Shown in pieces: positions 1 through 64,000 of a DNA stretch of 64,000 nt (position 1 is the first letter of the stretch; the number at the start of each line of letters is the position of its first letter). Where the stretch lies: the IMG/VR virus record IMGVR_UViG_3300028394_002328, positions 248,001 through 312,000 of that record; one strand, 5' to 3'. A program made the position numbers and the translations under genes. The notes below the pieces were generated by a model. The model was given only the letters and a program-made list of their open reading frames with translations, had not been told where the DNA came from and ran no database searches.

Positions 1-555
1 ATCGAAGATTTTAAAAAAAATGTGCAGCCATCTAGGCCTAATTCTTATCCAGGTAAGATGCCAGGCTATGATATATTTTTTAATGACATTAAATTTCAAA
101 AACCAAGTAGCGACGGTGGAAAGTTAACTCATGCAGTTAAATTAGCAGTGATGAATGCAGTAAACGAAGGCCAAGCTATTCCTGAATTCCAAGATGTGGT
201 ATTATCCATTTTAGATATGAACTTCATTCAGCAATACGCAGACTTTGATCCTAAGAGTAGAATAATGAGCTTTGCTACACAATGGCCTGCTAAACTTGAA
301 GGAAAAATTACATTAGAATCTAAATCAGGAGGAACTGATCCAACTAAAGGTGGATTCAGTTTTAAATTAGCCAATACAGCACCTAAAACTGATTTGGAAG
401 AGCCTGATGAACTAGGGGCAGGCGTCGAACCTGATGATGGTGTTATAGGTACGGTATCCGATTTGTCTACATCATCAATGGATATTGTTAATCCAAAAAG
501 AAGAGAGCCAAAAGAACCTAAACCATCAGGAGATGTTGGGCGTAAAAAACGTTGA
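1..555 (+). CDS. hypothetical protein, 5'-truncated by the window edge
   Basis: Frame is open from base 1. The TGA stop lies inside the -35 box of the next promoter. Confidence 0.7.
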   Translation: MEDFKKNVQPSRPNSYPGKMPGYDIFFNDIKFQKPSSDGGKLTHAVKLAVMNAVNEGQAIPEFQDVVLSILDMNFIQQYADFDPKSRIMSFATQWPAKLEGKITLESKSGGTDPTKGGFSFKLANTAPKTDLEEPDELGAGVEPDDGVIGTVSDLSTSSMDIVNPKRREPKEPKPSGDVGRKKR

Positions 556-579
556 CAAAGAATAAAATTCCTGTATAAT
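552..579 (+). promoter_or_regulatory. sigma70-type early promoter for clpP
   Basis: TTGACA-16 nt-TATAAT. Confidence 0.75.
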
Positions 580-604
580 AGTTATTATTTTACAAAGGAA
601 TTTT

Positions 605-1195
605 ATGAGTTTAGTCCCAATTGTACTTGAGCAAACATCCCGCGGCGAACGCAGTTATGATATCTATAGTCGGCTGTTGCGTGACCGTGTAATTCTCCTA
701 GAAGGGGAAGTTCATGACCAAATGGCAAATCTGATTGTTGCTCAATTACTTTACCTTGAAAGTGAAGATAGCAATAAGGATATTAATCTTTACATTAACT
801 CACCGGGTGGATCAGTTACCGCAGGTATGGCTATCTATGATACTATTCAATTTATTACACCTGATGTTTCAACCATTGTTATGGGACAGGCATGTAGTAT
901 GGGTAGTTTGTTAGCACAAGCAGGTGCTAAAAATAAACGGTTGATTTTACCTAATGCTCGCCATATGATTCATCAACCAAGCGGTGGTGCACGTGGTCAG
1001 GCTACTGATATGGAAATTCAAGTAAAAGAAATCCTTGAAATGAAGCGTAATCTTACCAACATCTATGTTAAACACAATTCAAAGGGAAAGACTTTTGAGG
1101 AGTTGACTAGGGATATGGAACGAGACCGATTCATGTCCGGTGAAGAAGCGGTTGAGTATGGACTAGCCGACCGTATCATTGACAAGCGGCCGTAA
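605..1195 (+). CDS. clpP: ATP-dependent Clp protease proteolytic subunit
   Basis: [25 protein letters not shown] (catalytic Ser), MIHQPSGG (His), MERDRFMS. Confidence 0.97.
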
Positions 1196-1197
1196 AT

Positions 1198-1226
1198 TTG
1201 ACAATAAATGGGCAGTGATGTATAAT
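1198..1226 (+). promoter_or_regulatory. sigma70-type early promoter
   Basis: TTGACAATAAAT...TATAAT, 17 nt spacer. Confidence 0.9.
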
Positions 1227-1257
1227 GAAATTATACGCTAAGAAAACGGAGAAACAA

Positions 1258-1467
1258 ATGGAATTTGAATCAATTGTTGTCAACACGATCAAACCATTGC
1301 TGGGCTCAGGAGAGCAAGTAGATTTCAGTTATGGCACACTGTTCGTAAATTGTGCCGAAGACACAGCCCGTTGTATTTTTCACACACTTTGTGACAACTT
1401 CGGCGGAGTCAACAAGGTCCGCATCAGCAAGTGTGGTGAAGAATTCGCCTTCGATTTTGTCGCTTGA
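1258..1467 (+). CDS. small hypothetical early protein
   Basis: Start moved to ATG 1258, which follows the promoter and a GGAG SD. Confidence 0.7.
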   Translation: MEFESIVVNTIKPLLGSGEQVDFSYGTLFVNCAEDTARCIFHTLCDNFGGVNKVRISKCGEEFAFDFVA

Positions 1468-1492
1468 CAATAAATGGTTTTGGATCTATAAT
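1464..1492 (+). promoter_or_regulatory. sigma70-type early promoter
   Basis: TTGACAATAAAT...TATAAT, 17 nt spacer. Confidence 0.9.
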
Positions 1493-1522
1493 ACTTGTAT
1501 TGAATCAACAAAAGGTCACAAA

Positions 1523-1723
1523 ATGACACAGTTTATTGCTAAAGGTTACATTGAAAACGGTGACTCAGCCATTCTTTGGAGAATGGCCGACTATCACTAT
1601 CAACTGGAAGTTGGGTTTGGAACACCTAGACAACGGTCCATTGATTTGACGGATACCGAGTACTACGATGCTTATTGTATGTTGCAGGCAATTTGTATGG
1701 ATAAAGTGGAAGTTGTTGCGTAA
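1523..1723 (+). CDS. small hypothetical early protein
   Basis: Start moved to ATG 1523, downstream of the promoter. Confidence 0.65.
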   Translation: MTQFIAKGYIENGDSAILWRMADYHYQLEVGFGTPRQRSIDLTDTEYYDAYCMLQAICMDKVEVVA

Positions 1724-1741
1724 AAACAACATTACCAAAGG

Positions 1742-1770
1742 TTGACAATAAATCAGGTTCCCTGTATAAT
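1742..1770 (+). promoter_or_regulatory. sigma70-type early promoter
   Basis: TTGACAATAAAT...TATAAT; TATAATAGAATCTTAGACAGTTAA is shared with the 2317 promoter. Confidence 0.9.
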
Positions 1771-1803
1771 AGAATCTTAGACAGTTAAACAACGGAGTTC
1801 AAA

Positions 1804-2061
1804 ATGCGTACACCAACTATCATCAACGGTCTGAAAAACTCTCAAAAATTCCGTGTGATTTTCAAGGGCGATGGCTCTGAAAATGACGTTGGACTTTACA
1901 TGACGGTAAAGCAAATGTCTGAAATGTTTGCTACGACCAACGCCCGCTCATTGTGTTATGAAGCCCTTGAGATGTTGGTTTCTGAGCGCAAATATATGAA
2001 AACCATTGTAGGGCTTGGTACTACAATCCGTGGTAAGCAAATTCAAATCGACCTTATTTAA
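1804..2061 (+). CDS. hypothetical early protein
   Basis: ORF with GGAG SD behind a promoter. Confidence 0.75.
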   Translation: MRTPTIINGLKNSQKFRVIFKGDGSENDVGLYMTVKQMSEMFATTNARSLCYEALEMLVSERKYMKTIVGLGTTIRGKQIQIDLI

Positions 2062-2086
2062 GGTCTTAACTTAAAAGGAAATTACT

Positions 2087-2320
2087 ATGTCACTTAAACT
2101 TAAAGCTTTTTTGCAATTGGTTGGAATTTTGGCGACAAGCCTTACCGTTGCCTTATTGCTGAACTTGGTTACAACATATATCTCTAAGGAAACCGTTATC
2201 ACCCTAATTGAATTTGGGTTAATTGGTGGACTGTTGTATATGGTATACACTATTATCCTTTCCCGTCTTGAATACGAAGAACGGATCAAATCCTTGGCCC
2301 AAAACTTGGAGAAAGTTTGA
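2087..2320 (+). CDS. small two-TM membrane protein
   Basis: Two hydrophobic segments, AAGGA SD. Confidence 0.7.
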   Translation: MSLKLKAFLQLVGILATSLTVALLLNLVTTYISKETVITLIEFGLIGGLLYMVYTIILSRLEYEERIKSLAQNLEKV

Positions 2321-2345
2321 CAATAAATGAGTTTGGGCGTATAAT
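2317..2345 (+). promoter_or_regulatory. sigma70-type early promoter
   Basis: TTGACAATAAAT...TATAAT, 17 nt spacer. Confidence 0.9.
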
Positions 2346-2378
2346 AGAATCTTAGACAGTTAATTAAAGGACTAGGAA

Positions 2379-2825
2379 ATGGCTACTCGCTCTACAATCG
2401 CTCTAGAATTTGCTGATGACACCGTTGGTCAGGTCTATTGTCACTGGGATGGTTACCTGAGTCACAACGGTACGATTCTGTTGGAGAATTACAGCGACCC
2501 GTTCAAGTTGCGTGACCTGATCGATCTCGGTGACTTGTCTACCTTGCGTACTCAAATTGGTATAAAGCACCCCTTCAGTATGTTTGAAGCAAAAATGACA
2601 CAGGATGAGTATGCTAACCTGTATCGTGACATGTGTACCTTCTATGGTCGTGACCGTGATGAGAACGATACTCAGGCCAAGTACTTTGATAATTTTGAAG
2701 ACTATGCCGCTAATCACCAAACAGAGGAATATGAATATATTCTTCGTAAAGACGGTCAATGGTATGTTGACCAAGGTAATGGGTTTGAATTGTTAAGCGA
2801 GGTCCTTGTCAAGGAAGCGGCATAA
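2379..2825 (+). CDS. conserved phage hypothetical protein
   Basis: MATRSTI...VYCHWDGY...YEYI pattern typical of a phage hypothetical family. Confidence 0.75.
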
Positions 2826-3142
2826 TGCTAGCAATGCAGGAATTGACAGTTTGGGATGGTAGTGTCCATCCCAATCATACTTATCTGTTTGACGGTGATA
2901 AGGCTGTTGCTTACATCAAGCAAGGTGAGACAACTCCTTTTTATTTTCAAAACCCGCTACGCATTGACAAGCGTGGGCGTAAATTTATTGCTCTTAAAAC
3001 AAACCCTTTTAAGGTTATTAAAAGTAGCCTAATTGAAGTTGTTGGTAGCAAGGGTGATAAGTACTATGTTGACCCTGATGCTAAAACTTGCACATGCCAA
3101 GGATTTAACTTCAGAGGCAATTGTAAACACATTAAACTATAA
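2825..3142 (+). CDS. SWIM zinc-finger protein
   Basis: C-terminal [15 protein letters not shown]. Confidence 0.75.
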
Positions 3143-3345
3143 TGAAAGCATTACTTAAACAGTTAGTTATTATAGGAGTGTCTTTAGCACTGGGATATTG
3201 TATTTCGCAATTCTTGGTATCATCAGTGCATGAAAAAGTATATATCTGTGACTTAGCTGAGATAAGCATTGATTTCACCCCTGAAATGAGGAATGAATGC
3301 AGAAAATTAAGGTTGAATAAAAATGAAAATAGAACTAGCAAGTGA
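3142..3345 (+). CDS. small membrane-anchored hypothetical protein
   Basis: N-terminal TM helix, coupled stop/start. Confidence 0.6.
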   Translation: MKALLKQLVIIGVSLALGYCISQFLVSSVHEKVYICDLAEISIDFTPEMRNECRKLRLNKNENRTSK

Positions 3346-4099
3346 CCTACATTTAGAATTTGGTCCATTAGAATTGCTTGGTGGTGATGTATTGATCCTT
3401 GCTGGTGATATTTGCGAATACCGTACCTTTAAAAAAAGAAAATCATTTGTTACTGATTTCTTTGAGAAAGAATGTGCCAAATATGCACAAGTGTTTATGG
3501 TTAGTGGTAACCATGAATCTTATCATCACAGACTAGATAAAACCCACGAAGACTTTAAAGCAATATTGCCCAGCAATGTAACACTATTAGAAAATGAAAC
3601 TGTAGACTATAACAATATAGTGTTCATGGGCGCTACTATGTGGACTGACCTTAATCAGAATGATCCTGTTACTGAGATGACAGTTAAGGACGGAATGAAT
3701 GATTATAGGGCGATACAAAACTATTATGCCGACAAAAATTTATACCATAAATTAACACCTGATTATACCTACAAATTACATAAAAACACTATAGACTATT
3801 TTAAAAATACATTGGCTGAATATCAGGATCGTGATGTAGTAGTTATTACTCATCATGCCCCATCATATCAAAGTATCCATGAAAGATATAGTCATAATCA
3901 TCATATGAGCGGTGCTTATGCAAGTGACCTAAGTGAATTTATATTGGATCATCCACAGATTAAGGTTTGGTGTCATGGTCATGTCCATGACTTTTTTGAA
4001 TACCGCATTGGTTCTACTAGAGTAGTTTGCAATCCTCGTGGTTATGTTGGCTATGAGGCTAGCACATACGATTTTCAATTATATGATTTGGATATTTAA
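3323..4099 (+). CDS. calcineurin-like metallophosphoesterase
   Basis: SDLH, LAGD, GNHE, THH, HGHVH motifs. Confidence 0.9.
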   Translation: MKIELASDLHLEFGPLELLGGDVLILAGDICEYRTFKKRKSFVTDFFEKECAKYAQVFMVSGNHESYHHRLDKTHEDFKAILPSNVTLLENETVDYNNIVFMGATMWTDLNQNDPVTEMTVKDGMNDYRAIQNYYADKNLYHKLTPDYTYKLHKNTIDYFKNTLAEYQDRDVVVITHHAPSYQSIHERYSHNHHMSGAYASDLSEFILDHPQIKVWCHGHVHDFFEYRIGSTRVVCNPRGYVGYEASTYDFQLYDLDI

Positions 4100-4109
4100 A
4101 GAATAAATT

Positions 4110-4388
4110 ATGGATACTAATGTTAACGAAATCCTCTTGATTATGCAAGAAGAATGTGCTGAAGTTACACAGGCTATCAGCAAATGTTTTAGGTTTGGTT
4201 TAGATAACCACAAACCAGGTAAGCCTAAAACTAACAAAGAACACTTAGAAGAAGAATTAGGTGATTTGGTAGCAATGATTACCCTATTAGAAATGAATGG
4301 TGTGGTTAGCCAACATAATATAGAAAAGGCCAAACTAGCCAAATTTGAAAAACTAAAAACTTGGTCTAATATCACACTTACTAAATAA
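4110..4388 (+). CDS. MazG-like nucleotide pyrophosphohydrolase
   Basis: EECAEVTQAISK...LEEELGDL acidic helix pairs. Confidence 0.75.
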   Translation: MDTNVNEILLIMQEECAEVTQAISKCFRFGLDNHKPGKPKTNKEHLEEELGDLVAMITLLEMNGVVSQHNIEKAKLAKFEKLKTWSNITLTK

Positions 4389-4392
4389 TATC

Positions 4393-4728
4393 ATGTCAGA
4401 CGATTATTTTTTTATAATATATATTTTTGCCTTAGGTTTTATTATCGGTTCATCATGGACGAAACACCGAATCAAAAAAGAATTAATTGAACACGGTATA
4501 CTCAAAGATAAAAACACAAAAACAGAAAATGTTCCTAAACTAATTACCGAAATTCATAATAACATGATTTATGTTTTTGAAAAAGGTACAGATACATTTG
4601 TCTGCCAAGGTAAATCAATTGAAGAATTAGCTAAAAAGATATTTAAACAAAATCAAATTCAACTTGCCATAGTAGAACATGATTCATCTGTGTTAATGTT
4701 TATCGAAGGAAAGGTTACAAAACCATAA
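4393..4728 (+). CDS. hypothetical protein with N-terminal TM
   Basis: ORF in operon context. Confidence 0.65.
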   Translation: MSDDYFFIIYIFALGFIIGSSWTKHRIKKELIEHGILKDKNTKTENVPKLITEIHNNMIYVFEKGTDTFVCQGKSIEELAKKIFKQNQIQLAIVEHDSSVLMFIEGKVTKP

Positions 4729-5264
4729 TGAAAATTAATATCGGCAAATATCCCAAAAAAGGCAATAACCGAAAAATAGACATAAAGATTGAGCAGTTTG
4801 ATACTTATAGCATGGATCATACCCTTGCTTTAATTATACTCCCAATGCTATTACAATTAAAAGCCACAAAACACGGAGTACCCCACGAATTTGCTGAAGT
4901 CGGTGGTGAAGATTATAATTCCCAAGAATGCTTTGACTTTTACAGGGAAGATTACGCTGAAATGTTTAACAAAAAAATTCTAGAATGGGATACCGTTCTT
5001 GATAAAATGATTTGGAGTTTTCAGCAACTTGCGATAGAAGATTATGAATCTAAATACCATCATGGTAAGGTAGAGTTTAAATGGGAAAAAAGTGGTACAA
5101 AAATGCTTAACCCAGTAACAGGAAAGATGGAAACTACTTTTCAGATGGTTGATAAAAATCCCGACGAGCATTGGTTTGATCATGAGGGTTTGGAATTACA
5201 TAATAAACGAATACAAGAAGGTATCGACTTATTTGCAAAATACTATAGAAACTTGTGGGATTAA
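4728..5264 (+). CDS. hypothetical phage protein
   Basis: ORF coupled to upstream gene. Confidence 0.7.
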   Translation: MKINIGKYPKKGNNRKIDIKIEQFDTYSMDHTLALIILPMLLQLKATKHGVPHEFAEVGGEDYNSQECFDFYREDYAEMFNKKILEWDTVLDKMIWSFQQLAIEDYESKYHHGKVEFKWEKSGTKMLNPVTGKMETTFQMVDKNPDEHWFDHEGLELHNKRIQEGIDLFAKYYRNLWD

Positions 5265-5265
5265 A

Positions 5266-5493
5266 ATGAATTTCATCGCCGCAGGTCTAGAACAATTAAC
5301 TAGCAACAATAGTAAACAGATAAGTAAAAAGCAATACGATCTATTTTGCAAAGAGTTTGTTTTTGAAAAACTTAAGGGTATTGGTTTCGCAGAATCCTTT
5401 TGTAAAAAGTTTAAGTTAAATGATACCTTTTTAAAAAATTTAAGTGACGAAACAGCCAAATATCATATTGAAATGTTGGGATATATTAAATGA
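5266..5493 (+). CDS. hypothetical protein
   Basis: Start moved to ATG 5266, just after the previous stop. Confidence 0.6.
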
Positions 5494-5816
5494 CTCACCT
5501 TGTAACTGAAAATTGTATCAAATGCAAACATACAGATTGTGTTACTGTTTGTCCTGTAGATTGTTTTTACGAAGGTCCTAATTTTCTTGTAATCAATCCT
5601 GATGAATGTATTGACTGTGGCGTATGCATACCCGAGTGCCCTGTTTCCGCAATTGTAGAGGATACTGATAAGAATTTAGAAAATGTAAAGTTTTGGTACG
5701 ACCTTAATACAAGACTTGCAGAAAAATGGCCTAGCATTACTAAACGAAAAGATCCTCCACCAGATGCAGAAGAATGGAAAGACAAGCCTAATAAAATTAA
5801 TTTACTTGAAGAATGA
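5490..5816 (+). CDS. fdxA: 7Fe/8Fe ferredoxin (FdxA/FdI type)
   Basis: [25 protein letters not shown] and [12 protein letters not shown], with the typical C-terminal extension. Confidence 0.93.
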
Positions 5817-6019
5817 TAACCGTTACTGAATATGCATTCAGAACCGATATTACTGTACCATATGGTTCTTTAAATCCACTATTAGAATGGTGTAAAACGA
5901 ATTGCAAAGACAAATGGGGCTGGCATATGGTATCACCATCAGGTGAAAAACCTGGCTTATATAAATTTCATTTTGTAGACCAATCTGATCAAATAAACTT
6001 TATTCTGTGGCAGAAATGA
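5813..6019 (+). CDS. hypothetical protein
   Basis: ATGA-coupled ORF. Confidence 0.6.
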
Positions 6020-6264
6020 TATACTATACCTTTTACGATATAAACAACGATTTTTCAGAATTGTCCAATGACCGTGTTATTAAAACCAAGTTTAAAATTA
6101 CTTGGGGGCATCATATGATGCTGGGATTTGAAGATGATGCTGATGAGAAAATGCTAGGATATATTGTAATTAAATACGGGGAAATGATCCGCGATCCTAT
6201 TGAATTTGACCGCACACCAATCCCCGATGTAGATTATTTTCCAAAACGAAAAACTAAGACATAA
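6016..6264 (+). CDS. hypothetical protein
   Basis: ATGA-coupled ORF. Confidence 0.6.
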   Translation: MIYYTFYDINNDFSELSNDRVIKTKFKITWGHHMMLGFEDDADEKMLGYIVIKYGEMIRDPIEFDRTPIPDVDYFPKRKTKT

Positions 6265-6799
6265 AAGGTATCCACATCCAAATACCCTGAGTCATTAATA
6301 CTCCTGCAATAGTTCCTACACCAATGCTGGCCCAAAACAATATCATATTAACTGCAAGTATACTAGCGGTTAATAATACTATTGCTATTTGGAATGCAGA
6401 ACCTGCAAAAGTTAGCCAAGGACTTCTTTTACGAATTTCATCACGCTCGGCTTCTAATGCCCGAGCTTTAGCCATTAACTCTTTTTTACCCTCTCCCTTT
6501 TCAGGGTCGCTTTCATAACGATCTATCTTAGCTTGAAGTTTGGTAGCCTTGTCAAATTGTTTTTTGTATTCTGCATCATCTCTAGCCATTTCAGCAAGTG
6601 TCTGTTTGATACTTTTTGCTTGATAAAAAGCCCAAGTGTCATTGGCTTTAATGGTATTGTTTAGGACCTTACTAGAATTATTACCTGCAATATAAGTATT
6701 GATAGCAAGTAATGCTGCTAATACGGTAATTACCCATCCTGCTTTATCTTTAATATGTGCTTCACGTTCTGATCTTGATTCTTTTTTAACTTCTGCCAT
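6254..6799 (-). CDS. DUF4337-like membrane protein
   Basis: TM, DTWAFYQAKSIK, coiled coil, two C-terminal TMs; GGAGG SD before ATG 6799. Confidence 0.75.
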   Translation of the reverse strand: MAEVKKESRSEREAHIKDKAGWVITVLAALLAINTYIAGNNSSKVLNNTIKANDTWAFYQAKSIKQTLAEMARDDAEYKKQFDKATKLQAKIDRYESDPEKGEGKKELMAKARALEAERDEIRKRSPWLTFAGSAFQIAIVLLTASILAVNMILFWASIGVGTIAGVLMTQGIWMWIPFMS

Positions 6800-6846
6800 A
6801 TAGCCTCCTTGTTGTATATTATTTATATTAATCAATAAATATATGT

Positions 6847-7125
6847 ATGCCCGATATCTTTCAACTTATTAGCGAATTAGGATTTCCTATTGCAGCTTCC
6901 TGCGCCTCGGGATATTTTGTTTTCCTCACTATTAAGTTTATTCTAGCAGGAGTTACTAGTAGTGTTAACAGTATGAATGCTATTGTTAAAGGATTGGACG
7001 ATAGAATTGATACTATGACTGACGAATTACAAAGACTAGATGTTAAGATTAGCCAATCACTGGGACTAGATCCTGATTACGAACGCATTGCTAGAGCAGA
7101 ACGAGTAGATCATAGGAGAGACTAA
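6847..7125 (+). CDS. small membrane protein (GFPI motif), paralog 1
   Basis: ELGFPIAA TM then coiled coil. Confidence 0.7.
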   Translation: MPDIFQLISELGFPIAASCASGYFVFLTIKFILAGVTSSVNSMNAIVKGLDDRIDTMTDELQRLDVKISQSLGLDPDYERIARAERVDHRRD

Positions 7126-7126
7126 T

Positions 7127-7480
7127 ATGGAAAATATTAGTGATTTGGTTAATAGATTTGGATTTCCTATTGTAGCAGCAGTAGGATTAGGTGGCATGAC
7201 TTACTATGTTTGGTCATGGGCGACTAAAGAAATTAAACCGGTTCTTAGTGAAGCAAGTGCTACACTAGTGGCTTTAATTGATAGAATTCGTGTATTAGAT
7301 AATGATTTAATCAGGTTAGATCAAAAAGTTCAAACAGTAACTCAACTACGAAAATCAGCATTGGATACTGAACATCATATTGCACATACACTAATTAATA
7401 AAAAACCAACAGAATTAATCTTAGGTAAACAGAAACTCAATAAACAAGATATAAATAATACATCTGAGACTGACCAATGA
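7127..7480 (+). CDS. small membrane protein (GFPI motif), paralog 2
   Basis: RFGFPIVAA TM; DRIRVLDNDLIRLD resembles DRIDTMTDELQRLD in paralog 1. Confidence 0.7.
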   Translation: MENISDLVNRFGFPIVAAVGLGGMTYYVWSWATKEIKPVLSEASATLVALIDRIRVLDNDLIRLDQKVQTVTQLRKSALDTEHHIAHTLINKKPTELILGKQKLNKQDINNTSETDQ

Positions 7481-8103
7481 AGATAATTGAAATATTAAAA
7501 GAATATGTAGATGATGTATCAAAATTAGTAATATTTGATATTGACGATACTCTTGTGCATACCCAAACTAAAGTCCATGTTATCAAAGATGGTAAAATAG
7601 TTCGTAGCCTAAACAGCCACGAGTTTACACATTATAAATTGAAACCCGGTGAAAAGTTTGATTTTGGAGATTTCACTGATGCTAAAGAATTCTTTGACAA
7701 TGCTAAGCCAATTATTCCTATGATGGATCAACTTAAACAAGATATTGCTACAGGTAATAAAGTTGTTATGGTAACTGCTAGGTCAGATTTTGATGATAAA
7801 GAATTGTTTTTAGATACATTTAGAAAATATGGGGTAGATATGAATAAAGTACATGTCTACCGTGCAGGAAATAATAAAGATAATATAAAGATTGACGAAA
7901 AGAAAAAGATTATTATTAGAAAGTTATTAGATAGCGGTAACTATAGCAAAGCGATTATGTATGATGATTCTATTCCAAATTTAGATAGTTTTGTCACACT
8001 TAAAAAAGAATACCCTGATACTAAGTTTTACGCTTGGAGTGTGAGTTTAGATGGTAAAGCAGGAGAGTATCAGAGAACCAACGAAAACATGCGGAGAATA
8101 TAA
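7477..8103 (+). CDS. HAD-superfamily phosphatase (PNKP 3'-phosphatase-like)
   Basis: FDIDDTL, VTAR, K, YDD motifs. Confidence 0.8.
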   Translation: MKIIEILKEYVDDVSKLVIFDIDDTLVHTQTKVHVIKDGKIVRSLNSHEFTHYKLKPGEKFDFGDFTDAKEFFDNAKPIIPMMDQLKQDIATGNKVVMVTARSDFDDKELFLDTFRKYGVDMNKVHVYRAGNNKDNIKIDEKKKIIIRKLLDSGNYSKAIMYDDSIPNLDSFVTLKKEYPDTKFYAWSVSLDGKAGEYQRTNENMRRI

Positions 8104-8795
8104 TGAGCGACTTTAGAAATTTATTAAACATTGTAGAAGAACTAAGTGAGCAGGACAATGTTGAGCTTCATGACAGTTTTGATATTGAATTATCCGAAGA
8201 CTTTGTAATAGAAACCGGAGTAATCGGATTTACAAAAGACGGGATAGTACTTGAAGCCGATGAAGAAACATTTAAATTACTTACTAGTAAAAAACTATTA
8301 AGTGAGGCTCCTAATCGTTTCAGACCATCTACAAATCCACATCGTTATGATAGTGATCAAGATTACTATGATGCAGTAGATGACGCAGAAGCATGGGACC
8401 GCGCACAAGACAGCGATGATGCAGAAGCATATTATGCGGATCAGGCAGATCAAAAAGCCTATGATGACGATATGTATCAAGAAGGTATGGTACTAGGTTC
8501 AGGGTCGGATGCTTCTAGTGCGGGATCATTTAAAATGGGTGAAGATGAAATGGATGAGGCCAAATATCAGGGCCGTGAAGTTCCATTAGGTAAACCAATG
8601 CAGGGTGATGTAGCCAAGTCTAAAGTCTATGTAAAGGGTCCAAAGGGTAATGTTGTCAAAGTTAACTTTGGTGACAAAAACATGCGTATTAAAAAGAATA
8701 TACCCGGACGCAGAAAATCATTTAGAGCCCGTCATCGTTGTGAAAACCCTGGACCACGTTGGAAAGCTAGATATTGGTCATGTAGAGCATGGTAA
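8103..8795 (+). CDS. probable virion-associated protein, acidic middle and basic C-terminal domain
   Basis: C-terminal KVNFGD...SFRARHRC...ARYWSCRAW domain seen in large phages. Confidence 0.65.
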   Translation: MSDFRNLLNIVEELSEQDNVELHDSFDIELSEDFVIETGVIGFTKDGIVLEADEETFKLLTSKKLLSEAPNRFRPSTNPHRYDSDQDYYDAVDDAEAWDRAQDSDDAEAYYADQADQKAYDDDMYQEGMVLGSGSDASSAGSFKMGEDEMDEAKYQGREVPLGKPMQGDVAKSKVYVKGPKGNVVKVNFGDKNMRIKKNIPGRRKSFRARHRCENPGPRWKARYWSCRAW

Positions 8796-8853
8796 ATTTT
8801 TTATACACCGTGCTAGATGCTAAATATTGTACAAACAATTTCTAAATTAATAC

Positions 8854-9033
8854 ATGGCCAAAAAACCCGATCTCGTTACCAGATACGAGGTGATTACACA
8901 AGAAGACCCGAGTACCGGGGATCTAATATTGCCTATTCCACAACCCGTACTAGACCGCTTAAATTGGAAAGAAGGGGACTCCCTTGATATTAGTCTTGAT
9001 AAAGACGGCAAAATTTATTTGAAAAAGATTTAA
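8854..9033 (+). CDS. AbrB/MazE/SpoVT-like DNA-binding protein (not in ORF track)
   Basis: Translates MAKKPDLVTRYEVITQEDPSTGDLILPIPQPVLDRLNWKEGDSLDISLDKDGKIYLKKI. Confidence 0.75.
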   Translation: MAKKPDLVTRYEVITQEDPSTGDLILPIPQPVLDRLNWKEGDSLDISLDKDGKIYLKKI

Positions 9034-9425
9034 TGTACATACAAAATAACACAATGATAACTAACACTACCACAACTCCAAATACCGTTACCATTACCAC
9101 TCCAAATACTGTTCCAAATTATGGGTATTATACAACCGCCCCAAATACTATAGGAGGCAATCCTATTTGGACTATTCAGCCAAACACTACTACTAATAAC
9201 CAGTTAACAGTGAAAGGTGATGCTGAGTTTGAGGGTGAAGTTACTATTAAAGGTAAAAGTCTATTAGACGCTATTGAAAGCTTAGAGAAACGATTAGGTT
9301 TATTACATCCAAACCCAAAACTAGAAGGTAGATGGGAAGAATTAAAAGAATTGGGCGAGCGCTATCGTGCTTTGGAAAAAGAAATCCTAGAAAAAGAAAA
9401 GATGTGGACAATTCTTCAAAAGTGA
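9033..9425 (+). CDS. hypothetical protein, Thr-rich N-terminus and coiled coil
   Basis: ORF. Confidence 0.65.
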   Translation: MYIQNNTMITNTTTTPNTVTITTPNTVPNYGYYTTAPNTIGGNPIWTIQPNTTTNNQLTVKGDAEFEGEVTIKGKSLLDAIESLEKRLGLLHPNPKLEGRWEELKELGERYRALEKEILEKEKMWTILQK

Positions 9426-9428
9426 CGG

Positions 9429-9457
9429 TTGACATTTATTCCACTTTATCATATACT
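9429..9457 (+). promoter_or_regulatory. sigma70-type promoter
   Basis: TTGACA-17-TATACT. Confidence 0.8.
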
Positions 9458-9486
9458 ACTAGTATCGTAACTTATATGATACCAGT

Positions 9487-9870
9487 ATGACTATGCATCT
9501 AGCACACCCTGCTCTTACCTCCCTAGGAAAACGCAAGGGTAAACAAAAATTCCGTAATGCCGATGAAGCCCGCAAGGCTAGAGAATTAGAACAAGAGTGG
9601 GCAAAAAATAAAGCTAAATGGGACGCAATGCTAAAGCCTGTTGCTAAAAAAATTAAAACACAGGCTCCTAAACTAAGTCCTACTATCGCTAGAGAAACTC
9701 CACACATCCCTAGCCTTAATTTGGGTATCACAGGTGCGGTAACCTGTGCAAAGACTCCAATGTATACAGGTGACAAAATTATTGGTATTGGTACAATGCA
9801 TAAATCTAACGCAGTACCAATCTTTAATACTGAGCAGGCAAAAGATATTAGCACTATGCGTAGAAATTAA
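9487..9870 (+). CDS. conserved basic phage hypothetical protein
   Basis: [21 protein letters not shown] motif. Confidence 0.7.
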
Positions 9871-9871
9871 T

Positions 9872-10087
9872 ATGGCTAAAGAAGATACTATTAAAATGGA
9901 GGGCGAAATTACAGATGTTTTGCCCAATGCGACATTTAGAATATCATTAGGCACTGGTAATAAAATACTAGGTTATATTTCAGGAAGAATGCGTCAAAAC
10001 GAAATTAAAATTTTGTTAGGCGATACAGTTGAAGTAGAACTAAGCCCATATGATCTTACTAAAGGCAGAATAATCAGACGAAAATAA
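9872..10087 (+). CDS. infA: translation initiation factor IF-1
   Basis: [11 protein letters not shown]...LPNATFR...ISGRMR...[18 protein letters not shown]. Confidence 0.95.
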
Positions 10088-10122
10088 TGTAACAACTATC
10101 TTCTGTATTGTATAAATACAAC

Positions 10123-10677
10123 ATGCGAGATATTATTACATTACTTGAGGAAAAAACTAAACCTCAAGACATAGAAATTATTCCGTTGAATTTTACAGAC
10201 AGCGAGGTTAGTCCTGTGCTGTCTAAAGCCACTATAGACCTTCATTATGGTAAGTTAGCGCAAGGTTACGCTGAACGCTATAACAAAAAAGAAGGTGATA
10301 GAGATTTCAACTATGCAGGTGCTTTCCTGCATAATACATTGTTCCCACAATTCCGTGAAGTAAGAAACAATAACAACCCCAACGGCCCTATGCTAGGATT
10401 CGTCAATAAACATTTTGGCGACTATGATAATATGAAATCTGAGTTTGAAACTGAAGCCATGAAGATACAGGGTTCAGGTTGGATATATCTATCTACTGAT
10501 GGAAAGATTAAAACGATTGCGAATCATCAGGTACGCAACGATATATTATTGTTAATTGACTGGTGGGAACATGCTTGGATTTTAGATTACGGCAGTGATA
10601 AGAAAAAATACTTAAAAGAACAATGGAAGATTATCAACTGGAATGTGATTAACACAAGATGGGGGAAATCATTATGA
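10123..10677 (+). CDS. sod: Fe/Mn superoxide dismutase (divergent)
   Basis: [24 protein letters not shown]; metal ligands H, H, D, H appear retained. Confidence 0.85.
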
Positions 10678-10997
10678 TTACAATTACAGAAAACGCAACA
10701 ACAAAAATTAACGAATTAATATTAGAAGAATCTGATCCAACAATCAAATTACGCATGTATGTACAAGGTGGTGGATGCAGTGGATTTAGTTATGGATTTA
10801 CATTTGATTCAGAGCAAAACGAAGATGACTTTACCTTTGAAGTAGGTAAAACCAATCTACTAGTTGACAGTATGAGTTTACAATACTTAGAAGGTGCAGT
10901 AGTAGATTACAAAGAAGATTTACAAGGATCACGATTTTCTATAACGAATCCTCAAGCTACAACTACTTGCGGATGCGGGAGTTCTTTTAGTGTATGA
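10674..10997 (+). CDS. erpA: iron-sulfur cluster insertion protein ErpA/IscA
   Basis: [34 protein letters not shown]. Confidence 0.92.
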
Positions 10998-11021
10998 TAA
11001 ATAGTACTATAAGGATTATAT

Positions 11022-12137
11022 ATGGCGATTTCGGGGATACAGGTAATCAATATTGGGCTACAAAACGAATCTGCAAATAGCGATTCGTTATATACCGCCT
11101 TTAATAAAACAAAAACTAACTTTGCTACATTATTTGGGAACGCTAGCCCATATAATACCTATACCGGCAATTTAGGAATTACCATAGATTCAAACTCTAC
11201 TACTGGTGTAGTAGATGTATTAAACACCGGCGTTCTGTCATTAACCGCAGGTAATGGAATAGTATTAAGTGGTAGTAATGGTAATGTCACTATAGAATCA
11301 ACTGGGGGAGGAAACGGTGGCGCAGGAACTGTTACTAGTGTTAGTGTAGTTGGTGCAGCATCTAATGCTAGAATTACTACTAGTGGTGGCCCTATTATTA
11401 GTAGTGGTACAATAACTCTAGACTTAGCAACCACCGGCGTAATTTCAGGTAGTTATACATATCCAACCGTAACAGTAGATACATACGGAAGAATAACAAG
11501 CATAGCCAATGCTTCATCAGTTGGCACAGTCACTAGTGTAGGACTTAGTCCAGGTTTTGGCATTCAAGTAACAGGAAGTCCTGTTACTACCAGTGGCACA
11601 ATGACTATTACTAATACTGGAGTTACTAGACTTAGCGCTGGTACAGGAATTAGTTTAAGTGGTAGCAATGGCAATGTAACAGTTTCTACTACAGTGGGCG
11701 CTGGCACAGTGACCAGTGTTGGAGTGTCCAGTTCTTCATTAACAGTATCAGGTAGTCCTGTTGTAGCCGCAGGTACAATTACAGTTGATTTACCATCTAC
11801 TGTTACAATGTCTAATGTAATTATAACAGGTCAATTCTTAGCAAATGGAAGTGAAGATTTAGCAAATGGCGCTGCTGCAAATCTATCCATAACCGCTAGT
11901 TATTTTAGTACCGCTGCTGCTGAAACAGCGACCGTAGCGGCCGGTACTGCAGGGCAAATAAAGACATTTATGATGGTTGCTGATACCGGCGACATGGTTA
12001 TCACTGTAACCAATGCAGGATGGAAATCTTCGGGTACAGGCACAATGACATTTGGAGATATAGGAGATGGGTGTACGCTACAATACATAAACAGTAAATG
12101 GTTCTGTATAGGTAACAACGGCGTAGTATTCGCATAA
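11022..12137 (+). CDS. tail-fibre-like virion protein with GTVTSV repeats
   Basis: Gly/Thr/Ser-rich repeats; TAAATA motif upstream near 10998. Confidence 0.75.
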   Translation: MAISGIQVINIGLQNESANSDSLYTAFNKTKTNFATLFGNASPYNTYTGNLGITIDSNSTTGVVDVLNTGVLSLTAGNGIVLSGSNGNVTIESTGGGNGGAGTVTSVSVVGAASNARITTSGGPIISSGTITLDLATTGVISGSYTYPTVTVDTYGRITSIANASSVGTVTSVGLSPGFGIQVTGSPVTTSGTMTITNTGVTRLSAGTGISLSGSNGNVTVSTTVGAGTVTSVGVSSSSLTVSGSPVVAAGTITVDLPSTVTMSNVIITGQFLANGSEDLANGAAANLSITASYFSTAAAETATVAAGTAGQIKTFMMVADTGDMVITVTNAGWKSSGTGTMTFGDIGDGCTLQYINSKWFCIGNNGVVFA

Positions 12138-12150
12138 CACGGAAAATAAC

Positions 12151-13461
12151 ATGACAACAATAACGATACCACAATTACCAACGATATCAAATGCTAATAT
12201 ATCAGCATCAAGTATTTTACCTATAGTTGACACTACTGGCGTACCTCAAACAGATAAAGTAACAGTAGGCAATCTTGCTAACTTTGTATTAACTCAAGCA
12301 GGCAATCTATTAGAGAATGCATTACTGTCAACTTATGCTGAGTCTGTTACAAATGCTGCTCAACCAAATATTACTAGTGTAGGTACATTAACAGGAGTAA
12401 CTAGTACAGGGACCGTTAATTTTACCAGTGCTAGCAATGTCTCATTGGGTCCTGTAGGTAATGTAAAGATTAGCGGTGGAATTAGTGGACAGATATTAAG
12501 AACAGACGGTGCAGGAAATTTAAGTTGGGTTTCTGGTGGAGGCGTAACTGGTACTATTACATTCGCTAATGCTAATATATCAACTAGTTCTCTTAATACA
12601 AATATTATTATCACAGGCAACGGCACTGGTGAGATTAATCTTAGTTCAAACAGCCATGTATGGAATTTTGGAAACGATGGTAATTTATTAACTCCTGGCA
12701 ATTTGATAGGTCCAGCAAATGCTAATTTTAATATATTTTCAAACGCAGGTGTTCATAGTTTCACTTTCGGCGATGATGGTACATTTTATGCCCCAGACAA
12801 TGTAGTATTAGGTGGAACAAGTATTGCAATTGGTCCAGGTGCTGATGCATTAGTTGAAGAATTAACTAATGCTGTACTAGTAGCAAGTAGTGACCTTGAC
12901 GCATATATTCAAGCAGTTATTAATAATGTATCAGATAATGGTAGTGCTGATTGGGTAGCCCTAGGTCATTTAGGCAATAATGAGTATGGTTGGGCAGACA
13001 TGGGCTTTAATAGTTCAGGATTCGGTGATGCTAATTATACTATAACTGGACAAGGTGATGGCTATTTCATAGTACAAACTTATGCTAGTGGACAAGCCCC
13101 GGGTGGACGTGGTGGTAATTTAGTATTAGCGACTGGCGCTCAGGGTACTGTTAAAGATATTATATTTGCTACTGGTGGGTTTTTAACCTCAAATGAATTT
13201 GCTAGAATTAGTCACAGTAATAATGCACTTGAATTTTATGATGGTGGCAATATTTTTGGTGCTAATGTTGTTGAAGCAAACACATTTTCAGGCACCGTGG
13301 TTGCGTTCTCTTCACTTCCTGCTGCAACAACAGCCGGGTTAAGAGCATTTATCAATGATGCTAATTTAGTGGCTGCAGGTAATTTTGGATCAACAGTGGG
13401 TAATACAGGGTCAAATACAGTACCAGTTTACAGTGACGGGACAAATTGGCGTATAGGATAA
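12151..13461 (+). CDS. tail-fibre-like virion protein
   Basis: AQPNITSVGTL, GQILRTDGAGNLSW, C-terminal PVYSDGTNWRIG. Confidence 0.8.
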   Translation: MTTITIPQLPTISNANISASSILPIVDTTGVPQTDKVTVGNLANFVLTQAGNLLENALLSTYAESVTNAAQPNITSVGTLTGVTSTGTVNFTSASNVSLGPVGNVKISGGISGQILRTDGAGNLSWVSGGGVTGTITFANANISTSSLNTNIIITGNGTGEINLSSNSHVWNFGNDGNLLTPGNLIGPANANFNIFSNAGVHSFTFGDDGTFYAPDNVVLGGTSIAIGPGADALVEELTNAVLVASSDLDAYIQAVINNVSDNGSADWVALGHLGNNEYGWADMGFNSSGFGDANYTITGQGDGYFIVQTYASGQAPGGRGGNLVLATGAQGTVKDIIFATGGFLTSNEFARISHSNNALEFYDGGNIFGANVVEANTFSGTVVAFSSLPAATTAGLRAFINDANLVAAGNFGSTVGNTGSNTVPVYSDGTNWRIG

Positions 13462-13480
13462 CTTAAAAATTAACTCCAAT

Positions 13481-13504
13481 AAAAAAGCCCGCAAGGGCTT
13501 TTTT
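13481..13504 (+). terminator. intrinsic terminator
   Basis: AAAAAAGCCC-GCAA-GGGCTTTTTT. Confidence 0.85.
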
Positions 13505-13545
13505 ACATTTTACCACTAAATAGTAATATCCGGAGACAACAAATA

Positions 13546-16500
13546 ATGACAATAAAAAGAACGCCATCCGTTATTGGACCAACAGACCCTGATGTAGCTA
13601 GAAAACTACAAGCCAATTTAAAACAAGCGGCCGTCATAGCAAATGGAAGACCCACTGTATCTCAGTCTGAACTTATATTACCATCAACGACTATAAGAAC
13701 GAGTCCAACCTCAATAACACTTAATACTAGCGCCAATAATCAGCCTAGTGACACTGTAACCGTTTATCCTTCTTCCGGTAATGTATATGTTAGCAGTATA
13801 GATCAAACTATACAACAAAATATAGTAAACCAAACAGGTGTCTATTCAATTATTGCAGGAAATGGAGTATCAATAACTAGTACAGGGGTCAGCGGTACAG
13901 GGAATGTCACTATAAATTCATTGACTAGTGGTAACACAGGCAATATCACATTTAGTGGTACTACTATGACAGGACCTGCAGGCTCTAGTGACAGTTACAG
14001 CATATATATTCAACCATCTGCTGATTTTACTAATGCTTTACAGATTTATCCAACAGCAGACAATGATATTCATTTGTTTGAAGCATCGGGTAATGCTATC
14101 ACATTAGGAAATTATGGTGATAGTCAAATATCAGTTTGGGGACCAAATTCACCTAATGCTAACATTACTCTACAGTCTAATGGCAATACATGGAATTTTG
14201 GAGAAGATGGTACCTTAACATTACCTGCTAATGCATTTAGTGTTAACTATGCCAACGGTACACAAGTACCATTAGGTACTCCGGCTGGAAGTTCTGGTGC
14301 AGCACAGTTCAACTGGCAAGGAAATTTCTCTAATCAAGGCGGCACACCCGGAGATACCTATAGTACACTACAGTTTGACAGCAATGGTATGCCAACATTG
14401 AATGGAACCAATGCATATCAACAAAGAGTTGACAATTCACCTTATATGCAAATACTTGCGCCTAGAGTAGAGAGCACCGATTTTGGAATTGTTGCTGGAC
14501 CTGGACTAACAGTAGTCGGATACGATGACACCTACAATACACCACGCAGTGCTTACTTGTCAGTGCAAGATCAATCCAATGCTACCCAACAATGGGATTT
14601 TGGTATTTTTGGAAACGGTGATAATAATTTTGTTGTCAGTGACAGAACTAACAGCAATCAATGGGCATTTGGCACAGATGGTAACTTAACAGTACCGGCC
14701 GGTATACTAGGTGCAGGCAATTTAAAACTTTCTCCGGATTCTACTAACGCTAATGCTTATTTGGATATCTATTTAACCGGAGGTCCAGACATTCATATTG
14801 CCGGCAACGGTGAATCTATTATTCTAGGAACTGATGCCTATGCTAATGTCATGGTCAATGTTAATGGTAATGTGTATATACAAGCAGGTAATGCCGGTGG
14901 CACAAAGACTTGGAACTTTGACACAAGTGGCAACTTGGCATTACCAAATGGTGGTATCATCTATGAAACTAACATTCCAGGTGGAGTATTAACTGGCAAT
15001 ACTATTGTTCTAAAACCACAGGGCGGCATTAATTCTGACCAACAGTTGCTTGTTTATCCAACAGCAATTGGTTCTGACTTTAATCACTTACATTTGACTT
15101 CAGGTAATTTATACAATACTGAACTATTCTTAGGTAGTGATGACTTATATGTAAAATTGGCTAACACTGGAAACGTTATTATCAATAGTAATGATGGTAC
15201 CGGAAACAGTGGGCAATGGAACTTTGATTACACAGGTAACTTAACACTACCTGCGAATGCGTTTGCTATCAATTACGCTAACGGTTCTCAGGTAGCGTTG
15301 TCATCTATTGCTAACGGTAATAGTAATGTCAATATCCCTGCAGCAAACGGCAATGTTAATATCTCTGCTGTCGGTAATACTACTATGGTTGTTACTGGAA
15401 CTGGTGCTAACATCACCGGTAATCTTACTGTAAGCGGAAACATACTGAGTAATTATACATTCTCTCAAAGTGGTAATACCAGTGCGTATGCAACCAAAAG
15501 AATTTTACAGTATGTTCCGGGCACAGGCGCTGTCACATACAGCAACGATATAGATGCATCAAGCATATACATTACAGGATATGCAATAGAAATTCATGTT
15601 AGCCCGAGTGCCCTTAATGATACTGGTAACGGTACTATTGGCACCCCAGTTAAAACTATTGCTAGAGCTAAAGCATTATTGGCGGAAGCCTTTGAAACAT
15701 CATCGGCGGGACAAAGAAAAACAATTGTATTGCATCCTGGTGATTATGTAGAAAACGTAACCATTGATACTCAATACACTGTTTTAACCACACATGAGTT
15801 AGTGGGTAAAAATACAACGCTTAGTGGTACATTGACTGTTACAACAGGATGTACTATTGATGGGCTGAAGATGAACAATCTTGTTATCTCGGCAACTTCC
15901 GCAACCGGGTCAGTTGATTTAATTGGTTGTACAGTGACAGGTGCAGTAACTAAAACATCTTCAGCATATACAAATTTTAGAGGATGTGATTTATCTTCTG
16001 CTACATTAAACATTACTGGTACAGGAACAACAGTTTTAGTTGGTGGTAATTATTTTACGCTTACTGTAAACAATGCCGCAGCCGGCGTTTTGGCCAAAGC
16101 AGTTGTTTCAATGGGCCCGGTAACTTTGACGGCAGGAACACTACAACTTTCTGACACGCTGGTCTATGCTGCTGCTAATACTGCTAATGCCATAACGCAA
16201 AGTGCTGGTTCAGTGTTAACATTAAACAATACCCAAACATTGATACCTGATCTCACAAACGTAGCAAGAAATAGTTTTGGTGGATTCTATTCTATTATAA
16301 ACGCTATTTATGATAAAGTAAATTCTACATTTGGTGGTACATCATTAAACTCAATCGTATACAGTCAGTATATCAATTCTGATACCTTAACGACTACTGG
16401 TAATGCTAACGTTGGTAATTTGGGCACAACAACTGCAATCATTACAACTGGTAATATTACAACTATTAACAGTGGTTTATTACAGAATGGTAATTCAAAT

Positions 16501-17406
16501 ATCACTATTACTAGTAACGGTAACATCTCGTTGTCGGCAGTAGGATCTCCTGATGAAGTTATAATTACTGCAACCGGCGTAAATGTAGCAGGTACATTAA
16601 ATGCTAATGGTAATGCTAACGTTGGCAACTTAGGTACAGCACAAGTTCTTGCTACTGCCAATATCACCGCGCCTCAACTAATCTCAAATATTGCAACTAG
16701 CACTGCTCCGTTGGTAGTAACAAGTACAACTCGTGTTGCAAACTTGAATGTTGATTATGCTAATGTTGCTGATTTTATCACTGTAGCTGCCGGTACAGGA
16801 AATAACTTCCTTATCTTTGCAAATGCGGCAACAGGAAACATATCGGAACTAACAAGCACAGGCCTCACTGCTAACCTTTCAGCTAACTCTATTACAGCAA
16901 CTACATTTATCGGTGCATTAGCAAATGGTAATAGTAATGTCAATATTGCAACAGCAAATGGCAATGTTACTATAGCAGCAGTTGGCAATACAACTATGAC
17001 AGTCACTGGTACTGGTGCTAACATCACTGGCACATTGAATGTTACCGGTAATATCACAGGTAATACAGCCGGCTTTGCTATCGGTTACTTGAATATTCCA
17101 CAAGTTGCTGCAAGCAATACTACAATCGCATTAACGGATGCAGGTAAGCACTACTACTCAACATCAGCTGGTAACTTCACATTAACTGTTCCAAATAACA
17201 CAACTACATCATTCGCAACAGGTACAGCAATCAGTATTGTTGTTCAATCTGCTGGCAATGTCTTAGTCAATGCCGCAAGTGGTGTAACATTGTATATGGC
17301 AGGTAACTCAACAGCGGCAAATCGTGTTGTAAGTAATTATGGTATGGCAACACTAATGAAGGTTGCAACTGATACTTGGATGATTAACGGTACTGGGGTA
17401 GCATAA
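13546..17406 (+). CDS. large tail-fibre/adhesin-like protein with internal repeats
   Basis: 1286 aa, Asn/Gly/Thr rich; WxFxxxGxLxxP repeats; beta-helix-like segment after PVKTIARA. Confidence 0.8.
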   Translation: MTIKRTPSVIGPTDPDVARKLQANLKQAAVIANGRPTVSQSELILPSTTIRTSPTSITLNTSANNQPSDTVTVYPSSGNVYVSSIDQTIQQNIVNQTGVYSIIAGNGVSITSTGVSGTGNVTINSLTSGNTGNITFSGTTMTGPAGSSDSYSIYIQPSADFTNALQIYPTADNDIHLFEASGNAITLGNYGDSQISVWGPNSPNANITLQSNGNTWNFGEDGTLTLPANAFSVNYANGTQVPLGTPAGSSGAAQFNWQGNFSNQGGTPGDTYSTLQFDSNGMPTLNGTNAYQQRVDNSPYMQILAPRVESTDFGIVAGPGLTVVGYDDTYNTPRSAYLSVQDQSNATQQWDFGIFGNGDNNFVVSDRTNSNQWAFGTDGNLTVPAGILGAGNLKLSPDSTNANAYLDIYLTGGPDIHIAGNGESIILGTDAYANVMVNVNGNVYIQAGNAGGTKTWNFDTSGNLALPNGGIIYETNIPGGVLTGNTIVLKPQGGINSDQQLLVYPTAIGSDFNHLHLTSGNLYNTELFLGSDDLYVKLANTGNVIINSNDGTGNSGQWNFDYTGNLTLPANAFAINYANGSQVALSSIANGNSNVNIPAANGNVNISAVGNTTMVVTGTGANITGNLTVSGNILSNYTFSQSGNTSAYATKRILQYVPGTGAVTYSNDIDASSIYITGYAIEIHVSPSALNDTGNGTIGTPVKTIARAKALLAEAFETSSAGQRKTIVLHPGDYVENVTIDTQYTVLTTHELVGKNTTLSGTLTVTTGCTIDGLKMNNLVISATSATGSVDLIGCTVTGAVTKTSSAYTNFRGCDLSSATLNITGTGTTVLVGGNYFTLTVNNAAAGVLAKAVVSMGPVTLTAGTLQLSDTLVYAAANTANAITQSAGSVLTLNNTQTLIPDLTNVARNSFGGFYSIINAIYDKVNSTFGGTSLNSIVYSQYINSDTLTTTGNANVGNLGTTTAIITTGNITTINSGLLQNGNSNITITSNGNISLSAVGSPDEVIITATGVNVAGTLNANGNANVGNLGTAQVLATANITAPQLISNIATSTAPLVVTSTTRVANLNVDYANVADFITVAAGTGNNFLIFANAATGNISELTSTGLTANLSANSITATTFIGALANGNSNVNIATANGNVTIAAVGNTTMTVTGTGANITGTLNVTGNITGNTAGFAIGYLNIPQVAASNTTIALTDAGKHYYSTSAGNFTLTVPNNTTTSFATGTAISIVVQSAGNVLVNAASGVTLYMAGNSTAANRVVSNYGMATLMKVATDTWMINGTGVA
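15309..17030 (+). repeat. internal repeat ANGNSNVNIxxANGNVxIxAVGNTTMxVTGTGANITG
   Basis: Near-identical copies at about 15309-15420 and 16921-17030. Confidence 0.7.
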
Positions 17407-18104
17407 TGAGTGGAATTATGCAAGCCACTATCGGTAGTTGGAAGTCTCTTTCTACTCCGCCGGTATTAGTCTATGATTTAGATGCGGCAGACTATTCGGC
17501 TGTTCCTGTAAATGGTTCTACGGTGGCTGGCACAGGTGCATATACTATTACTGTTGCTAATGCCGGTTCAAGTATTTCTTGGCAAGCCGACAGCGGTGGA
17601 TTATTTAGAAAAAGCACCTCGCTAGGAACAGATTTCATGTACGGCGGACCCAACTGGGTCACAGGACAAAGTTACTCAGTATTCATGGTTTACAGACGCA
17701 TAGCCACATCATCCGGACGACTGCTGAACACACAAAGTGAAGCCAGTAAAGACTGGTTGTTAGGGTTGTACAACGGTAATCCCAACGCATTCTATCCCAA
17801 TTTCTCAGTGAACTTGCCTTCATCAGGTGCTGATCTAGTATGGCGTTTCAATTGGGCTACATGGAATACCACAACAAGTTTGGGACAACTATACACTGCA
17901 ACAAGTACTCAACCAACTGGTACATCATTCACCGGAACAAATGCCGGTGGTGGCGGTTTTAATCAATTACGAATGTTCAGCAGATCTGCAGGTTCGGAAG
18001 TGCAATCTGCTGATATAGGATTAGTCAAAGCGTACAACGGAGTGTTGACTTTAGCTGATATACAATCTCAATACGCTACATACAAATCAAGATTTGGGTA
18101 CTAA
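17406..18104 (+). CDS. LamG/ConA-like virion accessory protein
   Basis: LVYDLDAA...YNGVLTLADIQSQY..KSRFG pattern. Confidence 0.65.
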   Translation: MSGIMQATIGSWKSLSTPPVLVYDLDAADYSAVPVNGSTVAGTGAYTITVANAGSSISWQADSGGLFRKSTSLGTDFMYGGPNWVTGQSYSVFMVYRRIATSSGRLLNTQSEASKDWLLGLYNGNPNAFYPNFSVNLPSSGADLVWRFNWATWNTTTSLGQLYTATSTQPTGTSFTGTNAGGGGFNQLRMFSRSAGSEVQSADIGLVKAYNGVLTLADIQSQYATYKSRFGY

Positions 18105-18105
18105 T

Positions 18106-18957
18106 ATGATTAAACAAGATCCTCGCACAATCATAGACAGCAACACAGACCATACCTTTAGTAAACCAATTCATAGTGTTTCTTCTATTAAATTAGGTCC
18201 TAGGACACTTGCTGGTAAATACAACCTGCAATGGGCTCGTGATACGATTGATACAAGAGACTATGTTTACAATGCGTCCAATGTAAGAGTTTCATCTACG
18301 GTAGATTTAAGGCGGTATTGTAGCCCAATAGAAGATCAGGGCAATTTAGGCAGTTGTACAGGAAATGCTGTAGCAGGTGCGATTGAATTTCTTAACAAGA
18401 AAAATAATAACATGCTTGATGTAAGCAGGTTGTTTATTTACTACTATGTACGATTGATAGAAGGAACTGTTAATTATGATAGTGGTGCTTACATAAGAGA
18501 TGCCATCAAAGCATGTTATAAATATGGTGCATCACTAGAAAGATTATGGCCATACAACATAATTAAGTTTAGGACAAAGCCATCGACTGCCGCAATCAAC
18601 GATGGGCTAAGAAGAAAAATATCTAGATACGAACGCATTACCGATCAGTACACTGGATCAATTAATGCACTATCTAATCAATATCCTATAATAATGGGAT
18701 TTGATGTATACAGCAGTTTTATCAGTACAGGTAGAACAGGAGTTATGCCTTACCCTAATACACGAACTGAAAGGTTGTTAGGTGGTCATGCTGTACTGTT
18801 AGTAGGGTATGATATGAATAGAGAGGCATTTATCGCTAGAAACAGTTGGGGCACTTCTTGGGGATTGAAGGGTTATTTTTATATGCCATTCCAAGTGGTT
18901 CAGGACACTACCATGAGCGATGACTTTTGGATAATAAAAACGGTTAACAACCCATAA
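18106..18957 (+). CDS. papain-like cysteine protease (C1A)
   Basis: DQGNLGSCTG, GGHAVLLVGY, RNSWG. Confidence 0.92.
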   Translation: MIKQDPRTIIDSNTDHTFSKPIHSVSSIKLGPRTLAGKYNLQWARDTIDTRDYVYNASNVRVSSTVDLRRYCSPIEDQGNLGSCTGNAVAGAIEFLNKKNNNMLDVSRLFIYYYVRLIEGTVNYDSGAYIRDAIKACYKYGASLERLWPYNIIKFRTKPSTAAINDGLRRKISRYERITDQYTGSINALSNQYPIIMGFDVYSSFISTGRTGVMPYPNTRTERLLGGHAVLLVGYDMNREAFIARNSWGTSWGLKGYFYMPFQVVQDTTMSDDFWIIKTVNNP

Positions 18958-18981
18958 AAAAAGCCCCTTATGGGGCTTTTT
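18957..18981. terminator. bidirectional intrinsic terminator
   Basis: A-tract-GCCCC-TTAT-GGGGC-T-tract between convergent genes. Confidence 0.85.
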
Positions 18982-18995
18982 GTTTTGTGAACAAG

Positions 18996-19379
18996 TTATG
19001 CGTCGGGTGAATTTACCTCCTCCAAAATTTGTTCAGGGGTTACGGTTGCTTTTTTAGCACGGGCTTTGATTGCTGCCAAACTAGGTTTAGCCTTTTCAGC
19101 CTTAACCTTTACTTCACCTTTCTTAGATTCCTTGCTCTTATCAGCAAGACAATCGGCGATAGTAGCCTGATCACTAGGGCTTTGAAACTCGGCATGCTGA
19201 GCCAAATAGTTCAGTGCCTCAATTTTAGTCATCTCACTGGGCAATTCAACGAAGTCACACCGACTTGCTCCGCCCTTAGTGAATTGTTTGATGCGACGAA
19301 CCATGTCATCCGTGAAACGGACCTTGATTGAATCGCCATGAACAGTAATACCCGCAACCTTAAAAGTCTGATTAGACAT
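18996..19379 (-). CDS. conserved hypothetical phage protein
   Basis: ORF with AAGGA SD. Confidence 0.75.
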   Translation of the reverse strand: MSNQTFKVAGITVHGDSIKVRFTDDMVRRIKQFTKGGASRCDFVELPSEMTKIEALNYLAQHAEFQSPSDQATIADCLADKSKESKKGEVKVKAEKAKPSLAAIKARAKKATVTPEQILEEVNSPDA

Positions 19380-19412
19380 TGTGATTCCTTTAAATAAAGT
19401 AGGATTTAAAAA

Positions 19413-19559
19413 TTAACACGGAGCAGCAGATTCGGAAATCAACTGATTACCATACATTGCCCGCAACATTTGATATGCGTTATAAGGATTATCTGCTTGA
19501 ACGGTAACACGCATAAAACCACCGACAACAGTACGAACAAAAGCCCAGTAAGTATACAT
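19413..19559 (-). CDS. small hypothetical protein
   Basis: Start moved to ATG 19559 with GGAG SD. Confidence 0.6.
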   Translation of the reverse strand: MYTYWAFVRTVVGGFMRVTVQADNPYNAYQMLRAMYGNQLISESAAPC

Positions 19560-19647
19560 ATCAGTTACTCCAAAGTAGAAAAACAAACAAAAAAACACTA
19601 GTCAAAATTAATGTTTCGATTGGGTAAAACATCAACATCAGAAGTCT

Positions 19648-19676
19648 AGTATACACCCAATCCGATATTTTGTCAA
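19648..19676 (-). promoter_or_regulatory. sigma70-type promoter
   Basis: TTGACA-17-TATACT. Confidence 0.8.
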
Positions 19677-19682
19677 GCATAA

Positions 19683-19835
19683 TCATTCCTCGTACCTGTT
19701 GTACTTTGGCTTACGCTTGTAGGAATCCTTACGCTTCACAGCCTTGGGCTTGAAGGGGGAATCCTCAGAGAAGAGGACAAAGTGTGCCCGAGTTTTGGCT
19801 CGGGGAACTTTGAACGAGATAGTTTCTTTACGCAT
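19683..19835 (-). CDS. small basic protein, ArfA-like
   Basis: LFSEDSPFKPKAVKRKDSYKRKPKY resembles ArfA LFRQRVEKNKKGKGSYxRKxKH. Confidence 0.5.
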   Translation of the reverse strand: MRKETISFKVPRAKTRAHFVLFSEDSPFKPKAVKRKDSYKRKPKYNRYEE

Positions 19836-19869
19836 GATCTGTGTTGCTAGTTGCTGACTCAATATAATA

Positions 19870-19898
19870 ATTATATCACCACGGGTATTTATTGTCAA
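19870..19898 (-). promoter_or_regulatory. sigma70-type early promoter
   Basis: TTGACAATAAAT...TATAAT, 17 nt spacer. Confidence 0.9.
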
Positions 19899-20200
19899 CT
19901 TTTGGGAACGGAGAAAGTGACTTTTTTCACGGATTTGATGGTAAAACTACGCCACGCTTGGGCTTCCAAATCATAGACGGCTAGGGTGTTTTCTGACTTT
20001 TTCCGTTCAGTTTTGCCCTCAGTCACAGGAGAAGGGGGAAGAATCTCAGGATCAAGAGTACATTTCATCACCCGTTCGGATCCGTCTTTTTTGGTAAAGG
20101 TTACGGTTACTTCATTGGAGTGCAATGCTCCCTTTAGCCAAGTGGTAAAGGTTGTCCAATCATTTTCAGCCCAATCTTCAGTTGGATTATACGGATTCAA
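19895..20200 (-). CDS. SH3-like beta-barrel protein (DUF2693/WYL-like)
   Basis: VTFTKKDGSERVMKCTL...VYDLEAQAWRSF. Confidence 0.75.
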   Translation of the reverse strand: MNPYNPTEDWAENDWTTFTTWLKGALHSNEVTVTFTKKDGSERVMKCTLDPEILPPSPVTEGKTERKKSENTLAVYDLEAQAWRSFTIKSVKKVTFSVPKS

Positions 20201-20504
20201 GGTGTTCCTCTTTCATAGTAAAAAATTGTCCAATTTTATGTTCTTCGGACCAACTCCTAGCATAGTCATTATCCTGATTGCATAATACTAATGCTTCTTC
20301 TTTGGTAATGACTCGGCTACTAACAATGTTCTCGCCAATATGGTGTTGGCTGAATTCTTTTGCCGCTTCCATAGATACAGTATCTAATGCCCATTCTTTT
20401 TTGTCATGTCCATAGTTATCGATTCCAACAGGAACTTCAACTAAGTACCGCATACGGAACATTGATACACATTCAACTAATACTAACTGCGTTTCTTCTG
20501 ACAT
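20187..20504 (-). CDS. hypothetical protein
   Basis: ORF with SD. Confidence 0.7.
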   Translation of the reverse strand: MSEETQLVLVECVSMFRMRYLVEVPVGIDNYGHDKKEWALDTVSMEAAKEFSQHHIGENIVSSRVITKEEALVLCNQDNDYARSWSEEHKIGQFFTMKEEHLESV

Positions 20505-20512
20505 ATTATTCC

Positions 20513-20800
20513 TTACAAAAATATTCTAATTAAACCAACAGAATCAATGGAGACAAGCAAGAGGTAGTTAGCGAGCATACCAAATGAGCGACGAGAATAA
20601 GCACACCAGGCATAGATAGAACAACCAGTAATCCAAGCAGGGTAAAGAGCCATAAGTGGAGGGTTTGGTACTGTTCCAGCCATCGCAATAGCGCACCCAA
20701 TACTAAGAGCCCAAGCAACCAACTCCATAATAAAGCGTATACGATCTGATCGGTAATCATCTATAATCCAGTGTACTGAATTATTTATAGCCTCGTTCAT
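20513..20800 (-). CDS. small multi-pass membrane protein
   Basis: Three hydrophobic segments. Confidence 0.7.
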   Translation of the reverse strand: MNEAINNSVHWIIDDYRSDRIRFIMELVAWALSIGCAIAMAGTVPNPPLMALYPAWITGCSIYAWCAYSRRSFGMLANYLLLVSIDSVGLIRIFL

Positions 20801-21294
20801 GATTCTTTGGCTATCGCCATCTCCAAAATTTGTTCAATCATTTTATTCAAAGTGATATCACGCTTATGCGCTTCCATACACAATTGTAGCATAGTATCAT
20901 CATCTAAGTCAAGAGGAACTGTCACTCGGTTATCAAAACTTAGCCCATTGAATATAGCATAAGCCTTTTCAAGCCAATCATCCGCAACTTCTAAATCACA
21001 CCAATTGGTATCATCCCAAGCATTATTAGGGTCAACTTTTTTATCGGCTGATTCAGCATAGTATGCGTCTTTATATTCAGGATTAAGCCAACGATATGGT
21101 GTTAGCTTTTCGTCCTTAGCATTGACTGATGCTTCATATACCACTTGCGTTTTTGAATCAAATAACACACTAGCATGAGCATGGTCTGATTCATAATCCA
21201 AATACCTTGCGTTAGATCCATAGCACTGCCAATGATACTCACTACCACCGGTAATGCGGTTGTCTAATGCTTCGTTTATTTCACCTAGGTGCAT
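20797..21294 (-). CDS. hypothetical protein
   Basis: ORF with SD. Confidence 0.7.
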   Translation of the reverse strand: MHLGEINEALDNRITGGSEYHWQCYGSNARYLDYESDHAHASVLFDSKTQVVYEASVNAKDEKLTPYRWLNPEYKDAYYAESADKKVDPNNAWDDTNWCDLEVADDWLEKAYAIFNGLSFDNRVTVPLDLDDDTMLQLCMEAHKRDITLNKMIEQILEMAIAKES

Positions 21295-21296
21295 AA

Positions 21297-21431
21297 TTAA
21301 TCCTTTCCTTTATGTTCGGGTTGTTCAACTTTAGTTTCAAATTTAGGTTCAATATATTTGTCCCATACCTTCTGTCCACTGTTCCATCCAAATACTGAGA
21401 AAAATCCAAATATTAGTGCGCTCCAAATCAT
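21297..21431 (-). CDS. small membrane peptide (not in ORF track)
   Basis: MIWSALIFGFFSVFGWNSGQKVWDKYIEPKFETKVEQPEHKGKD. Confidence 0.5.
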   Translation of the reverse strand: MIWSALIFGFFSVFGWNSGQKVWDKYIEPKFETKVEQPEHKGKD

Positions 21432-21510
21432 TTAATATCCCCAAGAAAGTATACCACCAGTACCAGCCCAATAGTAATTATCACAACCAATTAATTGGAC
21501 CGAATAAAAT

Positions 21511-21912
21511 TCATTCATGTTTTACCTCTTTAGCAATTTGTTTGTAACCTGCCCAACTAGGGTGAATTTTATCTGGTTGTAGGCGAGTGATTGGCACTAC
21601 AGTATCACCGTATAAGGCAGCTATCATTTTGACTATGCGTTGAATGTCTGGCTTGATTGCGGGCAATATCCAAAACACGCGGCCTGCTTGAACTTTTTCT
21701 CTTAAGCGTTCTAGTTCTTCTTGTGTTTTGATGCCTTTATGATCATTACTACCCAAACTGATAATCACCGTGTTGGCGGTGAGATCGTATTTTAAGTAGT
21801 CTCTATTCCATTGTGTAGTATTCCAACCGCCTTTACTCAATGACTCGCATGGCGCTACATGATGATATAGCCCTACTGCTATACTATCACCTAATACCAA
21901 ACAGTCAATCAT
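21511..21912 (-). CDS. SGNH/GDSL hydrolase-like protein
   Basis: LGDSIA, LGSND, DKIHP. Confidence 0.75.
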   Translation of the reverse strand: MIDCLVLGDSIAVGLYHHVAPCESLSKGGWNTTQWNRDYLKYDLTANTVIISLGSNDHKGIKTQEELERLREKVQAGRVFWILPAIKPDIQRIVKMIAALYGDTVVPITRLQPDKIHPSWAGYKQIAKEVKHE

Positions 21913-22246
21913 GCGTAGTTCCAAATGTATTCAACGCTGGATTCAACTGTTTAATCAATTCTGTTTCACGGGCATGGGCTGGGCCCTTACCACGAATCGT
22001 TTCTAAATGACCAAACACAAACGATTCAGGACCATATTCACGCAGTGCGCGGCACAGACCCCAAGTCTTGTTTTCTGCCATAGCCCGTTGTAGATGCTTC
22101 TGCATACGACGGGTAAGAGTGCGCCTGACGTTTCCGTTGTAGCACAGTGCAGTCAGACCAATGTACTGTTCTCCAGTACTAGTGTTCTGAATCATATAGA
22201 TCAGATGATTACGATCTGTTCGGCGCTTGCGTGTTGTTGTCATCAT
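21905..22246 (-). CDS. GIY-YIG nuclease-family protein
   Basis: IYMIQNTSTGEQYIGLT...R...E...LN. Confidence 0.8.
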   Translation of the reverse strand: MMTTTRKRRTDRNHLIYMIQNTSTGEQYIGLTALCYNGNVRRTLTRRMQKHLQRAMAENKTWGLCRALREYGPESFVFGHLETIRGKGPAHARETELIKQLNPALNTFGTTHD

Positions 22247-22252
22247 GTATAT

Positions 22253-22281
22253 ATTATAGCAAACCGCCCATTTATTGTCAA
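22253..22281 (-). promoter_or_regulatory. sigma70-type early promoter
   Basis: TTGACAATAAAT...TATAAT, 17 nt spacer. Confidence 0.9.
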
Positions 22282-22309
22282 GTGTTGTTTTATACAACAC
22301 TTTCCCACT

Positions 22310-22510
22310 CTATTTGACTTTTTTCAGGTACTCTCTGCCTATTAGGCCTTGTTCAATTTCTTGCAATGCGGTAATAGCAGTTAGATTAGTTGTTTCAACT
22401 TTAGGTTTATAACCACGCTTTAATTCTCTTTGTCTTACAGCCGCAATTAAAATTAAATCATAACAATTACCAATTGCTTTAATAGCTTTTTCAGAACTAA
22501 TTCTAGGCAT
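22310..22510 (-). CDS. rpoZ: RNA polymerase omega subunit
   Basis: MPRISSE...GNCYDLILIAAVRQRELKRG...ALQEIEQG. Confidence 0.85.
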   Translation of the reverse strand: MPRISSEKAIKAIGNCYDLILIAAVRQRELKRGYKPKVETTNLTAITALQEIEQGLIGREYLKKVK

Positions 22511-22526
22511 ATAATTTCCTTTTGCT

Positions 22527-22979
22527 TTATTTATTAAAAACTTTTTGTATTTTAATACCACATTTATTTAAAAAATATACCCCATCTTCAGATCGGTAAT
22601 CTTCTCCGTAATAGACTTCAGATATACCTGCTTGATATATTCCTTTCGCACATTCTAAACACGGAGCATGAGTTACAAATAAAGATGCTTTATTACCTGA
22701 TCCATTAGTTTTTGCTAATTTCATTAATGCATTCATTTCAGCATGTAATACTTCAGGTCTAGTTTTTAGTGTACAAGTATTATCTAATTCTTCACAAGGT
22801 GAAACAGGTATTTCATCTTCGCAATTGTTATCCCAGCCAGCAGGCGTACCGTTATAACCATAACTGATAACACAATCATCTTTTACGATAACTGCACCAA
22901 CTTGTAGCCTACGGGCATAACTTAATTGGGCAACTCGGGTAGCCCAATCCATATATAGATTAATAAATTTTTGTTTCAT
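22527..22979 (-). CDS. dCMP deaminase
   Basis: GYNGTP, HAEMNAL, PCLEC. Confidence 0.92.
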   Translation of the reverse strand: MKQKFINLYMDWATRVAQLSYARRLQVGAVIVKDDCVISYGYNGTPAGWDNNCEDEIPVSPCEELDNTCTLKTRPEVLHAEMNALMKLAKTNGSGNKASLFVTHAPCLECAKGIYQAGISEVYYGEDYRSEDGVYFLNKCGIKIQKVFNK

Positions 22980-22987
22980 TTGATGTT

Positions 22988-23061
22988 TGGAGCGGGTAGC
23001 GAGAATCGAACTCGCAAATAATCCTTGGCAAGGATTCAGGTTACCTTTACATCATACCCGC
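22988..23061 (-). tRNA. tRNA-Gly (GCC)
   Basis: Cloverleaf, anticodon loop TTGCCAA, encoded CCA. Confidence 0.93.
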
Positions 23062-24089
23062 GCTTTCAATGTAGCATTTACTCTACGAACACTGTGACTA
23101 ATACCACAATACTGTGTACACTTTGACATGACATTCCTTAAGTTATCGGTGCCATACCAAAATCTTTTCAAGTCACCGTATCTCTTTATTTTAAACCCAG
23201 GGAACTTATGTGAGAAGCATAAACGGGCAATCCCGTCCATATCTACCATAATATTTCTGTCGAAGGAATTACAAATCAATTTTTCAGTACCTCGACCATT
23301 CCACCCAATAACCGCATCGTTGTTTTTGTGAACACTACGATGGTACATCTCAACTGTTTCAATCCATTCAGGATCTAAACTTAGATTATACTTTTCATTA
23401 CAAGCATTTAGTATTTTAAACAACCCTTCATGATCCCTAATGACATTGTTATCATAAAACTTGTCATCTCGCTGTTTGCCTTCTTTATCTAATAGTGTAC
23501 CAAACATTGGTTGAAGCCAATTTAATTTTAACTTATCTGCTTTAAGGTCATTCAATACAAAGTCATAAAACTTATCTAAATCTCTGTAATTTTGCTCGCA
23601 CATTATAGACATTGCGTATACAGGATTAGATTTGTTTAATTCTTTTCTCGCTTGAAGTAATAGACGAATAGCATTAACAGCCATGTCAAATGATCCTACC
23701 ATGCCTCTAGTTGAATCATGTACTTCAGGTATGTAACTGTTTAGTGATATAGTAATCTCAGTTGGACCTTCAACGATTAACTTTTTAGCCATTGACAAAT
23801 CAGTAACCATTGTACCGTTCATCACTGATAAACATCTTAGTCCTAATTGGCGACAATATCTAGTAATTGGCCAATATCTTTCAGGATTCATTAATGCTTC
23901 ACCGCCACATATTACTACTGCACCATGTGGATTTAATTCATGAAATTCCTGAATAATATTCCCGCGTTCTTCTATAGTGATATGAGTAGGTAATACAACT
24001 TCTTCCCTAGTCCAATACATGCAGGTTTTACATTTTAGATTACATTGTAAGTTAGTATCTAAGAATAGAAATTTTGGCGGGTGATTCAT
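23052..24089 (-). CDS. radical SAM enzyme with C-terminal Cys (twitch/SPASM-like) domain
   Basis: CNLKCKTC, CGGE. Confidence 0.88.
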   Translation of the reverse strand: MNHPPKFLFLDTNLQCNLKCKTCMYWTREEVVLPTHITIEERGNIIQEFHELNPHGAVVICGGEALMNPERYWPITRYCRQLGLRCLSVMNGTMVTDLSMAKKLIVEGPTEITISLNSYIPEVHDSTRGMVGSFDMAVNAIRLLLQARKELNKSNPVYAMSIMCEQNYRDLDKFYDFVLNDLKADKLKLNWLQPMFGTLLDKEGKQRDDKFYDNNVIRDHEGLFKILNACNEKYNLSLDPEWIETVEMYHRSVHKNNDAVIGWNGRGTEKLICNSFDRNIMVDMDGIARLCFSHKFPGFKIKRYGDLKRFWYGTDNLRNVMSKCTQYCGISHSVRRVNATLKARV

Positions 24090-24097
24090 TAGTCTAT

Positions 24098-24766
24098 TTA
24101 TGCAGGTTTATGCCCACTACTGTCAGCACCTGTTAATATCCAAGATTTTTCATGTCCTATTTGTATTGTAGGATCTCCCCATATAGTATAACCTAATTTT
24201 TTTACCCTATGACAAAATCCTGTATCTTCTGATAAAAAGGTTTCTCTTTCACTATCAGAAAATACTAGAGGTTTGAACCACGGGAATGTCAATGATTCAA
24301 ATACACCCTTTTGAACACCCATGAATCCCATGCCAGTTGCTAATAATTCAATTCGCTCGCCATTAACATCGACCTCATTCCTAGGCATCCAATTCATTGT
24401 GTTTTTTTCTTTACCTTCAACTGCCTGTGCGTATATTTTATTATTATATTGAATATAAAATCCAGTTACAATTTTATGTTCGGGGTTACTAATTAATTTT
24501 TCTAAATCTTTAGGTGTCCAAACGCTATCACTATCAATCCAAACAATCCAATCGTATTTTACTTTTCCATTAAATGGCTTGAAATCTTTAGGAGGATATC
24601 CTGTTCCACCTAATAACCAATTACGGCAATTATAAATTACAGGTGTATAAGTAGTGCTAACATTAAATGCTATACCTTCTTTGTTTAACCAAGTAACGGT
24701 ATTAGTCCAACATGTCACCCACGTTCTACTAAATGACATTCCAGGAAAACAAAATACTATATTCAT
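24098..24766 (-). CDS. GT-A fold glycosyltransferase
   Basis: WIDSD, GMGFM, SEDTGFC, GHEK. Confidence 0.75.
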   Translation of the reverse strand: MNIVFCFPGMSFSRTWVTCWTNTVTWLNKEGIAFNVSTTYTPVIYNCRNWLLGGTGYPPKDFKPFNGKVKYDWIVWIDSDSVWTPKDLEKLISNPEHKIVTGFYIQYNNKIYAQAVEGKEKNTMNWMPRNEVDVNGERIELLATGMGFMGVQKGVFESLTFPWFKPLVFSDSERETFLSEDTGFCHRVKKLGYTIWGDPTIQIGHEKSWILTGADSSGHKPA

Positions 24767-24780
24767 AATTATTATTAATT

Positions 24781-24855
24781 TGGTGCCTCGTGACAGGGTC
24801 GAACTGCCGACATTCGCCGTGTAAAGGCGCTACTCTACCACTGAGTTAACGAGGC
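24781..24855 (-). tRNA. tRNA-Val (TAC)
   Basis: Cloverleaf, CCA. Confidence 0.93.
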
Positions 24856-24865
24856 TTTTTTACTT

Positions 24866-24994
24866 TTAACCTTGACCTCTATATTTTTTAAAACTTCTTT
24901 TTTCTGTTTTATTTAGAGTGCTAGTCTTAACCTTTCCACCTTGACTAGTTCGTTTAACAACCGATTTTGTAGTACCCTCAGATGCCTTAGCCAT
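24866..24994 (-). CDS. small basic peptide ending KKYRGQG (not in ORF track)
   Basis: MAKASEGTTKSVVKRTSQGGKVKTSTLNKTEKRSFKKYRGQG; AAGGA SD. Confidence 0.75.
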   Translation of the reverse strand: MAKASEGTTKSVVKRTSQGGKVKTSTLNKTEKRSFKKYRGQG

Positions 24995-25053
24995 ATAATA
25001 TCCTTTTTAAAAATGTACAGTATTTACTTAGAATACAGATACAGAAAAAAATA

Positions 25054-25491
25054 TTAAGCTAGGTATTCGTAATTGACAGTTTCAGTGTTATTTCTGAAAA
25101 CACTAGCTCCATTTTTTAAATGAAATCTGCGAGCCATTTCAGTTGGTGGACTTAGTGTTACAAAACGACTAATATGAGGTTTATTGGATTTAATATAACT
25201 AACAGCATTTAAAATTAAATCTCTACCAGCACCTGGCTTATAACTCCATATAGTATAGAATATAGCCATGTTAGGATTGCTATCATGATTGAACAATTCG
25301 CTTTCTGTTGTAGGTATTTGGTCTTGATAACTAACACAAGTAATTGCTTTTACTATGTTATTTTCATCTTTCAATACAAAGATATCTCTATTGTTACCTA
25401 TTCTTATAGAATGAGGTATATTGGGGCGAACAGGGTCCTCAGCCAATTTAGTAAACAATTCGTCTTGGTCTGATTTAATCAAGTATAACAT
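25054..25491 (-). CDS. hypothetical protein, possibly GNAT-like
   Basis: Start moved to 25491 because the track start lies inside tRNA-Leu; FYTIWSYKPGAG, TLSP, FHLKNGA. Confidence 0.65.
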   Translation of the reverse strand: MLYLIKSDQDELFTKLAEDPVRPNIPHSIRIGNNRDIFVLKDENNIVKAITCVSYQDQIPTTESELFNHDSNPNMAIFYTIWSYKPGAGRDLILNAVSYIKSNKPHISRFVTLSPPTEMARRFHLKNGASVFRNNTETVNYEYLA

Positions 25492-25529
25492 ATTGCTATT
25501 TATTATATGTAGATATAAAAGATATATTT

Positions 25530-25613
25530 TGGTGCCCCAGGTCGGACTCGAACCGACACGCATTTCTGCACTGGCTTCTAAGACCAGCATGGCTACCGTT
25601 ACATCACCGGGGC
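25530..25613 (-). tRNA. tRNA-Leu (TAG)
   Basis: Long variable arm, CCA. Confidence 0.92.
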
Positions 25614-25622
25614 TAATATAAT

Positions 25623-25696
25623 TGGAGCGGGTAGAGGGAATCGAACCCTCGTATGCAGCTTGGAAGGCTGCCGTTCTACCATTGAACTACACCCGC
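25623..25696 (-). tRNA. tRNA-Gly (TCC)
   Basis: Cloverleaf, CCA. Confidence 0.95.
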
Positions 25697-25701
25697 ACTG
25701 T

Positions 25702-25791
25702 TGGTGGAAGCGGTGAGATTCGAACTCACGGACCCCTTTCAGGGCCTTTAGTTTTCAAGACTAACGCAATCGGCCTCTCTGCCACGCTTCC
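25702..25791 (-). tRNA. tRNA-Ser (TGA)
   Basis: Long variable arm, CCA. Confidence 0.93.
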
Positions 25792-25798
25792 CTAATAA

Positions 25799-26050
25799 GG
25801 TGCTCTGCATCCCTCGGCGGTAATTATAGCGCATCAAGCATATGGACCTCAGAACAACAATTAGTTCTTACCACACACCATCACACACGCCCTCCACCCG
25901 CTCTCGACAGGGATCGTTATCGCATTGCCAGCGCCGGTTAGGTTAAACCGCATGTTACCATGTGAAGATATTACTCTTCAGAACCACCCGTACATATCAC
26001 TGTACTTCATATCCTCTGGGTCAGAGTATCCGTTGATTAGACGGAACGTC
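25799..26050 (-). ncRNA. unassigned structured RNA of about 250 nt between two tRNA-Ser genes
   Basis: GC-richer non-coding segment with many hairpins and a long-range helix. Confidence 0.65.
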
Positions 26051-26051
26051 T

Positions 26052-26139
26052 TGGCGGAGAGTATAGGATTCGAACCTATGCACCGATTTCTCAGCGACGG
26101 TTTAGCAAACCGTTGTATTAACCACTCTACCAACTCTCC
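26052..26139 (-). tRNA. tRNA-Ser (GCT)
   Basis: Long variable arm, CCA. Confidence 0.93.
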
Positions 26140-26144
26140 AATCT

Positions 26145-26222
26145 TGGTGCCTCCGGAGGGACTTGAACCCCCAACCAACGGCTTATGAGGCCGCTGCTAC
26201 TAACCGATTGAGCTACAGAGGC
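26145..26222 (-). tRNA. tRNA with CAT anticodon (elongator Met or Ile2)
   Basis: Paired 1-72, so not an initiator; CCA. Confidence 0.88.
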
Positions 26223-26229
26223 ATATACT

Positions 26230-26315
26230 TGGTGCCCGGGGCCGGACTCGAACCGGCACGCCTTGTGAGCGAGAGATTTTAAGTCTCTTGTGTCTACCTA
26301 TTTCACCACCCGGGC
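26230..26315 (-). tRNA. tRNA-Leu (TAA)
   Basis: Long variable arm, CCA. Confidence 0.95.
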
Positions 26316-26357
26316 GTTAATTTTTAAAGAACTTCTAATTTCTCAGTGTATGTATAC

Positions 26358-26386
26358 ATTGTACACGACACCTGCATATTTGTCAA
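26358..26386 (-). promoter_or_regulatory. sigma70-type promoter for a tRNA sub-cluster
   Basis: TTGACA-17-TACAAT. Confidence 0.8.
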
Positions 26387-26962
26387 TTATTTTAAGAGAC
26401 TTTCTACCCGATCTAGAACTAGATCCCAATGCTCAGTAAACCTGTGACCACCGTTCTCCAAGATGGTTGTTGTTGCGTAAGGAAAGCCTTCTAGCATAGA
26501 TTCATGGGGGATGACCTCATCATCTTTAGCGACAAACAAACTCACCAAACTAGGGGAATAGATTTCACGGACATGTTTCCGCATACTATCTAGTTTATCT
26601 AAATGTGCTATAGAAACAAGAAATTCTTCACCAGTATAATAGTTTTTGTTTGGTCCTAACTTCTCCTTAAGAGTCTCGCTGGGGGTAGAACTAGGATTAA
26701 CTAACACAGCACAACTGTCATACAAGTGACCGAAATAATTTGCGTAAAATGCTCCTAGACTAGTACCAACGAATACCAATTTTTCGTTTGGTTCTCGGGA
26801 TTTCATAAAGTCACAGACAATACCGTCGACCAACTCACCCACTAGATCGGGGTCAAAGGGCAGATCGGGTGCGATTACCTTATCGTCACCGAACCGTTTT
26901 CTGAGAGCGGTGACCTTATCACTAGTGCCTGAACTCGCAAAACCATGTAAGTAAACTATCAT
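26387..26962 (-). CDS. YqiA/YcfP-family alpha/beta esterase
   Basis: YLHGFASS, GTSLG, DEVI, GGHRF. Confidence 0.88.
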   Translation of the reverse strand: MIVYLHGFASSGTSDKVTALRKRFGDDKVIAPDLPFDPDLVGELVDGIVCDFMKSREPNEKLVFVGTSLGAFYANYFGHLYDSCAVLVNPSSTPSETLKEKLGPNKNYYTGEEFLVSIAHLDKLDSMRKHVREIYSPSLVSLFVAKDDEVIPHESMLEGFPYATTTILENGGHRFTEHWDLVLDRVESLLK

Positions 26963-26993
26963 ATTGACGCCCAAAAGTCACTGTCTGAACTAT

Positions 26994-27022
26994 AGTATAG
27001 CAAACTATAGAATATTTGTCAA
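26994..27022 (-). promoter_or_regulatory. sigma70-type promoter
   Basis: TTGACA-17-TATACT. Confidence 0.8.
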
Positions 27023-27648
27023 ATTTTGGATACGATATTGTCAGGAAGATGCTTTAAATCAAAGCCTAAATTAGATAATTTTTCTTTACCATTTGGACTT
27101 AATTTGACAAATCCAACTATTATCTTTTCATGCGGTTCGCCCTGAATTAATCTAGTATAATGATATCCATCAGGATTTAAATCTAATATCTTTTTACCAG
27201 TTAAAAACTCAGCATATTTATTGTCAATTGGTTTTGCGCCTGCTTTAAGCATTAATTTTTCAGCAGGTCCGCTTACTTCTGCCCATGCTCTTTTTGTTTT
27301 AATGTCATCTTTTTTGAGCATGTTATAATCTTTTAATCCTTGTGCAGTGGCTTTATATTCACCTTCAGGATTAAGTTCTGTTTCAGTAGCACTAGCAATC
27401 ATTTTAAAATTATCCGTATTAGATACTTGTTTATAAACACCTAATGCAGTTATATGATCACCACGGCGAACTACTTTCCAATAACCTAAATCATTTGCTA
27501 ATTCTTCAGCACTATTAGCGCTTTTAAAGCCGCCAATCTTTTTATAACTACGCTGAAGCATATCCCATATCTTATCCGCATACTTCATTTTTTGTTCAGG
27601 AGTATGTAGATTAAGAACCTTTTCAACTAATAATTGATGATAACGCAT
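27019..27648 (-). CDS. hypothetical protein, possible virion-internal protein
   Basis: TAAATA 4 nt upstream; N-terminus MRYHQLLVE. Confidence 0.7.
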   Translation of the reverse strand: MRYHQLLVEKVLNLHTPEQKMKYADKIWDMLQRSYKKIGGFKSANSAEELANDLGYWKVVRRGDHITALGVYKQVSNTDNFKMIASATETELNPEGEYKATAQGLKDYNMLKKDDIKTKRAWAEVSGPAEKLMLKAGAKPIDNKYAEFLTGKKILDLNPDGYHYTRLIQGEPHEKIIVGFVKLSPNGKEKLSNLGFDLKHLPDNIVSKI

Positions 27649-27708
27649 CTAGTATTTATGCAATGCGGCAATATCATATCTACAATGGCGTTGTATAAAT
27701 AACAATAT

Positions 27709-28590
27709 ATGAACAATATTTATTTAGTTACGTTTCCAGGTGGCGGTGGTGGTGATTTTTTATGCTCTCAAATTTCTAAAGACATTAATTTTTATCCATT
27801 AGAATCAAGCATGAATACTGCGACTAATACATGTGAGTTAGAGAATCCATTTTTAAAATGGAATATTGACCTAAAATCTCATCATAAATTTAAGGTTTTA
27901 GAAATTTCTGATGTTATGTTAAAAGAAATAGAATTATATTATAATGAAAAAGATTTAGTAGCACCTACTCATTTTTTCGGTAATCTTAGTGAAATTAAAT
28001 TGCCTAGGCTTAAAGGAGTTCACCTATACACTAAACAATTTTTTCCCCTTTTCTATTTGTTATATTGGATAAAAAGATTGTCTGGCCCGAAGCACTTTAT
28101 AGATAAAGAGACTTTTTTAAGAAAGGTAACAGGTGCTAGTAGCTTACCCAATGATGCATATGCTAAATTCTTTAGAGATAAAATAGCAGATAATATATTG
28201 GCAAATAGAAATTTTGTATATGATTTTGAACTAATAGCCGCAACTAGATTACTTGGTAATGCCATAGATTGCATTGAAAGGTTTTATAGATATTATTGTT
28301 TTATTTTTTCCTTTCCTAATCCTCACACCGTATCTAAAGATTGGATTCCATATAATATAGATAATCTCTATCTAGACCCAGTTAATAACTCAAAAGAATT
28401 TTGTCAACTGTTCAACATGGAAAAACCAATTAATCCCGAAATTATTGCATCATATTATTCCAAAAATTTACAGGTAATCGAAGAAACATTTGGCGAACCA
28501 TATGAAGTTTTTATTCTCGGTGATTGGTTATCAAAATTAAAAAAATGGATTGAACTTAAATGTCCAAATTCATATTCAATTAATTTTTAA
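27709..28590 (+). CDS. P-loop/sulfotransferase-like protein, paralog 1
   Basis: N-terminal FPGGGGGDFL; strong similarity to next gene. Confidence 0.55.
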   Translation: MNNIYLVTFPGGGGGDFLCSQISKDINFYPLESSMNTATNTCELENPFLKWNIDLKSHHKFKVLEISDVMLKEIELYYNEKDLVAPTHFFGNLSEIKLPRLKGVHLYTKQFFPLFYLLYWIKRLSGPKHFIDKETFLRKVTGASSLPNDAYAKFFRDKIADNILANRNFVYDFELIAATRLLGNAIDCIERFYRYYCFIFSFPNPHTVSKDWIPYNIDNLYLDPVNNSKEFCQLFNMEKPINPEIIASYYSKNLQVIEETFGEPYEVFILGDWLSKLKKWIELKCPNSYSINF

Positions 28591-28607
28591 TTTTTATAGG
28601 AAAATCA

Positions 28608-29504
28608 ATGAACAATATCTATTTACTTGCATTTAATGGCGGATCAGGAGGAGATTTTTTATGCTCTCAAATCTCTAAAGATAGTGATTTTTATCCATTA
28701 GAATATAAAATTAATCCTATTACCAATACCTATGATTTAGAAAATCCATTTGCAAAATGGAATTTAAATACAAAAAACCAATTCATGCAAGATTTACTAG
28801 TTACTACCGACAATACATTAGAAAATATAGATTTACATTATAATGAAAAAAATTTAGTAGCACCTATTCATTTTTTTAGTTATTTTAATCAAGCGCATTT
28901 AGATACAATATATAGATTACCTAGACTTAAGATAATTAGAGTATATAGTAATCAATTAACTCCCCTTTTTTATTTATTACTATGGATAAAAAGATGGGTT
29001 CTCATACAAGAGTGTGAAAATAAAGAGATTTTTATTAGAGAACAAATTTCAACGTATACCTCTAAATTCGATATAGCTGCTAGAAATAAAATACTTGATA
29101 GCATATTTGCTAATAGAAATTATTATTATTCATTTGAAATTTTAGCCATGTCAAATTTATTTAATAATTCCACGGATTTTGTTAAGAATTTTTTTTTAAA
29201 AAAATATAATTATTATAATACCTTCGTTCAAAATAACACTGGTAAATGGATTCCATATAATATAGATAATCTCTACTTAGACCCAGTTAATAACTCAGAA
29301 GAATTTTGTCAACTTTTAAATATGGAAAAACCAATCGATCCCGAAATTATTTCAAACTACTACTTTAGAAATTTACAGGTAATCGAAGAAACATTTGGCG
29401 AACCATATGAAGTTTTTATTCTAGGTGATTGGTTATCAAAATTAACAGAATGGGTACAAATTCAGTGCCCAAATGCATATTCAGTCGATTTTAAAATTTT
29501 GTAA
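28608..29504 (+). CDS. P-loop/sulfotransferase-like protein, paralog 2
   Basis: FNGGSGGDFL; near-identical C-terminus to paralog 1. Confidence 0.55.
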   Translation: MNNIYLLAFNGGSGGDFLCSQISKDSDFYPLEYKINPITNTYDLENPFAKWNLNTKNQFMQDLLVTTDNTLENIDLHYNEKNLVAPIHFFSYFNQAHLDTIYRLPRLKIIRVYSNQLTPLFYLLLWIKRWVLIQECENKEIFIREQISTYTSKFDIAARNKILDSIFANRNYYYSFEILAMSNLFNNSTDFVKNFFLKKYNYYNTFVQNNTGKWIPYNIDNLYLDPVNNSEEFCQLLNMEKPIDPEIISNYYFRNLQVIEETFGEPYEVFILGDWLSKLTEWVQIQCPNAYSVDFKIL

Positions 29505-30449
29505 TATAGGAACCCATTGTTCTCTTAGTTGAGTCATACTATTTTTAAAACCAGCAGGTGTTAATTCTCTTTCTTCTATAAACATATAATTTTGATCAAA
29601 AAACTTTTTGGCTTCAACAGATCGTATTGTACGAGAAAAGTTTCCCACATACCATTTAACTATGTCCTGATCAGTGCCTTTGGGCAATATGATACCCCAA
29701 GCTGCATATACATTCATTCCCGGCACCCATCGATTCATCAACGGAGCATCAATTCCTACTAAAGGTTTTTCTCCGCATATACTAATGAATTTAATTTTTC
29801 CACTAGATAACAATGTAGCGGCTACCGCAGTAGGGACAATACCAAACTCAACATGACCTCCGGCAACGTCTTGTGCGGCTTGAGCAGGGCCTTTATATCC
29901 CACAGTCTTTACTAATTCACTAACTTTGACCTTTGTGGACATATATTCAAATGCTAATTTATGAGCACCGCTACCAGCAGCAAAAGTAATAGGTTTGTCA
30001 GTATTTTTAATTCTTTCTAATAATTCAGGCACACTATTAACGGTGCTACCACTATAAGCAATAATAGCTAGCGGGCTTTTAGCAATAGTAACTACATATT
30101 CAAAATCATCTAATGTATATTTTACAGCTGGTTTATTGAAGAATTCACTAGTGACCCAAATTCCTTGATGACTAGGCACATAGATATTATAGCCATCTGC
30201 GGGTTTTTTGATGAATTCATTCATGGCCACTACACCATCTGCACCTGGCTTATTTTCAATAACAAAATTAATTTTAGGATTTAACTTTTCTAATATACTA
30301 CTAACACCCCTAAAACTAATTTCATTACCCGACCCAGGTGCAAACCCTACAAGAACATTTATTGGTTTTGTAGGCTCCCAAGCATATGCTGATACCGACA
30401 AACAAGTTAATACAATTATTTTAACAATGTTACTAAAACATCTGACCAT
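29481..30449 (-). CDS. Bug/TctC tripartite tricarboxylate transporter substrate-binding protein
   Basis: Signal peptide, VGFAPGSG, ENKPGADG, YKG..AAQDVAGGHV. Confidence 0.88.
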   Translation of the reverse strand: MVRCFSNIVKIIVLTCLSVSAYAWEPTKPINVLVGFAPGSGNEISFRGVSSILEKLNPKINFVIENKPGADGVVAMNEFIKKPADGYNIYVPSHQGIWVTSEFFNKPAVKYTLDDFEYVVTIAKSPLAIIAYSGSTVNSVPELLERIKNTDKPITFAAGSGAHKLAFEYMSTKVKVSELVKTVGYKGPAQAAQDVAGGHVEFGIVPTAVAATLLSSGKIKFISICGEKPLVGIDAPLMNRWVPGMNVYAAWGIILPKGTDQDIVKWYVGNFSRTIRSVEAKKFFDQNYMFIEERELTPAGFKNSMTQLREQWVPILQNFKID

Positions 30450-31006
30450 TTGTTTTTTATCTCTATAGTTTGATTAAAGTTATATTCAATCCAACTTGTT
30501 GTAAAATAATTCCAAGTTAGATTATGTTTATATGCAAATTCTAATATATGAGAATTCTGATTACTTATCTCCCCTAACATATTGGTACTATTTTTATACC
30601 AAGTGTAATCGGGATATTTAATATTAAATCCACCTGCTTCATGCCACCAAGCATAACTAGACATGTCTGGTCTATAAATTAACATTATCCAATCATTAGG
30701 AAAAAATGTTTTTACGTCATCTAAGATATATGCCCAATTATGACTTTTGATTAGCCTTGTACCATCTAAACTCGACCATGCTTGATCTATATACTCAGCA
30801 TCAAGTATTGCATCGAATTCCATGTGTCGCCCAAAGTATGCACCCTTATGTCCACTAAATCCATTATGACTATATTCTCTCTCAGAGGTGCGATCACTAA
30901 TATTAAATCCATCAAGACTTTCAATAGTCTGCGCTATTCCGCTCCACCGACTTCCAGGCACACCAGTAAAAAATATTCTTTTAGGAAGTTCTATGCCATT
31001 CTGCAT
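30416..31006 (-). CDS. P-loop/sulfotransferase-like hypothetical protein
   Basis: FTGVPGSRWSG, IKSH, LIYR. Confidence 0.55.
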   Translation of the reverse strand: MQNGIELPKRIFFTGVPGSRWSGIAQTIESLDGFNISDRTSEREYSHNGFSGHKGAYFGRHMEFDAILDAEYIDQAWSSLDGTRLIKSHNWAYILDDVKTFFPNDWIMLIYRPDMSSYAWWHEAGGFNIKYPDYTWYKNSTNMLGEISNQNSHILEFAYKHNLTWNYFTTSWIEYNFNQTIEIKNKWSDVLVTLLK

Positions 31007-31514
31007 ACAATCTAGGCCTTGTTAAATGTTCATCTATTTTTTCTACTGTTTGAACATAATTGTGCTTTTTGGCAAATACATTTAATTTATCAAATGTCCA
31101 TGGGAAAAAAGGAATATCTAAACACTGTTTATTATCGTGGTCACGACGACCTGGATTTAATCTCCAATATATTCTTGATGAAGGAGTTAAACAACTTACT
31201 ACTTTTTCAATTTGGCGTTCAATGATTTCACTAGTGCCGAAATTAATACTACCTAAGCAAGTAGCAACATCAAACAACCTATTTGGTTCATATTCTTCTA
31301 TGGTACATTTATAGTCAGCCTGAGCAAACGCAGGATCTATACCTATAACATTTTTTACTAAGGACTTAAAAGGATTAGCCCCACATCCTACATCTAACAA
31401 CCATTCATCATCATTGATGAAAGTTGATATTCTTGCAGGGCTAGTCAATCCTCTTGAGTCACCTGATACCCAATGTTTAGAAAAATATTCATTTAAAAAT
31501 TTTTGATTATGCAT
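30981..31514 (-). CDS. class I SAM-dependent methyltransferase
   Basis: LLDVGCG, IGID, FDVATCLGSINF. Confidence 0.8.
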   Translation of the reverse strand: MHNQKFLNEYFSKHWVSGDSRGLTSPARISTFINDDEWLLDVGCGANPFKSLVKNVIGIDPAFAQADYKCTIEEYEPNRLFDVATCLGSINFGTSEIIERQIEKVVSCLTPSSRIYWRLNPGRRDHDNKQCLDIPFFPWTFDKLNVFAKKHNYVQTVEKIDEHLTRPRLYAEWHRTS

Positions 31515-31576
31515 TTAATCATTTACCGCGATTAGAAAAATATTTATTATTTTATCTATACGCGGAAAATATTATT

Positions 31577-31641
31577 TGGAAGTGCGGGTGGGGTTCGCAC
31601 CCACTGCAATCCGTTCTATTGGACTACGTTGGCACCGCACT
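31577..31641 (-). ncRNA. 65-nt D-armless tRNA-like RNA with CCA end
   Basis: 7-bp acceptor stem, 5-bp T-stem with 7-nt loop, 7-bp central stem, U-CCA. Confidence 0.75.
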
Positions 31642-31646
31642 ATATT

Positions 31647-31672
31647 TGGCGCACCGTAGGGGACTTGAACCA
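31647..31672 (-). pseudogene. 3' fragment of a tRNA gene
   Basis: GGTTCAAGTCCCCTACGGTGCGCCA with no matching 5' half. Confidence 0.65.
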
Positions 31673-31684
31673 TCATGCATGATT

Positions 31685-31759
31685 TGGCGGTCCCAAGGGG
31701 TAACGATCCCCTTCTTTCAGCGTGACAGGCTGATGTGCGTCCATGAACACTTTGAGACC
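31685..31759 (-). tRNA. tRNA-Asp (GTC) with atypical T-loop
   Basis: Cloverleaf, CCA; T-loop ATCGTTA. Confidence 0.85.
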
Positions 31760-32187
31760 TAACTCAATCTACTGCCAATGGGCATTCTACCATTACGAAT
31801 GTCATTGCCCAACTTAGCAGCCTCTTTAATTCTTTGTTTGCCCTCGTCGCTAGCATTCTTGACACCCCAAGTTTCAGTTTGAGTATGACAATTAGGACAA
31901 AGATAACGATAATTTTCTAGTCTATCGTTTTTGTTGTTTCCGTCAATGTGGTCAATCTGAAGTCGTATCGGCTTGCCGTTATATTCAGATATACCACATT
32001 CAGTACATTTGTACTCGGTGAATCTTCTAAAATATGAAAGTGCGTTTGACTTAGTGTAAATACCACTTTCAATCTTTTCTTTTAATACATGTTGTATACC
32101 ACATTCATTACAGCAATATTTGCCCTTACTTTGAGAGGGGTGCCACATAAATTTGGTATCGCAGTTTAAGCAGTTCTTTTTCGGCAT
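31759..32187 (-). CDS. HNH endonuclease with Zn fingers (homing-endonuclease-like)
   Basis: CTECG...IDHIDGN...NYRYLCPNCHTQT. Confidence 0.88.
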   Translation of the reverse strand: MPKKNCLNCDTKFMWHPSQSKGKYCCNECGIQHVLKEKIESGIYTKSNALSYFRRFTEYKCTECGISEYNGKPIRLQIDHIDGNNKNDRLENYRYLCPNCHTQTETWGVKNASDEGKQRIKEAAKLGNDIRNGRMPIGSRLS

Positions 32188-32231
32188 AGGTTAGTCCTTT
32201 GATAAAGTATTTATCACTCTAACCTAGAAAT

Positions 32232-32310
32232 TGCGCTAACGGTGCATATACTGACAGGCTTTACACCTGATTGGACATTTGCTAGCGCACTCAGTCTAAT
32301 GTCTAAATCA
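32232..32310 (-). ncRNA. candidate pseudoknotted small RNA in the tRNA-Gln trailer
   Basis: Four helices, two of them crossing. Confidence 0.55.
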
Positions 32311-32316
32311 TCAACT

Positions 32317-32390
32317 TGGCAGGGGTATAGGGATTCGAACCCCAACGAACGGAATCAAAATCCGGTATGCTACCATTACATCATACCCCA
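32317..32390 (-). tRNA. tRNA-Gln (TTG)
   Basis: Cloverleaf, CCA. Confidence 0.92.
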
Positions 32391-32397
32391 ATTGTCT

Positions 32398-32474
32398 TGG
32401 TGGGTCCACCCGGACTCGAACCGGGAACTCTCAGATTAAAAGTCTGATACTCTGACCAATTGAGTTATGGACCC
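32398..32474 (-). tRNA. tRNA-Lys (TTT)
   Basis: Cloverleaf, CCA. Confidence 0.95.
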
Positions 32475-32481
32475 GAAAACT

Positions 32482-32557
32482 TGGCTCCCCGGGGTAGGAT
32501 CGAACTACCGACACCCTGATTAACAGTCAGGTGCAACTACCGCTGTGCTACCGAGGA
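32482..32557 (-). tRNA. tRNA-Asn (GTT), copy 1
   Basis: Cloverleaf, CCA. Confidence 0.92.
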
Positions 32558-32563
32558 ATAAAC

Positions 32564-32770
32564 TTACAACTCTACACGCTCACGAAAATAAGAGTCCCAA
32601 CCCTCTTCAGGGGGAGCTCCTATTACACGAGTTTCAACAAAAAATCGATAATCTCCAAAAGTTACAGTGTATTCACGGGCGGCGTCAACTGCCTGTGAAC
32701 GTGATTCATAGACACCAAGAACTTCTGTCCCTTCAGGACCTTCATCAGTGACTAGAACATATACTTGCAT
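32564..32770 (-). CDS. small hypothetical early protein
   Basis: AAGGA SD, own promoter. Confidence 0.7.
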   Translation of the reverse strand: MQVYVLVTDEGPEGTEVLGVYESRSQAVDAAREYTVTFGDYRFFVETRVIGAPPEEGWDSYFRERVEL

Positions 32771-32811
32771 GATAGTTCCTTTTCTGTTCGTTTTTTCTCA
32801 CTACAGAAACT

Positions 32812-32840
32812 ATTATACATACCTACCGATTAATTGTCAA
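32812..32840 (-). promoter_or_regulatory. sigma70-type early promoter
   Basis: TTGACA-17-TATAAT. Confidence 0.88.
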
Positions 32841-32878
32841 ACGCTTGTTGCTAGTTGTTTTTTAGCAACAGTGATATT

Positions 32879-32954
32879 TGGTGCCTCCACTTGGACTTGA
32901 ACCAAGGACTTCCACCTTATCAAGGTGATACTCTACCAACTGAGTTATAGAGGC
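32879..32954 (-). tRNA. tRNA-Ile (GAT)
   Basis: Cloverleaf, CCA. Confidence 0.93.
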
Positions 32955-32958
32955 AATT

Positions 32959-33036
32959 TGGTCGGGGATGCAGGATTCGAACCTGCGACCTTCTGCTCCC
33001 AAAGCAGACCGTCTAACCGGACTGACGTAATCCCCG
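32959..33036 (-). tRNA. tRNA-Pro (TGG)
   Basis: Cloverleaf, CCA. Confidence 0.93.
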
Positions 33037-33043
33037 AATTCTA

Positions 33044-33117
33044 TGGCTCCGGTGGATGGAATCGAACCACCACTAGCGGTTTTGGAGACCGCCGCACTGC
33101 CATTATACTACACCGGA
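33044..33117 (-). tRNA. tRNA-Trp (CCA)
   Basis: Cloverleaf, CCA end. Confidence 0.9.
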
Positions 33118-33123
33118 ATTGTT

Positions 33124-33209
33124 TGGTGGAGTGTACTGGGATCGAACCAGTCGTGCCATAAAGACGGCGGATTTACAGTCCACTGCATCACCATTGATGC
33201 TTCCACTCC
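33124..33209 (-). tRNA. tRNA-Tyr (GTA)
   Basis: Long variable arm, CCA. Confidence 0.92.
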
Positions 33210-33275
33210 ATATTGAAACACACTTTTTAGTTCTTTCGACCTCTCCGCGTTCGGTAAAGGTAATGTGTTTTAATA

Positions 33276-33351
33276 TGGCGCGACTGGAGAGATTCGAACT
33301 CCCGACAGACCGGGTAGAAGCCGGATACTCTATCCACTGAGTTACAGTCGC
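33276..33351 (-). tRNA. tRNA-Arg (TCT)
   Basis: Cloverleaf, CCA. Confidence 0.93.
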
Positions 33352-33355
33352 AATA

Positions 33356-33431
33356 TGGCTCCTCGACCTGGGCTCGAACCAGGGACCAACGGATTAACAG
33401 TCCGGCACTCTACCAACTGAGCTATCGAGGA
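33356..33431 (-). tRNA. tRNA-Asn (GTT), copy 2
   Basis: Cloverleaf, CCA. Confidence 0.95.
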
Positions 33432-34240
33432 AAAAATTTTGTAAATGTGTTATTTAATAACGTTGTATTTAAACCTCTAAAACTTAAATATTCTATCAAG
33501 AAAGATAAACTATTATTATTTTCTTTAATACGCAAATTTCTATGTATTCCTAAAACAAAACTGTTTTCATATATCTTTTCTAAGACTTTTTCTGTAGGCA
33601 ATGAAGTTCGGTAATTCATAAACAACTTATTCATGCCGCTACTACAATGTAGTAATTCTGAATTAGGTAAAAACATATTATATAATGCAAACTCACTTGG
33701 CAATTCATCCTCAAAAAATAATGACGTATAATCAGTACAAATTATAGAATTGACTATAGATGTATTCATCTTATAAGGAGTCATGTAGTCAATATGAAGT
33801 TTTGGAATTTCTTTCTTATATTTTTTAGAAGTTTTTTCTAAAAAAACATCTACATCCATTCGTTTTTTGTTACCTTTATAATAAATGAACAAAGATCCAT
33901 TACCGTGAGGTACATTCCAATCAGTAAGAGTGAATGGCTTTATAAAAAAATTCTTACTATCTAATATCAAATAATTTTCAGTATTAATTTTTTTAGCAAT
34001 TTCTAATTTTAGAATTTGCTGTTGCCGCCAGCCAGATTGTAATACCAAATCATTTTGTATTAGTACTAATTTATGTCTAGTATAATACGGCGACAATGCC
34101 GATTGCCATTCACTTAATTCAATTTTAGTATCCTGAATTATAACGAAATGAGTTACATTGTCTATTACAAATTCCAAACTTGATGCTTGCAATAACATTG
34201 CATCAAAATCGGTACTAAAGGTAACAGTAACAAAATTCAT
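33422..34240 (-). CDS. DUF6492-like putative glycosyltransferase
   Basis: GWRQQQILKL, YLILDSKNFF, SEF..Y. Confidence 0.6.
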   Translation of the reverse strand: MNFVTVTFSTDFDAMLLQASSLEFVIDNVTHFVIIQDTKIELSEWQSALSPYYTRHKLVLIQNDLVLQSGWRQQQILKLEIAKKINTENYLILDSKNFFIKPFTLTDWNVPHGNGSLFIYYKGNKKRMDVDVFLEKTSKKYKKEIPKLHIDYMTPYKMNTSIVNSIICTDYTSLFFEDELPSEFALYNMFLPNSELLHCSSGMNKLFMNYRTSLPTEKVLEKIYENSFVLGIHRNLRIKENNNSLSFLIEYLSFRGLNTTLLNNTFTKFFPR

Positions 34241-34271
34241 ATTTAAATTACTGTCAGTAACGAGGGGCTAT

Positions 34272-34475
34272 CTATTTCATCAAAACCATTACTTTTTCAA
34301 AAGTTTCCTCAACTTCCCATGTACCGTGGGGAGGAGCAAACACAAAAGTAACTTCTTCTGATGTTCCATCTTCACGCAAGATAGTGCTTCTATGTACCGT
34401 TGCAATCAAATCTTTTCTAATTGCGACTTTTTTCCCTTTATGTGCGGGGTTAGCGTTGGTGAGTTTAATAAACAT
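34272..34475 (-). CDS. small FlbD-like protein
   Basis: MFIKLT...DLIATV...WEVEETFEKV. Confidence 0.55.
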   Translation of the reverse strand: MFIKLTNANPAHKGKKVAIRKDLIATVHRSTILREDGTSEEVTFVFAPPHGTWEVEETFEKVMVLMK

Positions 34476-34497
34476 TGTATTTTCTTTTAAAGTAAAT

Positions 34498-34573
34498 TGG
34501 TGCCCCCTGACGGATTCGAACCGCCGACCTACTGATTACAAATCAGTTGCGCTACCAGCTGTGCCAAGAGGGC
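34498..34573 (-). tRNA. tRNA-Thr (TGT)
   Basis: Cloverleaf, CCA. Confidence 0.95.
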
Positions 34574-34597
34574 GTGTTAATATTTAATTAGTATACA

Positions 34598-35158
34598 CTA
34601 ACTCAATAAAATTCTACTATGTTTTGGTAATCCTGCTCTTAAATAATCCATCTGATCAGCCAAAATATTACGATTTTGTAATATCATATTTTCAAAATGG
34701 TTTGGCACATATGGAACATATAGTAGTTCCATTCTTGCCTCTTTAAGAGTTTTACACCCTTTCATAGCGTTACAATCTTTACATGCGGTAACTACATTCA
34801 TCCATACATTTTCCCCACCTTTGCTTTTGGGGATAATATGGTCTCTGCTTAGGCTGTTAACATTGGGAAAATAATCACCACAATATGCACAGATATGTCT
34901 ATCTCTACCAAACAATGTTCTATTGCCTAGTGCTACTTTACTATGCTTAGTTGGATTAAATCCATGTCCTTTGATAGCAATAATTGATTGAGTTTCAATG
35001 TAACTTAGTTCGCCATTGCGTTGAATTCCACCACGATATTTAGCCACAATTTCACCCATAGTCCATGCAACACTTTTGGTTGCATGGTAAAGAATTGCGT
35101 TATCATATGAAATCCACTGTCGGGGCGTTCCCGATATATCCAGTGCTAAAACTGACAT
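34598..35158 (-). CDS. HNH endonuclease (McrA-like, betaproteobacterial type)
   Basis: RDRHICAYCG, RDHIIPKSKGG, NVVTACKDCN. Confidence 0.9.
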   Translation of the reverse strand: MSVLALDISGTPRQWISYDNAILYHATKSVAWTMGEIVAKYRGGIQRNGELSYIETQSIIAIKGHGFNPTKHSKVALGNRTLFGRDRHICAYCGDYFPNVNSLSRDHIIPKSKGGENVWMNVVTACKDCNAMKGCKTLKEARMELLYVPYVPNHFENMILQNRNILADQMDYLRAGLPKHSRILLS

Positions 35159-35262
35159 TAAAAACTCCTTGTTACTAACTATTTACAGTATGATCAATTT
35201 GGTAGAAATATCTATATGATACGTACCGCATTATACTAAATATATCTACGCTATAGAATCCA

Positions 35263-35451
35263 TTAGCGCATACTATCAAGTTTACTTTCTGGTATTTTTT
35301 TAAGAGAATCTTTGCGAACCAAACAATCTCTTTGAGTACCATATTTAAACACACGCAAATATTCAATGCCATCAATCAACCTAATGTCGTTAGGGTTCTT
35401 GCATGAATATTTTTCTTTATTAACTAAATTTTCAAAATATGTTGTTTTCAT
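35263..35451 (-). CDS. small hypothetical protein
   Basis: AAGGAG SD. Confidence 0.7.
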   Translation of the reverse strand: MKTTYFENLVNKEKYSCKNPNDIRLIDGIEYLRVFKYGTQRDCLVRKDSLKKIPESKLDSMR

Positions 35452-35658
35452 GATTACTCCTTAATATGAACACTCTGGGGCCTCGCCTTACCAGGGCAAG
35501 CCTATGTCCGTCCCAAAGTGTGTAGTAAAACATACTACATGTAATATGCTTTACTACTCGGTATTTTTCAAGCCACATTAGGCTTTTCATCCACCGCGCC
35601 GCCCGTTTCTCCGATTTATAGTGCGGAGTAGGTCCTCGTTACCTTACACTGTCTTTCA

Positions 35659-35687
35659 ATTGTATCTCAATCTTCCTTTTCTGTCAA
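35659..35687 (-). promoter_or_regulatory. sigma70-type promoter at the head of the tRNA region
   Basis: TTGACA-17-TACAAT. Confidence 0.85.
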
Positions 35688-35691
35688 CCAT

Positions 35692-35718
35692 AAAAAAACC
35701 TCGGAATATTCCGAGGTT
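35692..35718 (-). terminator. intrinsic terminator (attenuator)
   Basis: AACCTCGGA-ATAT-TCCGAGGTT followed by a U-tract. Confidence 0.88.
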
Positions 35719-35741
35719 CTGATAATTCGTATGTTTACTTG

Positions 35742-35837
35742 TTATCCAAACCTCGGAGTAGCCCTTCTATCAGATGTGGGATAGGCTGTCTCCAATGACC
35801 ATGATTTAATATAGGTTGATAAGAAACAAGTTTTCAT
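35742..35837 (-). CDS. putative leader peptide, 31 aa (not in ORF track)
   Basis: MKTCFLSTYIKSWSLETAYPTSDRRATPRFG*; TAAATA 5 nt upstream; 3' end overlaps the antiterminator arm. Confidence 0.7.
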   Translation of the reverse strand: MKTCFLSTYIKSWSLETAYPTSDRRATPRFG

Positions 35838-35871
35838 AAAGCTATTTATCCCTAATTATTATTTTAAATAA

Positions 35872-36474
35872 TTACCAACTAGCTAATACACAATATCTAG
35901 TATATACTTCTAATGGTAATGTCCAATCATCTTCTATTTTAAATCCACGAGATACTAATTCTTTTATCAAAGGCTCGGTACTAGTAACAGTATTAATATG
36001 AGTATCTATTTGAAAATCTGTACTTTGTAAATAAACATATCCTGATTCATACTTTTTAAAGTTTAACCAATCATAATTCATATGCTCACATGAGGTATTA
36101 ACTATCAAGGTATTGTTCTTAATATTATCTTCCCAAGTATTACATTGCGTTGCATCGGCAATTATTGATTTAAAATCCCAATCATAGTTTAATTTTCTAC
36201 TGAAATTAGCCCAAAAATGATCTAGTTCAATTCCTATAGCACTTTTGATAATATCATGTTCATGTAACATATGGGGCAGCATACCATGCCACTGCCCCAT
36301 AAAGATACAATAATAATCAGTTAAATTAGATAGGTGTTTAACCGCGCCAATCTTACTATGCAATTGTGAGTAAGTTAACCCATGTCTTAGATGCCTATGT
36401 GTGGCTTCATCAACATTTAAACCCCATTCACTAACTTGCATGAGTCTCCCAATTGAATTGGCTAGTTTTTCCAT
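35872..36474 (-). CDS. methyltransferase-like protein
   Basis: IFMGQWHG, GIELD, NTSCEHM, LQS. Confidence 0.6.
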   Translation of the reverse strand: MEKLANSIGRLMQVSEWGLNVDEATHRHLRHGLTYSQLHSKIGAVKHLSNLTDYYCIFMGQWHGMLPHMLHEHDIIKSAIGIELDHFWANFSRKLNYDWDFKSIIADATQCNTWEDNIKNNTLIVNTSCEHMNYDWLNFKKYESGYVYLQSTDFQIDTHINTVTSTEPLIKELVSRGFKIEDDWTLPLEVYTRYCVLASW

Positions 36475-36520
36475 ATACTATATTTAATATATGAGCTAGG
36501 TTTAATAATATAAATATTGT

Positions 36521-37192
36521 ATGCCAAAAATAAATTATTTTTTAGATTCATACAAATATTTTTGCCAATTAAACCAAGATCCAATCACAGGTTCCGTATT
36601 AGACTATGGCTGTAACTATGGAATGTTTTTAGAAAGTAGCAGAAGTTTATTCTCTGAAAACATGTATACTGGTATAGATGTAGACTTAGAGGCATTGCAA
36701 GCTGGTAAGAAAATGTTTCCAAATGCAAAATTTATTCATTATGACAAACATAATTTTATGTACAACCCAACCGGGTCTAGAAGCCTTTGGCCTGACATTA
36801 ATGAACAATTTGATTGTATTATAAGTTATAGTGTCATAACACATACCACAAAAGAAGACATGTTAGATGCTATTGCCTGGCTCTATACTAAGTTGAAATC
36901 AGATAAAAAAATGTTTATTACTTGGTTAGATCAAGAAAATAAAATAGCATTAGCTTACTTTTATCAAAAACGTATGAAAGATTTTGGTAGTTGTGATAGG
37001 ATTCAAACAGAAGATTACGTTTATCTCATTGACAATAAAACATCCAAAGTACCCAATGATGGGATGTTTTTAGCTTTTTACAAAAAAGAATATTTGGCTA
37101 GCTTGTTGTCCGATTATGATTTTTCTTTAGAGCAATCACCTGATTTTACTAATAGATGTTTTCAAGACTGTATAATTATAAAGAAAATATAA
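36521..37192 (+). CDS. class I SAM-dependent methyltransferase
   Basis: VLDYGCNYG, GIDVD, YSVITH. Confidence 0.85.
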   Translation: MPKINYFLDSYKYFCQLNQDPITGSVLDYGCNYGMFLESSRSLFSENMYTGIDVDLEALQAGKKMFPNAKFIHYDKHNFMYNPTGSRSLWPDINEQFDCIISYSVITHTTKEDMLDAIAWLYTKLKSDKKMFITWLDQENKIALAYFYQKRMKDFGSCDRIQTEDYVYLIDNKTSKVPNDGMFLAFYKKEYLASLLSDYDFSLEQSPDFTNRCFQDCIIIKKI

Positions 37193-37725
37193 TGAAATAT
37201 TATTTTAAAGTTAATTTTTTAGAGACTAGGAAGTACACTGATTATTTTTTAAAATTAATTTCCTCGACAGTTTTTATTAATAACAGTGTTGCTTCGGTGT
37301 CATTTAATATTAATGATCCGATGATAAAAGAAATTTCTTCAACATTGAAAGAACTGCAATTACCTATGATTGGTCAATTTATATTTTTTAAACATCACCG
37401 TAATCAAGATATACACAAAGAAGATATCAGATGTAGTTTAAATTTGCCTTTAATAGGATATGAAAACTCATTGATGCATTTTTATCAAATTAATGCTTTA
37501 CCTATAAAGAAAAAAAGTGCTTATTATTATAAAGAAACTGATGAAAAAACAATAATAGAGACTTTACCAGGTACAAACGAATGGGTTTTGGTTGATTCTT
37601 CCGTACCACATTGCATTGTTAACAGCGATTTTAATAATCCTAGATGTACGATAGCCTTAAGATTTTTAGGAAACCCGACACTGGAAGAATTGAAATTTAA
37701 AATTGAACAATTACAGCAACATTAA
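37192..37725 (+). CDS. cupin/2OG-Fe(II) oxygenase-like protein
   Basis: HKE...SLNLP...VPHCIVN...R..IALRF. Confidence 0.5.
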   Translation: MKYYFKVNFLETRKYTDYFLKLISSTVFINNSVASVSFNINDPMIKEISSTLKELQLPMIGQFIFFKHHRNQDIHKEDIRCSLNLPLIGYENSLMHFYQINALPIKKKSAYYYKETDEKTIIETLPGTNEWVLVDSSVPHCIVNSDFNNPRCTIALRFLGNPTLEELKFKIEQLQQH

Positions 37726-39180
37726 TTTTTCATAATATTGATTTTTTAATATTACCGTTTTTTCATCTAATTTTTTACCAAATGATTCAAAAGTTAAAGT
37801 ATCATCTTGTAGAAATTTAAATAAATCTTCCATAGTATATCCTAAATTAAGAATTCTTCCTACCCAAGTAGCAGCGCCAAATTTATTTTTCTTTTGAACT
37901 CTTGGGTCGTTTCTAATATCTTTTACTAAAGCAACTGCTTCTTGAAAAGTCATATCATCATTTTCCCACGGACGATCCTTTTCTATTTTAAACCCGAATT
38001 TTTTAGGATCCCTATCTATTTTACTAGAATTTCTTCCATCTGGAGAGTCTCTAACAGTAAGAGGCAAAAATCCAAATACATCAAGAGGACAATCATCACT
38101 AACTAAGTAATCTACGCTAGCCAGTATACTTTCCCTACTTTCACCAGGAAGTCCGGCAATAAAAGTACTACTCGCAATAATATTATTTTTCCATAACTCA
38201 TTACAATAACTTAAAGTTTCTTTAATTCTATTTGGACCCAGTCCTTTACCTATTTTTTTACCTGCTTCTTCATTCAGTGTTTCTATTCCAAAGTGAAGAC
38301 TTTTTGCACCGCTTTCTAAAAGGAGTTCCCTCATCTCAGGAAACTTCCAAATTAAATCTAATCTCGCATAACTAGTATATGTTAATTTAAACGGTAATGT
38401 AGTTAACACACTATGTATGAATTCCATTTTAGGAACACTTTCATTGATTAGTTCATCAGTAAACATGTAATGAGTAGTGCCATATAGTTCATAATTTCTA
38501 AGTAATTCTGATTTTAAAGTTTCTCCATTTTTTTGCCAATCACCTGCTTTTTTACCTATCAGGTCAAATCTGCAAAATGCACAACTAAAAATACACCCTC
38601 TAGCTATTTCCACAGGTAGAGATTCACCATGGAAAATAATATCATGGGGTTCATATATAATTTGACTATGAGCAAATTGTTCTTGAGTATAAAAATAATC
38701 ATTTCCGTCAATGTAAATACATTGGTCCTTTTTCATTATTTTTATATCATCGCCGTCTTTAAGATGTCTAATCAATTTAATAATAACATTATCGGCTTTG
38801 TTTAATATAATGTAATCAGTTCCTGCCCAATAACAATAGTCAGTTAGTCTAGCACCACCTAAACAAATTTTAACTTTTGAGTTTTTAGATTTAGCATAAT
38901 TGGCTATATTAGTAAATTCTTCATTAGGTCTTCCAAAATTCAAAACTTTTCCGTTAATTCGTTTTTCCATTAGGGTAGCACCAAACCCCACTAATAAAGT
39001 GTCTTTAGTGACAAATTTATCTATGATTTTTTCTAATTGGTCATATTGATAAAAACTAAAAAGATCAACAACTTGACAAGTATAGCCATATTTTCGTATT
39101 TCAGTAGCTACTTTATAAGTACCTGCATATTTTCCATATCCATATGTGTCAGCAACGTCAGTAAATAATATTATCTGCAT
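37711..39180 (-). CDS. B12-binding-domain radical SAM enzyme
   Basis: EIARGCIFSCAFC, N-terminal cobalamin-binding-like domain, FGIETL, AGLPGE. Confidence 0.85.
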   Translation of the reverse strand: MQIILFTDVADTYGYGKYAGTYKVATEIRKYGYTCQVVDLFSFYQYDQLEKIIDKFVTKDTLLVGFGATLMEKRINGKVLNFGRPNEEFTNIANYAKSKNSKVKICLGGARLTDYCYWAGTDYIILNKADNVIIKLIRHLKDGDDIKIMKKDQCIYIDGNDYFYTQEQFAHSQIIYEPHDIIFHGESLPVEIARGCIFSCAFCRFDLIGKKAGDWQKNGETLKSELLRNYELYGTTHYMFTDELINESVPKMEFIHSVLTTLPFKLTYTSYARLDLIWKFPEMRELLLESGAKSLHFGIETLNEEAGKKIGKGLGPNRIKETLSYCNELWKNNIIASSTFIAGLPGESRESILASVDYLVSDDCPLDVFGFLPLTVRDSPDGRNSSKIDRDPKKFGFKIEKDRPWENDDMTFQEAVALVKDIRNDPRVQKKNKFGAATWVGRILNLGYTMEDLFKFLQDDTLTFESFGKKLDEKTVILKNQYYEKLMLL

Positions 39181-39249
39181 GTCATATTTCGATTGGTAAA
39201 AAGCCGTAGATAAATATACTTATCTACAGTAGCAGTTACAGATAATAAA

Positions 39250-39753
39250 ATGATAAAAATATTAGATCAAATTGAAGTAAGTAAAGTTTTAGAGGCATAT
39301 TATGCTCTAGAAAACGGGATAGTTTGGACTGGATATGGTCAGAATAGTAGACAGACAGGTCTTCAATATAAACTAAATGAGGATCCTTGGACAAGCGGTG
39401 TAGGTAAAAGTAAGGGACATGAGTTAGATTATGACATAATCAATCCCTTTTTTAAAGACACAATATTTGAAAATATTATTGAAAAGTATTCGTTAAAAAG
39501 AACTAGATTCATGTGGCTTGGGCCATATTCTTGTTATAGTATGCATAGGGATTATACGATAAGGATTCATGTTCCAATAATAACAAATCCAGACTGCTAT
39601 TTTGTTTTTAAATTAGGGGAAGTTATTCATTTGCCAGTTGATAGTGTTTACCAAGTTACTACTACTGAACTTCATACTTTTATTAATTGTTCCAATAGCT
39701 ATCGATTACATTTAATAGGAATACCAACATTTGCTAATATTAGGTCAAATTAA
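39250..39753 (+). CDS. aspartyl/asparaginyl beta-hydroxylase-like 2OG oxygenase
   Basis: CYSMHRD, RIHVPIITN, HTFIN, RLHL. Confidence 0.75.
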   Translation: MIKILDQIEVSKVLEAYYALENGIVWTGYGQNSRQTGLQYKLNEDPWTSGVGKSKGHELDYDIINPFFKDTIFENIIEKYSLKRTRFMWLGPYSCYSMHRDYTIRIHVPIITNPDCYFVFKLGEVIHLPVDSVYQVTTTELHTFINCSNSYRLHLIGIPTFANIRSN

Positions 39754-39758
39754 ATAAA

Positions 39759-40373
39759 ATGTTTACAACTAAAAGTGTTTTTGACCAAGACTATCACCTA
39801 AGTCATAAAGAACAATTATTGAATTATTTTATTGCGGCTTATCAGGAAAAAGATCATCCGGGACATATTAATATGTGGGATGAAAATTGGGAAGAAAAAA
39901 ATTTCACTTTACCTTATTTAATTTACAAAAGTGAAAGATTTAGAAATGGACACGGTGACATGCATATTATACTTGATGAGCAAGATAATATTATTGCCAA
40001 TGCAGGAGTCAACATATCTGATTTTGATCCTTTTGTAGCTTTATCCGGTGTTAGGTCTTGGATAAATAAAGAACATAGAACGCAACTATTAATTGGAAAA
40101 TATATCTTACCCATACAGTTGAGTTGGGCAAAAGAAAAAAATTTAAAGACTATTGCTATATCATTCAATGATTATAATAAAAATTTAATAAAACATATTA
40201 CAAGATCGGGTTTAGGAATTAAAAAAAGACGTGGTCCACATAGTATGTTTTACAATGGTCAATATGAAGTTGAGTTCCCAGTGACTATTAATTATACTAA
40301 ACAATGGGTAGTATACCACAAAATAGACGAAGATTATATCCCAAATTGGGAATTAATAAGGTATGTTGAATAA
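39759..40373 (+). CDS. GNAT-like hypothetical protein
   Basis: RSWINKEHR...ISFNDYN. Confidence 0.5.
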   Translation: MFTTKSVFDQDYHLSHKEQLLNYFIAAYQEKDHPGHINMWDENWEEKNFTLPYLIYKSERFRNGHGDMHIILDEQDNIIANAGVNISDFDPFVALSGVRSWINKEHRTQLLIGKYILPIQLSWAKEKNLKTIAISFNDYNKNLIKHITRSGLGIKKRRGPHSMFYNGQYEVEFPVTINYTKQWVVYHKIDEDYIPNWELIRYVE

Positions 40374-41131
40374 TGAAATATTTGGCCTCATCTGCACATA
40401 GTTTAAGTATAGTTCAATTATTATCTGTAATCCTAACTATAATAGGGTTCAACTATTTTGATTTTAATTTAGTAAATTGCTCCTTAATATTTTTAGGTTA
40501 TTTTATTTTTAGTGGTTTGGGTGTAAGCATGACATTGCATAGATACTACTCTCACAAATCATTCGAATTTAGATATACATGGTTGAAATGGTTATTTACT
40601 ATAGTAGCAGTATTAGCCGGACGAGGCAGCCCTGTTGGATGGGCTTATATACATCGATTACATCATAAATTTTCAGATACAGATAAGGATCCACATGGAG
40701 CTAAAACTGTAGGATGGAAAATAATATTCCCAAGTCTTGTAGAAAATTACAAAGATCCTATAGACAAAAAGGTTATCAAAGACTTCATGAATAAACCTCA
40801 TATACTAATAAGTAGGTATTACATGGGTTTTATAATATTATGGTCTGTTCTATTATTAATTCTGAGTCCTGCTATCTTTTATTTTTTGTATGTCATACCT
40901 GTGTTTTTGACTTTTGTAAGTCTAGATTTGTTTGTTTTATTAACACATAAATACGGGTACATTAGTCATAGTACCACCGACAACAGCAAAAATAATTGGT
41001 TTATATCATTGATTCTTTGGGGAGAGGGATGGCATAACAATCACCATAACAACCCAAGAAAATGGAATTTAAAAGAAAATTGGTGGGAAATAGATTTATT
41101 ATCATACTGCATAATGCTTGTAAAAAAATGA
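40373..41131 (+). CDS. delta-9-type fatty acid desaturase 1
   Basis: His boxes HRYYSH, HRLHH, GEGWHNNHH; WWEID. Confidence 0.92.
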   Translation: MKYLASSAHSLSIVQLLSVILTIIGFNYFDFNLVNCSLIFLGYFIFSGLGVSMTLHRYYSHKSFEFRYTWLKWLFTIVAVLAGRGSPVGWAYIHRLHHKFSDTDKDPHGAKTVGWKIIFPSLVENYKDPIDKKVIKDFMNKPHILISRYYMGFIILWSVLLLILSPAIFYFLYVIPVFLTFVSLDLFVLLTHKYGYISHSTTDNSKNNWFISLILWGEGWHNNHHNNPRKWNLKENWWEIDLLSYCIMLVKK

Positions 41132-41895
41132 GTAAACTTATCTCTAACAATACTCTAGTAACCCAACTATTTTTAATTATAGCAATTATAGGGGGAATCA
41201 TTGGGCTCTATAACTATGAACTGACTGTAGACCACATGATGTTAATTGTTACTGGGTATTTTTTATATAGTTGCTTAGGCATAGTAATAACATTTCATAG
41301 GCAATTGACTCACCAAAGTTATAATACGTATCCTATACTAACTAAAGTCTTTAGTTTTTTAGGTTGTATGGCCAATACAGGAAGTTCAATATCTTGGGTT
41401 GCTACGCATATTAAACATCATTTACATTCTGATAAACCAGGCGATCCTCATAGTCCATGGATTTCAAAATGGAAAATATTCCTTCTTAATTACCCCAGTG
41501 ACAGTGGAATAAAATGGAGAATGCGTAAACTTATCAGTGACCCTTTTCATTTATTTTTGCATAAATATTATAATCTCTTGATAGTATTATATAGTTCAGT
41601 GTTGTTTATATTAGGAGGTTGGAAATTAATGATATTTTTACATTGGATACCAACTGTAGTAGTAGCGGTAATGAGCAATGTTGTAAACTATGCGGGACAC
41701 AAAGATAACTGGTATGGATCATATAAAAACTTTAAGTTAAATGACCATAGTGCGAACAGTTGGGTATTCGCTATACCAAGCTGGGGTGAAACTTGGCACA
41801 ACAATCATCATAGATATCCAAGAAATTATACCACTAGATATAATTGGTACGAATTAGATATATCTGGGCTAATTATTAAACTTATTAAAAAATAA
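41128..41895 (+). CDS. delta-9-type fatty acid desaturase 2
   Basis: HRQLTH, HIKHH, GETWHNNHH. Confidence 0.92.
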   Translation: MSKLISNNTLVTQLFLIIAIIGGIIGLYNYELTVDHMMLIVTGYFLYSCLGIVITFHRQLTHQSYNTYPILTKVFSFLGCMANTGSSISWVATHIKHHLHSDKPGDPHSPWISKWKIFLLNYPSDSGIKWRMRKLISDPFHLFLHKYYNLLIVLYSSVLFILGGWKLMIFLHWIPTVVVAVMSNVVNYAGHKDNWYGSYKNFKLNDHSANSWVFAIPSWGETWHNNHHRYPRNYTTRYNWYELDISGLIIKLIKK

Positions 41896-41897
41896 AA

Positions 41898-42410
41898 ATG
41901 GATTATTCAGATTATTTTACAATATTAAACATAGATTTTCCAGTAAGGGAAAAACTGTATCATGAATTAAATTATGCTATTTCAAAAAATTTATTTTATA
42001 TCAGTCCTACTGAACAAGTGCGATATAATATAAACAAAGATTTAAGAAAAGAAATACAAGATATAATGCCGTTTAAAATTAGTGATTGTGGATTTTTTAA
42101 AAATGTTCCAAATTGGACCTATCCAGTTCATATTGATGGGCAAAGACTTTTTGCAGTTAATATGTTAATGGTAGATGATCATGATGATTTTGAGGTAGTA
42201 TTTTATGTAGATGATTCTAGTTTAGCAAATGATATTGATGGCACTGATAAAGAAAAATTTCGCATCCCTTATGCAAAAGACCAACTTGTATTACTAAACA
42301 CTAAGAAATATCATTCCGTGAGAAATATAAGTAACACTACAACAAGATATCTATTATCTATTGGTAATATAGATACTGGCTATCATGAAATTAAAAATAA
42401 ATTTATTTGA
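41898..42410 (+). CDS. cupin/2OG-Fe(II) oxygenase-like protein
   Basis: VHID...YHSVRN...RYLLSI. Confidence 0.6.
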   Translation: MDYSDYFTILNIDFPVREKLYHELNYAISKNLFYISPTEQVRYNINKDLRKEIQDIMPFKISDCGFFKNVPNWTYPVHIDGQRLFAVNMLMVDDHDDFEVVFYVDDSSLANDIDGTDKEKFRIPYAKDQLVLLNTKKYHSVRNISNTTTRYLLSIGNIDTGYHEIKNKFI

Positions 42411-43314
42411 TATTTAAATCGTTAAGAATTTTTTGATGCTGTTTTAAGAATTTTATACTTTCAATTTTAGCAGCCTCACCAAATATGCCAATTGGGATAG
42501 ACCCTTTACTTAGCATATCTCTTCTAGTCTCTGCTGAATTCATTTCAGTTTGAAAGTCATTGATAATTTTTTCTTTAACAGATAAAGGTAATGACTTATC
42601 AACAACTACCCCTAAAGTTAATTGCGTTGGAAATTTTTCTTTATACTCTTCGACCCAAGTATTAACCTTTACACCCGTAAAAGAAATATCGTGAGTAGAA
42701 ATTATTAAATTTATTTTGTCATTATTGATGAAAGAGAGTATTGTAGGTAAATTTGCAAAATAGCAATCTACATGTCCTCCCAACAAATCAAGTGTTGGTT
42801 TATTTCCACCCGTAATATAGTTAACTATTTGATGATCTTTGTTTATTTTATTAAAAAATATTTTAGAAGTTATTTCTTCTACCCCGTTAACAGCGGTACT
42901 TGCAAAATTCAAATCCTTTTTATAATTTGATATATCACGAACATTTTTAAATCCCAAATCTGTCCTACATGCTAATACAGCCGGACTTGATGCAATTAAT
43001 CCAATTATCTCAAGGTCATCTACATTGTAAATTAAATTTTCCTTATATATAATTTTATTAGTAACAAATGTATTTTCCATGACAACGAATGACATAGATT
43101 TTTTTTCTTGCATTTCTCGTATACCAAGCTGACCGTTTGCCCCTGGTTTATTAGTAACCATATAATTTAATGATAACTTATTTTTTATCAATGCTCTAGC
43201 TATAATATCAGTATTACCACCAACCGCATACCCAACAATTAGTTCTTGTTGACGATTAGCAAAGCTATTTGTTATTAACCCAAAAATTAAAACTAATTTA
43301 ATTAGAACTTTCAT
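42403..43314 (-). CDS. Bug/TctC substrate-binding protein (divergent)
   Basis: VGYAVGGNTDIIAR, NKPGANG, DLLGGHVD. Confidence 0.85.
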   Translation of the reverse strand: MKVLIKLVLIFGLITNSFANRQQELIVGYAVGGNTDIIARALIKNKLSLNYMVTNKPGANGQLGIREMQEKKSMSFVVMENTFVTNKIIYKENLIYNVDDLEIIGLIASSPAVLACRTDLGFKNVRDISNYKKDLNFASTAVNGVEEITSKIFFNKINKDHQIVNYITGGNKPTLDLLGGHVDCYFANLPTILSFINNDKINLIISTHDISFTGVKVNTWVEEYKEKFPTQLTLGVVVDKSLPLSVKEKIINDFQTEMNSAETRRDMLSKGSIPIGIFGEAAKIESIKFLKQHQKILNDLNIK

Positions 43315-44452
43315 TTTTCATTTTTCCTACTCTGTAAATTTTTTTAAATGATACGAGGCCCTCAGGACCGTTGTCATTTGTATACACATATTTACTAGCC
43401 ATTTTAACCATAGAGTTTATTCCCTCTTTCCAAATTTGGTAGGCTCTAGATTCTGTATGGTTGATTAAAAACCAATGGTCATACTCTCTATTCCAATCTA
43501 AGATTGGCTTATCAGCTTGAAACCAATTATTATTCCAAGTTGAATAAATTATATTTCTCAGCATTTTCTCATGAATAAGATTATAAACTTTAGTACCAAT
43601 TGGTACAGTCCAAATTTTTTGATGTACAGGATTTAACTCTAAGTATTTTTTAATAACATGTGCTTGTTTACATATTATTTCAAATGCATTTGGGTTCCAG
43701 TAAAAATACTCTACTGTTGCATTATCATATCCTTGAAGGTAATTTTCTACCCCCGAATTAGTAGCTCTATCGGTAAAACCAACAACAAAATCATTAAATT
43801 TATTAATAGCAGATCTAGGTTTACATACACCTAATATTACACCAATTTTTTGATTTTTATCTAAAACTTTTCTTACATCATCAATAGCAGCAATATCCCA
43901 CCTGACCCCACTGACCGGGCTTAGTAATTCTCTCCGATTTTCAATCCATCCATCGTCATTGCTTTTTAAATAAGAATCAAAGACATGGTCAGTTAAATCC
44001 GATACCGTAATTTTTATATCAGGATATAAATTGTGAATATCTTTCAGCCTCGGTATTGTTTGTAAAACATGCTCAGAATATAATGAATTGGATGAAGATT
44101 GATCGTTTTTATCTAAGTTTTTTACTGAAACTGTTCCTTTTTCAAAATGAATAACTAGCAGTTCATCAACCTTTAAATTTTGACGAAGGAAGCTAGTTAA
44201 CAAATTATGTGAGTCTGCTCCACCACTATATAGAATTATAATATAATCATATTTTTCCCGCAATTCCTTGGCTCTTTTGTCATATAACTCATCAAGAGTT
44301 TGGTTAGGTTCTACTGTCCAATCAAATTTATCAAAAGCATTGTCATAAAACGCCCATTCTACTTCTTGATTAGTTTCGGTAGCATGAATGCAAGCTAAAA
44401 TTTTATTAGTAAATGTTTTAGATCCTACACGGTAGTAGCTGTTATTTTTCAT
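43298..44452 (-). CDS. PP-loop adenine nucleotide alpha-hydrolase-like enzyme
   Basis: LYSGGADS. Confidence 0.7.
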   Translation of the reverse strand: MKNNSYYRVGSKTFTNKILACIHATETNQEVEWAFYDNAFDKFDWTVEPNQTLDELYDKRAKELREKYDYIIILYSGGADSHNLLTSFLRQNLKVDELLVIHFEKGTVSVKNLDKNDQSSSNSLYSEHVLQTIPRLKDIHNLYPDIKITVSDLTDHVFDSYLKSNDDGWIENRRELLSPVSGVRWDIAAIDDVRKVLDKNQKIGVILGVCKPRSAINKFNDFVVGFTDRATNSGVENYLQGYDNATVEYFYWNPNAFEIICKQAHVIKKYLELNPVHQKIWTVPIGTKVYNLIHEKMLRNIIYSTWNNNWFQADKPILDWNREYDHWFLINHTESRAYQIWKEGINSMVKMASKYVYTNDNGPEGLVSFKKIYRVGKMKNESSN

Positions 44453-44497
44453 ATTATGTATTTATTGAGTAAATAATAGTAGTTTATATTTCATCGA

Positions 44498-45679
44498 ATG
44501 AATCCAAAAACCTGTATGTTTCCTTTCACTTCATTGAGTGTGTCGCCCCGAGGCGCAATCAGACCATGCTGCATGTATAATAGTCCTGATATGCCCACTT
44601 GGGAAAATATCAAAGACTTAACATCGGAAGTACCATGGCCTAGCAAATCTATTAAGATACTTCAAGAAAAAATGTTGAGTGATCGCATAGAAGAATTAAC
44701 TCCATTGTGCAACTCTTGTTGGGAACCTGAAAATGCAGGACTTGATAGTCATAGATTAAGATACCAAAGATTATTAGCACTTCCAAATGAAGAGTTAATT
44801 AAAACCCCTAAACTAACATTTTTAGATTTACAGTTTGGATACTTATGTAATTTAAGTTGTATTATGTGCCATCCCGAAGAAAGTTCACAGGTTCAAAAAA
44901 CAATTTTCAAATTAATAGACAATACTTCAAATACTAAACAAAAAAAAATTTACCAATCTAAGGTAAATTTATATGACAACCATGATTGGACTGTAGATGA
45001 AAATTCGTATCAAAAAGTTTTGGAATTATGCCAGCCTGTCAAGAATATTAAAATATCAGGGGGAGAGCCATTTTTTAATCCAAAATTTAAACCTTTCTTA
45101 GAATTTTTATTATCAAAAAAAGTTCCAATTGAATACTTGCATGTGACCACAAATTTAACTATATACGATAAAGACATTGTTGAACTGTTAAATAGATTTA
45201 CTAATGTTAGATTTAGATTCAGTTTAGAATCAATAGGTAAAGAAGATGACTTTATAAGATGGCCTAGCAGATGGGAGGAAAAACAAGAAAATTTACATGC
45301 ATATTTAAGTCAGTTACACACAAAAAACATTGTTTCTAGTACATGCATCCAAAGTTTAAATCTATTTTCTTTTTCAAATACTATTAAATTCTTGAAAAAT
45401 TTACGTTATAATATCAATATTCAACAACAAATTGCTGAAAATTCATTAGCTGGGATTTATTACTCCGACAAACAATATATTGAACACTACTTAAAAAATA
45501 ATGAAGCTAATTTTATATCTAAGTATTTAGAAAATATTATAACCCATATCAATGATCCTTCATTTCAAGTTAATTATTTTCTAGATATGGCCAAACTACA
45601 AAATAAAAATATACAAAACGAATTTCCAATTTGGTATGAGTTTCATACCAAATATATTAGAGATTCAAATTCAACGTAA
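44498..45679 (+). CDS. radical SAM enzyme with N-terminal twitch/SPASM-like domain
   Basis: CMFP..RPCC..CNSCW; CNLSCIMC; SGGEP. Confidence 0.88.
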   Translation: MNPKTCMFPFTSLSVSPRGAIRPCCMYNSPDMPTWENIKDLTSEVPWPSKSIKILQEKMLSDRIEELTPLCNSCWEPENAGLDSHRLRYQRLLALPNEELIKTPKLTFLDLQFGYLCNLSCIMCHPEESSQVQKTIFKLIDNTSNTKQKKIYQSKVNLYDNHDWTVDENSYQKVLELCQPVKNIKISGGEPFFNPKFKPFLEFLLSKKVPIEYLHVTTNLTIYDKDIVELLNRFTNVRFRFSLESIGKEDDFIRWPSRWEEKQENLHAYLSQLHTKNIVSSTCIQSLNLFSFSNTIKFLKNLRYNINIQQQIAENSLAGIYYSDKQYIEHYLKNNEANFISKYLENIITHINDPSFQVNYFLDMAKLQNKNIQNEFPIWYEFHTKYIRDSNST

Positions 45680-46373
45680 AGTTTGGATTTAGTGCGTGAA
45701 GATATTCGTAAAATGCATCATTTAATTTTGAATCCCGTTTTCTAAATGTAATAACTAATGCAATTCTTTTACCTGTTAAAAAATTAGCTCCATGAATAAT
45801 ATCGGTTCTAAAATAATACCAGGTTTTAGGTTTTAAAATCGTACTAGTTATTTCTTTATAACCTCTTATATCCCGTATATTTTTCATTGTTTCATGTTTA
45901 TATAACGAGCTATTTGGATCATGATACCAACTTGTAATAATATTTTCACCGCCCAAATCTATAAAATATATAAGTTCACCGGCTCTTCCTTTATCAACAT
46001 GGGGGGTTTGCCAACCATTTTTTTCCGTGGATTTGGGCCATGTTGTTTGAAGATGAATCATCCAATCGTCTCCGACCGAATCTTTATCCCCATTATATTT
46101 AAATTCAGAAAGTAAAGGAAAAGTGTTTTTAGACCATTCAATCATAGGTTCTAATTCATTTGGATGTAGCTTATGATGTAAGAAATAAGCGACATTTGTA
46201 ATTCTTCCATCATCAGTATCAACATATGGTCTTCTATCAGGATCATTTATTTGATCTAATTCACTAGCTACTACTCGTTGCGGATCAGGTTCATAGTTTT
46301 TAGGAACAGGAGTCTCTAAATTTCGATTCCCTAAGTTCATATCCATATAGCAAAGAATTTTAGAATAGTCCAT
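45657..46373 (-). CDS. 2OG-Fe(II) oxygenase-like protein
   Basis: PHVD...IIHG...RIAL. Confidence 0.6.
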   Translation of the reverse strand: MDYSKILCYMDMNLGNRNLETPVPKNYEPDPQRVVASELDQINDPDRRPYVDTDDGRITNVAYFLHHKLHPNELEPMIEWSKNTFPLLSEFKYNGDKDSVGDDWMIHLQTTWPKSTEKNGWQTPHVDKGRAGELIYFIDLGGENIITSWYHDPNSSLYKHETMKNIRDIRGYKEITSTILKPKTWYYFRTDIIHGANFLTGKRIALVITFRKRDSKLNDAFYEYLHALNPNFTLNLNL

Positions 46374-46412
46374 TTTGTCTCATAAATATCTATTTATTAT
46401 AAGAGAAGTTGA

Positions 46413-47357
46413 ATGTTTTTTACTGGCCATAATAATTGGTATCAATGGGGATATGACAATTCAAATTGGTTAGGGCGACGGACATCAATAGATCAGACAT
46501 TTTGTAGTAGATATGTCATTGACAAAATAAAATCAATGACATTTGCAGAAGCTTTGGATTATAACTTAAAGACCTTTGTTAATGACTTTCCAAATGAAAA
46601 ATATGCTTTATTATTATCTGGAGGATCAGAAAGTGAAACGGTATTTCGAACATTTATAAAAAATAAAGTTGACTTTACTCCATATATTTTTCGTTATGAA
46701 AACGACATAAACATTTACGATGTATCATACGCTATTACACTGTGCGAATCACATGAGAAAAAATATAGGTTAATTGATCTAAATTTAAAAAAATTTTTTG
46801 AACATGGTGCCGAAAAAATAAGCGAATATGCTCAAATTGACAACCCCCGTTTGTTACCACAATTAAAGTTTTTAGATTATATTGATGAAATGCCAATTGG
46901 CTGTCACGGTGAACCGAGCTGGCATAGGCTTAATCATAGTTACGAAGAGCCTGGTATATGGGTTAATTCTGAATTTGAATTTGAAATGGGATGGGACAAA
47001 TATATTCAACGCACCAATCGAACATCTATAATGTTATGGTTTAAATATACCCCCGAACTTGCATTAGCATATAACCAAACACCGTGGATTAATACGTTAA
47101 TAAATGACGGATTTTATGGTAAGCTTGGGCCTAGAAGTACAAAAATTCAAGCATATAAACAAGTTTACCCTGAAATGCTTTTTAGAAAAAAACAAACCGG
47201 ATTTGAAAAAATTGAATTCGTTATTGACGAATTTGAAAAATTTTTATATCAAAAGTATAATGGATTTTTATACCGAGGAATAGTACAACGATCTAGAGAG
47301 GAAGTTTTTAAAATATTATTGAAAAATGTAAATACTTTTATGACGTTACTGCCGTAA
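46413..47357 (+). CDS. PP-loop-like enzyme
   Basis: LLSGGSESE; C-terminal RKKQTGFE reminiscent of the asparagine synthetase family. Confidence 0.6.
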   Translation: MFFTGHNNWYQWGYDNSNWLGRRTSIDQTFCSRYVIDKIKSMTFAEALDYNLKTFVNDFPNEKYALLLSGGSESETVFRTFIKNKVDFTPYIFRYENDINIYDVSYAITLCESHEKKYRLIDLNLKKFFEHGAEKISEYAQIDNPRLLPQLKFLDYIDEMPIGCHGEPSWHRLNHSYEEPGIWVNSEFEFEMGWDKYIQRTNRTSIMLWFKYTPELALAYNQTPWINTLINDGFYGKLGPRSTKIQAYKQVYPEMLFRKKQTGFEKIEFVIDEFEKFLYQKYNGFLYRGIVQRSREEVFKILLKNVNTFMTLLP

Positions 47358-47664
47358 CTAATTGATGCGTAATATTATTTTCCAAACAATAAGCGTCTAT
47401 TAAAGATTCAAATCTTGCCAAACCTAAAGGATCCGATTTAAAGTTTAGATATTGCTCTTCACTTTGCCAAATATTATGCATAGTAAGAGTTAGATTATCT
47501 TCTGAATATTCAAACTGTGAGGTTAACCAAAACATAGTCTGTACATAATTATTACTAAAGTTTATACAGTATTCAATTTCCTCCGGTGAAGAAAATGACC
47601 ATTGTGGTATATAAAAATTTACTGAAGTGCTAGGTCTTACTTGAGTTCTTGTCACAGTGTACAT
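47338..47664 (-). CDS. small hypothetical protein
   Basis: GGAG SD, TAAATA upstream. Confidence 0.7.
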   Translation of the reverse strand: MYTVTRTQVRPSTSVNFYIPQWSFSSPEEIEYCINFSNNYVQTMFWLTSQFEYSEDNLTLTMHNIWQSEEQYLNFKSDPLGLARFESLIDAYCLENNITHQLVTAVTS

Positions 47665-47736
47665 ACTATTCTCCCATTATAATGTATTTATTATAATTAG
47701 AATTAAACCTTTGGTAACCAAAGGTTTAATAGTCCA

Positions 47737-47874
47737 TCACAGAAGTTCGTAGTCCTGTTTACCTACTCCACATTCAGGACAAGCAAAATCATCAGGTAAA
47801 TCTTCCCAATGACCTTCTAGTTCTTCATTGTGGACATGACCACATACGATACAAACGTGTTCTTGATTAGCCAT
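47737..47874 (-). CDS. rubredoxin (not in ORF track)
   Basis: MANQEHVCIVCGHVH...WEDLPDDFACPECGVGKQDY. Confidence 0.9.
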   Translation of the reverse strand: MANQEHVCIVCGHVHNEELEGHWEDLPDDFACPECGVGKQDYELL

Positions 47875-48325
47875 GAGTTAACTCCTCCAATTTTTGTAGA
47901 TAGGCGGCCGCATGACGTTCTTCAACTCGCTTAAGAGCGGCAAAACGTTTTTCTGCCTTAGCTAAAATTTGTGCAAATTGTTCGGCATGCTCTCGGCTTT
48001 CTTCAATTTGTTCACCAAATTCTTTGACTGCATGACCATACATTTCATCGGATGCTTGTCCTTGGAACGTTGGATACATTTCCATGTATTCGTAAGTTTC
48101 CCCTTCAATGGCTTTAGTTAAACATTCTACAGTATTGGGCTTGCCAATAAGTAACTCAAGATGACCCCAAGCATGTTTGAGTTCTTGATCCGCTGTATGC
48201 TCAAAATGTTGGGCAATATCTTCATGCCCTTCTTCACGGGCGATCCGAGCAAAATAGCGATATTTAATATGAGCCATTGATTCGCCTGCCAATGCGCTCT
48301 CTAAGTTCTTAAGTGTGTTTGACAT
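47867..48325 (-). CDS. rubrerythrin
   Basis: AGESMAHIKY, QELKHA, EGETYEY..MYP, ESREH, EERHA. Confidence 0.9.
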   Translation of the reverse strand: MSNTLKNLESALAGESMAHIKYRYFARIAREEGHEDIAQHFEHTADQELKHAWGHLELLIGKPNTVECLTKAIEGETYEYMEMYPTFQGQASDEMYGHAVKEFGEQIEESREHAEQFAQILAKAEKRFAALKRVEERHAAAYLQKLEELTHG

Positions 48326-48356
48326 AATGTCTCCTTTGTGTGTGATGTTATTTAGT

Positions 48357-48382
48357 CAAAAAAGGCCGTGCGGCCCTTTTTA
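48357..48382. terminator. intrinsic terminator
   Basis: A-tract-GGCC-GTGC-GGCC-T-tract. Confidence 0.7.
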
Positions 48383-48397
48383 TCATTTTAAATTAGT

Positions 48398-48952
48398 TTA
48401 AAATGAGTGAGTGTACGCTAGGTTATAGCTGTGATTGAAACTGTCACCACGAACTAGGTCATAACGAAGACCAACACTATCATGTTTGGTAATAGCATAG
48501 CTAACACCGGCACGAGCAGTATGGGTAGTGTCAAGATCACCATTGTTACCAAAACCATTACGGAAACGATAACCAACCTTGGCAGTTAGCTTGTCAAACA
48601 TAGTGTATGTAACGCCCGGCTCGACACTGTAGTAACCAAAATTAGCGCCATTAGTGAACTTTTCACCTGTAGCAACACGGGTGTAAACACCAACTGGGCC
48701 AACTGGTAGTGAACCAGTTAAACCAACTTCAAGACGGTCGCTAAGTGCTTTAGTGCCAGCCTGTTGGTAAGCTGTAAAGCCAATATCACCGGCAAACATT
48801 TTGCCAAATGATTCTTTAACGCTGAGTTGATAGTTGCTGCTGTCGCGGGCACCACGATCACCCTTTTGGATTTGATCTTCAAGGGTAATGCTAGCTGCAT
48901 TGGCTAGACCAGTAACAGCCGCTAGTGCTGCGATTGCGAAAACTTTCTTCAT
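48398..48952 (-). CDS. small outer-membrane beta-barrel (KdgM/porin-like)
   Basis: Signal peptide, amphipathic strands, C-terminal YTHSF. Confidence 0.8.
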   Translation of the reverse strand: MKKVFAIAALAAVTGLANAASITLEDQIQKGDRGARDSSNYQLSVKESFGKMFAGDIGFTAYQQAGTKALSDRLEVGLTGSLPVGPVGVYTRVATGEKFTNGANFGYYSVEPGVTYTMFDKLTAKVGYRFRNGFGNNGDLDTTHTARAGVSYAITKHDSVGLRYDLVRGDSFNHSYNLAYTHSF

Positions 48953-48981
48953 ATAGATATCTCCTTTAAAAAGTTTCATAC

Positions 48982-49010
48982 AGTATATATTTATTCTAAA
49001 GTGGTGTCAA
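48982..49010 (-). promoter_or_regulatory. sigma70 promoter with embedded TAAATA
   Basis: TTGACA-17-TATACT; spacer ends in TAAATA. Confidence 0.75.
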
Positions 49011-49059
49011 TATAATTTTTACCCATAAAAAATGTATAAATATTAAAAAAGGACAATAT

Positions 49060-49686
49060 ATGAGTGAGATTGTAATACCTTCAATTCGTGAAACATTGCG
49101 TATACAACGTTGGGACGATCATAGATATTATCATCATAGCAGAATTAATCAATTCTTACATTTGATTTCGGCTACTAGTTTCTTAGTAGCATATGTATAT
49201 TTGTTTGTCAACCCCGTAATCTCATCTTACATTGCTTGGTTTGTAGCTATGACTACACGCCAAATTGGGCATTTCTTTTTTGAACCCGATGGTTACGATG
49301 AATATAACAAGGCCACTTTTGAATACAAAGAAAAGATAAAAGTTGGATTCAATCTCAAACGTAAACGAGTGTTACTAGCATGTTGGGCAGCAGTACCTAT
49401 ACTAGCTTACTTTGATGCCGAACTTTTTAACTTTATCATGCCCGATGCTAGCCCAGATACACTGTTTAATCGTATTGGGTGGGGTTGGTTATGGTTGGGT
49501 GTAGCAGGTGTAGTATTTAGAATGATTCAACTTACTGCTATTGAAAGTCGCCGTACTGCTATCACTTGGTGTATTAAGATCATTACAGATCCATTCCACG
49601 ATGTCGTTATCTATCGTAAAAGTCCACTATATTTAATGCAGGGACAACTCATTGACCCCGACTTAAGACAAGACTACGAAGATTAA
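49060..49686 (+). CDS. Mpo1/DUF962-like membrane protein
   Basis: HRYYHHSRINQFLH, RQIGHFFFE, several TMs. Confidence 0.7.
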   Translation: MSEIVIPSIRETLRIQRWDDHRYYHHSRINQFLHLISATSFLVAYVYLFVNPVISSYIAWFVAMTTRQIGHFFFEPDGYDEYNKATFEYKEKIKVGFNLKRKRVLLACWAAVPILAYFDAELFNFIMPDASPDTLFNRIGWGWLWLGVAGVVFRMIQLTAIESRRTAITWCIKIITDPFHDVVIYRKSPLYLMQGQLIDPDLRQDYED

Positions 49687-50321
49687 TTTTCAAGACTTAG
49701 ATATTAAATAACTGATGTACTATTTAGAATTGCCTAATTTTCCAACAGATGTGTTGACCGAGCAGTATCAACGTCCAGGCTCGTATGATATTAAAGTTAA
49801 TTATTGGAATGTTAAAATAGAATTTTTTAAAAAACAGATAATTGATTTTTTTGTAAGTCATAATCTAGAATTAAAAGATGGAGAAATATTTAAGAAAAGT
49901 CCCGGAATAATAGGTATTGTTCATACTGATGTTGTTTGGGATAGTTTTCAATCTGCATGGACCCGTTGGCATTGTGCTGTTAATATTAACCTTGACAACA
50001 CTAATTCATTGATGTATTGGTTTTCAACTACCGATACTGAAGTGTATCCCATGCCAGGAGCAACTGGATTAAGAGGAATTCATTATGGCACTAAAAATAA
50101 TAACAACTTTCATGACCGTGATGAATATACAGTCCTCGATAGTTTTTGCATTAATGGTCCAACGCTAGTAAGAACCAGTGTTCCTCACTTGGTTAAGAAT
50201 TTAGATAATAAAGATCGGTGGTGCCTTAGTCTAAGATTTAAGGGAAACCCAACTTTTGAAGAATGTGCTAAGAAATTGCTCCTTTAAAGTGATCTACGCC
50301 AAGACTACGAAGATTAATTTT
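49669..50321. repeat. 22-bp direct repeat flanking a single-gene cassette
   Basis: CAAGACTACGAAGATTAATTTT at 49669-49690 and 50300-50321. Confidence 0.9.
49715..50287 (+). CDS. cupin/2OG-Fe(II) oxygenase-like protein
   Basis: VHTD...AVNIN...VPHLVKN...RWCLSLRF. Confidence 0.6.
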   Translation: MYYLELPNFPTDVLTEQYQRPGSYDIKVNYWNVKIEFFKKQIIDFFVSHNLELKDGEIFKKSPGIIGIVHTDVVWDSFQSAWTRWHCAVNINLDNTNSLMYWFSTTDTEVYPMPGATGLRGIHYGTKNNNNFHDRDEYTVLDSFCINGPTLVRTSVPHLVKNLDNKDRWCLSLRFKGNPTFEECAKKLLL

Positions 50322-50667
50322 TAGACATTGACCCAATTTTATTGGGTACATTCATTCTGTCTTCAATAACAGCAATATGCTGACGATTCTCAGCAATCAT
50401 GTCACGGTTACGTTGAATCTCTTTTTCGAGGTCTTGACGTAACTTTTCACGGGCAAGTTCTGCTCCTGAATTGTTGGCCTGTTTGTTATCGCTAGTAACT
50501 ACTAGAGAAATCTTACCATTCAATATGGTAACGTCATGACTGAGGTTCTGTAGGGCACTCATTAGGTACACTACACATGAGAATAACAACGGTAATAGTG
50601 CAAAACTAATCTTTTCAATTAGTTGGCTTTTGGCGTGTGCTTGATCAACTTTTTCCTGCATATCCAT
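50314..50667 (-). CDS. membrane-anchored coiled-coil protein
   Basis: TM plus coiled coil. Confidence 0.7.
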   Translation of the reverse strand: MDMQEKVDQAHAKSQLIEKISFALLPLLFSCVVYLMSALQNLSHDVTILNGKISLVVTSDNKQANNSGAELAREKLRQDLEKEIQRNRDMIAENRQHIAVIEDRMNVPNKIGSMSKN

Positions 50668-50702
50668 AATCTCCTCTTTTAACTATTTATTAAAATAGTA
50701 TA

Positions 50703-51323
50703 TTATTTACCAGCCAGTGGGTTGTCCATGGCTTTTTGAATCTTTTGATCAACTTCACGCTTTAGTGTTTCCACTTCACGATTGATTTCTCTACGGGCAG
50801 TAGTAAACTCTGAATTAATCTCTTTACGAGTTTGTTCCATATCTTTGCGTATGGTAGCAGCCTCACTACGGGCTCTTTCTAAATCTTCACGCACTGCTTT
50901 ACGCATATCACGCATTTCTTGTTCAGTTTCACGCTGTGCTTGTTTAACGCTGCGTTCTACTTGTTCTGTAACACTTTCATTACGACGGATATCATTCTTT
51001 AAATCGTTTTTGATATCTCTAGTATAGTCACTGGTCTTGCCTGAATTTTCTTCCATCACGGCCAATCGTTTATCAAAGCCCGACAGATCAGGAGCAGTGT
51101 ATTCAGAAATCTTTTTCTTCATACTTTGATAGTCTTTATATACTTCAAAACAGCCATATAAGCCACCCAATGTACTACTAACAATAGTAAATGCTACCAT
51201 AAGTTTAGCAGGGGTAAATTCATAGCCACCAATACTAATTACAGTATCTTTGCTAGCATATTTTTTTACTGCGGCTTCGGCGTCATCAATCTTAGCGTCT
51301 ACGCTTTTAATTTCTTCAGTCAT
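50703..51323 (-). CDS. membrane-anchored coiled-coil protein
   Basis: Single TM, long helical repeats. Confidence 0.75.
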   Translation of the reverse strand: MTEEIKSVDAKIDDAEAAVKKYASKDTVISIGGYEFTPAKLMVAFTIVSSTLGGLYGCFEVYKDYQSMKKKISEYTAPDLSGFDKRLAVMEENSGKTSDYTRDIKNDLKNDIRRNESVTEQVERSVKQAQRETEQEMRDMRKAVREDLERARSEAATIRKDMEQTRKEINSEFTTARREINREVETLKREVDQKIQKAMDNPLAGK

Positions 51324-51324
51324 A

Positions 51325-53706
51325 TTATCTCCTATACTGTTGTTCTATCATCTGTTGATGTAAACGGTCTGTTGATAACTGTCTTAACGCTCTAGCATTA
51401 TCAACTGGGGTTTGGTTCTTATAGATTTCTTTTGGCTCATACATTTTGCCATCTTTAAGCATCAAATTAGTGTAGTTACTATAGCCAATTGGAGTAGTAG
51501 CCATCTTATTAATATCCACATTACCTGCTAGTTCATTTGCTGCGACATTAGTTTTTACTTTTTGATTTGACTCCGTAGTAGAATTTGTAGTTACAATTGG
51601 TTTTGTTTCAACTACTTCATTAAGTGGGTCTGTGCGATTAGTCATAAAGCCTGCCGTACTGCTAACCTGTTCTACTTCTGTTTGTCTAGTAAAACTCACT
51701 TGCTGTGATGTGGTCTGCTGCTGTTCAACAGGTGCTGCTGCCATAGCATAAAACAAGGTGTTCTGCGGTTGTACATAGGCAAACGTCATAAAAGATTGTT
51801 GATCGGTTGAAGATTGTGAAAATACAGGTGTATTTGATGTAGTAATGATTGGAGTTACTGCGGTCGCCACTGTTGTATTAGCAGATTTGTTAGGTTGCGG
51901 GGGTAGACTACTTGTTACTGTAATTTGAACAGGTTGAGTTGATTGTACCCTGTTAAAATAAGTTTGAGCAGCAGATATCATGCTATATTGTGAATCATTA
52001 GCCGTTGTTGTAGTAGATGACACAGTAGTAACTACGGGTGTAGATACTCTCAATGGGGCGGTTTGAACAGTTGTTGCCACAGTGGCAGATTTATTTTCGT
52101 TATTAAGGGGTGCTGCATTAACCATTGATAGACCTGATTGCGCTTGGCTAACAGGCGCACTCGCAGTGGCAGTGTTGGTTTGTCTTTGAGTCTGTACTGA
52201 TGCATTGGACAGTGTTTGGCTCATTGTAACTGCGGCTGTAGCAACTGACACAGCCTGTTGTTGAGCCTTGTCACCGGCCGCTGTTGCTTCTGTTGTAGCC
52301 ATTTGTACTGCGGAATTTTGTATTGCCTGTTCACGCTGTTGATTCTTAGCAATTATACTTAATGCTGCTGCTACAGTTTTGGATTGAGGACTGCCTTTGG
52401 CTGCTGTAGTATTGCTTGTTTGCTGTGGTGTTGATTGAGCAATATTGGCAGTGGTAACAGCAGAAGTACTAGCTGTGGGTGGTTCCGCTATTGGAGTGGA
52501 TGTTGTATTACTGGTACTAAGTTTGGCAGCCATTGCTTGAGCAAAGCCACTACAATCGGGACTATATAGTGGGTTCTTAACACAAGGATCTGGTGTATAA
52601 ATCAGACTCATTGAATAATTGCCAATTGAAGAACCTATACCAGATGCCCCACCTGAAAGTCTAATATTACCAAGTGCGGATTGATTCATGCTACTTGATA
52701 GTAGTAGTTGTGAATTTACTGTTCCACTAGTGCCTTCACTATTGAAACTATGATTTCTTGAAATTATGGTTTGATTACTGCTATTGGTCATTGAGGCACT
52801 AGCACTGACATATGCTGGAGTGTTCATCACCCAACTACACCCATCTTGATTCCAAGCAGTACATCCAAAGAACCCTTGCCCCACTGTATAATCAAATTTA
52901 TAATTAAAGCCATGTACTGTAGCACCAAACCCAGCACTTTTTAATGCTGTGTTAATAGCAACTACTTGAGTCATTGAAGTAGATACAGCATCAGGATTTG
53001 GGGCAAGATTACCGGTAGTTATTATGTTACCAAATCCCGAGCAAATAGAACTGTAAGCAGGATTTAATTTACAAGGATCTACAGTGTATAGTAAATTAAA
53101 GCTATCAACATGTACTCTAGGCCCATAATATCCTGCCCAGTTGTTTTGATCCTTACCAGTAAAACTAACGGTTATACTACTAGCTGAGGCGATATCGTAG
53201 CGATTATTAAAAAATTGTGTACCCGAAAAAGTAGTAAAGTTTGGCAAGTTTTGATTATAGTCATAATTGAAACTTTCTACAATGTTACCAGTACTACCTT
53301 TTAAGGAAACGTTGCCGGTTAAAGTTCCTCTATTACCCTGATAATTATTGAGGTCATTATTGATTTGCCACTGATAACGATATCCACTAAGTTGGACTCC
53401 TGCTCCAGAATTTGCCAATGCCTGATTAATCGCAATTGTTTGACTTACTGTACGAGGAGCATTGCTAAAAATAATATTACCCGTCGAGGGATTATATGCG
53501 GGTGTAGGTCCACCACTCGTTCCACCTGCCTCACCAGTAACGGTATTGTTCCAAGGTAGTCCACCGCCCAAATTCAGTATATTGTTAGTACTGTTTAGGT
53601 TTAGACCTGTAACAGGGTCTATATTTTGACTATTAGTGGAAGCCGAATAACTTGAAAGCAACAATGCCCAACAAGCTACCGAGACCAATTTTCTTAAGGG
53701 TGTCAT
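51325..53706 (-). CDS. large secreted protein with DPC-x2-NP-x-YS-x2-C-x-G repeats and S/T/Q/A-rich stalk
   Basis: Signal peptide; two beta-rich domains, each ending in a DPC..C motif. Confidence 0.75.
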   Translation of the reverse strand: MTPLRKLVSVACWALLLSSYSASTNSQNIDPVTGLNLNSTNNILNLGGGLPWNNTVTGEAGGTSGGPTPAYNPSTGNIIFSNAPRTVSQTIAINQALANSGAGVQLSGYRYQWQINNDLNNYQGNRGTLTGNVSLKGSTGNIVESFNYDYNQNLPNFTTFSGTQFFNNRYDIASASSITVSFTGKDQNNWAGYYGPRVHVDSFNLLYTVDPCKLNPAYSSICSGFGNIITTGNLAPNPDAVSTSMTQVVAINTALKSAGFGATVHGFNYKFDYTVGQGFFGCTAWNQDGCSWVMNTPAYVSASASMTNSSNQTIISRNHSFNSEGTSGTVNSQLLLSSSMNQSALGNIRLSGGASGIGSSIGNYSMSLIYTPDPCVKNPLYSPDCSGFAQAMAAKLSTSNTTSTPIAEPPTASTSAVTTANIAQSTPQQTSNTTAAKGSPQSKTVAAALSIIAKNQQREQAIQNSAVQMATTEATAAGDKAQQQAVSVATAAVTMSQTLSNASVQTQRQTNTATASAPVSQAQSGLSMVNAAPLNNENKSATVATTVQTAPLRVSTPVVTTVSSTTTTANDSQYSMISAAQTYFNRVQSTQPVQITVTSSLPPQPNKSANTTVATAVTPIITTSNTPVFSQSSTDQQSFMTFAYVQPQNTLFYAMAAAPVEQQQTTSQQVSFTRQTEVEQVSSTAGFMTNRTDPLNEVVETKPIVTTNSTTESNQKVKTNVAANELAGNVDINKMATTPIGYSNYTNLMLKDGKMYEPKEIYKNQTPVDNARALRQLSTDRLHQQMIEQQYRR

Positions 53707-55159
53707 CTTCTTTTACCTCTACTGCCACTGGCATTTTTTCTGGGTTGGCTTCCCATGCTGCTCGTGCCGCATCTCCAATTTTACCTTCATACGGGCAAGG
53801 TGTGCCTGCGCTCCACATAGCATCAAACACACGGCGATCCTGACACATTGTGGCAACTGCTGCTACCTTCATACCCATATCGTAAAGTGTTTTGGCTAAC
53901 TTTAGTCTTTCGCAATTAACATCTCTAATAGTAGAACCACTACTAACACCAAAGATTTGTGTTTGAACAGCACCACTTACACCAGTGGTACATAGGTCAG
54001 CATTACCACCACTCATCATAGTAGGAGCGATTGCTGTAGGAGGGGGTTGTATAACTCTTTGTGTAATCTCTGACGAATTAATATTTCGGTTAGTCATGTC
54101 ACCAGTTTGTACATTTTGGTTGACATTGTTACTATTATTAGTATTACTACTAGTACTTGAACTTAAACTAGTGTTTACATTGTTATTGTTGTTGGTCATT
54201 GTACCTGAGTTAATGTTATTATTGGTATTAACATTACTGTTTGTGCTGGTGCTGTTATTAATATTTCTATTAGTCATGCTGCCACTAGTGATATTATTGT
54301 TAGTATTAACAGCAGTGCTAGTGCTTGCATTGTTATTGTTATAAGTCATTGTGCCAGTATTAACATTCACGTTTCTGTTAGTACTTGTGCTGGTACTAAC
54401 ATTATTATTGTTATTGGTCATCGTACCATAATTGTAATTGGTACTGTTATTAGTATTGACATTTCTGCTTGTACTAGTATTAACATTTTTATTGACATTA
54501 TTGCTAGTACTAGCGTTATTGTTATTGTATGTCATTGTACCGCTGTTGATATTGTTGTTGGTATTGACATTGTTACTAGTACTAGTGCTGGTACTGGCAT
54601 TATTGTTATTGTATGTCATTGTACCTGAATTAATATTGTTATTGGTATTGACACTGGTACTTGTGTTGGTATTGATATTACGGTTAGTCATATCACCACT
54701 ATTGACATTATTGTTGTTATATGTCATTGTACCACTATTAACATTGTTATTGGTATTAACACTAGTACTAACGTTATTATTGTTGTTAGTCATTGTTCCA
54801 GTGTTCACATTGTTATTGTTATAAGTAACAGTTCCGCTGTTAACATTGTTATTGTTATTGTTATAAGTAACAGTTCCGCTGTTGACATTGTTGTTGGTAA
54901 CCGTACCGCTTTGGATATTATTATTTGTATTAACGCTGGTATTGACGTTATTGCTGTTGCTGTTTACTGTACTAGTGCTCGTACTATTGCTGCTACTAGT
55001 ACTGGTATTTGTTGTATTGACACTGCTGGTACTATTACTAGTGCTATTAGTATCCACCAAAGTTTTAGAATCATAACTACCTTGATTAATTAAAGTTTGA
55101 CTATAGGCCGTACCCGTAAAAAAGACGATACTGGTAGATACCAATATTTTTTTAAGCAT
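53633..55159 (-). CDS. secreted Asn/Thr-rich repeat protein with Cys-rich C-terminal domain and TM tail
   Basis: Signal peptide; repeats such as NNNNVNSGTMTY; domain with four Cys; hydrophobic C-terminus. Confidence 0.8.
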   Translation of the reverse strand: MLKKILVSTSIVFFTGTAYSQTLINQGSYDSKTLVDTNSTSNSTSSVNTTNTSTSSSNSTSTSTVNSNSNNVNTSVNTNNNIQSGTVTNNNVNSGTVTYNNNNNNVNSGTVTYNNNNVNTGTMTNNNNNVSTSVNTNNNVNSGTMTYNNNNVNSGDMTNRNINTNTSTSVNTNNNINSGTMTYNNNNASTSTSTSNNVNTNNNINSGTMTYNNNNASTSNNVNKNVNTSTSRNVNTNNSTNYNYGTMTNNNNNVSTSTSTNRNVNVNTGTMTYNNNNASTSTAVNTNNNITSGSMTNRNINNSTSTNSNVNTNNNINSGTMTNNNNNVNTSLSSSTSSNTNNSNNVNQNVQTGDMTNRNINSSEITQRVIQPPPTAIAPTMMSGGNADLCTTGVSGAVQTQIFGVSSGSTIRDVNCERLKLAKTLYDMGMKVAAVATMCQDRRVFDAMWSAGTPCPYEGKIGDAARAAWEANPEKMPVAVEVKEDDTLKKIGLGSLLGIVAFKLFGFH

Positions 55160-55210
55160 AAACTTTTCCCCTATTGTTAGAGAAGTTACTTAATATTTAC
55201 TCGGTTACCA

Positions 55211-56212
55211 TTAACATTTATCTACTAAGTTATCTCTAAATATACGCCAACACTCTTCCCAACTCCAACGTAGACTAGCTTCTTCTACACGAACACGATC
55301 TAATCGCAAACATTGGTCAATAGCAGTCTTTAAATCCTCATCCATATAACCTGTTAGTCCCTGATCTATAACATCTTTAGGTCCAGTTACTGGATATGCT
55401 GCTACTGGTGTGCCACAAGCCATAGCTTCAATCATTACTATACCAAACGTATCCCAATAACTAGGGAATACGAATACATCAGCATCGGCGTAATACTTAG
55501 CTAGTTCTGCCCCACGTTTTACTCCTACGAATTCAACATCAGGATATTCACGCTCCATACGACGGCGGCATGGACCATCACCTACGACTATTTTGGTAGC
55601 ACTTGGATAGTATAATCTACAAAAATCATCTAAGTTTTTTTCTTTGCTGACACGCCCTACATTTAACAATATGGGCTGTGATAGTTCTGTAGCAGTTCTA
55701 GTGCTGCTGCTAAATATGGTACGATCAACCCCGCGAGTCCAAGGCTTGATGTCGGTTCTAAATCCACGACTAGCCAAATCATCAACCATGCTTTGTGTAG
55801 TGGTCAGTACACGACCACTATGTTTATGAAACCAACGCAAGTAACGATAACTCCAGTCAGTGGGTATGCCTGCAATTTTGTTTATGGCTTCGGGGAAACG
55901 AGTATGGTAGCTAGTATTATAACGCCATCCCCAATAGTCCATCCAGCAACGGGCAGCAAAGCCCACTGGACCTTCTGTAGCAATGTGTATGTAGTCGGGA
56001 TTTACTTTTTCAATAATCCTGCCAATGCCCCAGGTCCAACTAAGTTTGATTTCACCATAGCCAGGACAGGGAATATTAACAAACTGCCGGGGATCAAGAT
56101 AAACAAAATCATAGCCATCCCGCTCAGCCAAAACTTCCAGGTTATGAAAGGTAGTAACAACACCATTAACCTGCGTTGGTTCATTGTCGGTTATGATTAA
56201 TACTGTCTTCAT
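55211..56212 (-). CDS. GT4 glycosyltransferase, Agt-like diacylglycerol glycosyltransferase
   Basis: TD...QVNGVV, HIATEGPVG, SYHTRFPE, VGRVSKEKN, DTFGIVMIEAMACGTPV. Confidence 0.85.
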   Translation of the reverse strand: MKTVLIITDNEPTQVNGVVTTFHNLEVLAERDGYDFVYLDPRQFVNIPCPGYGEIKLSWTWGIGRIIEKVNPDYIHIATEGPVGFAARCWMDYWGWRYNTSYHTRFPEAINKIAGIPTDWSYRYLRWFHKHSGRVLTTTQSMVDDLASRGFRTDIKPWTRGVDRTIFSSSTRTATELSQPILLNVGRVSKEKNLDDFCRLYYPSATKIVVGDGPCRRRMEREYPDVEFVGVKRGAELAKYYADADVFVFPSYWDTFGIVMIEAMACGTPVAAYPVTGPKDVIDQGLTGYMDEDLKTAIDQCLRLDRVRVEEASLRWSWEECWRIFRDNLVDKC

Positions 56213-56966
56213 TTTCACGCACCTCTGCCCATGTTACGATTTCCCAGCGACCATCCCAATGTTCAACTAGTGCTGTACAACTTTCACACCAGTCACCATC
56301 GTTCATGTAGATTACGCCGTTGATTTCTTTGATTTCAGCCTTATGTATATGCCCACAGATCACACCATCGTAGCCCTTCTTTTTGCAATAACCGGCTAGA
56401 TTTTGTTCAAATTGAAACATAAAGTCTACCGCTTTTTTGACCCGGTGCTTAAGGTACAAGCTAAGGCTCCAGTAGCCAAAACCCAAACGATGACGAATCC
56501 AATTGAATTTAGTATTGATATTGAGTACGCAGTCATATGCTTTGTCTCCTAATATGCTGAGCCAAGGGGCCAGCCTAGTAATACCATCAAATAAATCACC
56601 ATGAACTACAAGATACCTTTTTCCATCTATACCGGTGTGAATAGCCTGATTACAGATTTTAATACGACCAAAACTAACACCATATGGTATAAGTGGGCGT
56701 AAAAATTCATCATGATTGCCTGCCACATAAACTACTTGTGTTCCGCGTTTGGCATGACCTAATACACGGCGAATTACATTGGTATGACTTTGATGCCACT
56801 TTAGAGTGTTCTGTTTCATTTTCCACGCATCTATAATATCGCCTACTAGATACAACGTTTCGCAACTATTATGTTTTAAAAAGTTGTTTAGATAGTCTGC
56901 TTTACAGGCTTTAGTACCGAGGTGTACATCACTAATAGAGATTGTACGGTAAGTTGTTTGCGGCAT
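56181..56966 (-). CDS. PlcP-like Mn-dependent phospholipase C (LpxH/YbbF metallophosphoesterase family)
   Basis: SDVHLG, LVGDIID, GNHDEFLR, HGDLFD, GYWSLS, CGHIH, NDGDWCESCTAL. Confidence 0.85.
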   Translation of the reverse strand: MPQTTYRTISISDVHLGTKACKADYLNNFLKHNSCETLYLVGDIIDAWKMKQNTLKWHQSHTNVIRRVLGHAKRGTQVVYVAGNHDEFLRPLIPYGVSFGRIKICNQAIHTGIDGKRYLVVHGDLFDGITRLAPWLSILGDKAYDCVLNINTKFNWIRHRLGFGYWSLSLYLKHRVKKAVDFMFQFEQNLAGYCKKKGYDGVICGHIHKAEIKEINGVIYMNDGDWCESCTALVEHWDGRWEIVTWAEVRENEDSINHNRQ

Positions 56967-56971
56967 AATAC

Positions 56972-57006
56972 TATTTAATGTTTAATATATTACAAAGCTG
57001 TTACAA
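56972..57006 (-). promoter_or_regulatory. Pho-box-like repeat plus TAAATA promoter (plcP-agt)
   Basis: TGTAAC-N5-TGTAAT-N11-TAAATA. Confidence 0.75.
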
Positions 57007-57010
57007 TCAT

Positions 57011-57035
57011 AAAAAAAGAGCCATATGGCCCTTTA
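57011..57035 (-). terminator. intrinsic terminator
   Basis: AAAGGGCC-ATAT-GGCTCTTTTTTT. Confidence 0.75.
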
Positions 57036-57117
57036 GTGCTGGTTACGAGCGTCCAGCGATCCCTCTATCTTGGGCCCGTTTTAAACAAACTACTAAACCA
57101 GCGTTTTGCGCTGGTAA

Positions 57118-57759
57118 TTACTTTCCCAATAAACTATCAACCTTCGCTTCAGCAACATTCAACCGATGCTCAATATCATCTAGTGCAGGATCTGCTGGAG
57201 CGGAAACTGCTTCAAATATTTGTTGATGAACTTCAGAATTAACTGCTTCTCCTGTTGCTGTTGAAACAATATGAGCTACCGCAGCGGCAATTTCTTCTGT
57301 ACCTGCAGTTGGTGCAGGCATTTCAGCAACTGCTGCTGTAATAGCGGCTGTAATTGCTTCAGGGTCTGTGACAACTTCAGGCTCTGCTGTAACAACTGCT
57401 AGTACCGCTGCTTTTACAATATCAGCAACTTCAGGGTTAACAATTGCATCTGCTTCGTGTTGAGCAGCTACTACATCGCCAACAATGCCTGCGGCTTCTG
57501 CATGGTCAGCACTTGGTGAAAGTGCTAGTACATCTTCAACAGAAACTGGTGCTTCATCAGCTACGGAATAAACAATGGCGTCAATATGGCTCTCAGTTTT
57601 TTCAGCGATCAAATGATCAACTTGAACTTCAACAACTGACAATCTGGTGTCTAGTTCTTCAATGCTTGTGGCATAATCTGTGTTAACTTCTGTGCCAGTT
57701 AGTGTTGCTAACTTAGCTTCTACTGCTACTAATCTTGCGGCTAAATCTTGTAATCTCAT
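57118..57759 (-). CDS. acidic Ala/Val-rich coiled-coil protein
   Basis: Start moved to 57759 (AAGGAG SD); three LxxRLxxxExxx repeats. Confidence 0.75.
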   Translation of the reverse strand: MRLQDLAARLVAVEAKLATLTGTEVNTDYATSIEELDTRLSVVEVQVDHLIAEKTESHIDAIVYSVADEAPVSVEDVLALSPSADHAEAAGIVGDVVAAQHEADAIVNPEVADIVKAAVLAVVTAEPEVVTDPEAITAAITAAVAEMPAPTAGTEEIAAAVAHIVSTATGEAVNSEVHQQIFEAVSAPADPALDDIEHRLNVAEAKVDSLLGK

Positions 57760-57805
57760 GGGTTGCTCCTTTAGGTTAGGTGAGTGAATCATGTCCACTC
57801 ACCCT

Positions 57806-57840
57806 TATTTAACTGCTACTATATTAAAGTATTATTACAA
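57806..57840 (-). promoter_or_regulatory. Pho-box-like repeat plus TAAATA promoter
   Basis: TGTAAT-N5-TTTAAT-N11-TAAATA. Confidence 0.6.
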
Positions 57841-57844
57841 AATA

Positions 57845-59419
57845 TCAGAAACTCAATAATAGTAGCTGTCCACCTTCAATTAATTCAGCAGCATTAGCAC
57901 CAGTTGCTGCTTTGTGATTTTGATCAACCAATAAGAAGTAACGCTTGCCATCAGTACGACCTAAGATACTGGTGATTTCAATGATACCACTGGATTCTTC
58001 GTCATTGGTCTCAGTTCCAACAACACCTGTGTAATAATCACCAAACAGCTTCTCATCATGTTGAGCAAGTAGTGTTAGTGCCTTGGTAACAGGATTGTAT
58101 CTCCAAATCTTACCATTGTGATTGTTACCACCCACATCTTCTTGTAGAATGATTGTGCCATCGCTAGCAACAGTCATGTTGTCAAACATCTGTGTGCCAT
58201 GAACACGACCGGCAACAGTAACTGTTTCAGTACCATCGAGCACCATTTCAAGGATACCACCCGATTCAGGACGGGTTAAATCAGTAAATGTCATGCTCCA
58301 AAGGCGTGTGCGACCAACTTGAGCAGTATTAGTAATACTGGTATTGATCTTGCCCCCGGTGTTGTCTTTAGCAGCATCTACTGTGTTGGTTGTTACAAAG
58401 TAGTAGCGGTTCTTGTTAACTGTATCCCAAGCACCATCTTCTGGACGCAAGAAACTTGTACCAGCAACACCAGTTACAGGAACATTGGGAACAAAACTAA
58501 ATGTAGCAGTCTTGTTGACTAGTCCTAAACCAGCATCAGTAGCAGTGGTTTCATTAGCAGCAACACCACCAACATTGACCACAGCACGATACAGCGTACC
58601 ATTGGTTAGGCCTGCTTTATCAACTTCAGTAGCACCAGTCTTGTTCTTAGTGCCGACATACATATAAACACCATTGCTGCCACTGTCGCTATTGGCCATA
58701 ACAATGGTCTTATCGCCGCTGTTAGGATGTGCGATTAGATTTTCCCAGCCTACACCAAATGTGGTAAATCCACCAAAGTGTGGGAGAATGTATGCTTTGC
58801 CTTTGTCTGCTCCACTAGCCACAATAGCAACACCCCGACCCATTGTAACAGTACCGTTAGCGGTTTCTTCACCAGTCATAAACATTTTAACCGAAGAACC
58901 ATTGCCTGTTGCTGAGTTGAAGAAAGCGCCGGCTGCTGGTAGATCGGCTGAACAGAAACGCTGAAATGCTACAGCAGTTTGCTCGGCCCAAGCACCATTG
59001 ACCTGTGCATAAACTTTTTTCATTAGGTCACTACCGCTCTTGACCTGTAGAGTAGTTTTATCAATAACCCACTCACTAACAAAAGCACCAATACCACCAT
59101 GAGCACGGGCAATACCAACAGTGTTGGCCAGTTCATGAGCCATTAGCACGGTGAATGTGTTGTCACCATTGTCGTAAGCACCTAGCCCATCCGGGATACC
59201 TACCATGCGATAAGTGCCAACAGCGTCACCAACGGTTAAGATACTGGCAACTTTTACGCTGCTGTCAATTGGTGTGATATAAGGATCTGCTGAACTACTA
59301 GTTGCTTTGCCTGATGTAAAACCAGTAACTTCTTTGGGTGCTGCTACAGTGGTGTCATCGCTACCACATGCTGTTAATAGAGCCGTTGCTACGGCTACTG
59401 CTAGAACGGTATATTTCAT
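57845..59419 (-). CDS. PhoX-like alkaline phosphatase lipoprotein
   Basis: Lipobox LTAC; PDGLG, HE, RFCS, GEE, WEN, RPED, DN, QED, ESSG. Confidence 0.75.
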   Translation of the reverse strand: MKYTVLAVAVATALLTACGSDDTTVAAPKEVTGFTSGKATSSSADPYITPIDSSVKVASILTVGDAVGTYRMVGIPDGLGAYDNGDNTFTVLMAHELANTVGIARAHGGIGAFVSEWVIDKTTLQVKSGSDLMKKVYAQVNGAWAEQTAVAFQRFCSADLPAAGAFFNSATGNGSSVKMFMTGEETANGTVTMGRGVAIVASGADKGKAYILPHFGGFTTFGVGWENLIAHPNSGDKTIVMANSDSGSNGVYMYVGTKNKTGATEVDKAGLTNGTLYRAVVNVGGVAANETTATDAGLGLVNKTATFSFVPNVPVTGVAGTSFLRPEDGAWDTVNKNRYYFVTTNTVDAAKDNTGGKINTSITNTAQVGRTRLWSMTFTDLTRPESGGILEMVLDGTETVTVAGRVHGTQMFDNMTVASDGTIILQEDVGGNNHNGKIWRYNPVTKALTLLAQHDEKLFGDYYTGVVGTETNDEESSGIIEITSILGRTDGKRYFLLVDQNHKAATGANAAELIEGGQLLLLSF

Positions 59420-59444
59420 TTTAAAACTCCTTTTGTATGTTTGT

Positions 59445-60425
59445 TTATTTGACTAACTTTGCCCAATCGGCACGAACTTGATCCTTAACCTTTTGGGGTA
59501 ATGGAACATAATCTAGGTCTGTAGCGTCCTTGTCACCCTTTGTATAGACCCAATCAAAAAATTTGGTAACTTGTTTTGTTCGCTCTCCAGTAGGATATAT
59601 GAGAATAAATGTAGCGGCAGTAATAGGCCATCCATCTAAATCATTGAGATTAACTGCCATGTTGGGCACTGACCAGTCAGCAGTCTTGGCACTTTCAGCA
59701 AATGTTAAGTCATCTGGTTGAACTACAGCACCTTTGCGGTTCTTCATGGCCACATGAGTTAGTTTGCTCTGTTTAGCAAATGCGTACTCAACATAACCAA
59801 TTGATCCTGCCAGTTGTTGAACGTTGGCAGCAACACCAGCATTGCCCTTACCTGCTGACAAGTTTGTGGGCTTCCAAGTAACTGTTTTACCCGTACCGGT
59901 ACCTGCTTTAAAATCAGGATTTACTTTGCTTAAGTAATCAGTAAACACAGCAGTTGTACCTGATCCATCAGCACGAACCACTACGTTGATAGCAGCATCA
60001 GGTAATGCTAGACTTGGATTGAGTTTTGTAATAGCAGCATCGTTCCACTTGCTGATTTTACCTTGATAAATGTCGGCTAGTGTCTTGCCATCAAGAATCA
60101 TTTTACCTGGCTCAATACCTTTGATATTGATTACAGCAACAACTCCACCGATAACTGATGGGAATTGATATAGCCCAACTTCTTTTAATTTATTGTCTGG
60201 TGTAGGATCATCACTTGCACCAAAATCTACGGTTTTAGCAATGATTTGAGCAACACCACCGCCACTTCCGATTGGATTGTAGTTAACAGTAGTACCAGTT
60301 TCTTTGTTGTAGGCTGCTGCCCATTTTGAATAAATAGGAGCCGGGAAAGTTGCCCCGGCTCCAGTAATCTGTGCTTGTGCAGCAAATGCGGCTGCGGCTA
60401 ATAGAATTCCAACAATTTTCTTCAT
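59445..60425 (-). CDS. pstS: phosphate ABC transporter substrate-binding protein
   Basis: GAGATFPAP, GSGGG, DFGASD, RADGSGTT, IGYVE. Confidence 0.97.
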   Translation of the reverse strand: MKKIVGILLAAAAFAAQAQITGAGATFPAPIYSKWAAAYNKETGTTVNYNPIGSGGGVAQIIAKTVDFGASDDPTPDNKLKEVGLYQFPSVIGGVVAVINIKGIEPGKMILDGKTLADIYQGKISKWNDAAITKLNPSLALPDAAINVVVRADGSGTTAVFTDYLSKVNPDFKAGTGTGKTVTWKPTNLSAGKGNAGVAANVQQLAGSIGYVEYAFAKQSKLTHVAMKNRKGAVVQPDDLTFAESAKTADWSVPNMAVNLNDLDGWPITAATFILIYPTGERTKQVTKFFDWVYTKGDKDATDLDYVPLPQKVKDQVRADWAKLVK

Positions 60426-60463
60426 TTGATTTCCTTTAATAATATGTGCTCTTGCACAATTAT

Positions 60464-60498
60464 TATTTAATAATAATTATGTTACAGGAATATTACAA
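60464..60498 (-). promoter_or_regulatory. Pho-box-like repeat plus TAAATA promoter (pstS-phoX)
   Basis: TGTAAT-N5-TGTAAC-N11-TAAATA. Confidence 0.8.
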
Positions 60499-60529
60499 GG
60501 CGCCCAAAATGAATAATATTTTTAAAACT

Positions 60530-60913
60530 TTATTGAACAGTCCGTTTTGATTTGTAATCTTCTATTGCCGATTTAATCGCATCTTCTGCTAAGATTGAGC
60601 AGTGGATTTTGACTGGCGGGAGAGCGAGTTCTTCCGCAATCTGTGTGTTTCTAATTGTTGCTGCCTCGTCGAGGGTTTTGCCTTTAACCCACTCTGTGAC
60701 AAGACTTGAGCTAGCAATCGCTGACCCGCACCCATACGTTTTAAATCTAGCATCTTCTATTACTCCATTCTCATTTACTTTAATTTGAAGTTTCATCACA
60801 TCTCCGCATGCCGGGGCTCCGACTAGTCCGGTGCCTATTGTATCGTCAATTTCAAATTTTCCAACATTGCGTGGGTTTTCATAATGATCAACTACTTGAG
60901 GTGAATAAGCCAT
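60530..60913 (-). CDS. iscU: Fe-S cluster scaffold
   Basis: DHYENPRNVG, APACGD, YGCGSAIASSS, LPPVKIHCS. Confidence 0.97.
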   Translation of the reverse strand: MAYSPQVVDHYENPRNVGKFEIDDTIGTGLVGAPACGDVMKLQIKVNENGVIEDARFKTYGCGSAIASSSLVTEWVKGKTLDEAATIRNTQIAEELALPPVKIHCSILAEDAIKSAIEDYKSKRTVQ

Positions 60914-60933
60914 GTTGTTCTCCTTTTCTTTAT

Positions 60934-61461
60934 TTAATCGTTTTTATCAGATTCAAAAACTATCCAACCCAATTTAAATAGGTCAGATTTAATCTCTTCT
61001 GTGACTTCACCTTCTCCAACATAGCCTTTTGAACCGTCTTCGTCACCGTTACCAAGGCCACTGCCCATGCCAGAACAATACCAATCCATGTAATCACCCT
61101 GTTGTCTAATATCTGCTACAATTCCACCAGCATATCGCCAACTACAACTCCATTTTTTCTCATTAAGTATAGGCCATACTTCATTCTTTATAAATTCATT
61201 GTTGCACAAGGCAGCATAAAGACTCTGAGCATATCTATCATCTTTGCACTTTTCTGCTATCCAATCAGAAGTTAACAGATCGTACTCCATATTGTTTTCT
61301 TGCCACATAGGATCTAACTCATCCTCTTTTCTTTTTTTAATCATGTTTTCCCACATGTCAAGATATTCTTGATTAGGAGTTTGATTTTCTTCCTTGCATC
61401 GTTTTATATAACTTGTTCGTTGGAAAGAATACTTGTTAGGACTAGAACGAAGTTTAGACAT
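60934..61461 (-). CDS. conserved hypothetical phage protein
   Basis: LYAALCNN...WSCSWR...DYMDWYCSG. Confidence 0.7.
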   Translation of the reverse strand: MSKLRSSPNKYSFQRTSYIKRCKEENQTPNQEYLDMWENMIKKRKEDELDPMWQENNMEYDLLTSDWIAEKCKDDRYAQSLYAALCNNEFIKNEVWPILNEKKWSCSWRYAGGIVADIRQQGDYMDWYCSGMGSGLGNGDEDGSKGYVGEGEVTEEIKSDLFKLGWIVFESDKND

Positions 61462-61776
61462 TTACTTAAAATAGATAAGTACCAATGCCATTGCTTGTAG
61501 CATAAATCCTACACCAATAGTAGCGATATTAAGTAAATCTTTGAGCAAAATAGCACGAAAGAATAACAAACATAGAGCGGACCACAACATCAAAACAACA
61601 TCTACATTGGGTGCTTTGTCAGTTAACCCTGTCATCAAGGCTAAAAACGAAGGTAGTGTAGCCGCATGAAGCGCAATATTAGCTAACCACCCTAGCGTGT
61701 CCGCAGAAATTTTGTGTAACTTAGTGGTAAGAAATTCAATTAAAAATGTATAAAGGTCTACTAACTTGGTCATCAT
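61462..61776 (-). CDS. small multi-pass membrane protein
   Basis: Three TMs. Confidence 0.65.
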   Translation of the reverse strand: MMTKLVDLYTFLIEFLTTKLHKISADTLGWLANIALHAATLPSFLALMTGLTDKAPNVDVVLMLWSALCLLFFRAILLKDLLNIATIGVGFMLQAMALVLIYFK

Positions 61777-62321
61777 GCTTTATCCTTGTAAAAAATATGG
61801 TTACCGATTTTGTTGATTTTTTGATATGGCCATGCCGGGTGAACATATACAGCATGATAATACAATGCATCATGTAAACTGTCAAGTCTAAACCCTTCTA
61901 ACAACACTTTTTTGGCTACCGCATAACTTTCTTTATATGCTTCGTCCGTGGGTTTAGATTTAGTCTTACCTATGCAATACCAGCTAAATTGACATACTAC
62001 TTTTTCCATGATGACGTTCTTTTGGTAAACTACAGCACATACATCTTTAGGAAATCTAGGATCGTCTACACGGTTAAGGGTCACTTGAGCAACCGCAACC
62101 TTACCTTCAAATGATTCCTGAGCCGCTTCTTTGTAAATATTCATAGCCAAACAATCTAATGTTCTGTCTACATTTTTTGCTGACACATATGACCGTGGTT
62201 TGTCCAAAGCAACTTCTTGAACAGAACCAAACTTAAAAGCGGTTACTGCATTAATAAGTACAGCAAGTAATAGCACGCCGAAAATGCTATTAATCGTTCT
62301 GATTGAAAATTCCATTTTCAA
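61773..62321 (-). CDS. SleB/Hydrolase_2 cell wall hydrolase
   Basis: CLAMNIYKEA, VAQVTLNRV, CQFSW, YYHA, IGNHIFY. Confidence 0.9.
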   Translation of the reverse strand: MKMEFSIRTINSIFGVLLLAVLINAVTAFKFGSVQEVALDKPRSYVSAKNVDRTLDCLAMNIYKEAAQESFEGKVAVAQVTLNRVDDPRFPKDVCAVVYQKNVIMEKVVCQFSWYCIGKTKSKPTDEAYKESYAVAKKVLLEGFRLDSLHDALYYHAVYVHPAWPYQKINKIGNHIFYKDKA

Positions 62322-62395
62322 CTCCTTTTAGTAAAAGTAACTCGTTGGATGATTATATCATCCTTTCTATATCCACGCAATAGAAACGGGTTAGG

Positions 62396-64000
62396 TTAGT
62401 CTATCCAACAATCGCAGTTGCACTTGATAACTTCTTCAATTGCATCTGCTACATTGTAGACTGATGGTGACAAAACTGATGCGGTCAATGCCGCATTTAG
62501 ATTTGGTGGAATAATATTGCTGGCATTTGAACCAGCTAGACTTCCTGGTACAGCAGGGCCCCCAATATCAAGAGGCGTACCCTGCGAGCTTGGCCCATTA
62601 GTTATAACTGCAATGGGTTCTAATCCAGCTGGTCCGGCTTCTAAAATCGCAGATACTAACCCGGGTCTAGGGTTAACTGAGGGTTTAGCGATTCCATTGG
62701 CAGTAGAAGTTGTAGGTGATATGATTGGTTGAGCTGGTCCAGTTCCATTCTTAGCTGGCCCTAATAAATTTTTATTATTAGGATTACTTCGTGCTGTATT
62801 TAAAATCTGTTTAATAGGCGATATAGTCTGAGTTGTTGCTAATTTAAATTGAGTAGTATTAGGATCGTAATAGCCAATTGGCTGAGCAGATGAGTTGCTA
62901 GGCAGAGTAAAAGTAGTTGATGGATTATCCATGTCCCCGTTGATACCCGTAACTGTAATTCCCTCTATACCTGTAGGTAGTGTTCCATTAGAAATTAAAA
63001 TTTCTACCTCTTGTTGATCCAATTCACCTGGTATATTATTATCCAATTCTATACCAATCTCTTGTAATCTAGCACCATTTCTTTCCTGTCTCATCATTGC
63101 TACAATACTCTGACCACCAACTGTGGTTAGATCACTGATAGCTTCCAATGTTTGAGCATACATGTGGGGTAACGTACTTTTTGCAATAGTAGGGATCGAG
63201 TCAACAAATACATACTGACTAGTTGGATACAAATTTAACCAAGTATCACGAGTAGGACTAGGTACCGGGGGTATTCCTGTATATCTACTTCGTTGTTCTA
63301 TTGTAAGTTGTGTGCCAAATGCATCATATATAGTATTTAAATCTACGCTAAGTATAGGATTAATAGTTCGTATAACTGCTATCTCTGCATTAGCAGCATC
63401 AATATAATATTGTACTGCTGTATTCATTCCAGGCCATCCTGCACTACCATAAGTAGTTGGAGGATTGGCTATTGTTCCTGTAGGCACTACTACCGTAATA
63501 GGACCAGCTGAAGTTAATGCAACGGAAGTTATTCTGCCGTAAGTAGCTACATCATTGGGATCCGTACCAATAGTAGTACTACCTGTCCCGCCATTACTCA
63601 ATGTAATGCTAGGTGCGGCTGCACCTTCTCTACCATACCCTCCACCTGAATCAACTAGTGTGATTCCTGTAACTGTGTAATTCCCAAACCCATCATTAGT
63701 ATATTGAACAGAAACAGTACCAACTTCCCACGTAACCGCTAGATATAAATTTTTATAAGTGTTGACTAGAGTAGTAGTTTGTAATGATTGAATGCCTGAT
63801 TGAATATCATTCCATGCATATGGTAACCCACTCATACATCCTAAAAAGTCACTCATAGTATATGCGCCATATGGTCCACTTCCTAATGCAACTAAGTTGT
63901 ACGCTGTTGTAGATAAATCAGTATTAGTTGGTACATTTGTACCATTAACTTGATCTAACCCTTTTGTTGTTTCAATATTAAAAACTACTTGAGAAAATTT
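62396..64000 (-). CDS. large probable structural protein, 5'-truncated
   Basis: Frame stays open from 63856 to the window edge. Confidence 0.7.
   Translation of the reverse strand, partial: KFSQVVFNIETTKGLDQVNGTNVPTNTDLSTTAYNLVALGSGPYGAYTMSDFLGCMSGLPYAWNDIQSGIQSLQTTTLVNTYKNLYLAVTWEVGTVSVQYTNDGFGNYTVTGITLVDSGGGYGREGAAAPSITLSNGGTGSTTIGTDPNDVATYGRITSVALTSAGPITVVVPTGTIANPPTTYGSAGWPGMNTAVQYYIDAANAEIAVIRTINPILSVDLNTIYDAFGTQLTIEQRSRYTGIPPVPSPTRDTWLNLYPTSQYVFVDSIPTIAKSTLPHMYAQTLEAISDLTTVGGQSIVAMMRQERNGARLQEIGIELDNNIPGELDQQEVEILISNGTLPTGIEGITVTGINGDMDNPSTTFTLPSNSSAQPIGYYDPNTTQFKLATTQTISPIKQILNTARSNPNNKNLLGPAKNGTGPAQPIISPTTSTANGIAKPSVNPRPGLVSAILEAGPAGLEPIAVITNGPSSQGTPLDIGGPAVPGSLAGSNASNIIPPNLNAALTASVLSPSVYNVADAIEEVIKCNCDCWID

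What the first reader, a model, noticed from the sequence alone, without database searches (positions are those of the whole stretch)
50314..55159. Secreted/membrane operon led by an extreme Asn-rich repeat protein
Gene 53633-55159 has a signal peptide, then roughly 340 residues made almost only of N/T/S/V/G/M with recurring NNNNVNSGTMTY and TSTSVNTNNN units, then a 4-Cys domain and a TM tail. It is followed by a 793-aa secreted Cys-motif protein and two membrane coiled-coil proteins. Asn ladders and TxT spacing suggest a beta-solenoid or amyloid-like fibre. Inference: a phage-built surface or periplasmic assembly on the infected cell (exclusion, aggregation, grazing defence or ice interaction).
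Basis: partly seen in the sequence, partly recalled or inferred. Interest (0 to 1): 0.62.

Follow-up and report, generated by a model that had tools for sequence, protein, structure and literature searches.

The report
Widespread phage envelope three-gene cassette
The Asn-rich protein is one phage lineage's inflated copy of the first gene of a secreted/membrane three-gene cassette carried by thousands of aquatic phages, often just upstream of their lysis genes, whose function has never been tested.

Summary
Four minus-strand genes of a 335-kb jumbo phage encode A (508 aa), B (793 aa), C (206 aa) and D (117 aa). A has a signal peptide, a 354-residue stretch that is 35% Asn, a 4-Cys domain and a hydrophobic tail. 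B is secreted and C and D are single-pass coiled-coil membrane proteins.

The Asn repeat is not the core. It models at low confidence. It is missing from 27 of 70 close relatives and from nearly all of the wider family. No CsgG or curlin gene is in the genome.

What is conserved is the order A-B-C, found in podo-, sipho-, myo- and jumbo phages. A's 4-Cys domain is phrog_20531, with 1,140 clusters at 50% identity, all viral. B has lectin-like jelly-rolls, a linker and a short conserved C-terminus. C is a membrane coiled coil ending in ENPL.

None of the three matches a Pfam or NCBIfam family. In 18 of 49 diverse loci an endolysin from one of five unrelated families lies within 3 kb downstream. 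A small membrane protein usually follows C.

Best guess, at about 0.35: a Sec-exported envelope complex tied to lysis, possibly a lipoprotein-free analogue of spanins. The fibre, amyloid and ice-binding readings are not supported.

The parts
53633..55159 (-). Gene A (508 aa): signal peptide, Asn-rich spacer, 4-Cys domain, hydrophobic C-terminal tail
   Evidence: ORF; composition; no Pfam or NCBIfam hit; 1,645 homologs of 279-889 aa, all unnamed
54035..55096 (-). A residues 22-375: Asn/Thr/Ser-rich repeat spacer, lineage-specific and hypervariable in length
   Evidence: 35% Asn and 12 SGTMT-type units; DNA tandem repeats; pLDDT mostly below 50; A is 155-611 aa in 70 relatives and 27 of them lack the repeat
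53720..54034 (-). A residues 376-480: PPPTAIAP motif plus the conserved 4-Cys domain (beta-hairpin and four helices), equal to phrog_20531
   Evidence: phrog_20531 E 3.7e-14; pLDDT 77-97; C390, C416, C439, C455 and P456 invariant; 60% identity to Pelagibacter phage HTVC115P; 1,140 clusters at 50% identity; all viral in the ESM Atlas
53636..53719 (-). A residues 481-508: charged stretch then a Gly-zipper-like hydrophobic C-terminal helix. Its last 74 nt overlap the start of gene B
   Evidence: Helix 487-504; a hydrophobic tail is present in 23 of 94 family representatives; overlap read from the coordinates
51325..53706 (-). Gene B (793 aa): secreted; two lectin-like jelly-rolls, a long disordered linker and a short conserved C-terminal segment
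   Evidence: ORF; fold; 562 homologs of the N-terminal half, all unnamed
53032..53619 (-). B residues 30-225: jelly-roll domain 1, glycan-binding-module-like
52537..53031 (-). B residues 226-390: jelly-roll domain 2, ending in the same DPC..NP.YS..C motif as domain 1
51547..52536 (-). B residues 391-720: T/S/A/Q-rich low-complexity linker
   Evidence: pLDDT 25-57; B is 278-960 aa in relatives
51328..51546 (-). B residues 721-793: conserved C-terminal segment (FY.PKEIY.NQ..VDN.RA...QQYK/R), shared with pelagiphage B proteins
   Evidence: Alignment; invariant columns; hhalign against pelagiphage B C-termini gives probability 69%, E 4e-5
50703..51323 (-). Gene C (206 aa): single-pass membrane protein with a long coiled coil and a conserved (D/E)NPL C-terminus
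   Evidence: TM at 41-59; 45% identity, E 6e-28, to HTVC115P gp49; family alignment A3 with conserved GG.KF.GGK, YKDY, APDLSGFDKR and ENPL motifs; at least 7,583 homologs
50314..50667 (-). Gene D (117 aa): small TM plus coiled-coil protein. It fills a variable slot and is not a conserved family member
   Evidence: Found in only about 6 of 80 related loci. In diverse loci the ORF after C has a TM in 41 of 63 cases against a 23% baseline, spread over 25 sequence clusters
55211..56966 (-). Upstream same-strand neighbours: GT4 glycosyltransferase and LpxH-like metallophosphoesterase. They may be co-transcribed here but do not belong to the conserved cassette
   Evidence: Pfam and NCBIfam hits; adjacency kept in only a few relatives; terminator-like site at 57034-57015 on the minus strand, upstream of them
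61462..62321 (-). Putative lysis pair of this phage: SleB-type cell-wall hydrolase with an N-terminal TM (61773-62321) and a 104-aa multi-TM ORF (61462-61776). It lies 6.3 kb upstream of A on the same strand
   Evidence: Hydrolase_2 E 3.4e-26; sequences; the holin role of the 104-aa ORF is inferred only, with no family hit

Best explanation
Genes A, B and C are this jumbo phage's copy of a mobile three-gene cassette of aquatic phages. I think it builds a Sec-dependent complex in the envelope of the infected cell and works together with the lysis genes.

Proposed working, all inferred:
- C sits in the inner membrane, with its coiled coil reaching into the periplasm.
- B is exported. It holds envelope glycan (peptidoglycan or LPS/capsule sugar) with its lectin-like jelly-rolls. 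It docks through its short conserved C-terminus.
- A is exported. It contributes the highly conserved disulfide-bonded 4-Cys domain, and in many members a membrane-active C-terminal helix.
- The low-complexity stretches of A and B are flexible spacers whose length drifts. The Asn repeat of this window is one such expansion.
- The complex would act at or just before the last step of lysis, in the peptidoglycan/outer-membrane layer, as a lipoprotein-free functional analogue of spanins or as a regulator of that step.
- D fills a variable 'small membrane protein' slot like those occupied by holins and antiholins.

Shown here: the gene order, the export signals, the folds, and the position next to lysis genes. 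Not shown: that the three proteins bind each other, where they sit, or any role in lysis.
For: 1. Strict synteny across unrelated phages. The order A, B, C holds in Pelagibacter podoviruses HTVC023P and HTVC115P, siphovirus-like HTVC202P, myovirus Mosig and Roseobacter phages CRP-207 and CRP-810. It also holds in the jumbo clade. In 96 diverse IMG/VR loci a B-type gene is at +1 in 78, and C is at +2 or later in 69.

2. Envelope targeting. A and B have Sec-type signals. C and D have a single TM and a coiled coil.

3. Directional linkage to lysis genes of non-homologous families.
- Of 49 diverse loci with at least 3 kb downstream of C, 18 have a GH24, GH19, glucosaminidase, SleB-like or M15 muralytic gene within 3 kb on the same strand.
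- The count is 22 if GTA-type holins are included.
- Only 1 of 38 loci has one upstream.
- The identities of these genes were checked against Pfam and PHROGs.
- Chance expectation is about 6% for a 50-kb genome (my estimate).

4. The ORF after C is a small membrane protein in 41 of 63 loci, against a 23% baseline. These belong to 25 different sequence clusters. That matches how holin-like slots behave.

5. C has the architecture of an i-spanin: an N-terminal TM, a coiled coil and a conserved C-terminal tail.

6. No Rz-family gene was detected in five genomes that carry the cassette.

7. B domain 1 is a glycan-binding-type jelly-roll.
Against: - None of A, B or D has a canonical lipoprotein signal, which is the defining feature of an o-spanin. 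A and B are also far larger than known spanins.
- In this window the cassette lies 6.3 kb from the putative endolysin/holin pair.
- Among jumbo relatives, only 6 of 36 loci with at least 3 kb on both flanks have a muralytic gene within 3 kb.
- In HTVC202P the M15 endolysin is about 19 kb away.
- HTVC027P, a relative of HTVC023P, lacks A and C. The cassette is therefore accessory there.
- The positive-inside rule does not settle C's topology: 2.2 K/R on the N flank against 3.1 on the C flank.
- The linkage counts come from related contigs and a limited enzyme panel.
- A's domain is 60% identical between unrelated phages. That is unusually conserved for a lysis protein and hints at a conserved host target of another kind.
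- No experiment exists, and no paper on the cassette turned up in three full-text searches.
Confidence: 0.35

Rival explanations
1. Superinfection exclusion or receptor masking. B's lectin-like domain binds the host surface glycan that phages use as a receptor, or its periplasmic precursor. A and C anchor or organise it. The infected cell, or its debris, then stops adsorbing phages.
For: - B domain 1 resembles the distal domains of phage tailspikes and tail fibres, and CBMs.
- B's N-terminal domain is swapped between lineages (jumbo, pelagiphage and roseophage types fall in different clusters) while its position and C-terminus are kept. That is the pattern of host-specific binding modules.
- The spacer lengths are hypervariable.
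- In pelagiphage podoviruses the cassette lies just downstream of tail-fibre-like and capsid genes.
- It is accessory within the HTVC023P-type, as exclusion genes usually are.
Against: - Only Sec signals are present, so there is no route to the cell surface.
- A and C are conserved between phages of very different hosts (SAR11, Roseobacter, unknown freshwater hosts). That is unexpected for receptor-specific exclusion.
- Known exclusion systems are single small proteins.
- This reading does not explain the directional linkage to endolysin and holin genes.
Confidence: 0.22
2. Lysis-timing control, in the manner of a holin with an antiholin or sensor. C is a class-III-type holin or holin partner with a large periplasmic domain. 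A and B are periplasmic regulators, by analogy with T4 holin T and antiholin RI.
For: - C has the same gross layout as T4 T: about 200 aa, one TM, a large C-terminal domain. This is from my own knowledge and was not tested here.
- Linkage to lysis genes.
- Exported partners.
Against: - No sequence similarity to holin families.
- Many loci already carry a GTA-type holin next to the endolysin.
- C is a pure coiled coil, not a globular domain.
Confidence: 0.1
3. The Asn-rich repeat of A forms a beta-solenoid or amyloid-like fibre on or in the envelope (aggregation, grazing defence, ice interaction), exported in the manner of curli.
For: - Q/N-rich imperfect repeats with a Gly turn recall curli subunits.
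- A few beta-hairpins are modelled at the repeat units, pLDDT 50-68.
- Phage-borne curli (T8SS) modules do exist in pelagiphages (PMC9599517).
Against: - Most of the repeat models below pLDDT 50.
- There is no Curlin_rpt match and no CsgG in this genome or in complete relatives.
- The repeat is missing from 27 of 70 close relatives and is rare family-wide, while the rest of the cassette is kept.
Confidence: 0.05
4. Virion or assembly components: tail-associated proteins or chaperones encoded at the end of the structural region.
For: In several podoviruses the cassette sits between tail-fibre or capsid genes and lysis genes. B's fold resembles tail-fibre tips.
Against: - Cleavable Sec signals on A and B and TM anchors on C and D are not expected in tailed-phage virion proteins.
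- No structural PHROG or Pfam hit.
- In HTVC202P the cassette lies upstream of the terminase, away from the tail genes.
Confidence: 0.04

Closest known systems
Two-component spanins (lambda Rz/Rz1) and the unimolecular spanin T1 gp11
   Same: - C is an inner-membrane-anchored protein with a coiled coil and a conserved C-terminal tail, like an i-spanin.
- A has an N-terminal signal and often a C-terminal hydrophobic helix. That is the same end-to-end layout as a u-spanin.
- The cassette often lies next to endolysin and holin genes and is exchanged between phages.
   Different: - No lipoprotein component.
- Three proteins rather than two, and 5-10 times larger.
- A lectin-like domain and a disulfide-bonded globular domain that spanins lack.
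- No Rz-family similarity.
- Not always adjacent to lysis genes.
T4 holin T with antiholin RI (lysis inhibition)
   Same: A single-pass membrane protein with a large extracytoplasmic part, plus exported periplasmic partner(s). The analogy is from my own knowledge.
   Different: No sequence or fold relation was detected. C is a coiled coil. A and B are much larger than RI.
Phage-encoded curli (T8SS) module of pelagiphages (Wittmers et al. 2022, PMC9599517)
   Same: It is also a multi-gene, envelope-directed cassette transferred between podo- and myovirus pelagiphages. It also includes a repeat protein.
   Different: That module is built from CsgG, CsgF and CsgA/B, which Pfam recognises. None of these is present here. 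The A-B-C genes are unrelated to it.
phrog_20531 (function unknown; type member Ralstonia phage RSP15 ORF122)
   Same: A's 4-Cys domain matches it (E 3.7e-14). RSP15 ORF122 has the same layout, with a Gly/Asn/Gln-rich spacer.
   Different: The PHROG carries no function. RSP15 shows no C homolog in my search.
Carbohydrate-binding jelly-rolls (Fbs1/FBA sugar-binding domain; CBM4, 16, 22, 61; tailspike distal domains)
   Different: No sequence-family membership. The ligand is unknown. The periplasmic phage context is unusual.

Membership tests
Two-component spanin (Rz/Rz1 type) | i-spanin: N-terminal TM with a periplasmic coiled-coil domain | tested here: inconclusive
   C has one TM (41-59) and a long coiled coil. 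The positive-inside rule does not fix its orientation.
Two-component spanin (Rz/Rz1 type) | o-spanin: small outer-membrane lipoprotein with a lipobox Cys | tested here: not met
   A and B have SPase-I-type signals. In B and D the Cys sits inside a continuing hydrophobic segment. No embedded lipoprotein ORF of 50 aa or more lies on the minus strand between 50.3 and 51.3 kb. The check was by eye and regex; no LipoP-type predictor was available.
Two-component spanin (Rz/Rz1 type) | Sequence membership in the Rz family (PF03245) | tested here: not met
   No hit in C or D. None in the whole genome or in four other genomes carrying the cassette.
Two-component spanin (Rz/Rz1 type) | Encoded within or next to the holin-endolysin cassette | tested here: inconclusive
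   True in 18-22 of 49 diverse loci. Not true in this window (6.3 kb away) nor in most jumbo relatives.
Two-component spanin (Rz/Rz1 type) | Required for outer-membrane disruption after endolysin action | not testable with these tools
   Needs genetics or complementation.
Curli / type VIII secretion | Subunit with curlin repeats (PF07012) | tested here: not met
   No Pfam hit in A. No match genome-wide.
Curli / type VIII secretion | CsgG outer-membrane channel encoded alongside | tested here: not met
   No PF03783 match in this genome (95% complete), in two 98%-complete relatives, in Mosig or in HTVC023P.
Beta-solenoid ice-binding or antifreeze proteins | Regular beta-solenoid with flat TxT/TxN faces | tested here: not met
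phrog_20531 | Profile match over the 4-Cys domain | tested here: met
   E 3.7e-14 for A residues 376-508. HTVC115P, CRP-810 and RSP15 homologs match the same profile.
Carbohydrate-binding jelly-roll (fold level only) | Beta-sandwich superposable on known sugar-binding modules | tested here: met

The most novel reading that the evidence does not exclude
A-B-C is a previously unrecognised, lipoprotein-free, three-component machine for the envelope step of lysis: an outer-membrane/peptidoglycan disruptor or its controller. It is used by a large share of aquatic phages, including the most abundant pelagiphage types, and is exchanged as a cassette between podo-, sipho-, myo- and jumbo phages.
Probability: 0.25. 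Interest if true: 0.85.

Novelty: categorically new. Interest (0 to 1): 0.62.

Why it matters
About 15% of phages of Gram-negative hosts have no recognisable spanin (bioRxiv 10.1101/515445, seen). How SAR11 and Roseobacter phages breach the outer membrane is unknown.

This cassette is abundant in aquatic viromes:
- 1,140 clusters at 50% identity for A's domain.
- At least 7,583 C proteins.
- At least 598 hits in IMG/VR for one pelagiphage subtype alone.

It occurs in cultured model phages (HTVC023P, HTVC115P, HTVC202P, Mosig, CRP-207, CRP-810), so its role can be tested directly. Whatever it does, it is a large, conserved and wholly unannotated investment in the host envelope. It takes about 7% of the 32-kb HTVC202P genome.

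The work also corrects a likely mis-annotation. The 'lysozyme' label on CRP-207 gp73 and CRP-810 gp51 marks C homologs.

Finally, it shows that the eye-catching Asn repeat is a lineage-specific spacer expansion, not the functional core.

Tried and rejected
- Pfam, NCBIfam and PHROG scans of A-D gave only coiled-coil noise and phrog_20531.
- PDB sequence and profile searches found nothing for A, compositional coiled-coil hits for C (apolipoprotein, HA2, spike HR1; E 1e-4 or worse) and nothing meaningful for B.
- The ESM Atlas search returned only viral hypothetical clusters.
- Complex prediction of A(376-485), B(715-793) and C(62-206) returned no answer. It is neither evidence for nor against binding.
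- Direct BLASTP of B, C and D against HTVC115P gp53 and gp52 found nothing. The true C ortholog there is gp49.
- The A-B length correlation is Spearman 0.81 over 46 distinct triples. It did not survive a phylogenetically independent test: only 3 supported pairs, p about 1. It is kept only as an unexplained observation.
- The positive-inside rule did not resolve C's topology.
- The GT4 and LpxH-like neighbours are not conserved with the cassette, so a glycosylation link was dropped.
- CsgG and curlin searches were negative.
- A scan of 185,579 species genomes found 34 loci, all in MAGs of incoherent taxonomy and none in isolates. That gives no prophage or host clue beyond a Polynucleobacter-labelled MAG.
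I did not pursue expression data by other means, and read laying was not used.
- A first attempt to scan genomes with a 33-row alignment failed for lack of a conserved stretch.
Full report
**What is in the sequence**

The window is bases 248,001-312,000 of a 335,035-bp IMG/VR virus record, 95% complete by CheckV. It is AT-rich and carries 18 tRNA genes. This is a jumbo phage.

Four minus-strand genes sit at the stated coordinates:
- A, 53633-55159, 508 aa.
- B, 51325-53706, 793 aa.
- C, 50703-51323, 206 aa.
- D, 50314-50667, 117 aa.

A starts with a Sec-type signal. Residues 22-375 are 35% Asn and 86% N/T/S/V/G/M, with 12 units of the type N(V/I)NSGTMTYNNNN. The DNA shows tandem repeats of period 36-108. 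A PPPTAIAP motif follows, then a domain with four Cys, then a short hydrophobic C-terminal helix.

B has a signal peptide and three Cys pairs. C and D each have one TM segment and a coiled coil.

One caveat concerns A's tail. It is only weakly hydrophobic. It has Lys before it and nothing after, so it is not a textbook stop-transfer anchor.

**No known family**

None of the four proteins reaches a Pfam or NCBIfam family. PDB sequence and profile searches give nothing beyond coiled-coil noise. The only family hit is phrog_20531, of unknown function, for A's 4-Cys domain.

**The conserved unit is a triad**

tblastn with A's last 135 residues finds 13 phage records. They include Pelagibacter phages HTVC115P (60% identity), HTVC202P, HTVC023P, HTVC033P, Mosig and Baldr, Roseobacter phages CRP-810 and CRP-207, and Ralstonia phage RSP15.

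In every Pelagibacter and Roseobacter record I opened, the A homolog is followed directly by a larger secreted protein. A TM plus coiled-coil protein ending in NPL then follows, directly or after one to three small genes. RSP15 is the exception: only an A homolog was found there.

C206 is 45% identical (E 6e-28) to HTVC115P gp49. The C family shares these features:
- An N-terminal GG.KF.GGK motif.
- The TM segment.
- A YKDY...APDLSGFDKR segment next to the membrane.
- A coiled coil of variable length.
- A (D/E)NPL C-terminus.

B proteins differ in their N-terminal domains between lineages but keep a short C-terminal segment (FY.PKEIY.NQ..VDN.R...QQYK). This shows in a direct alignment. hhalign gives probability 69%, E 4e-5, between the jumbo and pelagiphage types.

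In 80 IMG/VR loci related to this phage, A-B-C is the common core. D is detected in about six, and the flanking genes vary. In 96 more distant loci, a B-type gene is at +1 in 78 and C is at +2 or later in 69.

The family is very large:
- 1,645 A homologs in one length band.
- 1,140 clusters at 50% identity.
- At least 598 IMG/VR hits for a single pelagiphage subtype.
- 562 homologs of B's N-terminal half.
- At least 7,583 C proteins.

All Atlas neighbours are viral. Among 185,579 species genomes only 34 loci appear. All are in MAGs of incoherent taxonomy, so they look like mis-binned phage contigs.

**Structure**

AlphaFold2 of A, with a 126-sequence alignment, gives a confident 4-Cys domain. 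Residues 390-480 have pLDDT 77-97 and form a beta-hairpin plus four helices. The C-terminal helix has pLDDT near 70. The repeat is mostly below pLDDT 50, with a few hairpins at 50-68.

B has two confident jelly-rolls, at residues 30-225 and 226-390 (pLDDT 71-93). A roughly 330-residue disordered linker and a weakly modelled helical C-terminus follow.

Domain 1 superposes on sugar-binding modules:
- Foldseek E 9e-7 to tandem CBM22.

**The Asn repeat is a lineage-specific spacer**

In 70 relatives that share a C protein 65-99% identical to this one, A ranges from 155 to 611 aa. Twenty-seven have no repeat at all. Phages whose C is 91% identical carry a 176-aa A and a 278-aa B.

Of 81 family representatives, only 4 have a pre-domain region with 25% Asn or more. 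The median spacer is 69 residues.

The genome has no CsgG and no curlin repeats. Neither do two 98%-complete relatives. Phage curli modules are known in pelagiphages (PMC9599517), but they are a different, Pfam-recognisable gene set.

A and B lengths correlate (Spearman 0.81). A test on phylogenetically independent pairs has no power here, so I treat this as unexplained.

**Function, by inference from context**

In diverse loci the cassette sits between structural genes and lysis genes.

Of 49 loci with at least 3 kb downstream of C, 18 have a muralytic gene within 3 kb on the same strand. The count is 22 if GTA-type holins are included. Only 1 of 38 has one upstream.

The enzymes belong to five unrelated families: GH24, GH19, glucosaminidase, SleB-like and M15. 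I checked four of them, and the GTA-type holin, against Pfam and PHROGs; M15 rests on the records' own annotation. The panel is limited, so these counts are a lower bound. The contigs are related to each other, so the counts are not independent events.

The ORF after C has a TM in 41 of 63 loci, against 23% of small ORFs generally. These ORFs fall into 25 clusters. D117 is this window's occupant of that variable slot.

C has i-spanin-like architecture. No Rz-family gene is found in five carriers.

Several points count against a simple spanin reading:
- There is no lipoprotein.
- The proteins are far larger than spanins.
- In this window the likely endolysin (SleB-type with an N-terminal TM, 61773-62321) and an adjacent multi-TM ORF (61462-61776) are 6.3 kb upstream.
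- Jumbo relatives rarely show adjacency.
- HTVC202P has its endolysin 19 kb away.
- HTVC027P lacks the cassette.
- C's topology is unresolved.

**Verdict**

It is wrong in its emphasis on the repeat as a fibre.

The most likely reading, at about 0.35, is an exported three-protein envelope complex working with the lysis genes. Receptor masking or exclusion (0.22) and lysis-timing control (0.10) are live rivals.

The cassette belongs to no described system I could find. It is testable in cultured model phages.

No other genetic code was used. 

Noticed in passing
window 61462-62321 (-): A SleB-type cell-wall hydrolase (Pfam Hydrolase_2, E 3e-26) with an N-terminal TM or signal-anchor. A 104-aa ORF with several hydrophobic segments follows with a 4-nt overlap. 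This is probably the phage's SAR-type endolysin and holin. No spanin-like gene is next to it.
   Followed up: partly
window 22988-34573 (-): A cluster of 18 tRNA genes, including two tRNA-Asn (GTT). That is notable next to a protein that is 25% Asn. No codon-usage analysis was done.
   Followed up: no
window 44498-48325 and 59445-60913: A run of host-like auxiliary genes around the cassette: radical SAM/SPASM (44498-45679), rubrerythrin (47867-48325), PstS-like phosphate-binding protein (59445-60425) and IscU/NifU (60530-60913).
   Followed up: partly
window 48398-49686: A 193-aa porin-like outer-membrane beta-barrel candidate (Porin_4, E 9e-6, just below the cut-off). A 208-aa Mpo1-like membrane protein sits beside it. 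These are further envelope-directed genes near the cassette.
   Followed up: no
window 57845-59419 (-): A 524-aa protein with a clear lipoprotein signal (LLTAC) and no Pfam hit. Its sequence looks beta-propeller or PhoX-like by eye only.
   Followed up: no
window 53633-53706: Genes A and B overlap by 74 nt. The same DNA encodes A's hydrophobic tail in one frame and B's signal peptide in another. Relatives show similar overlaps, for example 86 nt in L081.
   Followed up: partly
L008:3292-3873 (CRP-207 gp73) and L003:5204-5626 (CRP-810 gp51): Both are annotated 'putative lysozyme' or 'lysozyme'. They are in fact TM plus coiled-coil proteins of the C family, ending in NPL, with no muralytic domain in Pfam or PHROGs. 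This is a likely mis-annotation.
   Followed up: yes
L013, L032, L053, L078 compared with the window: Phages whose C protein is 74-91% identical to the window's carry very different A and B alleles (A 155-200 aa, B 278-748 aa). The cassette is mosaic inside. A and B lengths correlate (rho 0.81), but this is not separable from shared ancestry.
   Followed up: partly
L032:8637-9185, L053:8604-9152, L022:8622-9137; L013:8797-9291, L144:11007-11483: Two recurrent occupants of the slot after C are a DUF4337 three-TM protein and a phrog_32327 protein with a C-terminal TM. Each occurs in both jumbo and small phages.
   Followed up: partly
L215 (PBPT01000016.1, a 335,231-bp contig labelled Candidatus Neomarinimicrobiota MAG) and other MAG loci L209-L242: Contigs carrying the A domain are binned into MAGs of Actinomycetota, Melainabacteria, archaea, Bacteroides and others. 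They are almost certainly phage contigs mis-binned, and one is jumbo-phage sized.
   Followed up: no
protein P0396 (C-family homolog): It carries a precomputed Pfam label, PF28217.1. That family is absent from the Pfam copy available here, so a very recent Pfam family may already cover the C protein. I could not read its description.
   Followed up: no
G000:C1:330963-331136 (outside the window): A GH19-like segment inside a 1,503-aa ORF, probably a virion-associated lysin. A separate 209-aa GH19-like ORF lies at G000 141.5 kb.
   Followed up: no

Follow-up and report, generated by a model that had tools for sequence, protein, structure and literature searches.

Does a jumbo phage carry the means to replace the phosphorus-containing lipids of its host's membrane by sugar lipids, thereby gaining access to the phosphorus that they contain? 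This question was raised by a stretch of 64,000 nucleotides (hereafter the window), which is 100% identical to part of the 335,035-bp freshwater contig IMGVR_UViG_3300028394_002328. The first-pass annotation had described five consecutive co-oriented genes, namely pstS, a PhoX-like lipoprotein, an acidic protein, an LpxH-family metallophosphoesterase and an overlapping GT4 glycosyltransferase, and had interpreted the last two as a PlcP-Agt pair acting within a phosphate-scavenging module. All five ORFs were confirmed on the minus strand (Table 1), and every part of this interpretation that could be assessed in silico was supported, though with some corrections given below.

Table 1. Positions in the window of the genes and sequence elements of the phosphate-related locus.
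Position	Strand	Feature	Remarks
60464..60498	-	Promoter before pstS	TTGTAAT-ATTC-CTGTAAC, 10 nt, TTAAATA (Pho-box-like direct repeat plus a -10-like element)
59445..60425	-	pstS, periplasmic phosphate-binding protein	Sec signal peptide
57845..59419	-	Lipoprotein, distant relative of PhoX/DUF839; putative periplasmic phosphoesterase	524 aa; lipobox LLTAC
57806..57840	-	Promoter before the acidic gene	TTGTAAT-AATA-CTTTAAT, 10 nt, TTAAATA
57118..57798	-	Acidic coiled-coil protein, function unknown	226 aa; probable start ATG 57759, with AAGGAG upstream
57015..57034	-	Terminator-like hairpin followed by a T7 run	Ends the pstS-lipoprotein-acidic gene unit
56972..57006	-	Promoter before plcP	TTGTAAC-AGCT-TTGTAAT, 10 nt, TTAAATA, then 5 nt to the ATG
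56181..56966	-	plcP, calcineurin-type metallophosphoesterase (predicted phospholipase C)	261 aa
55211..56218	-	agt, GT4 (predicted DAG-dependent glycolipid synthase)	335 aa; overlaps plcP by 38 nt from the GTG, or by 32 nt from the more likely ATG at 56212, which has GAGGT 7 nt upstream
53633-55159		Secreted Asn/Thr/Ser-rich repeat protein	Signal peptide
51325-53706		Secreted Asn/Thr/Ser-rich repeat protein	Signal peptide

We first asked whether the metallophosphoesterase is a PlcP or an LpxH. The latter possibility had to be considered, since JGI and GenBank name homologues "UDP-2,3-diacylglucosamine hydrolase/LpxH", surveys of AMGs file viral lpxH under LPS biosynthesis, and the pair could then be an LpxH plus an LPS-type glycosyltransferase acting on lipid A or lipopolysaccharide. 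Yet, the LpxH equivalog models scored only 44 and 33 bits against cut-offs of 134 and 190, LpxH in the PDB was hit with E=3e-4, and identity to E. coli LpxH was 27% over 124 aa, limited to the N-terminal half. In contrast, the protein was 55% identical (1e-95) to PA3219 of P. aeruginosa and 48% identical (5e-84) to S. meliloti PlcP over its full length, whereas these two characterised PlcPs share only 46-47% identity with each other (PMC8528852). Of note, NCBI also misnames true PlcPs LpxH. In the phylogenetic tree, E. coli LpxH was a very distant outgroup, and all metal-binding motifs were invariant. The term "LpxH-family" used in the first-pass annotation is right for the fold only: the AF2 model shows a predicted LpxH-like fold, with a calcineurin-type core and a helical lid at residues 123-196, and LpxH entries were the top 9 Foldseek hits (TM 0.53-0.67), with about 19% identity in the structural alignment. 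Furthermore, the step after LpxH in lipid A synthesis normally uses LpxB (GT19) rather than a GT4, and no other lipid A gene is nearby. An LpxH role for the pair appears very unlikely.

The glycosyltransferase was 43% identical (1e-91), over its full length, to P. aeruginosa Agt1. It also keeps the signature motifs and mutagenesis-defined residues of the SAR11 enzyme GTcp, with GRVSKEKN at 188-195, FPSYWDTFG at 251-259, H105, D256 and E264 (PMC8231724). The phage copies form one clade with 99 support, which branches, however, outside all sampled bacterial Agt sequences, so that the donor sugar and even the acceptor could have shifted. We considered the possibility that this GT4 glycosylates the two neighbouring repeat proteins, as GT4 enzymes do for serine-rich adhesins, the phosphoesterase being an unrelated neighbour. 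These proteins, with their long N/T/S-rich repeats, follow the GT4 gene without a terminator and are conserved there in the closest relatives, and weak generic GT4 hits to SdgA-type models were also observed. Yet, the repeat proteins are absent next to the pair in the more distant phage relatives (contigs L005, L012, L014, L015, L086 and L171), whereas the phosphoesterase gene and the GT4 gene are adjacent in all of these. In 66 of the 80 closest bacterial loci, the GT4 homologue is likewise immediately downstream of the phosphoesterase gene, as in the "type 2" plcP-agt neighbourhood (PMC4796936). Together with the presence of the Agt-specific motifs, including the Asp that replaces the usual GT4 Glu, this makes glycosylation of the repeat proteins an improbable function.

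Another possibility was that the segment is host DNA, due to a chimeric assembly, a mis-called viral contig or a very recent uptake with no role in the phage. The GC content of the module (0.40-0.45) is indeed somewhat above the mean of the window (0.36), and most large ORFs of the window lack PHROG hits. However, the same gene order occurs in independent assemblies from different samples, the pair is present in 16 related viral or phage-like contigs of up to 513 kb, and the module is flanked by phage-family genes and tRNA arrays (18-19 tRNA genes in the window). The best cellular homologues reach only 50-60% identity. GC3 is 0.29-0.34, which matches the phage, against about 0.6 GC in the bacterial loci checked. 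dN/dS amounted to 0.04-0.09 for plcP and 0.04-0.08 for agt across phage lineages diverged to dS>0.7. These findings indicate that the genes are long-term phage residents under purifying selection, and we regard host contamination as very unlikely.

The other genes of the locus were then examined to see whether the module is related to phosphate. PstS passed the NCBIfam equivalog cut-offs (NF008171, 405 bits against 339; TIGR00975, 338 bits against 205) and matched PHROG 5385, phosphate transporter subunit (E=9.5e-63); its dN/dS was about 0.09-0.11. The description of the lipoprotein as PhoX-like holds only remotely: the protein itself hit no Pfam, NCBIfam or PHROG model, but 19 of 20 homologues hit PF05787, homologues at about 50% identity are named alkaline phosphatase PhoX by NCBI, and the Atlas score to PhoX clusters was 0.96. 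Its AF2 model (pLDDT 84) is a propeller but shows no specific match to any solved PhoX, and the protein is too remote from these to assign an activity. The acidic protein belongs to a virus-only family, its nearest Atlas clusters being 100% viral, with a dN/dS of 0.18-0.29. It is repeatedly linked to phage plcP, since homologues of 55-61% identity over residues 10-226 lie directly downstream of the phosphoesterase gene in a second phage group (contigs L019, L020, L022 and L034). In relatives, the slot between pstS and plcP holds a different putative phosphoesterase, as expected for a phosphorus-scavenging locus.

A feature not previously noted is that pstS, the acidic gene and plcP are preceded by the same promoter architecture, a Pho-box-like direct repeat followed by 10 nt and TTAAATA. 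This 35-nt composite motif has 3 exact copies in the 64 kb of the window, all just upstream of these genes, and the 18-nt core has 2 exact hits against 0.02 expected. As the motif was defined post hoc from the sites themselves, these chance estimates are partly circular. Before pstS, the half-sites and TTAAATA are conserved in the relatives L009, L003 and L086 while other bases vary; the motif before the acidic gene is present at the same place in L009 and L010; and the spacing between the plcP motif and the ATG is invariant in five relatives, though the motif is absent upstream of plcP in the more distant L005, L012, L014 and L015. The half-sites differ at 1-2 of 7 positions from the proteobacterial consensus, CTGTCAT-N4-CTGTCAT (PMC8528852). 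In L003 the first half-site before plcP is CTGTCAC, the same half-site as in the P. aeruginosa plcP Pho box, which was recovered as a positive control. The terminator-like hairpin upstream of plcP is conserved in L010, L011 and L003. Lake metatranscriptome contigs identical to the window covered 57126-60445, with pstS and the acidic gene represented, and stopped at 57126; no contig of the best run covered plcP-agt.

Taken together, these data favour, with moderate confidence, the view that the window belongs to a jumbo phage carrying a phosphate-stress module made of three transcription units. The first (pstS and the PhoX-family lipoprotein) and the second (the acidic protein) would act on the periplasmic side to capture external phosphate, and the third (plcP-agt) at the cytoplasmic face of the inner membrane. 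We propose that PlcP, a predicted Mn/metal-dependent phosphoesterase with an LpxH-like lipid-binding lid, cuts phospholipids into diacylglycerol and a phospho-headgroup, and that Agt transfers glucose or glucuronate from a UDP-sugar onto the diacylglycerol, so that a phosphorus-free glycolipid replaces the lost phospholipid and the membrane stays functional until lysis. Host phosphatases would release phosphate from the headgroups for nucleotide synthesis, each copy of the genome needing about 670,000 phosphorus atoms (2 x 335,035); that the module encodes no cytoplasmic phosphatase to finish phosphate release counts against this view. The module is probably switched on by the host PhoB regulator through the Pho-box-like repeats. 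No activity data exist for any phage copy and the host is unknown; the enzyme activities, PhoB binding, the sugar used and the benefit to the phage remain inferences.

Alternatively, the enzymes could be PlcP and Agt while the selected benefit is not phosphorus supply. The phage might change the membrane or surface composition of the infected cell to exclude other phages, to resist grazers or antimicrobials, or to lower the phosphorus demand of the cell so that it survives a long latent period. Lipid remodelling does change phage attachment and predator-prey outcomes in marine bacteria (PMC9938194, PMC9457565), and the linkage to a complete phosphorus module is not universal, since many phages carry plcP without agt or pstS nearby (about 65 IMG/VR contigs and the 302-kb contig L172). 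However, in this phage the promoter architecture shared with pstS and the exchange of phosphoesterases at the locus tie plcP to phosphate economy, and the inner-membrane lipids made by Agt are not surface-exposed in a Gram-negative cell. This alternative is possible, but we consider it less likely.

Phage homologues of the phosphoesterase gene without agt are already present in deposited genomes under the name LpxH, although no paper linking plcP with phages or AMGs was found within the literature searched. The genes of Pelagibacter phage Mosig EXVC030M and Synechococcus phage S-SRM01 encode proteins 49% and 36% identical to that of the window. In Mosig the gene lies back to back with pstS, but neither phage has agt beside it; both genes are annotated as UDP-2,3-diacylglucosamine hydrolase, and the gene is not discussed in the Mosig genome note.

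The closest bacterial counterpart is the PlcP-Agt lipid remodelling operon (S. meliloti SMc00171; Phaeobacter MED193; SAR11 HTCC7211 PlcP and GTcp; P. aeruginosa PA3219-PA3218; Burkholderia plcP-agt-dagK), with which the phage pair shares the two enzyme families at 43-55% identity, the order and tight coupling of the genes, the signature residues and a Pho-box-like repeat upstream (PMC4796936, PMC8528852, PMC8231724, PMC13691135). It differs in being encoded by a phage, in forming its own clades, in its AT-rich composition, in a plcP mRNA that is probably leaderless, in its association with pstS, the PhoX-family lipoprotein and the virus-only acidic protein, and in the absence of dagK. The phosphate-stress AMGs of cyanophages (pstS, phoA), which appear to be controlled by the host PhoBR system (Zeng & Chisholm 2012; PMC10976474), similarly are host-derived Pho-regulon genes, including pstS, preceded by Pho-box-like sites and presumably beneficial under phosphorus limitation. 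Those modules, however, only import or scavenge external phosphorus, whereas the present one, with a box of the proteobacterial rather than the cyanobacterial type, would add an internal source, the membrane phospholipid, plus a replacement lipid.

ORF listing confirmed the five co-oriented minus-strand genes that the first-pass annotation had described as pstS, a PhoX-like lipoprotein, an acidic protein, a metallophosphoesterase and a GT4 glycosyltransferase. The coordinates of these genes and of the other features mentioned here are collected in the table. The GT4 gene overlaps the 3' end of the phosphoesterase gene, by 38 nt if translation starts at the GTG, or by 32 nt from the better-placed ATG at 56212, which follows GAGGT. 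PstS scored above both curated equivalog thresholds (NF008171, 404.9 bits against 339; TIGR00975, 338.2 bits against 205).

Features of the window and of related contigs
Sequence	Coordinates	Strand	Feature
Window	59445-60425	-	pstS
Window	57845-59419	-	524-aa protein with a lipoprotein signal (LLTAC), PhoX-family relative
Window	57118-57798	-	Acidic 226-aa coiled-coil protein
Window	57015-57034		Conserved hairpin plus T-run
Window	56181-56966	-	261-aa metallophosphoesterase, predicted plcP
Window	55211-56218	-	335-aa GT4 glycosyltransferase, predicted agt
Window	53633-55159 and 51325-53706	-	Two secreted proteins with long Asn/Thr/Ser-rich repeats
Window	60530-60913	-	IscU Fe-S scaffold gene
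Window	23052-24089 (-), 37711-39180 (-), 44498-45679 (+)		Three radical-SAM proteins, one with a SPASM domain
Window	29481-30449 and 42403-43314	-	Two TctC/Bug-family periplasmic solute-binding proteins
Window	22988-34573	-	tRNA genes (18 by ARAGORN, 19 by Rfam; the extra one at 33127-33209)
Window	3323-4099	+	Second, unrelated metallophosphoesterase (phrog_1649, E=4e-55)
Window	57126-60445		Span covered by lake metatranscriptome contigs
Window	55268-55541 and 56369-56700		Variant contigs in the best-matching DNA run
L019, L020, L022, L034 (second phage group)	2258-2911; 6834-7487; 3610-4263; 5838-6491		Homologues of the acidic protein
L003, L004, L011 (close relatives)	L003 4654-5913 and 5979-6197; L004 8343-9602; L011 352-1608		419-aa putative calcineurin-like phosphoesterase and 72-aa ORF
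L003, L005, L011, L012, L086 (relatives)	L003 7219-7407; L005 8758-8913; L011 2765-2938		62-aa ORF between plcP and agt
L004	2002-2793		Counterpart of the second metallophosphoesterase
L171 (378-kb JGI contig)	859-6236		plcP-agt pair beside CsgF, CsgG, a curlin-repeat protein and a FecR-like gene
L145 (Methylotenera sp. MAG, 670-kb contig)	4992-5759		Closest 'bacterial' PlcP to the jumbo-phage clade

We considered the possibility that the segment was host DNA. The window is 100% identical to a 335,035-bp IMG/VR contig. Its tRNA genes lie in several clusters interleaved with small ORFs, and it encodes a SleB-type endolysin, a phage-family phosphoesterase, a polynucleotide kinase and other PHROG families, although most large ORFs are orphans. 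No near-identical phage was found in INPHARED. The sequencing runs that hold the stretch are freshwater and lake metagenomes. The run that best holds it also contains variant contigs, with 25 differences within agt and a joint that skips 330 nt within plcP, indicating that several related phage strains coexist in the sample.

To distinguish between a PlcP (the metallophosphoesterase-type phospholipase C of phosphorus-stress lipid remodelling) and an LpxH acting in lipid A synthesis, we compared the phosphoesterase with models and characterised members of both families. It has the Pfam Metallophos domain (E=8e-11) and the complete set of metal-binding motifs (DxH, GD, GNH[D/E], H, GH, GHxH): D13/H15, G42-D43, G83-N84-H85-D86, H122, G205-H206 and H208, numbered from Met1, are invariant in 22 phage and bacterial sequences. 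The LpxH equivalog models scored well below their cut-offs (NF003743, 44 bits against 134; TIGR01854, 33.4 bits against 190.35), solved LpxH chains matched only at E=3e-4 over the N-terminal half, and E. coli LpxH gave 27% identity over 124 residues.

Reference PlcPs were taken from two records, CP090106.1 (3.72 Mb, labelled 'pSymB') and NZ_CP137508.1, which are filed as plasmids but appear to be chromosomal DNA of S. meliloti and P. aeruginosa, so that their labels are misleading. In P. aeruginosa, we inferred PA3219-PA3218-cyaB from the phosphoesterase-glycosyltransferase-adenylate cyclase arrangement; the PA3219-PA3218 operon itself is described in PMC8528852. In S. meliloti, the gene lies beside AHL synthase and LuxR genes, which we take to be sinI/sinR, and the gene hence to be SMc00171. 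The window protein is 55% identical (1e-95) to the first and 48% identical (5e-84) to the second over the full length. As the two references share 47% with each other (46% according to PMC8528852), the phage protein is as close to confirmed PlcPs as they are to each other. An AlphaFold model (pLDDT 81) was closest to LpxH structures (TM 0.53-0.67 at about 19% identity), with a helical insertion at residues 123-196, where LpxH has its lipid-binding lid. The predicted fold class is therefore LpxH-like, whereas the family is PlcP. In a maximum-likelihood tree, E. coli LpxH was a very long outgroup and the phage sequences sat among agt-linked proteobacterial genes. A lipid A role was rejected on the basis of the curated thresholds, the pairwise identities and the phylogeny.

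The glycosyltransferase contains both GT4 halves (Glyco_transf_4, E=2.9e-15; Glycos_transf_1, E=4.3e-22) and is 43% identical (1e-91) over 329 residues to P. aeruginosa Agt1 (PA3218). Agt1 makes monoglucosyl-diacylglycerol when expressed in E. coli and is itself 41% identical to the MED193 Agt (PMC8528852). The SAR11 enzyme GTcp (334 aa) and its group are defined by GRVAxEKN, FPSxTDTFG, a Gly-rich N-terminus and a His104-Asp256 dyad in which Asp replaces the usual GT4 Glu; the residues essential in GTcp are G82, G85, R190, K195, T257, F258, G259 and E264 (PMC8231724). The window protein has GRVSKEKN (188-195), FPSYWDTFG (251-259, with D256, T257, F258 and G259), E264, H105 and EGPVG (82-86), which are conserved across the phage clade and the bacterial partners, and also QVNGVV. 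The phage GT4s formed a single clade with 99 support, lying outside the sampled bacterial Agt sequences, among which Agt1 is nested, so that specificity cannot be read from the tree. We also considered membership in an anti-phage defence system. Yet, the weak Pfam 'GT4-conflict' hit was below its cut-off, and PADLOC found no component among the four module proteins other than pstS or the two repeat proteins downstream. The latter follow agt without a terminator and contain, for example, NNNNVNSGTMTY units. The first has a C-terminal hydrophobic anchor and matches phrog_20531. They are conserved downstream of agt only in the closest relatives.

The closest cellular homologues of the phosphoesterase, from Alpha- and Betaproteobacteria, are only 50-60% identical. 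In 66 of these 80 loci a full-length GT4 homologue (37-47% identical) lies directly downstream on the same strand, which is the plcP-agt neighbourhood described for marine bacteria (PMC4796936). Two groups appeared among viral contigs. The first carries the pair (57-97% identical) and includes contigs of 101, 200 and 335 kb; ENA and JGI contigs of 513 and 378 kb, with phage-like gene content, also carry it, and the arrangement is found in 16 related viral or phage-like contigs. In the 378-kb contig, the pair lies beside curli genes, which were reported before in pelagimyophages (PMC7029224). The second group (46-51% identical, about 65 contigs) carries plcP alone and includes Pelagibacter phage Mosig, where the gene is back to back with pstS. 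In a protein database, all 8,000 scored candidates passed E<=1e-5, and the best were 74-93% identical. Several relatives have a 62-aa ORF between plcP and agt that is missing in the window, where the two genes overlap instead, and in L011 about 1 kb separates them.

The module genes have a GC3 of 0.21-0.34, close to the overall GC of the window (0.36), whereas the two bacterial loci checked are about 0.6 GC. Among phage orthologues, dN/dS was 0.04-0.09 for both enzymes, even at dS>0.7. The pair is therefore an old, selected resident of phage genomes, not contamination. The identity of the host is only hinted at. The pstS homologues returned no organism names. The closest 'bacterial' PlcP, in the Methylotenera MAG, sits among small co-directional hypothetical ORFs with no agt, in what looks like a prophage or phage-derived island, hinting at Methylophilaceae as hosts of related phages. 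The two TctC genes, which belong to a family apparently much expanded in Betaproteobacteria, and PhoX-like names among homologues are weak hints of a betaproteobacterial host.

Promoter architecture was not part of the first-pass annotation. Directly upstream of pstS and of plcP we found TTGTAAT-ATTC-CTGTAAC and TTGTAAC-AGCT-TTGTAAT, respectively, each consisting of two 7-nt direct repeats 11 nt apart, as in the Pho box CTGTCAT-N4-CTGTCAT, which they resemble but do not equal. The strict E. coli consensus gave no hit at up to 3 mismatches, and at 4 mismatches there were 52 background hits in this AT-rich DNA; a module-specific motif was therefore used. The 18-nt pattern had 2 exact hits in the window against 0.02 expected, and a third hit with one mismatch lies before the acidic gene. 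Each of the three is followed after exactly 10 nt by the -10-like TTAAATA, and the 35-nt composite has three exact copies in 64 kb, all in this module. The motif was, however, derived from the sites on which it was tested, and the more distant relatives lack it. In relatives that have it, the half-sites and TTAAATA are conserved while the spacers differ, and L003 has CTGTCAC as its first half-site, which is the half-site used in the P. aeruginosa plcP Pho box, recovered by our scan as a control. A box placed 10 nt before the -10 element, in place of the -35, would correspond to the classical layout of PhoB promoters. For plcP, TTAAATA is 5 nt from the ATG in all five relatives, which predicts a leaderless mRNA. 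The hairpin and T-run separate the acidic gene from the plcP promoter.

In one lake metatranscriptome, contigs identical to the window covered the acidic gene, the lipoprotein gene and pstS almost continuously. Coverage stopped at the 3' end of the acidic gene and no contig covered plcP-agt, although depth was low and absence of contigs is not absence of transcripts. The uneven pattern argues against carried-over DNA and fits the predicted unit boundary.

Homologues of the 524-aa lipoprotein at about 50% identity are named PhoX by NCBI, 19 of 20 homologues (50-86% identical) match PF05787 (best E=1.7e-8), and Atlas gives 0.96 to PhoX clusters. The protein itself, however, had no hit even at E<=5. 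Its AF2 model (pLDDT 84, pTM 0.87) is a confident beta-propeller, but the top 50 Foldseek PDB hits were generic propellers, none described as PhoX, and the sequence profile found no PDB relative. We therefore call it a PhoX-family relative with unproven activity. The acidic protein belongs to a virus-only family. Homologues 55-61% identical over almost the whole length lie directly downstream of plcP in the second phage group, and the PlcPs of the two groups are only about 50% identical. This is a repeated linkage with no known function, which no current model explains. In the close relatives L003, L004 and L011, the slot between pstS and plcP holds, instead of the PhoX-like lipoprotein and the acidic protein, a 419-aa protein that Atlas places with calcineurin-like phosphoesterases, plus a 72-aa ORF. 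Though only a lead, this suggests that phosphoesterase cassettes are exchanged at this site. Of note, the IscU gene lies immediately upstream of pstS, and the phage may supply its own Fe-S assembly for the three radical-SAM proteins encoded elsewhere in the window.

We infer that PlcP cleaves inner-membrane phospholipid to diacylglycerol and phospho-headgroups, that Agt glycosylates the diacylglycerol, that host enzymes release phosphate, and that PhoB activates the three promoters, the gain being phosphorus for a 335-kb genome. We are highly confident of the gene identities, whereas Pho control is only somewhat more likely than not, and the phosphorus-mining role is at best slightly favoured. 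It is possible, though we consider it a little less likely than not, that a large, abundant lineage of freshwater jumbo phages (300-513 kb) and, with plcP alone, a second widespread phage group that includes pelagimyophage Mosig carry a Pho-controlled pathway that liquidates host membrane phospholipid and, in the jumbo lineage, also rebuilds the membrane from glycolipid. If so, part of the non-phosphorus lipid signal seen in phosphorus-poor waters is virus-driven, which bears on the use of glycolipid and phospholipid ratios as phosphorus-stress markers in lakes and oceans, and the virus-only acidic protein would be a new, phage-specific partner of the pathway. The conserved promoter motif likewise raises the question of whether host PhoB governs heterotroph-infecting phages as it does cyanophages.

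In the literature searched, we found no paper combining plcP with pelagiphage, auxiliary metabolic genes (AMGs) or viral contigs, and the pelagimyophage, Mosig and marine methylophage papers do not mention the gene. Viral 'lpxH' (K03269) is listed as a lipopolysaccharide-biosynthesis AMG in surveys of oligotrophic sea water and of Lake Baikal viral transcripts. These entries may be the same gene under the wrong name, in which case the 'lpxH' of current catalogues would be a misnamed phospholipase C and viral AMG tables would have to be read differently. The enzymes themselves are ordinary members of known families; what is new is their presence as an apparently regulated pair in phages. Phage phosphate AMGs described so far (pstS, phoA, phoH) act on external phosphorus or have an unclear role. 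A phage-borne PlcP-Agt pair would add an internal source. Membrane phospholipid probably represents a sizeable share of cell phosphorus, and the need is greatest for phages with very large genomes.

Follow-up and report, generated by a model that had tools for sequence, protein, structure and literature searches.

In a giant phage from lake water, three identically built promoters pair a Pho box, the predicted binding site of the bacterial phosphate-starvation regulator PhoB, with TAAATA, the minimal promoter motif of the phage itself. They precede phage-borne genes with predicted roles in phosphate scavenging and lipid remodelling, and hundreds of uncultured phages use the same design. We analysed a stretch of 64,000 nt (here termed the window; positions 248,001 to 312,000 of IMG/VR record IMGVR_UViG_3300028394_002328), to which all coordinates refer. 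Control by PhoB is well supported, although inferred from sequence alone, whereas reading of the core by phage late machinery, and hence an AND gate, is plausible but unproven.

The composite promoters and the genes behind them

The initial annotation had described a Pho-box-like repeat exactly 11 nt upstream of TAAATA before pstS, plcP and a gene for an acidic protein. This observation is confirmed, all three sites being present exactly as described (60497-60464, 57839-57806 and 57005-56972, minus strand). The pattern TGTAAY-N5-TKTAAY-N11-TAAATA has no other match in the window on either strand, even if two mismatches are allowed. In 100 dinucleotide-preserving shuffles we obtained a mean of 0.31 matches at up to two mismatches, and none of the shuffles reached three. 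The double repeat alone (TKTAAY-N5-TKTAAY) also occurs only at these three places. The elements of the region, all on the minus strand, are as follows.

60481-60497 (-): Pho box of the pstS promoter, TGTAAT-ATTCC-TGTAAC, two direct half-sites with an 11-bp period
60464-60469 (-): TAAATA core (-10-type element) of the pstS promoter, 11 nt after the box, preceded by T
60445-60458 (-): hairpin TGTGC-AAGA-GCACA starting 5 nt after TAAATA, a likely 5'-terminal stem-loop of the pstS mRNA
59445-60425 (-): pstS, periplasmic phosphate-binding protein (326 aa, with a signal peptide), ATG at 60425
57845-59419 (-): PhoX-like alkaline phosphatase (524-aa lipoprotein), assigned by resemblance only
57823-57839 (-): Pho box of the acidic-protein promoter, TGTAAT-AATAC-TTTAAT, with a degenerate second half-site
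57806-57811 (-): TAAATA core of the acidic-protein promoter, preceded by T
57778-57804 (-): 9-bp hairpin GGGTGAGTG-N9-CACTCACCT in the leader of the acidic gene
57118-57759 (-): acidic coiled-coil protein (213 aa), a virus-only family of unknown function
57035-57090 (-): conserved two-hairpin RNA-like motif, followed by a terminator hairpin and T run at about 57011-57033
56989-57005 (-): Pho box of the plcP promoter, TGTAAC-AGCTT-TGTAAT
56972-56977 (-): TAAATA core of the plcP promoter, preceded by T and 5 nt before the ATG
56181-56966 (-): plcP-like metallophosphoesterase, the phospholipase C type used in lipid remodelling, ATG at 56966
55211-56218 (-): GT4 glycosyltransferase overlapping the plcP stop, in the Agt-like partner position of PlcP

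The gene labels of the initial annotation hold. PstS matches Pfam PBP_like_2 (E 1.8e-33), and the plcP product is a calcineurin-like phosphoesterase (Pfam Metallophos, E 8e-11; annotated elsewhere as LpxH-like) with more than 8000 close homologues in metagenomes and 49% identity to a gene of the cultured Pelagibacter phage Mosig. The glycosyltransferase matches Pfam Glyco_trans_1_4 (E 2.5e-23), and the same gene pair occurs in L131 (a contig with the same promoter architecture) and other contigs. The lipoprotein, left unnamed in the initial annotation, gave no Pfam hit in an HMM search, but ESM Atlas features scored 0.96 and 91 of its 100 nearest clusters carry PF05787 (PhoX). It is probably co-transcribed with pstS, as there is no promoter motif in the 25-nt gap between the two genes. 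For the acidic protein we take the ATG at 57759 as the true start, judged from homologues that begin MRxEDLAxRL and from an AAGGAG Shine-Dalgarno site. This protein has no Pfam hit, its nearest Atlas clusters are all viral and unnamed, and homologues sit behind the composite promoter at eight IMG/VR sites.

Hairpins similar to the one in the pstS leader, with compensatory changes, occur in 13 of 30 pstS promoters and in 8 of 8 acidic-gene promoters of relatives. For the RNA-like motif upstream of plcP, we aligned 45 distinct copies, in which compensatory changes support the first stem and the outer pair of the second stem; a search of Rfam gave no match. Lake metatranscriptome contigs identical to the window cover 57126-60445, a stretch that starts just downstream of the pstS core and ends at the terminator region. 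These contigs show only that pstS through the acidic gene is present in lake RNA libraries, and they did not cover plcP or the glycosyltransferase, although those genes have the same promoter type.

Pho box identity and spread of the design

The repeat is a Pho box in sequence, period, orientation, distance to the -10 position and regulon content, as the initial annotation had proposed from its 11-bp period. The pstS box is conserved in three relatives (L002, L004 and L005), and as CTGTAATAAAACTGTAAC in the distant L006, and the homologous acidic-gene promoters of relatives have TGTAAT-N5-TGTAAT. Canonical TGTCAY half-sites substitute for TGTAAY in the same architecture (in L131 and in 10 of 39 pstS promoters) and, conversely, 19 of 43 bacterial phoB promoters carry a TGTAAY half-site. 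No TTGACA-like hexamer lies 17 bp upstream of TAAATA; instead, the box takes the place of the -35 element. The register equals the bacterial layout box-N10-nnnAAT, including the E. coli-type TTTCAT-AAATC-TGTCAT-N10-CATAAT, so that the AAT of TAAATA aligns with the AAT of nnnAAT in the 43 bacterial phoB promoters. The genes behind the boxes (pstS, PhoX-like, PlcP/GT4) form a textbook Pho regulon.

In IMG/VR, 84 of 126 exact matches to the composite lie directly before homologues of pstS (36), plcP (40) or the acidic protein (8), while others precede a porin, a Na/Pi cotransporter, a second phosphoesterase and a PBP. In samples retrieved by protein, 49 of 65 phage pstS upstreams and 25 of 72 plcP upstreams carry a box (a strict one in the case of plcP). 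Information is 2 bits at TGTAA and at TAAATA, but only 0.1-1.1 bits in the spacers, whose pairwise identity is 0.40. Of the 72 related phage promoters that pair a box with TAAATA, 13 have N21/22 instead of N11; about a fifth to two fifths of related phage promoters place the strict box one helical turn further upstream.

The TAAATA core in phages and bacteria

According to the initial annotation, TAAATA is found before many late-type genes of the window. That it precedes many other genes is true, since 36 of its 104 copies lie within 60 nt upstream of a called start. TAAATA is also the core of a second, generic promoter class of this phage, with no conserved -35: the 33 window sites examined have no information upstream of position -2, and their distances to the ATG are bimodal (2-8 nt and 13-27 nt, often 4-7 nt). 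In related loci the motif is enriched 6.7-fold upstream of non-Pho genes. This class looks like T4-type late promoters. In phage Mosig, which has an annotated late sigma, structural genes carry the motif, and both the tail tube gene and plcP have TAAATA-N5-ATG. In the window, the plcP core lies 5 nt before the ATG, which implies a leaderless or near-leaderless mRNA; in relatives, TAAATA ends 4-6 nt (mode 5) before the plcP ATG in 37 of 72 upstreams and overlaps the ATG in four more.

In the phage Pho promoters of the samples retrieved by protein, the core is essentially invariant. All 25 strict plcP boxes are followed by TAAATA at N11 or N21/22, and 47 of 49 pstS boxes by exact TAAATA, with one TAAGTA variant, whereas bacterial phoB promoters show 23 different hexamers, only 2 of 43 being TAAATA (Fisher p = 5e-12). 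It has to be considered that the phage promoters are related by descent, so the counts are not independent. The core fits both grammars. However, it differs from the generic class at the preceding base, which is T at all three window sites and A in 0 of 47 related pstS promoters, but A in 18/27 generic sites of the window, 115/259 in related loci and 9/13 in Mosig (44-69%). The T4 late consensus TATAAATA is not matched, as only TAAATA is fixed. A sigma-70-type -10 hexamer would have A at -11 and T at -7: in the N10 register the hexamer is TTAAAT, with T at -11, and in the N11 register it is TAAATA, with A at -7. Bacterial phoB promoters also vary at -11, and 2 of 43 have the same sequence. In 15 of 39 pstS promoters a TG, which is a sigma-70 feature, lies in the extended -10 register for a hexamer nTAAAT.

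No gp55 or gp45 homologue was found in the 64-kb window by phmmer (E > 0.4), the remaining 271 kb of the 335-kb contig lying outside the analysis. Distant T4-type core genes (UvsW, gp15-like, sheath and TerL) were found only in other contigs that share the early-promoter consensus, not in this contig.

Interpretation and comparison with known systems

We consider these the promoters of a phage-borne Pho regulon. In the proposed mechanism, phosphorylated PhoB of the phosphate-starved, as yet unidentified host would bind the two direct TGTAAY half-sites, with the box spanning about -40 to -24, and recruit RNA polymerase to the minimal core, transcription starting about 5-7 nt downstream. Three units would be switched on: pstS and the phoX-like gene, which would take up phosphate and scavenge organic phosphorus, the acidic protein of unknown role, and plcP with the glycosyltransferase, which would replace phospholipids with glycolipids. 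In this view the same hexamer serves about 30 other non-early genes as a -10-only, T4-late-type promoter, and PhoB makes a deliberately weakened late-type core, never having the preceding A, fire. The genes would then be expressed only in a P-starved host and could still be transcribed after the phage has switched the polymerase away from sigma-70. Our data establish the architecture and its conservation, its restriction to Pho-type genes, its identity with bacterial Pho boxes, and the contrast between an invariant core in phages and variable -10 elements in bacteria. PhoB binding and P-dependence are inferred, though with good support; that late machinery reads the core, either alone with PhoB or in addition to sigma-70, is an inference about as likely as not. 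As a whole, we regard this explanation as slightly more likely than not. The interpretation of the initial annotation, that host PhoB or a phage OmpR-family regulator gates transcription by the late machinery as an AND gate for P starvation and late phase, is thus only partly supported, as neither late reading at these three promoters nor the AND gate has been shown. Precedents exist for host PhoB controlling phage genes (PMC10976474) and for PhoB acting together with a non-housekeeping sigma (PMC4971064).

The main alternative, which we hold to be less likely but a serious possibility, is that these are ordinary host-type PhoB/sigma-70 promoters, captured with the genes or copied from the host, in which the Pho box replaces the -35 and nTAAAT(A) is simply the -10. 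The likeness of nTAAAT(A) to the generic motif would then be a coincidence between AT-rich -10-like elements, and expression would depend on P starvation only and last as long as sigma-70 holoenzyme is available. Use by sigma-70 alone, named beforehand as refuting the hybrid, is indeed not excluded. The exact composite precedes phoB in proteobacterial MAGs (L134, L136, L228 and L229 are such bacterial phoB loci) and pstS in Bryobacterales (bacterial pstS loci L239 and L252), besides 2 of 43 unselected bacterial phoB promoters, so that sigma-70 with PhoB can presumably use it. The identical geometry, the TG and the missing A point the same way. PhoB activates through sigma-70 region 4, and the usual E. 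coli layout is given in PMC4971064. In T4 the beta flap is taken by gp33 and the DNA just upstream by the clamp (PMC2988020), so a PhoB dimer at -40 to -24 would need a different contact. Yet this alternative does not explain why all six positions of TAAATA are fixed in 72 of 74 unselected phage promoters while spacers drift to 40% identity. In either register one of the two key sigma-70 positions is violated in every phage promoter, and the phage's own sigma-70 promoters use near-perfect TATAAT, which no Pho promoter does. Furthermore, the N21/22 variants do not fit the class II layout, and the leaderless TAAATA-N5-ATG layout of plcP is that of the generic class and of a Mosig late gene.

A phage-encoded regulator, of the OmpR/PhoB family or unrelated, by which the phage would control these genes by its own programme, could be invoked because only 64 of 335 kb were covered and the acidic protein always travels with the motif, but we consider it very unlikely. 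A tblastn search revealed no PhoB-like gene in the window or in about 1.1 Mb of related phage loci, and no response-regulator family appeared among the top 25 Pfam families of the window ORFs. Also, the boxes are interchangeable with canonical TGTCAY boxes and identical to those before bacterial phoB and pstS, and the controlled genes are a textbook Pho regulon. A chance arrangement, conceivable in an AT-rich window (36% GC) in which TAAATA is common, is refuted by the conservation data: spacing is fixed at N11, or one helical turn more, across hundreds of diverged contigs. A further reading, possible but rather unlikely, is that PhoB acts as the site-specific activator of a T4-type, -35-less late promoter, taking over the role of gp33 and the sliding clamp at ordinary late promoters. 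A crippled late core would then fire only in phosphate-starved cells. If true, this would be a genuine host-sensor/phage-sigma AND gate, conserved across hundreds of freshwater phages, that keeps nutrient control of auxiliary genes alive after sigma-70 has been displaced.

The E. coli-type PhoB-dependent promoters (phoA, phoB, pstS, phoE), in which the pho box replaces the -35 and sits about 10 bp upstream of the -10, share with the phage sites the two direct half-sites with 11-bp period and orientation, the lack of a -35 hexamer, the register to the AAT and the kinds of genes controlled (pstS, a phosphatase and, in relatives, a porin). They differ in that the phage half-sites are mostly TGTAAY rather than TGTCAY, that the -10 position holds an invariant TAAATA lacking either A at -11 or T at -7, that the strict box is one helical turn further upstream in about a fifth to two fifths of related phage promoters, and that the promoters sit in a phage genome. 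In cyanophages (P-SSM2 pstS/phoA, and S-PM2d; PMC10976474), phage pstS and phosphatase genes likewise exploit the host's two-component phosphate sensor through Pho boxes. However, cyanobacterial boxes are PyTTAAPyPy(T/A) repeats, loosely predicted and often failing to predict binding (PMC10976474), whereas ours, recognised from sequence alone, are of the proteobacterial TGT(A/C)AY type, the single TTTAAT half-site being the only resemblance. Here the box is rigidly coupled to a fixed core at a fixed distance, and the regulon adds plcP/glycosyltransferase lipid remodelling.

T4-type late promoters (gp55, gp33, gp45), including the (A)TAAATA sites of Mosig, share a -10-only AT-rich box about one helical turn upstream of the start, the absence of a -35, tight adherence to the consensus, use on both strands and in divergent pairs, and frequent short or absent leaders (PMC2988020). 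Here, only six of the eight positions are fixed, and in the three Pho promoters the upstream A is absent and the -35 region is occupied by a predicted activator site, which T4 late promoters do not have; gp55, gp33 and gp45 have not been identified in this phage. In Pseudomonas aeruginosa, the sigma-VreI promoters pdtA and phdA (PMC4971064) combine a pho box with a core read by a non-housekeeping specificity factor, and both factors are needed, making a natural AND gate for P starvation and a second signal. There, the box lies upstream of a -35/-10 pair recognised by an ECF sigma of the bacterium itself, whereas the phage promoters have no -35 and the second factor would be an unidentified phage product. 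Finally, the PlcP-Agt lipid renovation operon of SAR11 and other marine heterotrophs (PMC4796936) has the same pair of a metallophosphoesterase-type phospholipase C followed by a glycosyltransferase, and the same expected inducer, P starvation, but in our case the pair, with activities predicted only, is encoded by a phage and placed behind a leaderless late-type core.

Composite promoters and their genomic setting
Three sites of the same build were found on the minus strand of the window, each lying directly before a gene:

60497-60464, minus strand: TGTAAT-ATTCC-TGTAAC-N11-TAAATA, before pstS (59445-60425; PBP_like_2).
57839-57806, minus strand: TGTAAT-AATAC-TTTAAT-N11-TAAATA, before the gene of an acidic coiled-coil protein, whose real start is the ATG at 57759.
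57005-56972, minus strand: TGTAAC-AGCTT-TGTAAT-N11-TAAATA, before a calcineurin-type phosphoesterase of the PlcP kind (56181-56966).

No other match was present on either strand of the 64 kb, even if two mismatches were allowed; 100 dinucleotide-preserving shuffles gave a mean of 0.31 such matches and none gave three. The double repeat on its own is likewise confined to these three places. The observation made in the initial annotation, namely three identically built promoters with a Pho-box-like repeat 11 nt upstream of TAAATA, is thus real, far beyond chance and much more general than could be seen from the window alone. pstS is followed by the gene of a 524-aa lipoprotein which is not recognised by Pfam, although 91 of its 100 nearest ESM-Atlas clusters are PhoX alkaline phosphatases. 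The acidic protein belongs to a virus-only family with no named relative. The stop of the plcP-like gene is overlapped by a GT4 glycosyltransferase gene, the gene pair known from lipid remodelling under P starvation (PMC4796936).

The window, positions 248001-312000 of a 335-kb IMG/VR contig, has a GC content of 36% and 18 tRNA genes; a nineteenth tRNA-like sequence (33127-33209, minus strand) is reported by Rfam (34.3 bits) but not called by ARAGORN. It carries many auxiliary genes, including IscU/IscA, two TctC receptors, four radical-SAM proteins, ClpP, Fe/Mn SOD, IF-1, two fatty-acid desaturases, rubrerythrin and a papain-like protease. One ORF matches RNA_pol_Rpb6, the omega subunit family (E 1e-8), and a phage-encoded omega-like protein hints that the phage modifies the host polymerase. 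A DNA search of cultured phages yielded nothing close (5 weak hits), and Pfam and PHROGs gave nothing for most of the large ORFs of the window, leaving the family of the phage without assignment on these grounds.

Upstream regions in the window fall into two promoter classes. The first is an unusually uniform sigma-70 consensus, TTGACAATAAAT-N11-TATAAT, which we regard as an early promoter. It precedes small genes at 605-2400, 9487, 19683, 21905, 26387 and 32564 (window regions 560-2400, 9430-9490, 19840-19900, 22250-22300, 26965-27020 and 32775-32840). An exact scan found it in at least 120 IMG/VR loci, several of which hold distant T4-type UvsW, gp15-like, sheath and terminase genes, pointing to a large, largely uncultured clade that shares its promoter grammar. 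The second class consists only of TAAATA. Of the 104 TAAATA copies, 36 lie within 60 nt of a called start. An alignment of 33 sites without Pho boxes showed no information upstream of position -2, an A at -1 in 21 of 33, and a bimodal distribution of distances to the ATG, 2-8 nt and 13-27 nt. This is the anatomy of T4-type late promoters, i.e. a tightly kept AT box one turn upstream of the start, no -35 and use on either strand (PMC2988020). Thirteen window genes (for example at 10111-10125, 27649-27665, 36509-36523, 49700-49717 and 56964-56977) have TAAATA only 2-8 nt before the ATG and no Shine-Dalgarno site, which implies leaderless or near-leaderless mRNAs as a regular feature of this phage. 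In related loci, the same layout peaks at 5 nt.

The likeness is confirmed by a cultured comparator, Pelagibacter phage Mosig (Kyanoviridae), which has an annotated late sigma and clamp. Its tail tube, prohead core and protease, portal and neck genes are preceded by (A)TAAATA, and both its tail tube gene and its plcP homologue (49% identical) have TAAATA-N5-ATG, and its pstS has TTAAATA. In this phage, pstS and plcP are divergently transcribed from a 150-bp spacer (L414, our Mosig locus, 3842-3991; MT647606.1 93979-94128), each with a TAAATA core. The repeats there are TTTAAC/CTTAAC with an 11-bp period, 48 nt from the plcP core, and may be the SAR11 version of a Pho box in a different geometry. 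On the other hand, a phmmer search (--max) of the window with gp55 and gp45 of Mosig and gp55 of L003 (IMGVR_UViG_3300032287_000734) found nothing below E 0.4, and loci bearing the composite promoter rarely include structural genes in their flanks, so T4-likeness could not be tied to them directly. The late-type label therefore rests on resemblance and not on identified machinery. L003 itself is a T4-like contig (1-9476) whose MCP is 63% and gp55 59% identical to those of Mosig. It carries a pstS 86% identical to that of the window, inserted between the MCP and tail tube genes, with a terminator and an inverted CTGTAATAAAACTGTCAT box right before the Shine-Dalgarno site in its upstream region and no TAAATA, which suggests pstS exchange between very different phages and a different regulatory wiring.

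Identity of the repeat and conservation of the core
The repeat has the 11-bp period and direct orientation of CTGTCAT-N4-CTGTCAT. In relatives, the canonical half-site replaces the variant within the same architecture, for example as TGTCAC-AGAAT-TGTCAT before plcP on a 513-kb contig, and 10 of 39 pstS promoters have one or two TGTCAY half-sites. In a distant pstS relative (57% identity) the box reads CTGTAATAAAACTGTAAC. We also retrieved bacterial phoB genes from metagenomes by protein similarity alone: of 75 distinct upstream regions, 43 have a box, and 19 of those use at least one TGTAAY half-site. Among them is the enterobacterial form TTTCAT-AAATC-TGTCAT-N10-CATAAT, which fixes the register. 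In that register the bacterial promoters read box-N10-nnnAAT, and the AAT of the phage TAAATA falls exactly on that AAT. No -35-like hexamer lies 17 bp upstream of TAAATA, and the genes behind the boxes are a textbook Pho regulon. Two other readings were rejected: that of the upstream half-site TTGTAA as a -35, since its distance to TAAATA is 23 nt and that of the downstream half-site 12 nt, and that of TAAATA as a third PhoB half-site, since it is out of phase with the 11-bp period. A tblastn search with a bacterial PhoB against the window and about 1.1 Mb of related loci found no phage PhoB.

An exact-pattern scan of IMG/VR gave at least 120 loci. Of the 126 sites in these loci, 84 lie directly before homologues of pstS (36), plcP (40) or the acidic protein (8), at 47-98% protein identity. 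Most of the remaining sites have the weaker TTTAAY half-site and look like chance, while a few precede a porin, a Na/Pi cotransporter, another phosphoesterase or a PBP. As this sample was selected on the motif, we drew two further samples by protein similarity only. For plcP, 41 of 72 distinct upstream regions have exact TAAATA, which ends 4-6 nt (mode 5) before the ATG in 37 and overlaps the ATG in 4. All 25 strict boxes are followed by TAAATA, 15 at N11 and 10 at N21/22; the rest are mostly operon-internal. For pstS, 49 of 65 distinct upstream regions have a strict box, and 47 of those are followed by TAAATA (42 at N11, 3 at N21, 2 with an extra half-site), whereas one carries the variant TAAGTA. 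Across the 15 N11 plcP promoters, the information content is 2 bits at TGTAA and TAAATA and 0.1-1.1 bits elsewhere, and the spacers are 40% identical pairwise. Box, spacing and core are therefore under selection, and the remainder has drifted.

Transcripts and predicted RNA structures at the locus
The only public RNA libraries holding this stretch are three lake-water metatranscriptomes. In one of them, contigs identical to the window cover 57126-60445. They begin 19 nt downstream of the pstS core, at the end of a hairpin, run through the PhoX-like and acidic genes, and stop before the terminator region. This agrees with a start just after TAAATA and an independent pstS unit, although it has to be considered that these are contigs of low depth without direction or read ends, and that DNA carry-over cannot be excluded. 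Nothing identical covers the promoter, iscU or plcP and the glycosyltransferase gene (55100-57069), although the latter two have the same promoter type; this may be due to low depth or reflect real differential expression. iscU (60530-60913) has its own TTAAATA plus a Shine-Dalgarno site and no Pho box (60914-60960, minus strand). As no terminator is evident between iscU and the pstS box (60470-60530, minus strand), some read-through into pstS is possible.

The following RNA-like elements were seen on the minus strand:

60445-60458, minus strand: hairpin after the TAAATA core of the pstS promoter.
57778-57804, minus strand: hairpin after the TAAATA core of the acidic-gene promoter.
57035-57090, minus strand: conserved two-hairpin RNA-like motif between the acidic gene and the plcP promoter.
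about 57011-57033, minus strand: terminator following this motif.

The two window hairpins start 1-5 nt after the core. In 8 of 8 acidic-gene promoters and 13 of 30 pstS promoters of relatives, conserved hairpins with compensatory changes begin 0-6 nt after TAAATA. They are probably 5'-terminal stem-loops that stabilise the mRNAs, but an operator palindrome is not excluded. The two-hairpin motif (AAAyCGrnCAC-AAnGATAGA-GTGnCG-CTGGA-ACTCGTAA-CCAG), 45-55 nt in length, recurs in 45 distinct copies in related phage loci, with compensatory changes in stem 1 and in the outer pair of stem 2, and has no match in Rfam. In relatives it takes three positions: it follows pstS or the acidic gene, forms the leader of plcP, or stands alone behind its own Pho-box/TAAATA promoter. 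It is a candidate Pho-regulated small RNA or cis element.

Reading of the core and relation to known systems
This raises the question if the core is the phage's own element or just a -10. Bacterial phoB promoters show 23 different hexamers at the same place, and only 2 of 43 are TAAATA, whereas related phages keep it in 72 of 74 cases. Fisher's test for the N11 plcP set against the bacteria gave p = 5e-12, though the phage sites share ancestry. In either register one key sigma-70 position is violated (T at -11 or A at -7), the phage's own sigma-70 promoters use TATAAT but no Pho promoter does, and the leaderless layout of plcP is that of the generic TAAATA class and of a Mosig late gene. On the other hand, plain use by sigma-70 remains a serious rival. 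A pattern scan of 185,579 species genomes, from which no host could be identified, was dominated by chance hits in AT-rich taxa but also returned true Pho promoters in several unrelated phyla; the exact composite was found before phoB in four proteobacterial MAGs and before pstS in two Bryobacterales genomes of about 60% GC, every one with T before TAAATA, as at the window sites. The register is the class II PhoB register, and 15 of 39 pstS promoters have TG exactly where an extended -10 would be for a hexamer nTAAAT, while none has it in the neighbouring registers. PhoB works through sigma-70 region 4; in T4 the flap is occupied by gp33 and the adjoining DNA by the clamp (PMC2988020). The position of the first transcribed base does not separate sigma-70 from T4-late geometry, since TAAATA-N5-ATG fits both depending on the register chosen. 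A further fact fits an activator-dependent design: the base before TAAATA is never A in 47 pstS promoters (T 30, C 11, G 6), but is A in 18 of 27 generic sites of the window, 115 of 259 in related loci and 9 of 13 in Mosig. The Pho promoters thus carry the late-type core stripped of its upstream extension.

The element therefore lies in the intersection of two grammars, namely what bacterial PhoB promoters tolerate at the -10 (nnnAAT at N10) and what the second promoter class of the phage requires (TAAATA). The interpretation put forward in the initial annotation, in which host PhoB or a phage OmpR-family regulator gates transcription by the phage late machinery as an AND gate, is supported in part. 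Its Pho-box component is right, and the hybrid architecture is real in the sense that box and phage core are combined and co-conserved, which the sequence comparisons show directly. That host PhoB binds these boxes and switches the three units on in P-starved cells is inferred, but we consider it well supported. That the late-type machinery of the phage reads the core here, either together with PhoB as an AND gate or in addition to a sigma-70 route, is likewise inferred, and we consider the chances roughly even; the AND gate is a good hypothesis that sequence alone cannot settle.

The composite provides a sharply defined 34-nt signature that finds phage genes with predicted Pho regulation directly in metagenomes, about two thirds of its exact matches found in IMG/VR lying before pstS, plcP or the one virus-only protein. 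It also poses the question whether an OmpR/PhoB-family activator can work on a -10-only phage late promoter, or whether the phage keeps a sigma-70 route open for nutrient-responsive genes. The answer determines when during infection, and in which lakes, these phages rewire host phosphorus and membrane metabolism.

PhoB cooperating with a non-housekeeping sigma has a precedent in Pseudomonas, where PhoB and sigma-VreI are both required (PMC4971064). Precedents for host PhoB acting on phage promoters exist in cyanophages (PMC10976474). Such control of phage phosphate genes has so far been demonstrated only in marine cyanophages, where prediction of the boxes is unreliable. Relative to these systems, the promoters described here represent a new form of inferred PhoB control of phage auxiliary genes, in which a Pho box is joined to a phage core. 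They extend the phage-borne Pho regulon to lipid remodelling (plcP plus a glycosyltransferase), a PhoX-like phosphatase, porins and Na/Pi transporters, and tie a virus-only acidic protein and a new RNA motif to the same loci.
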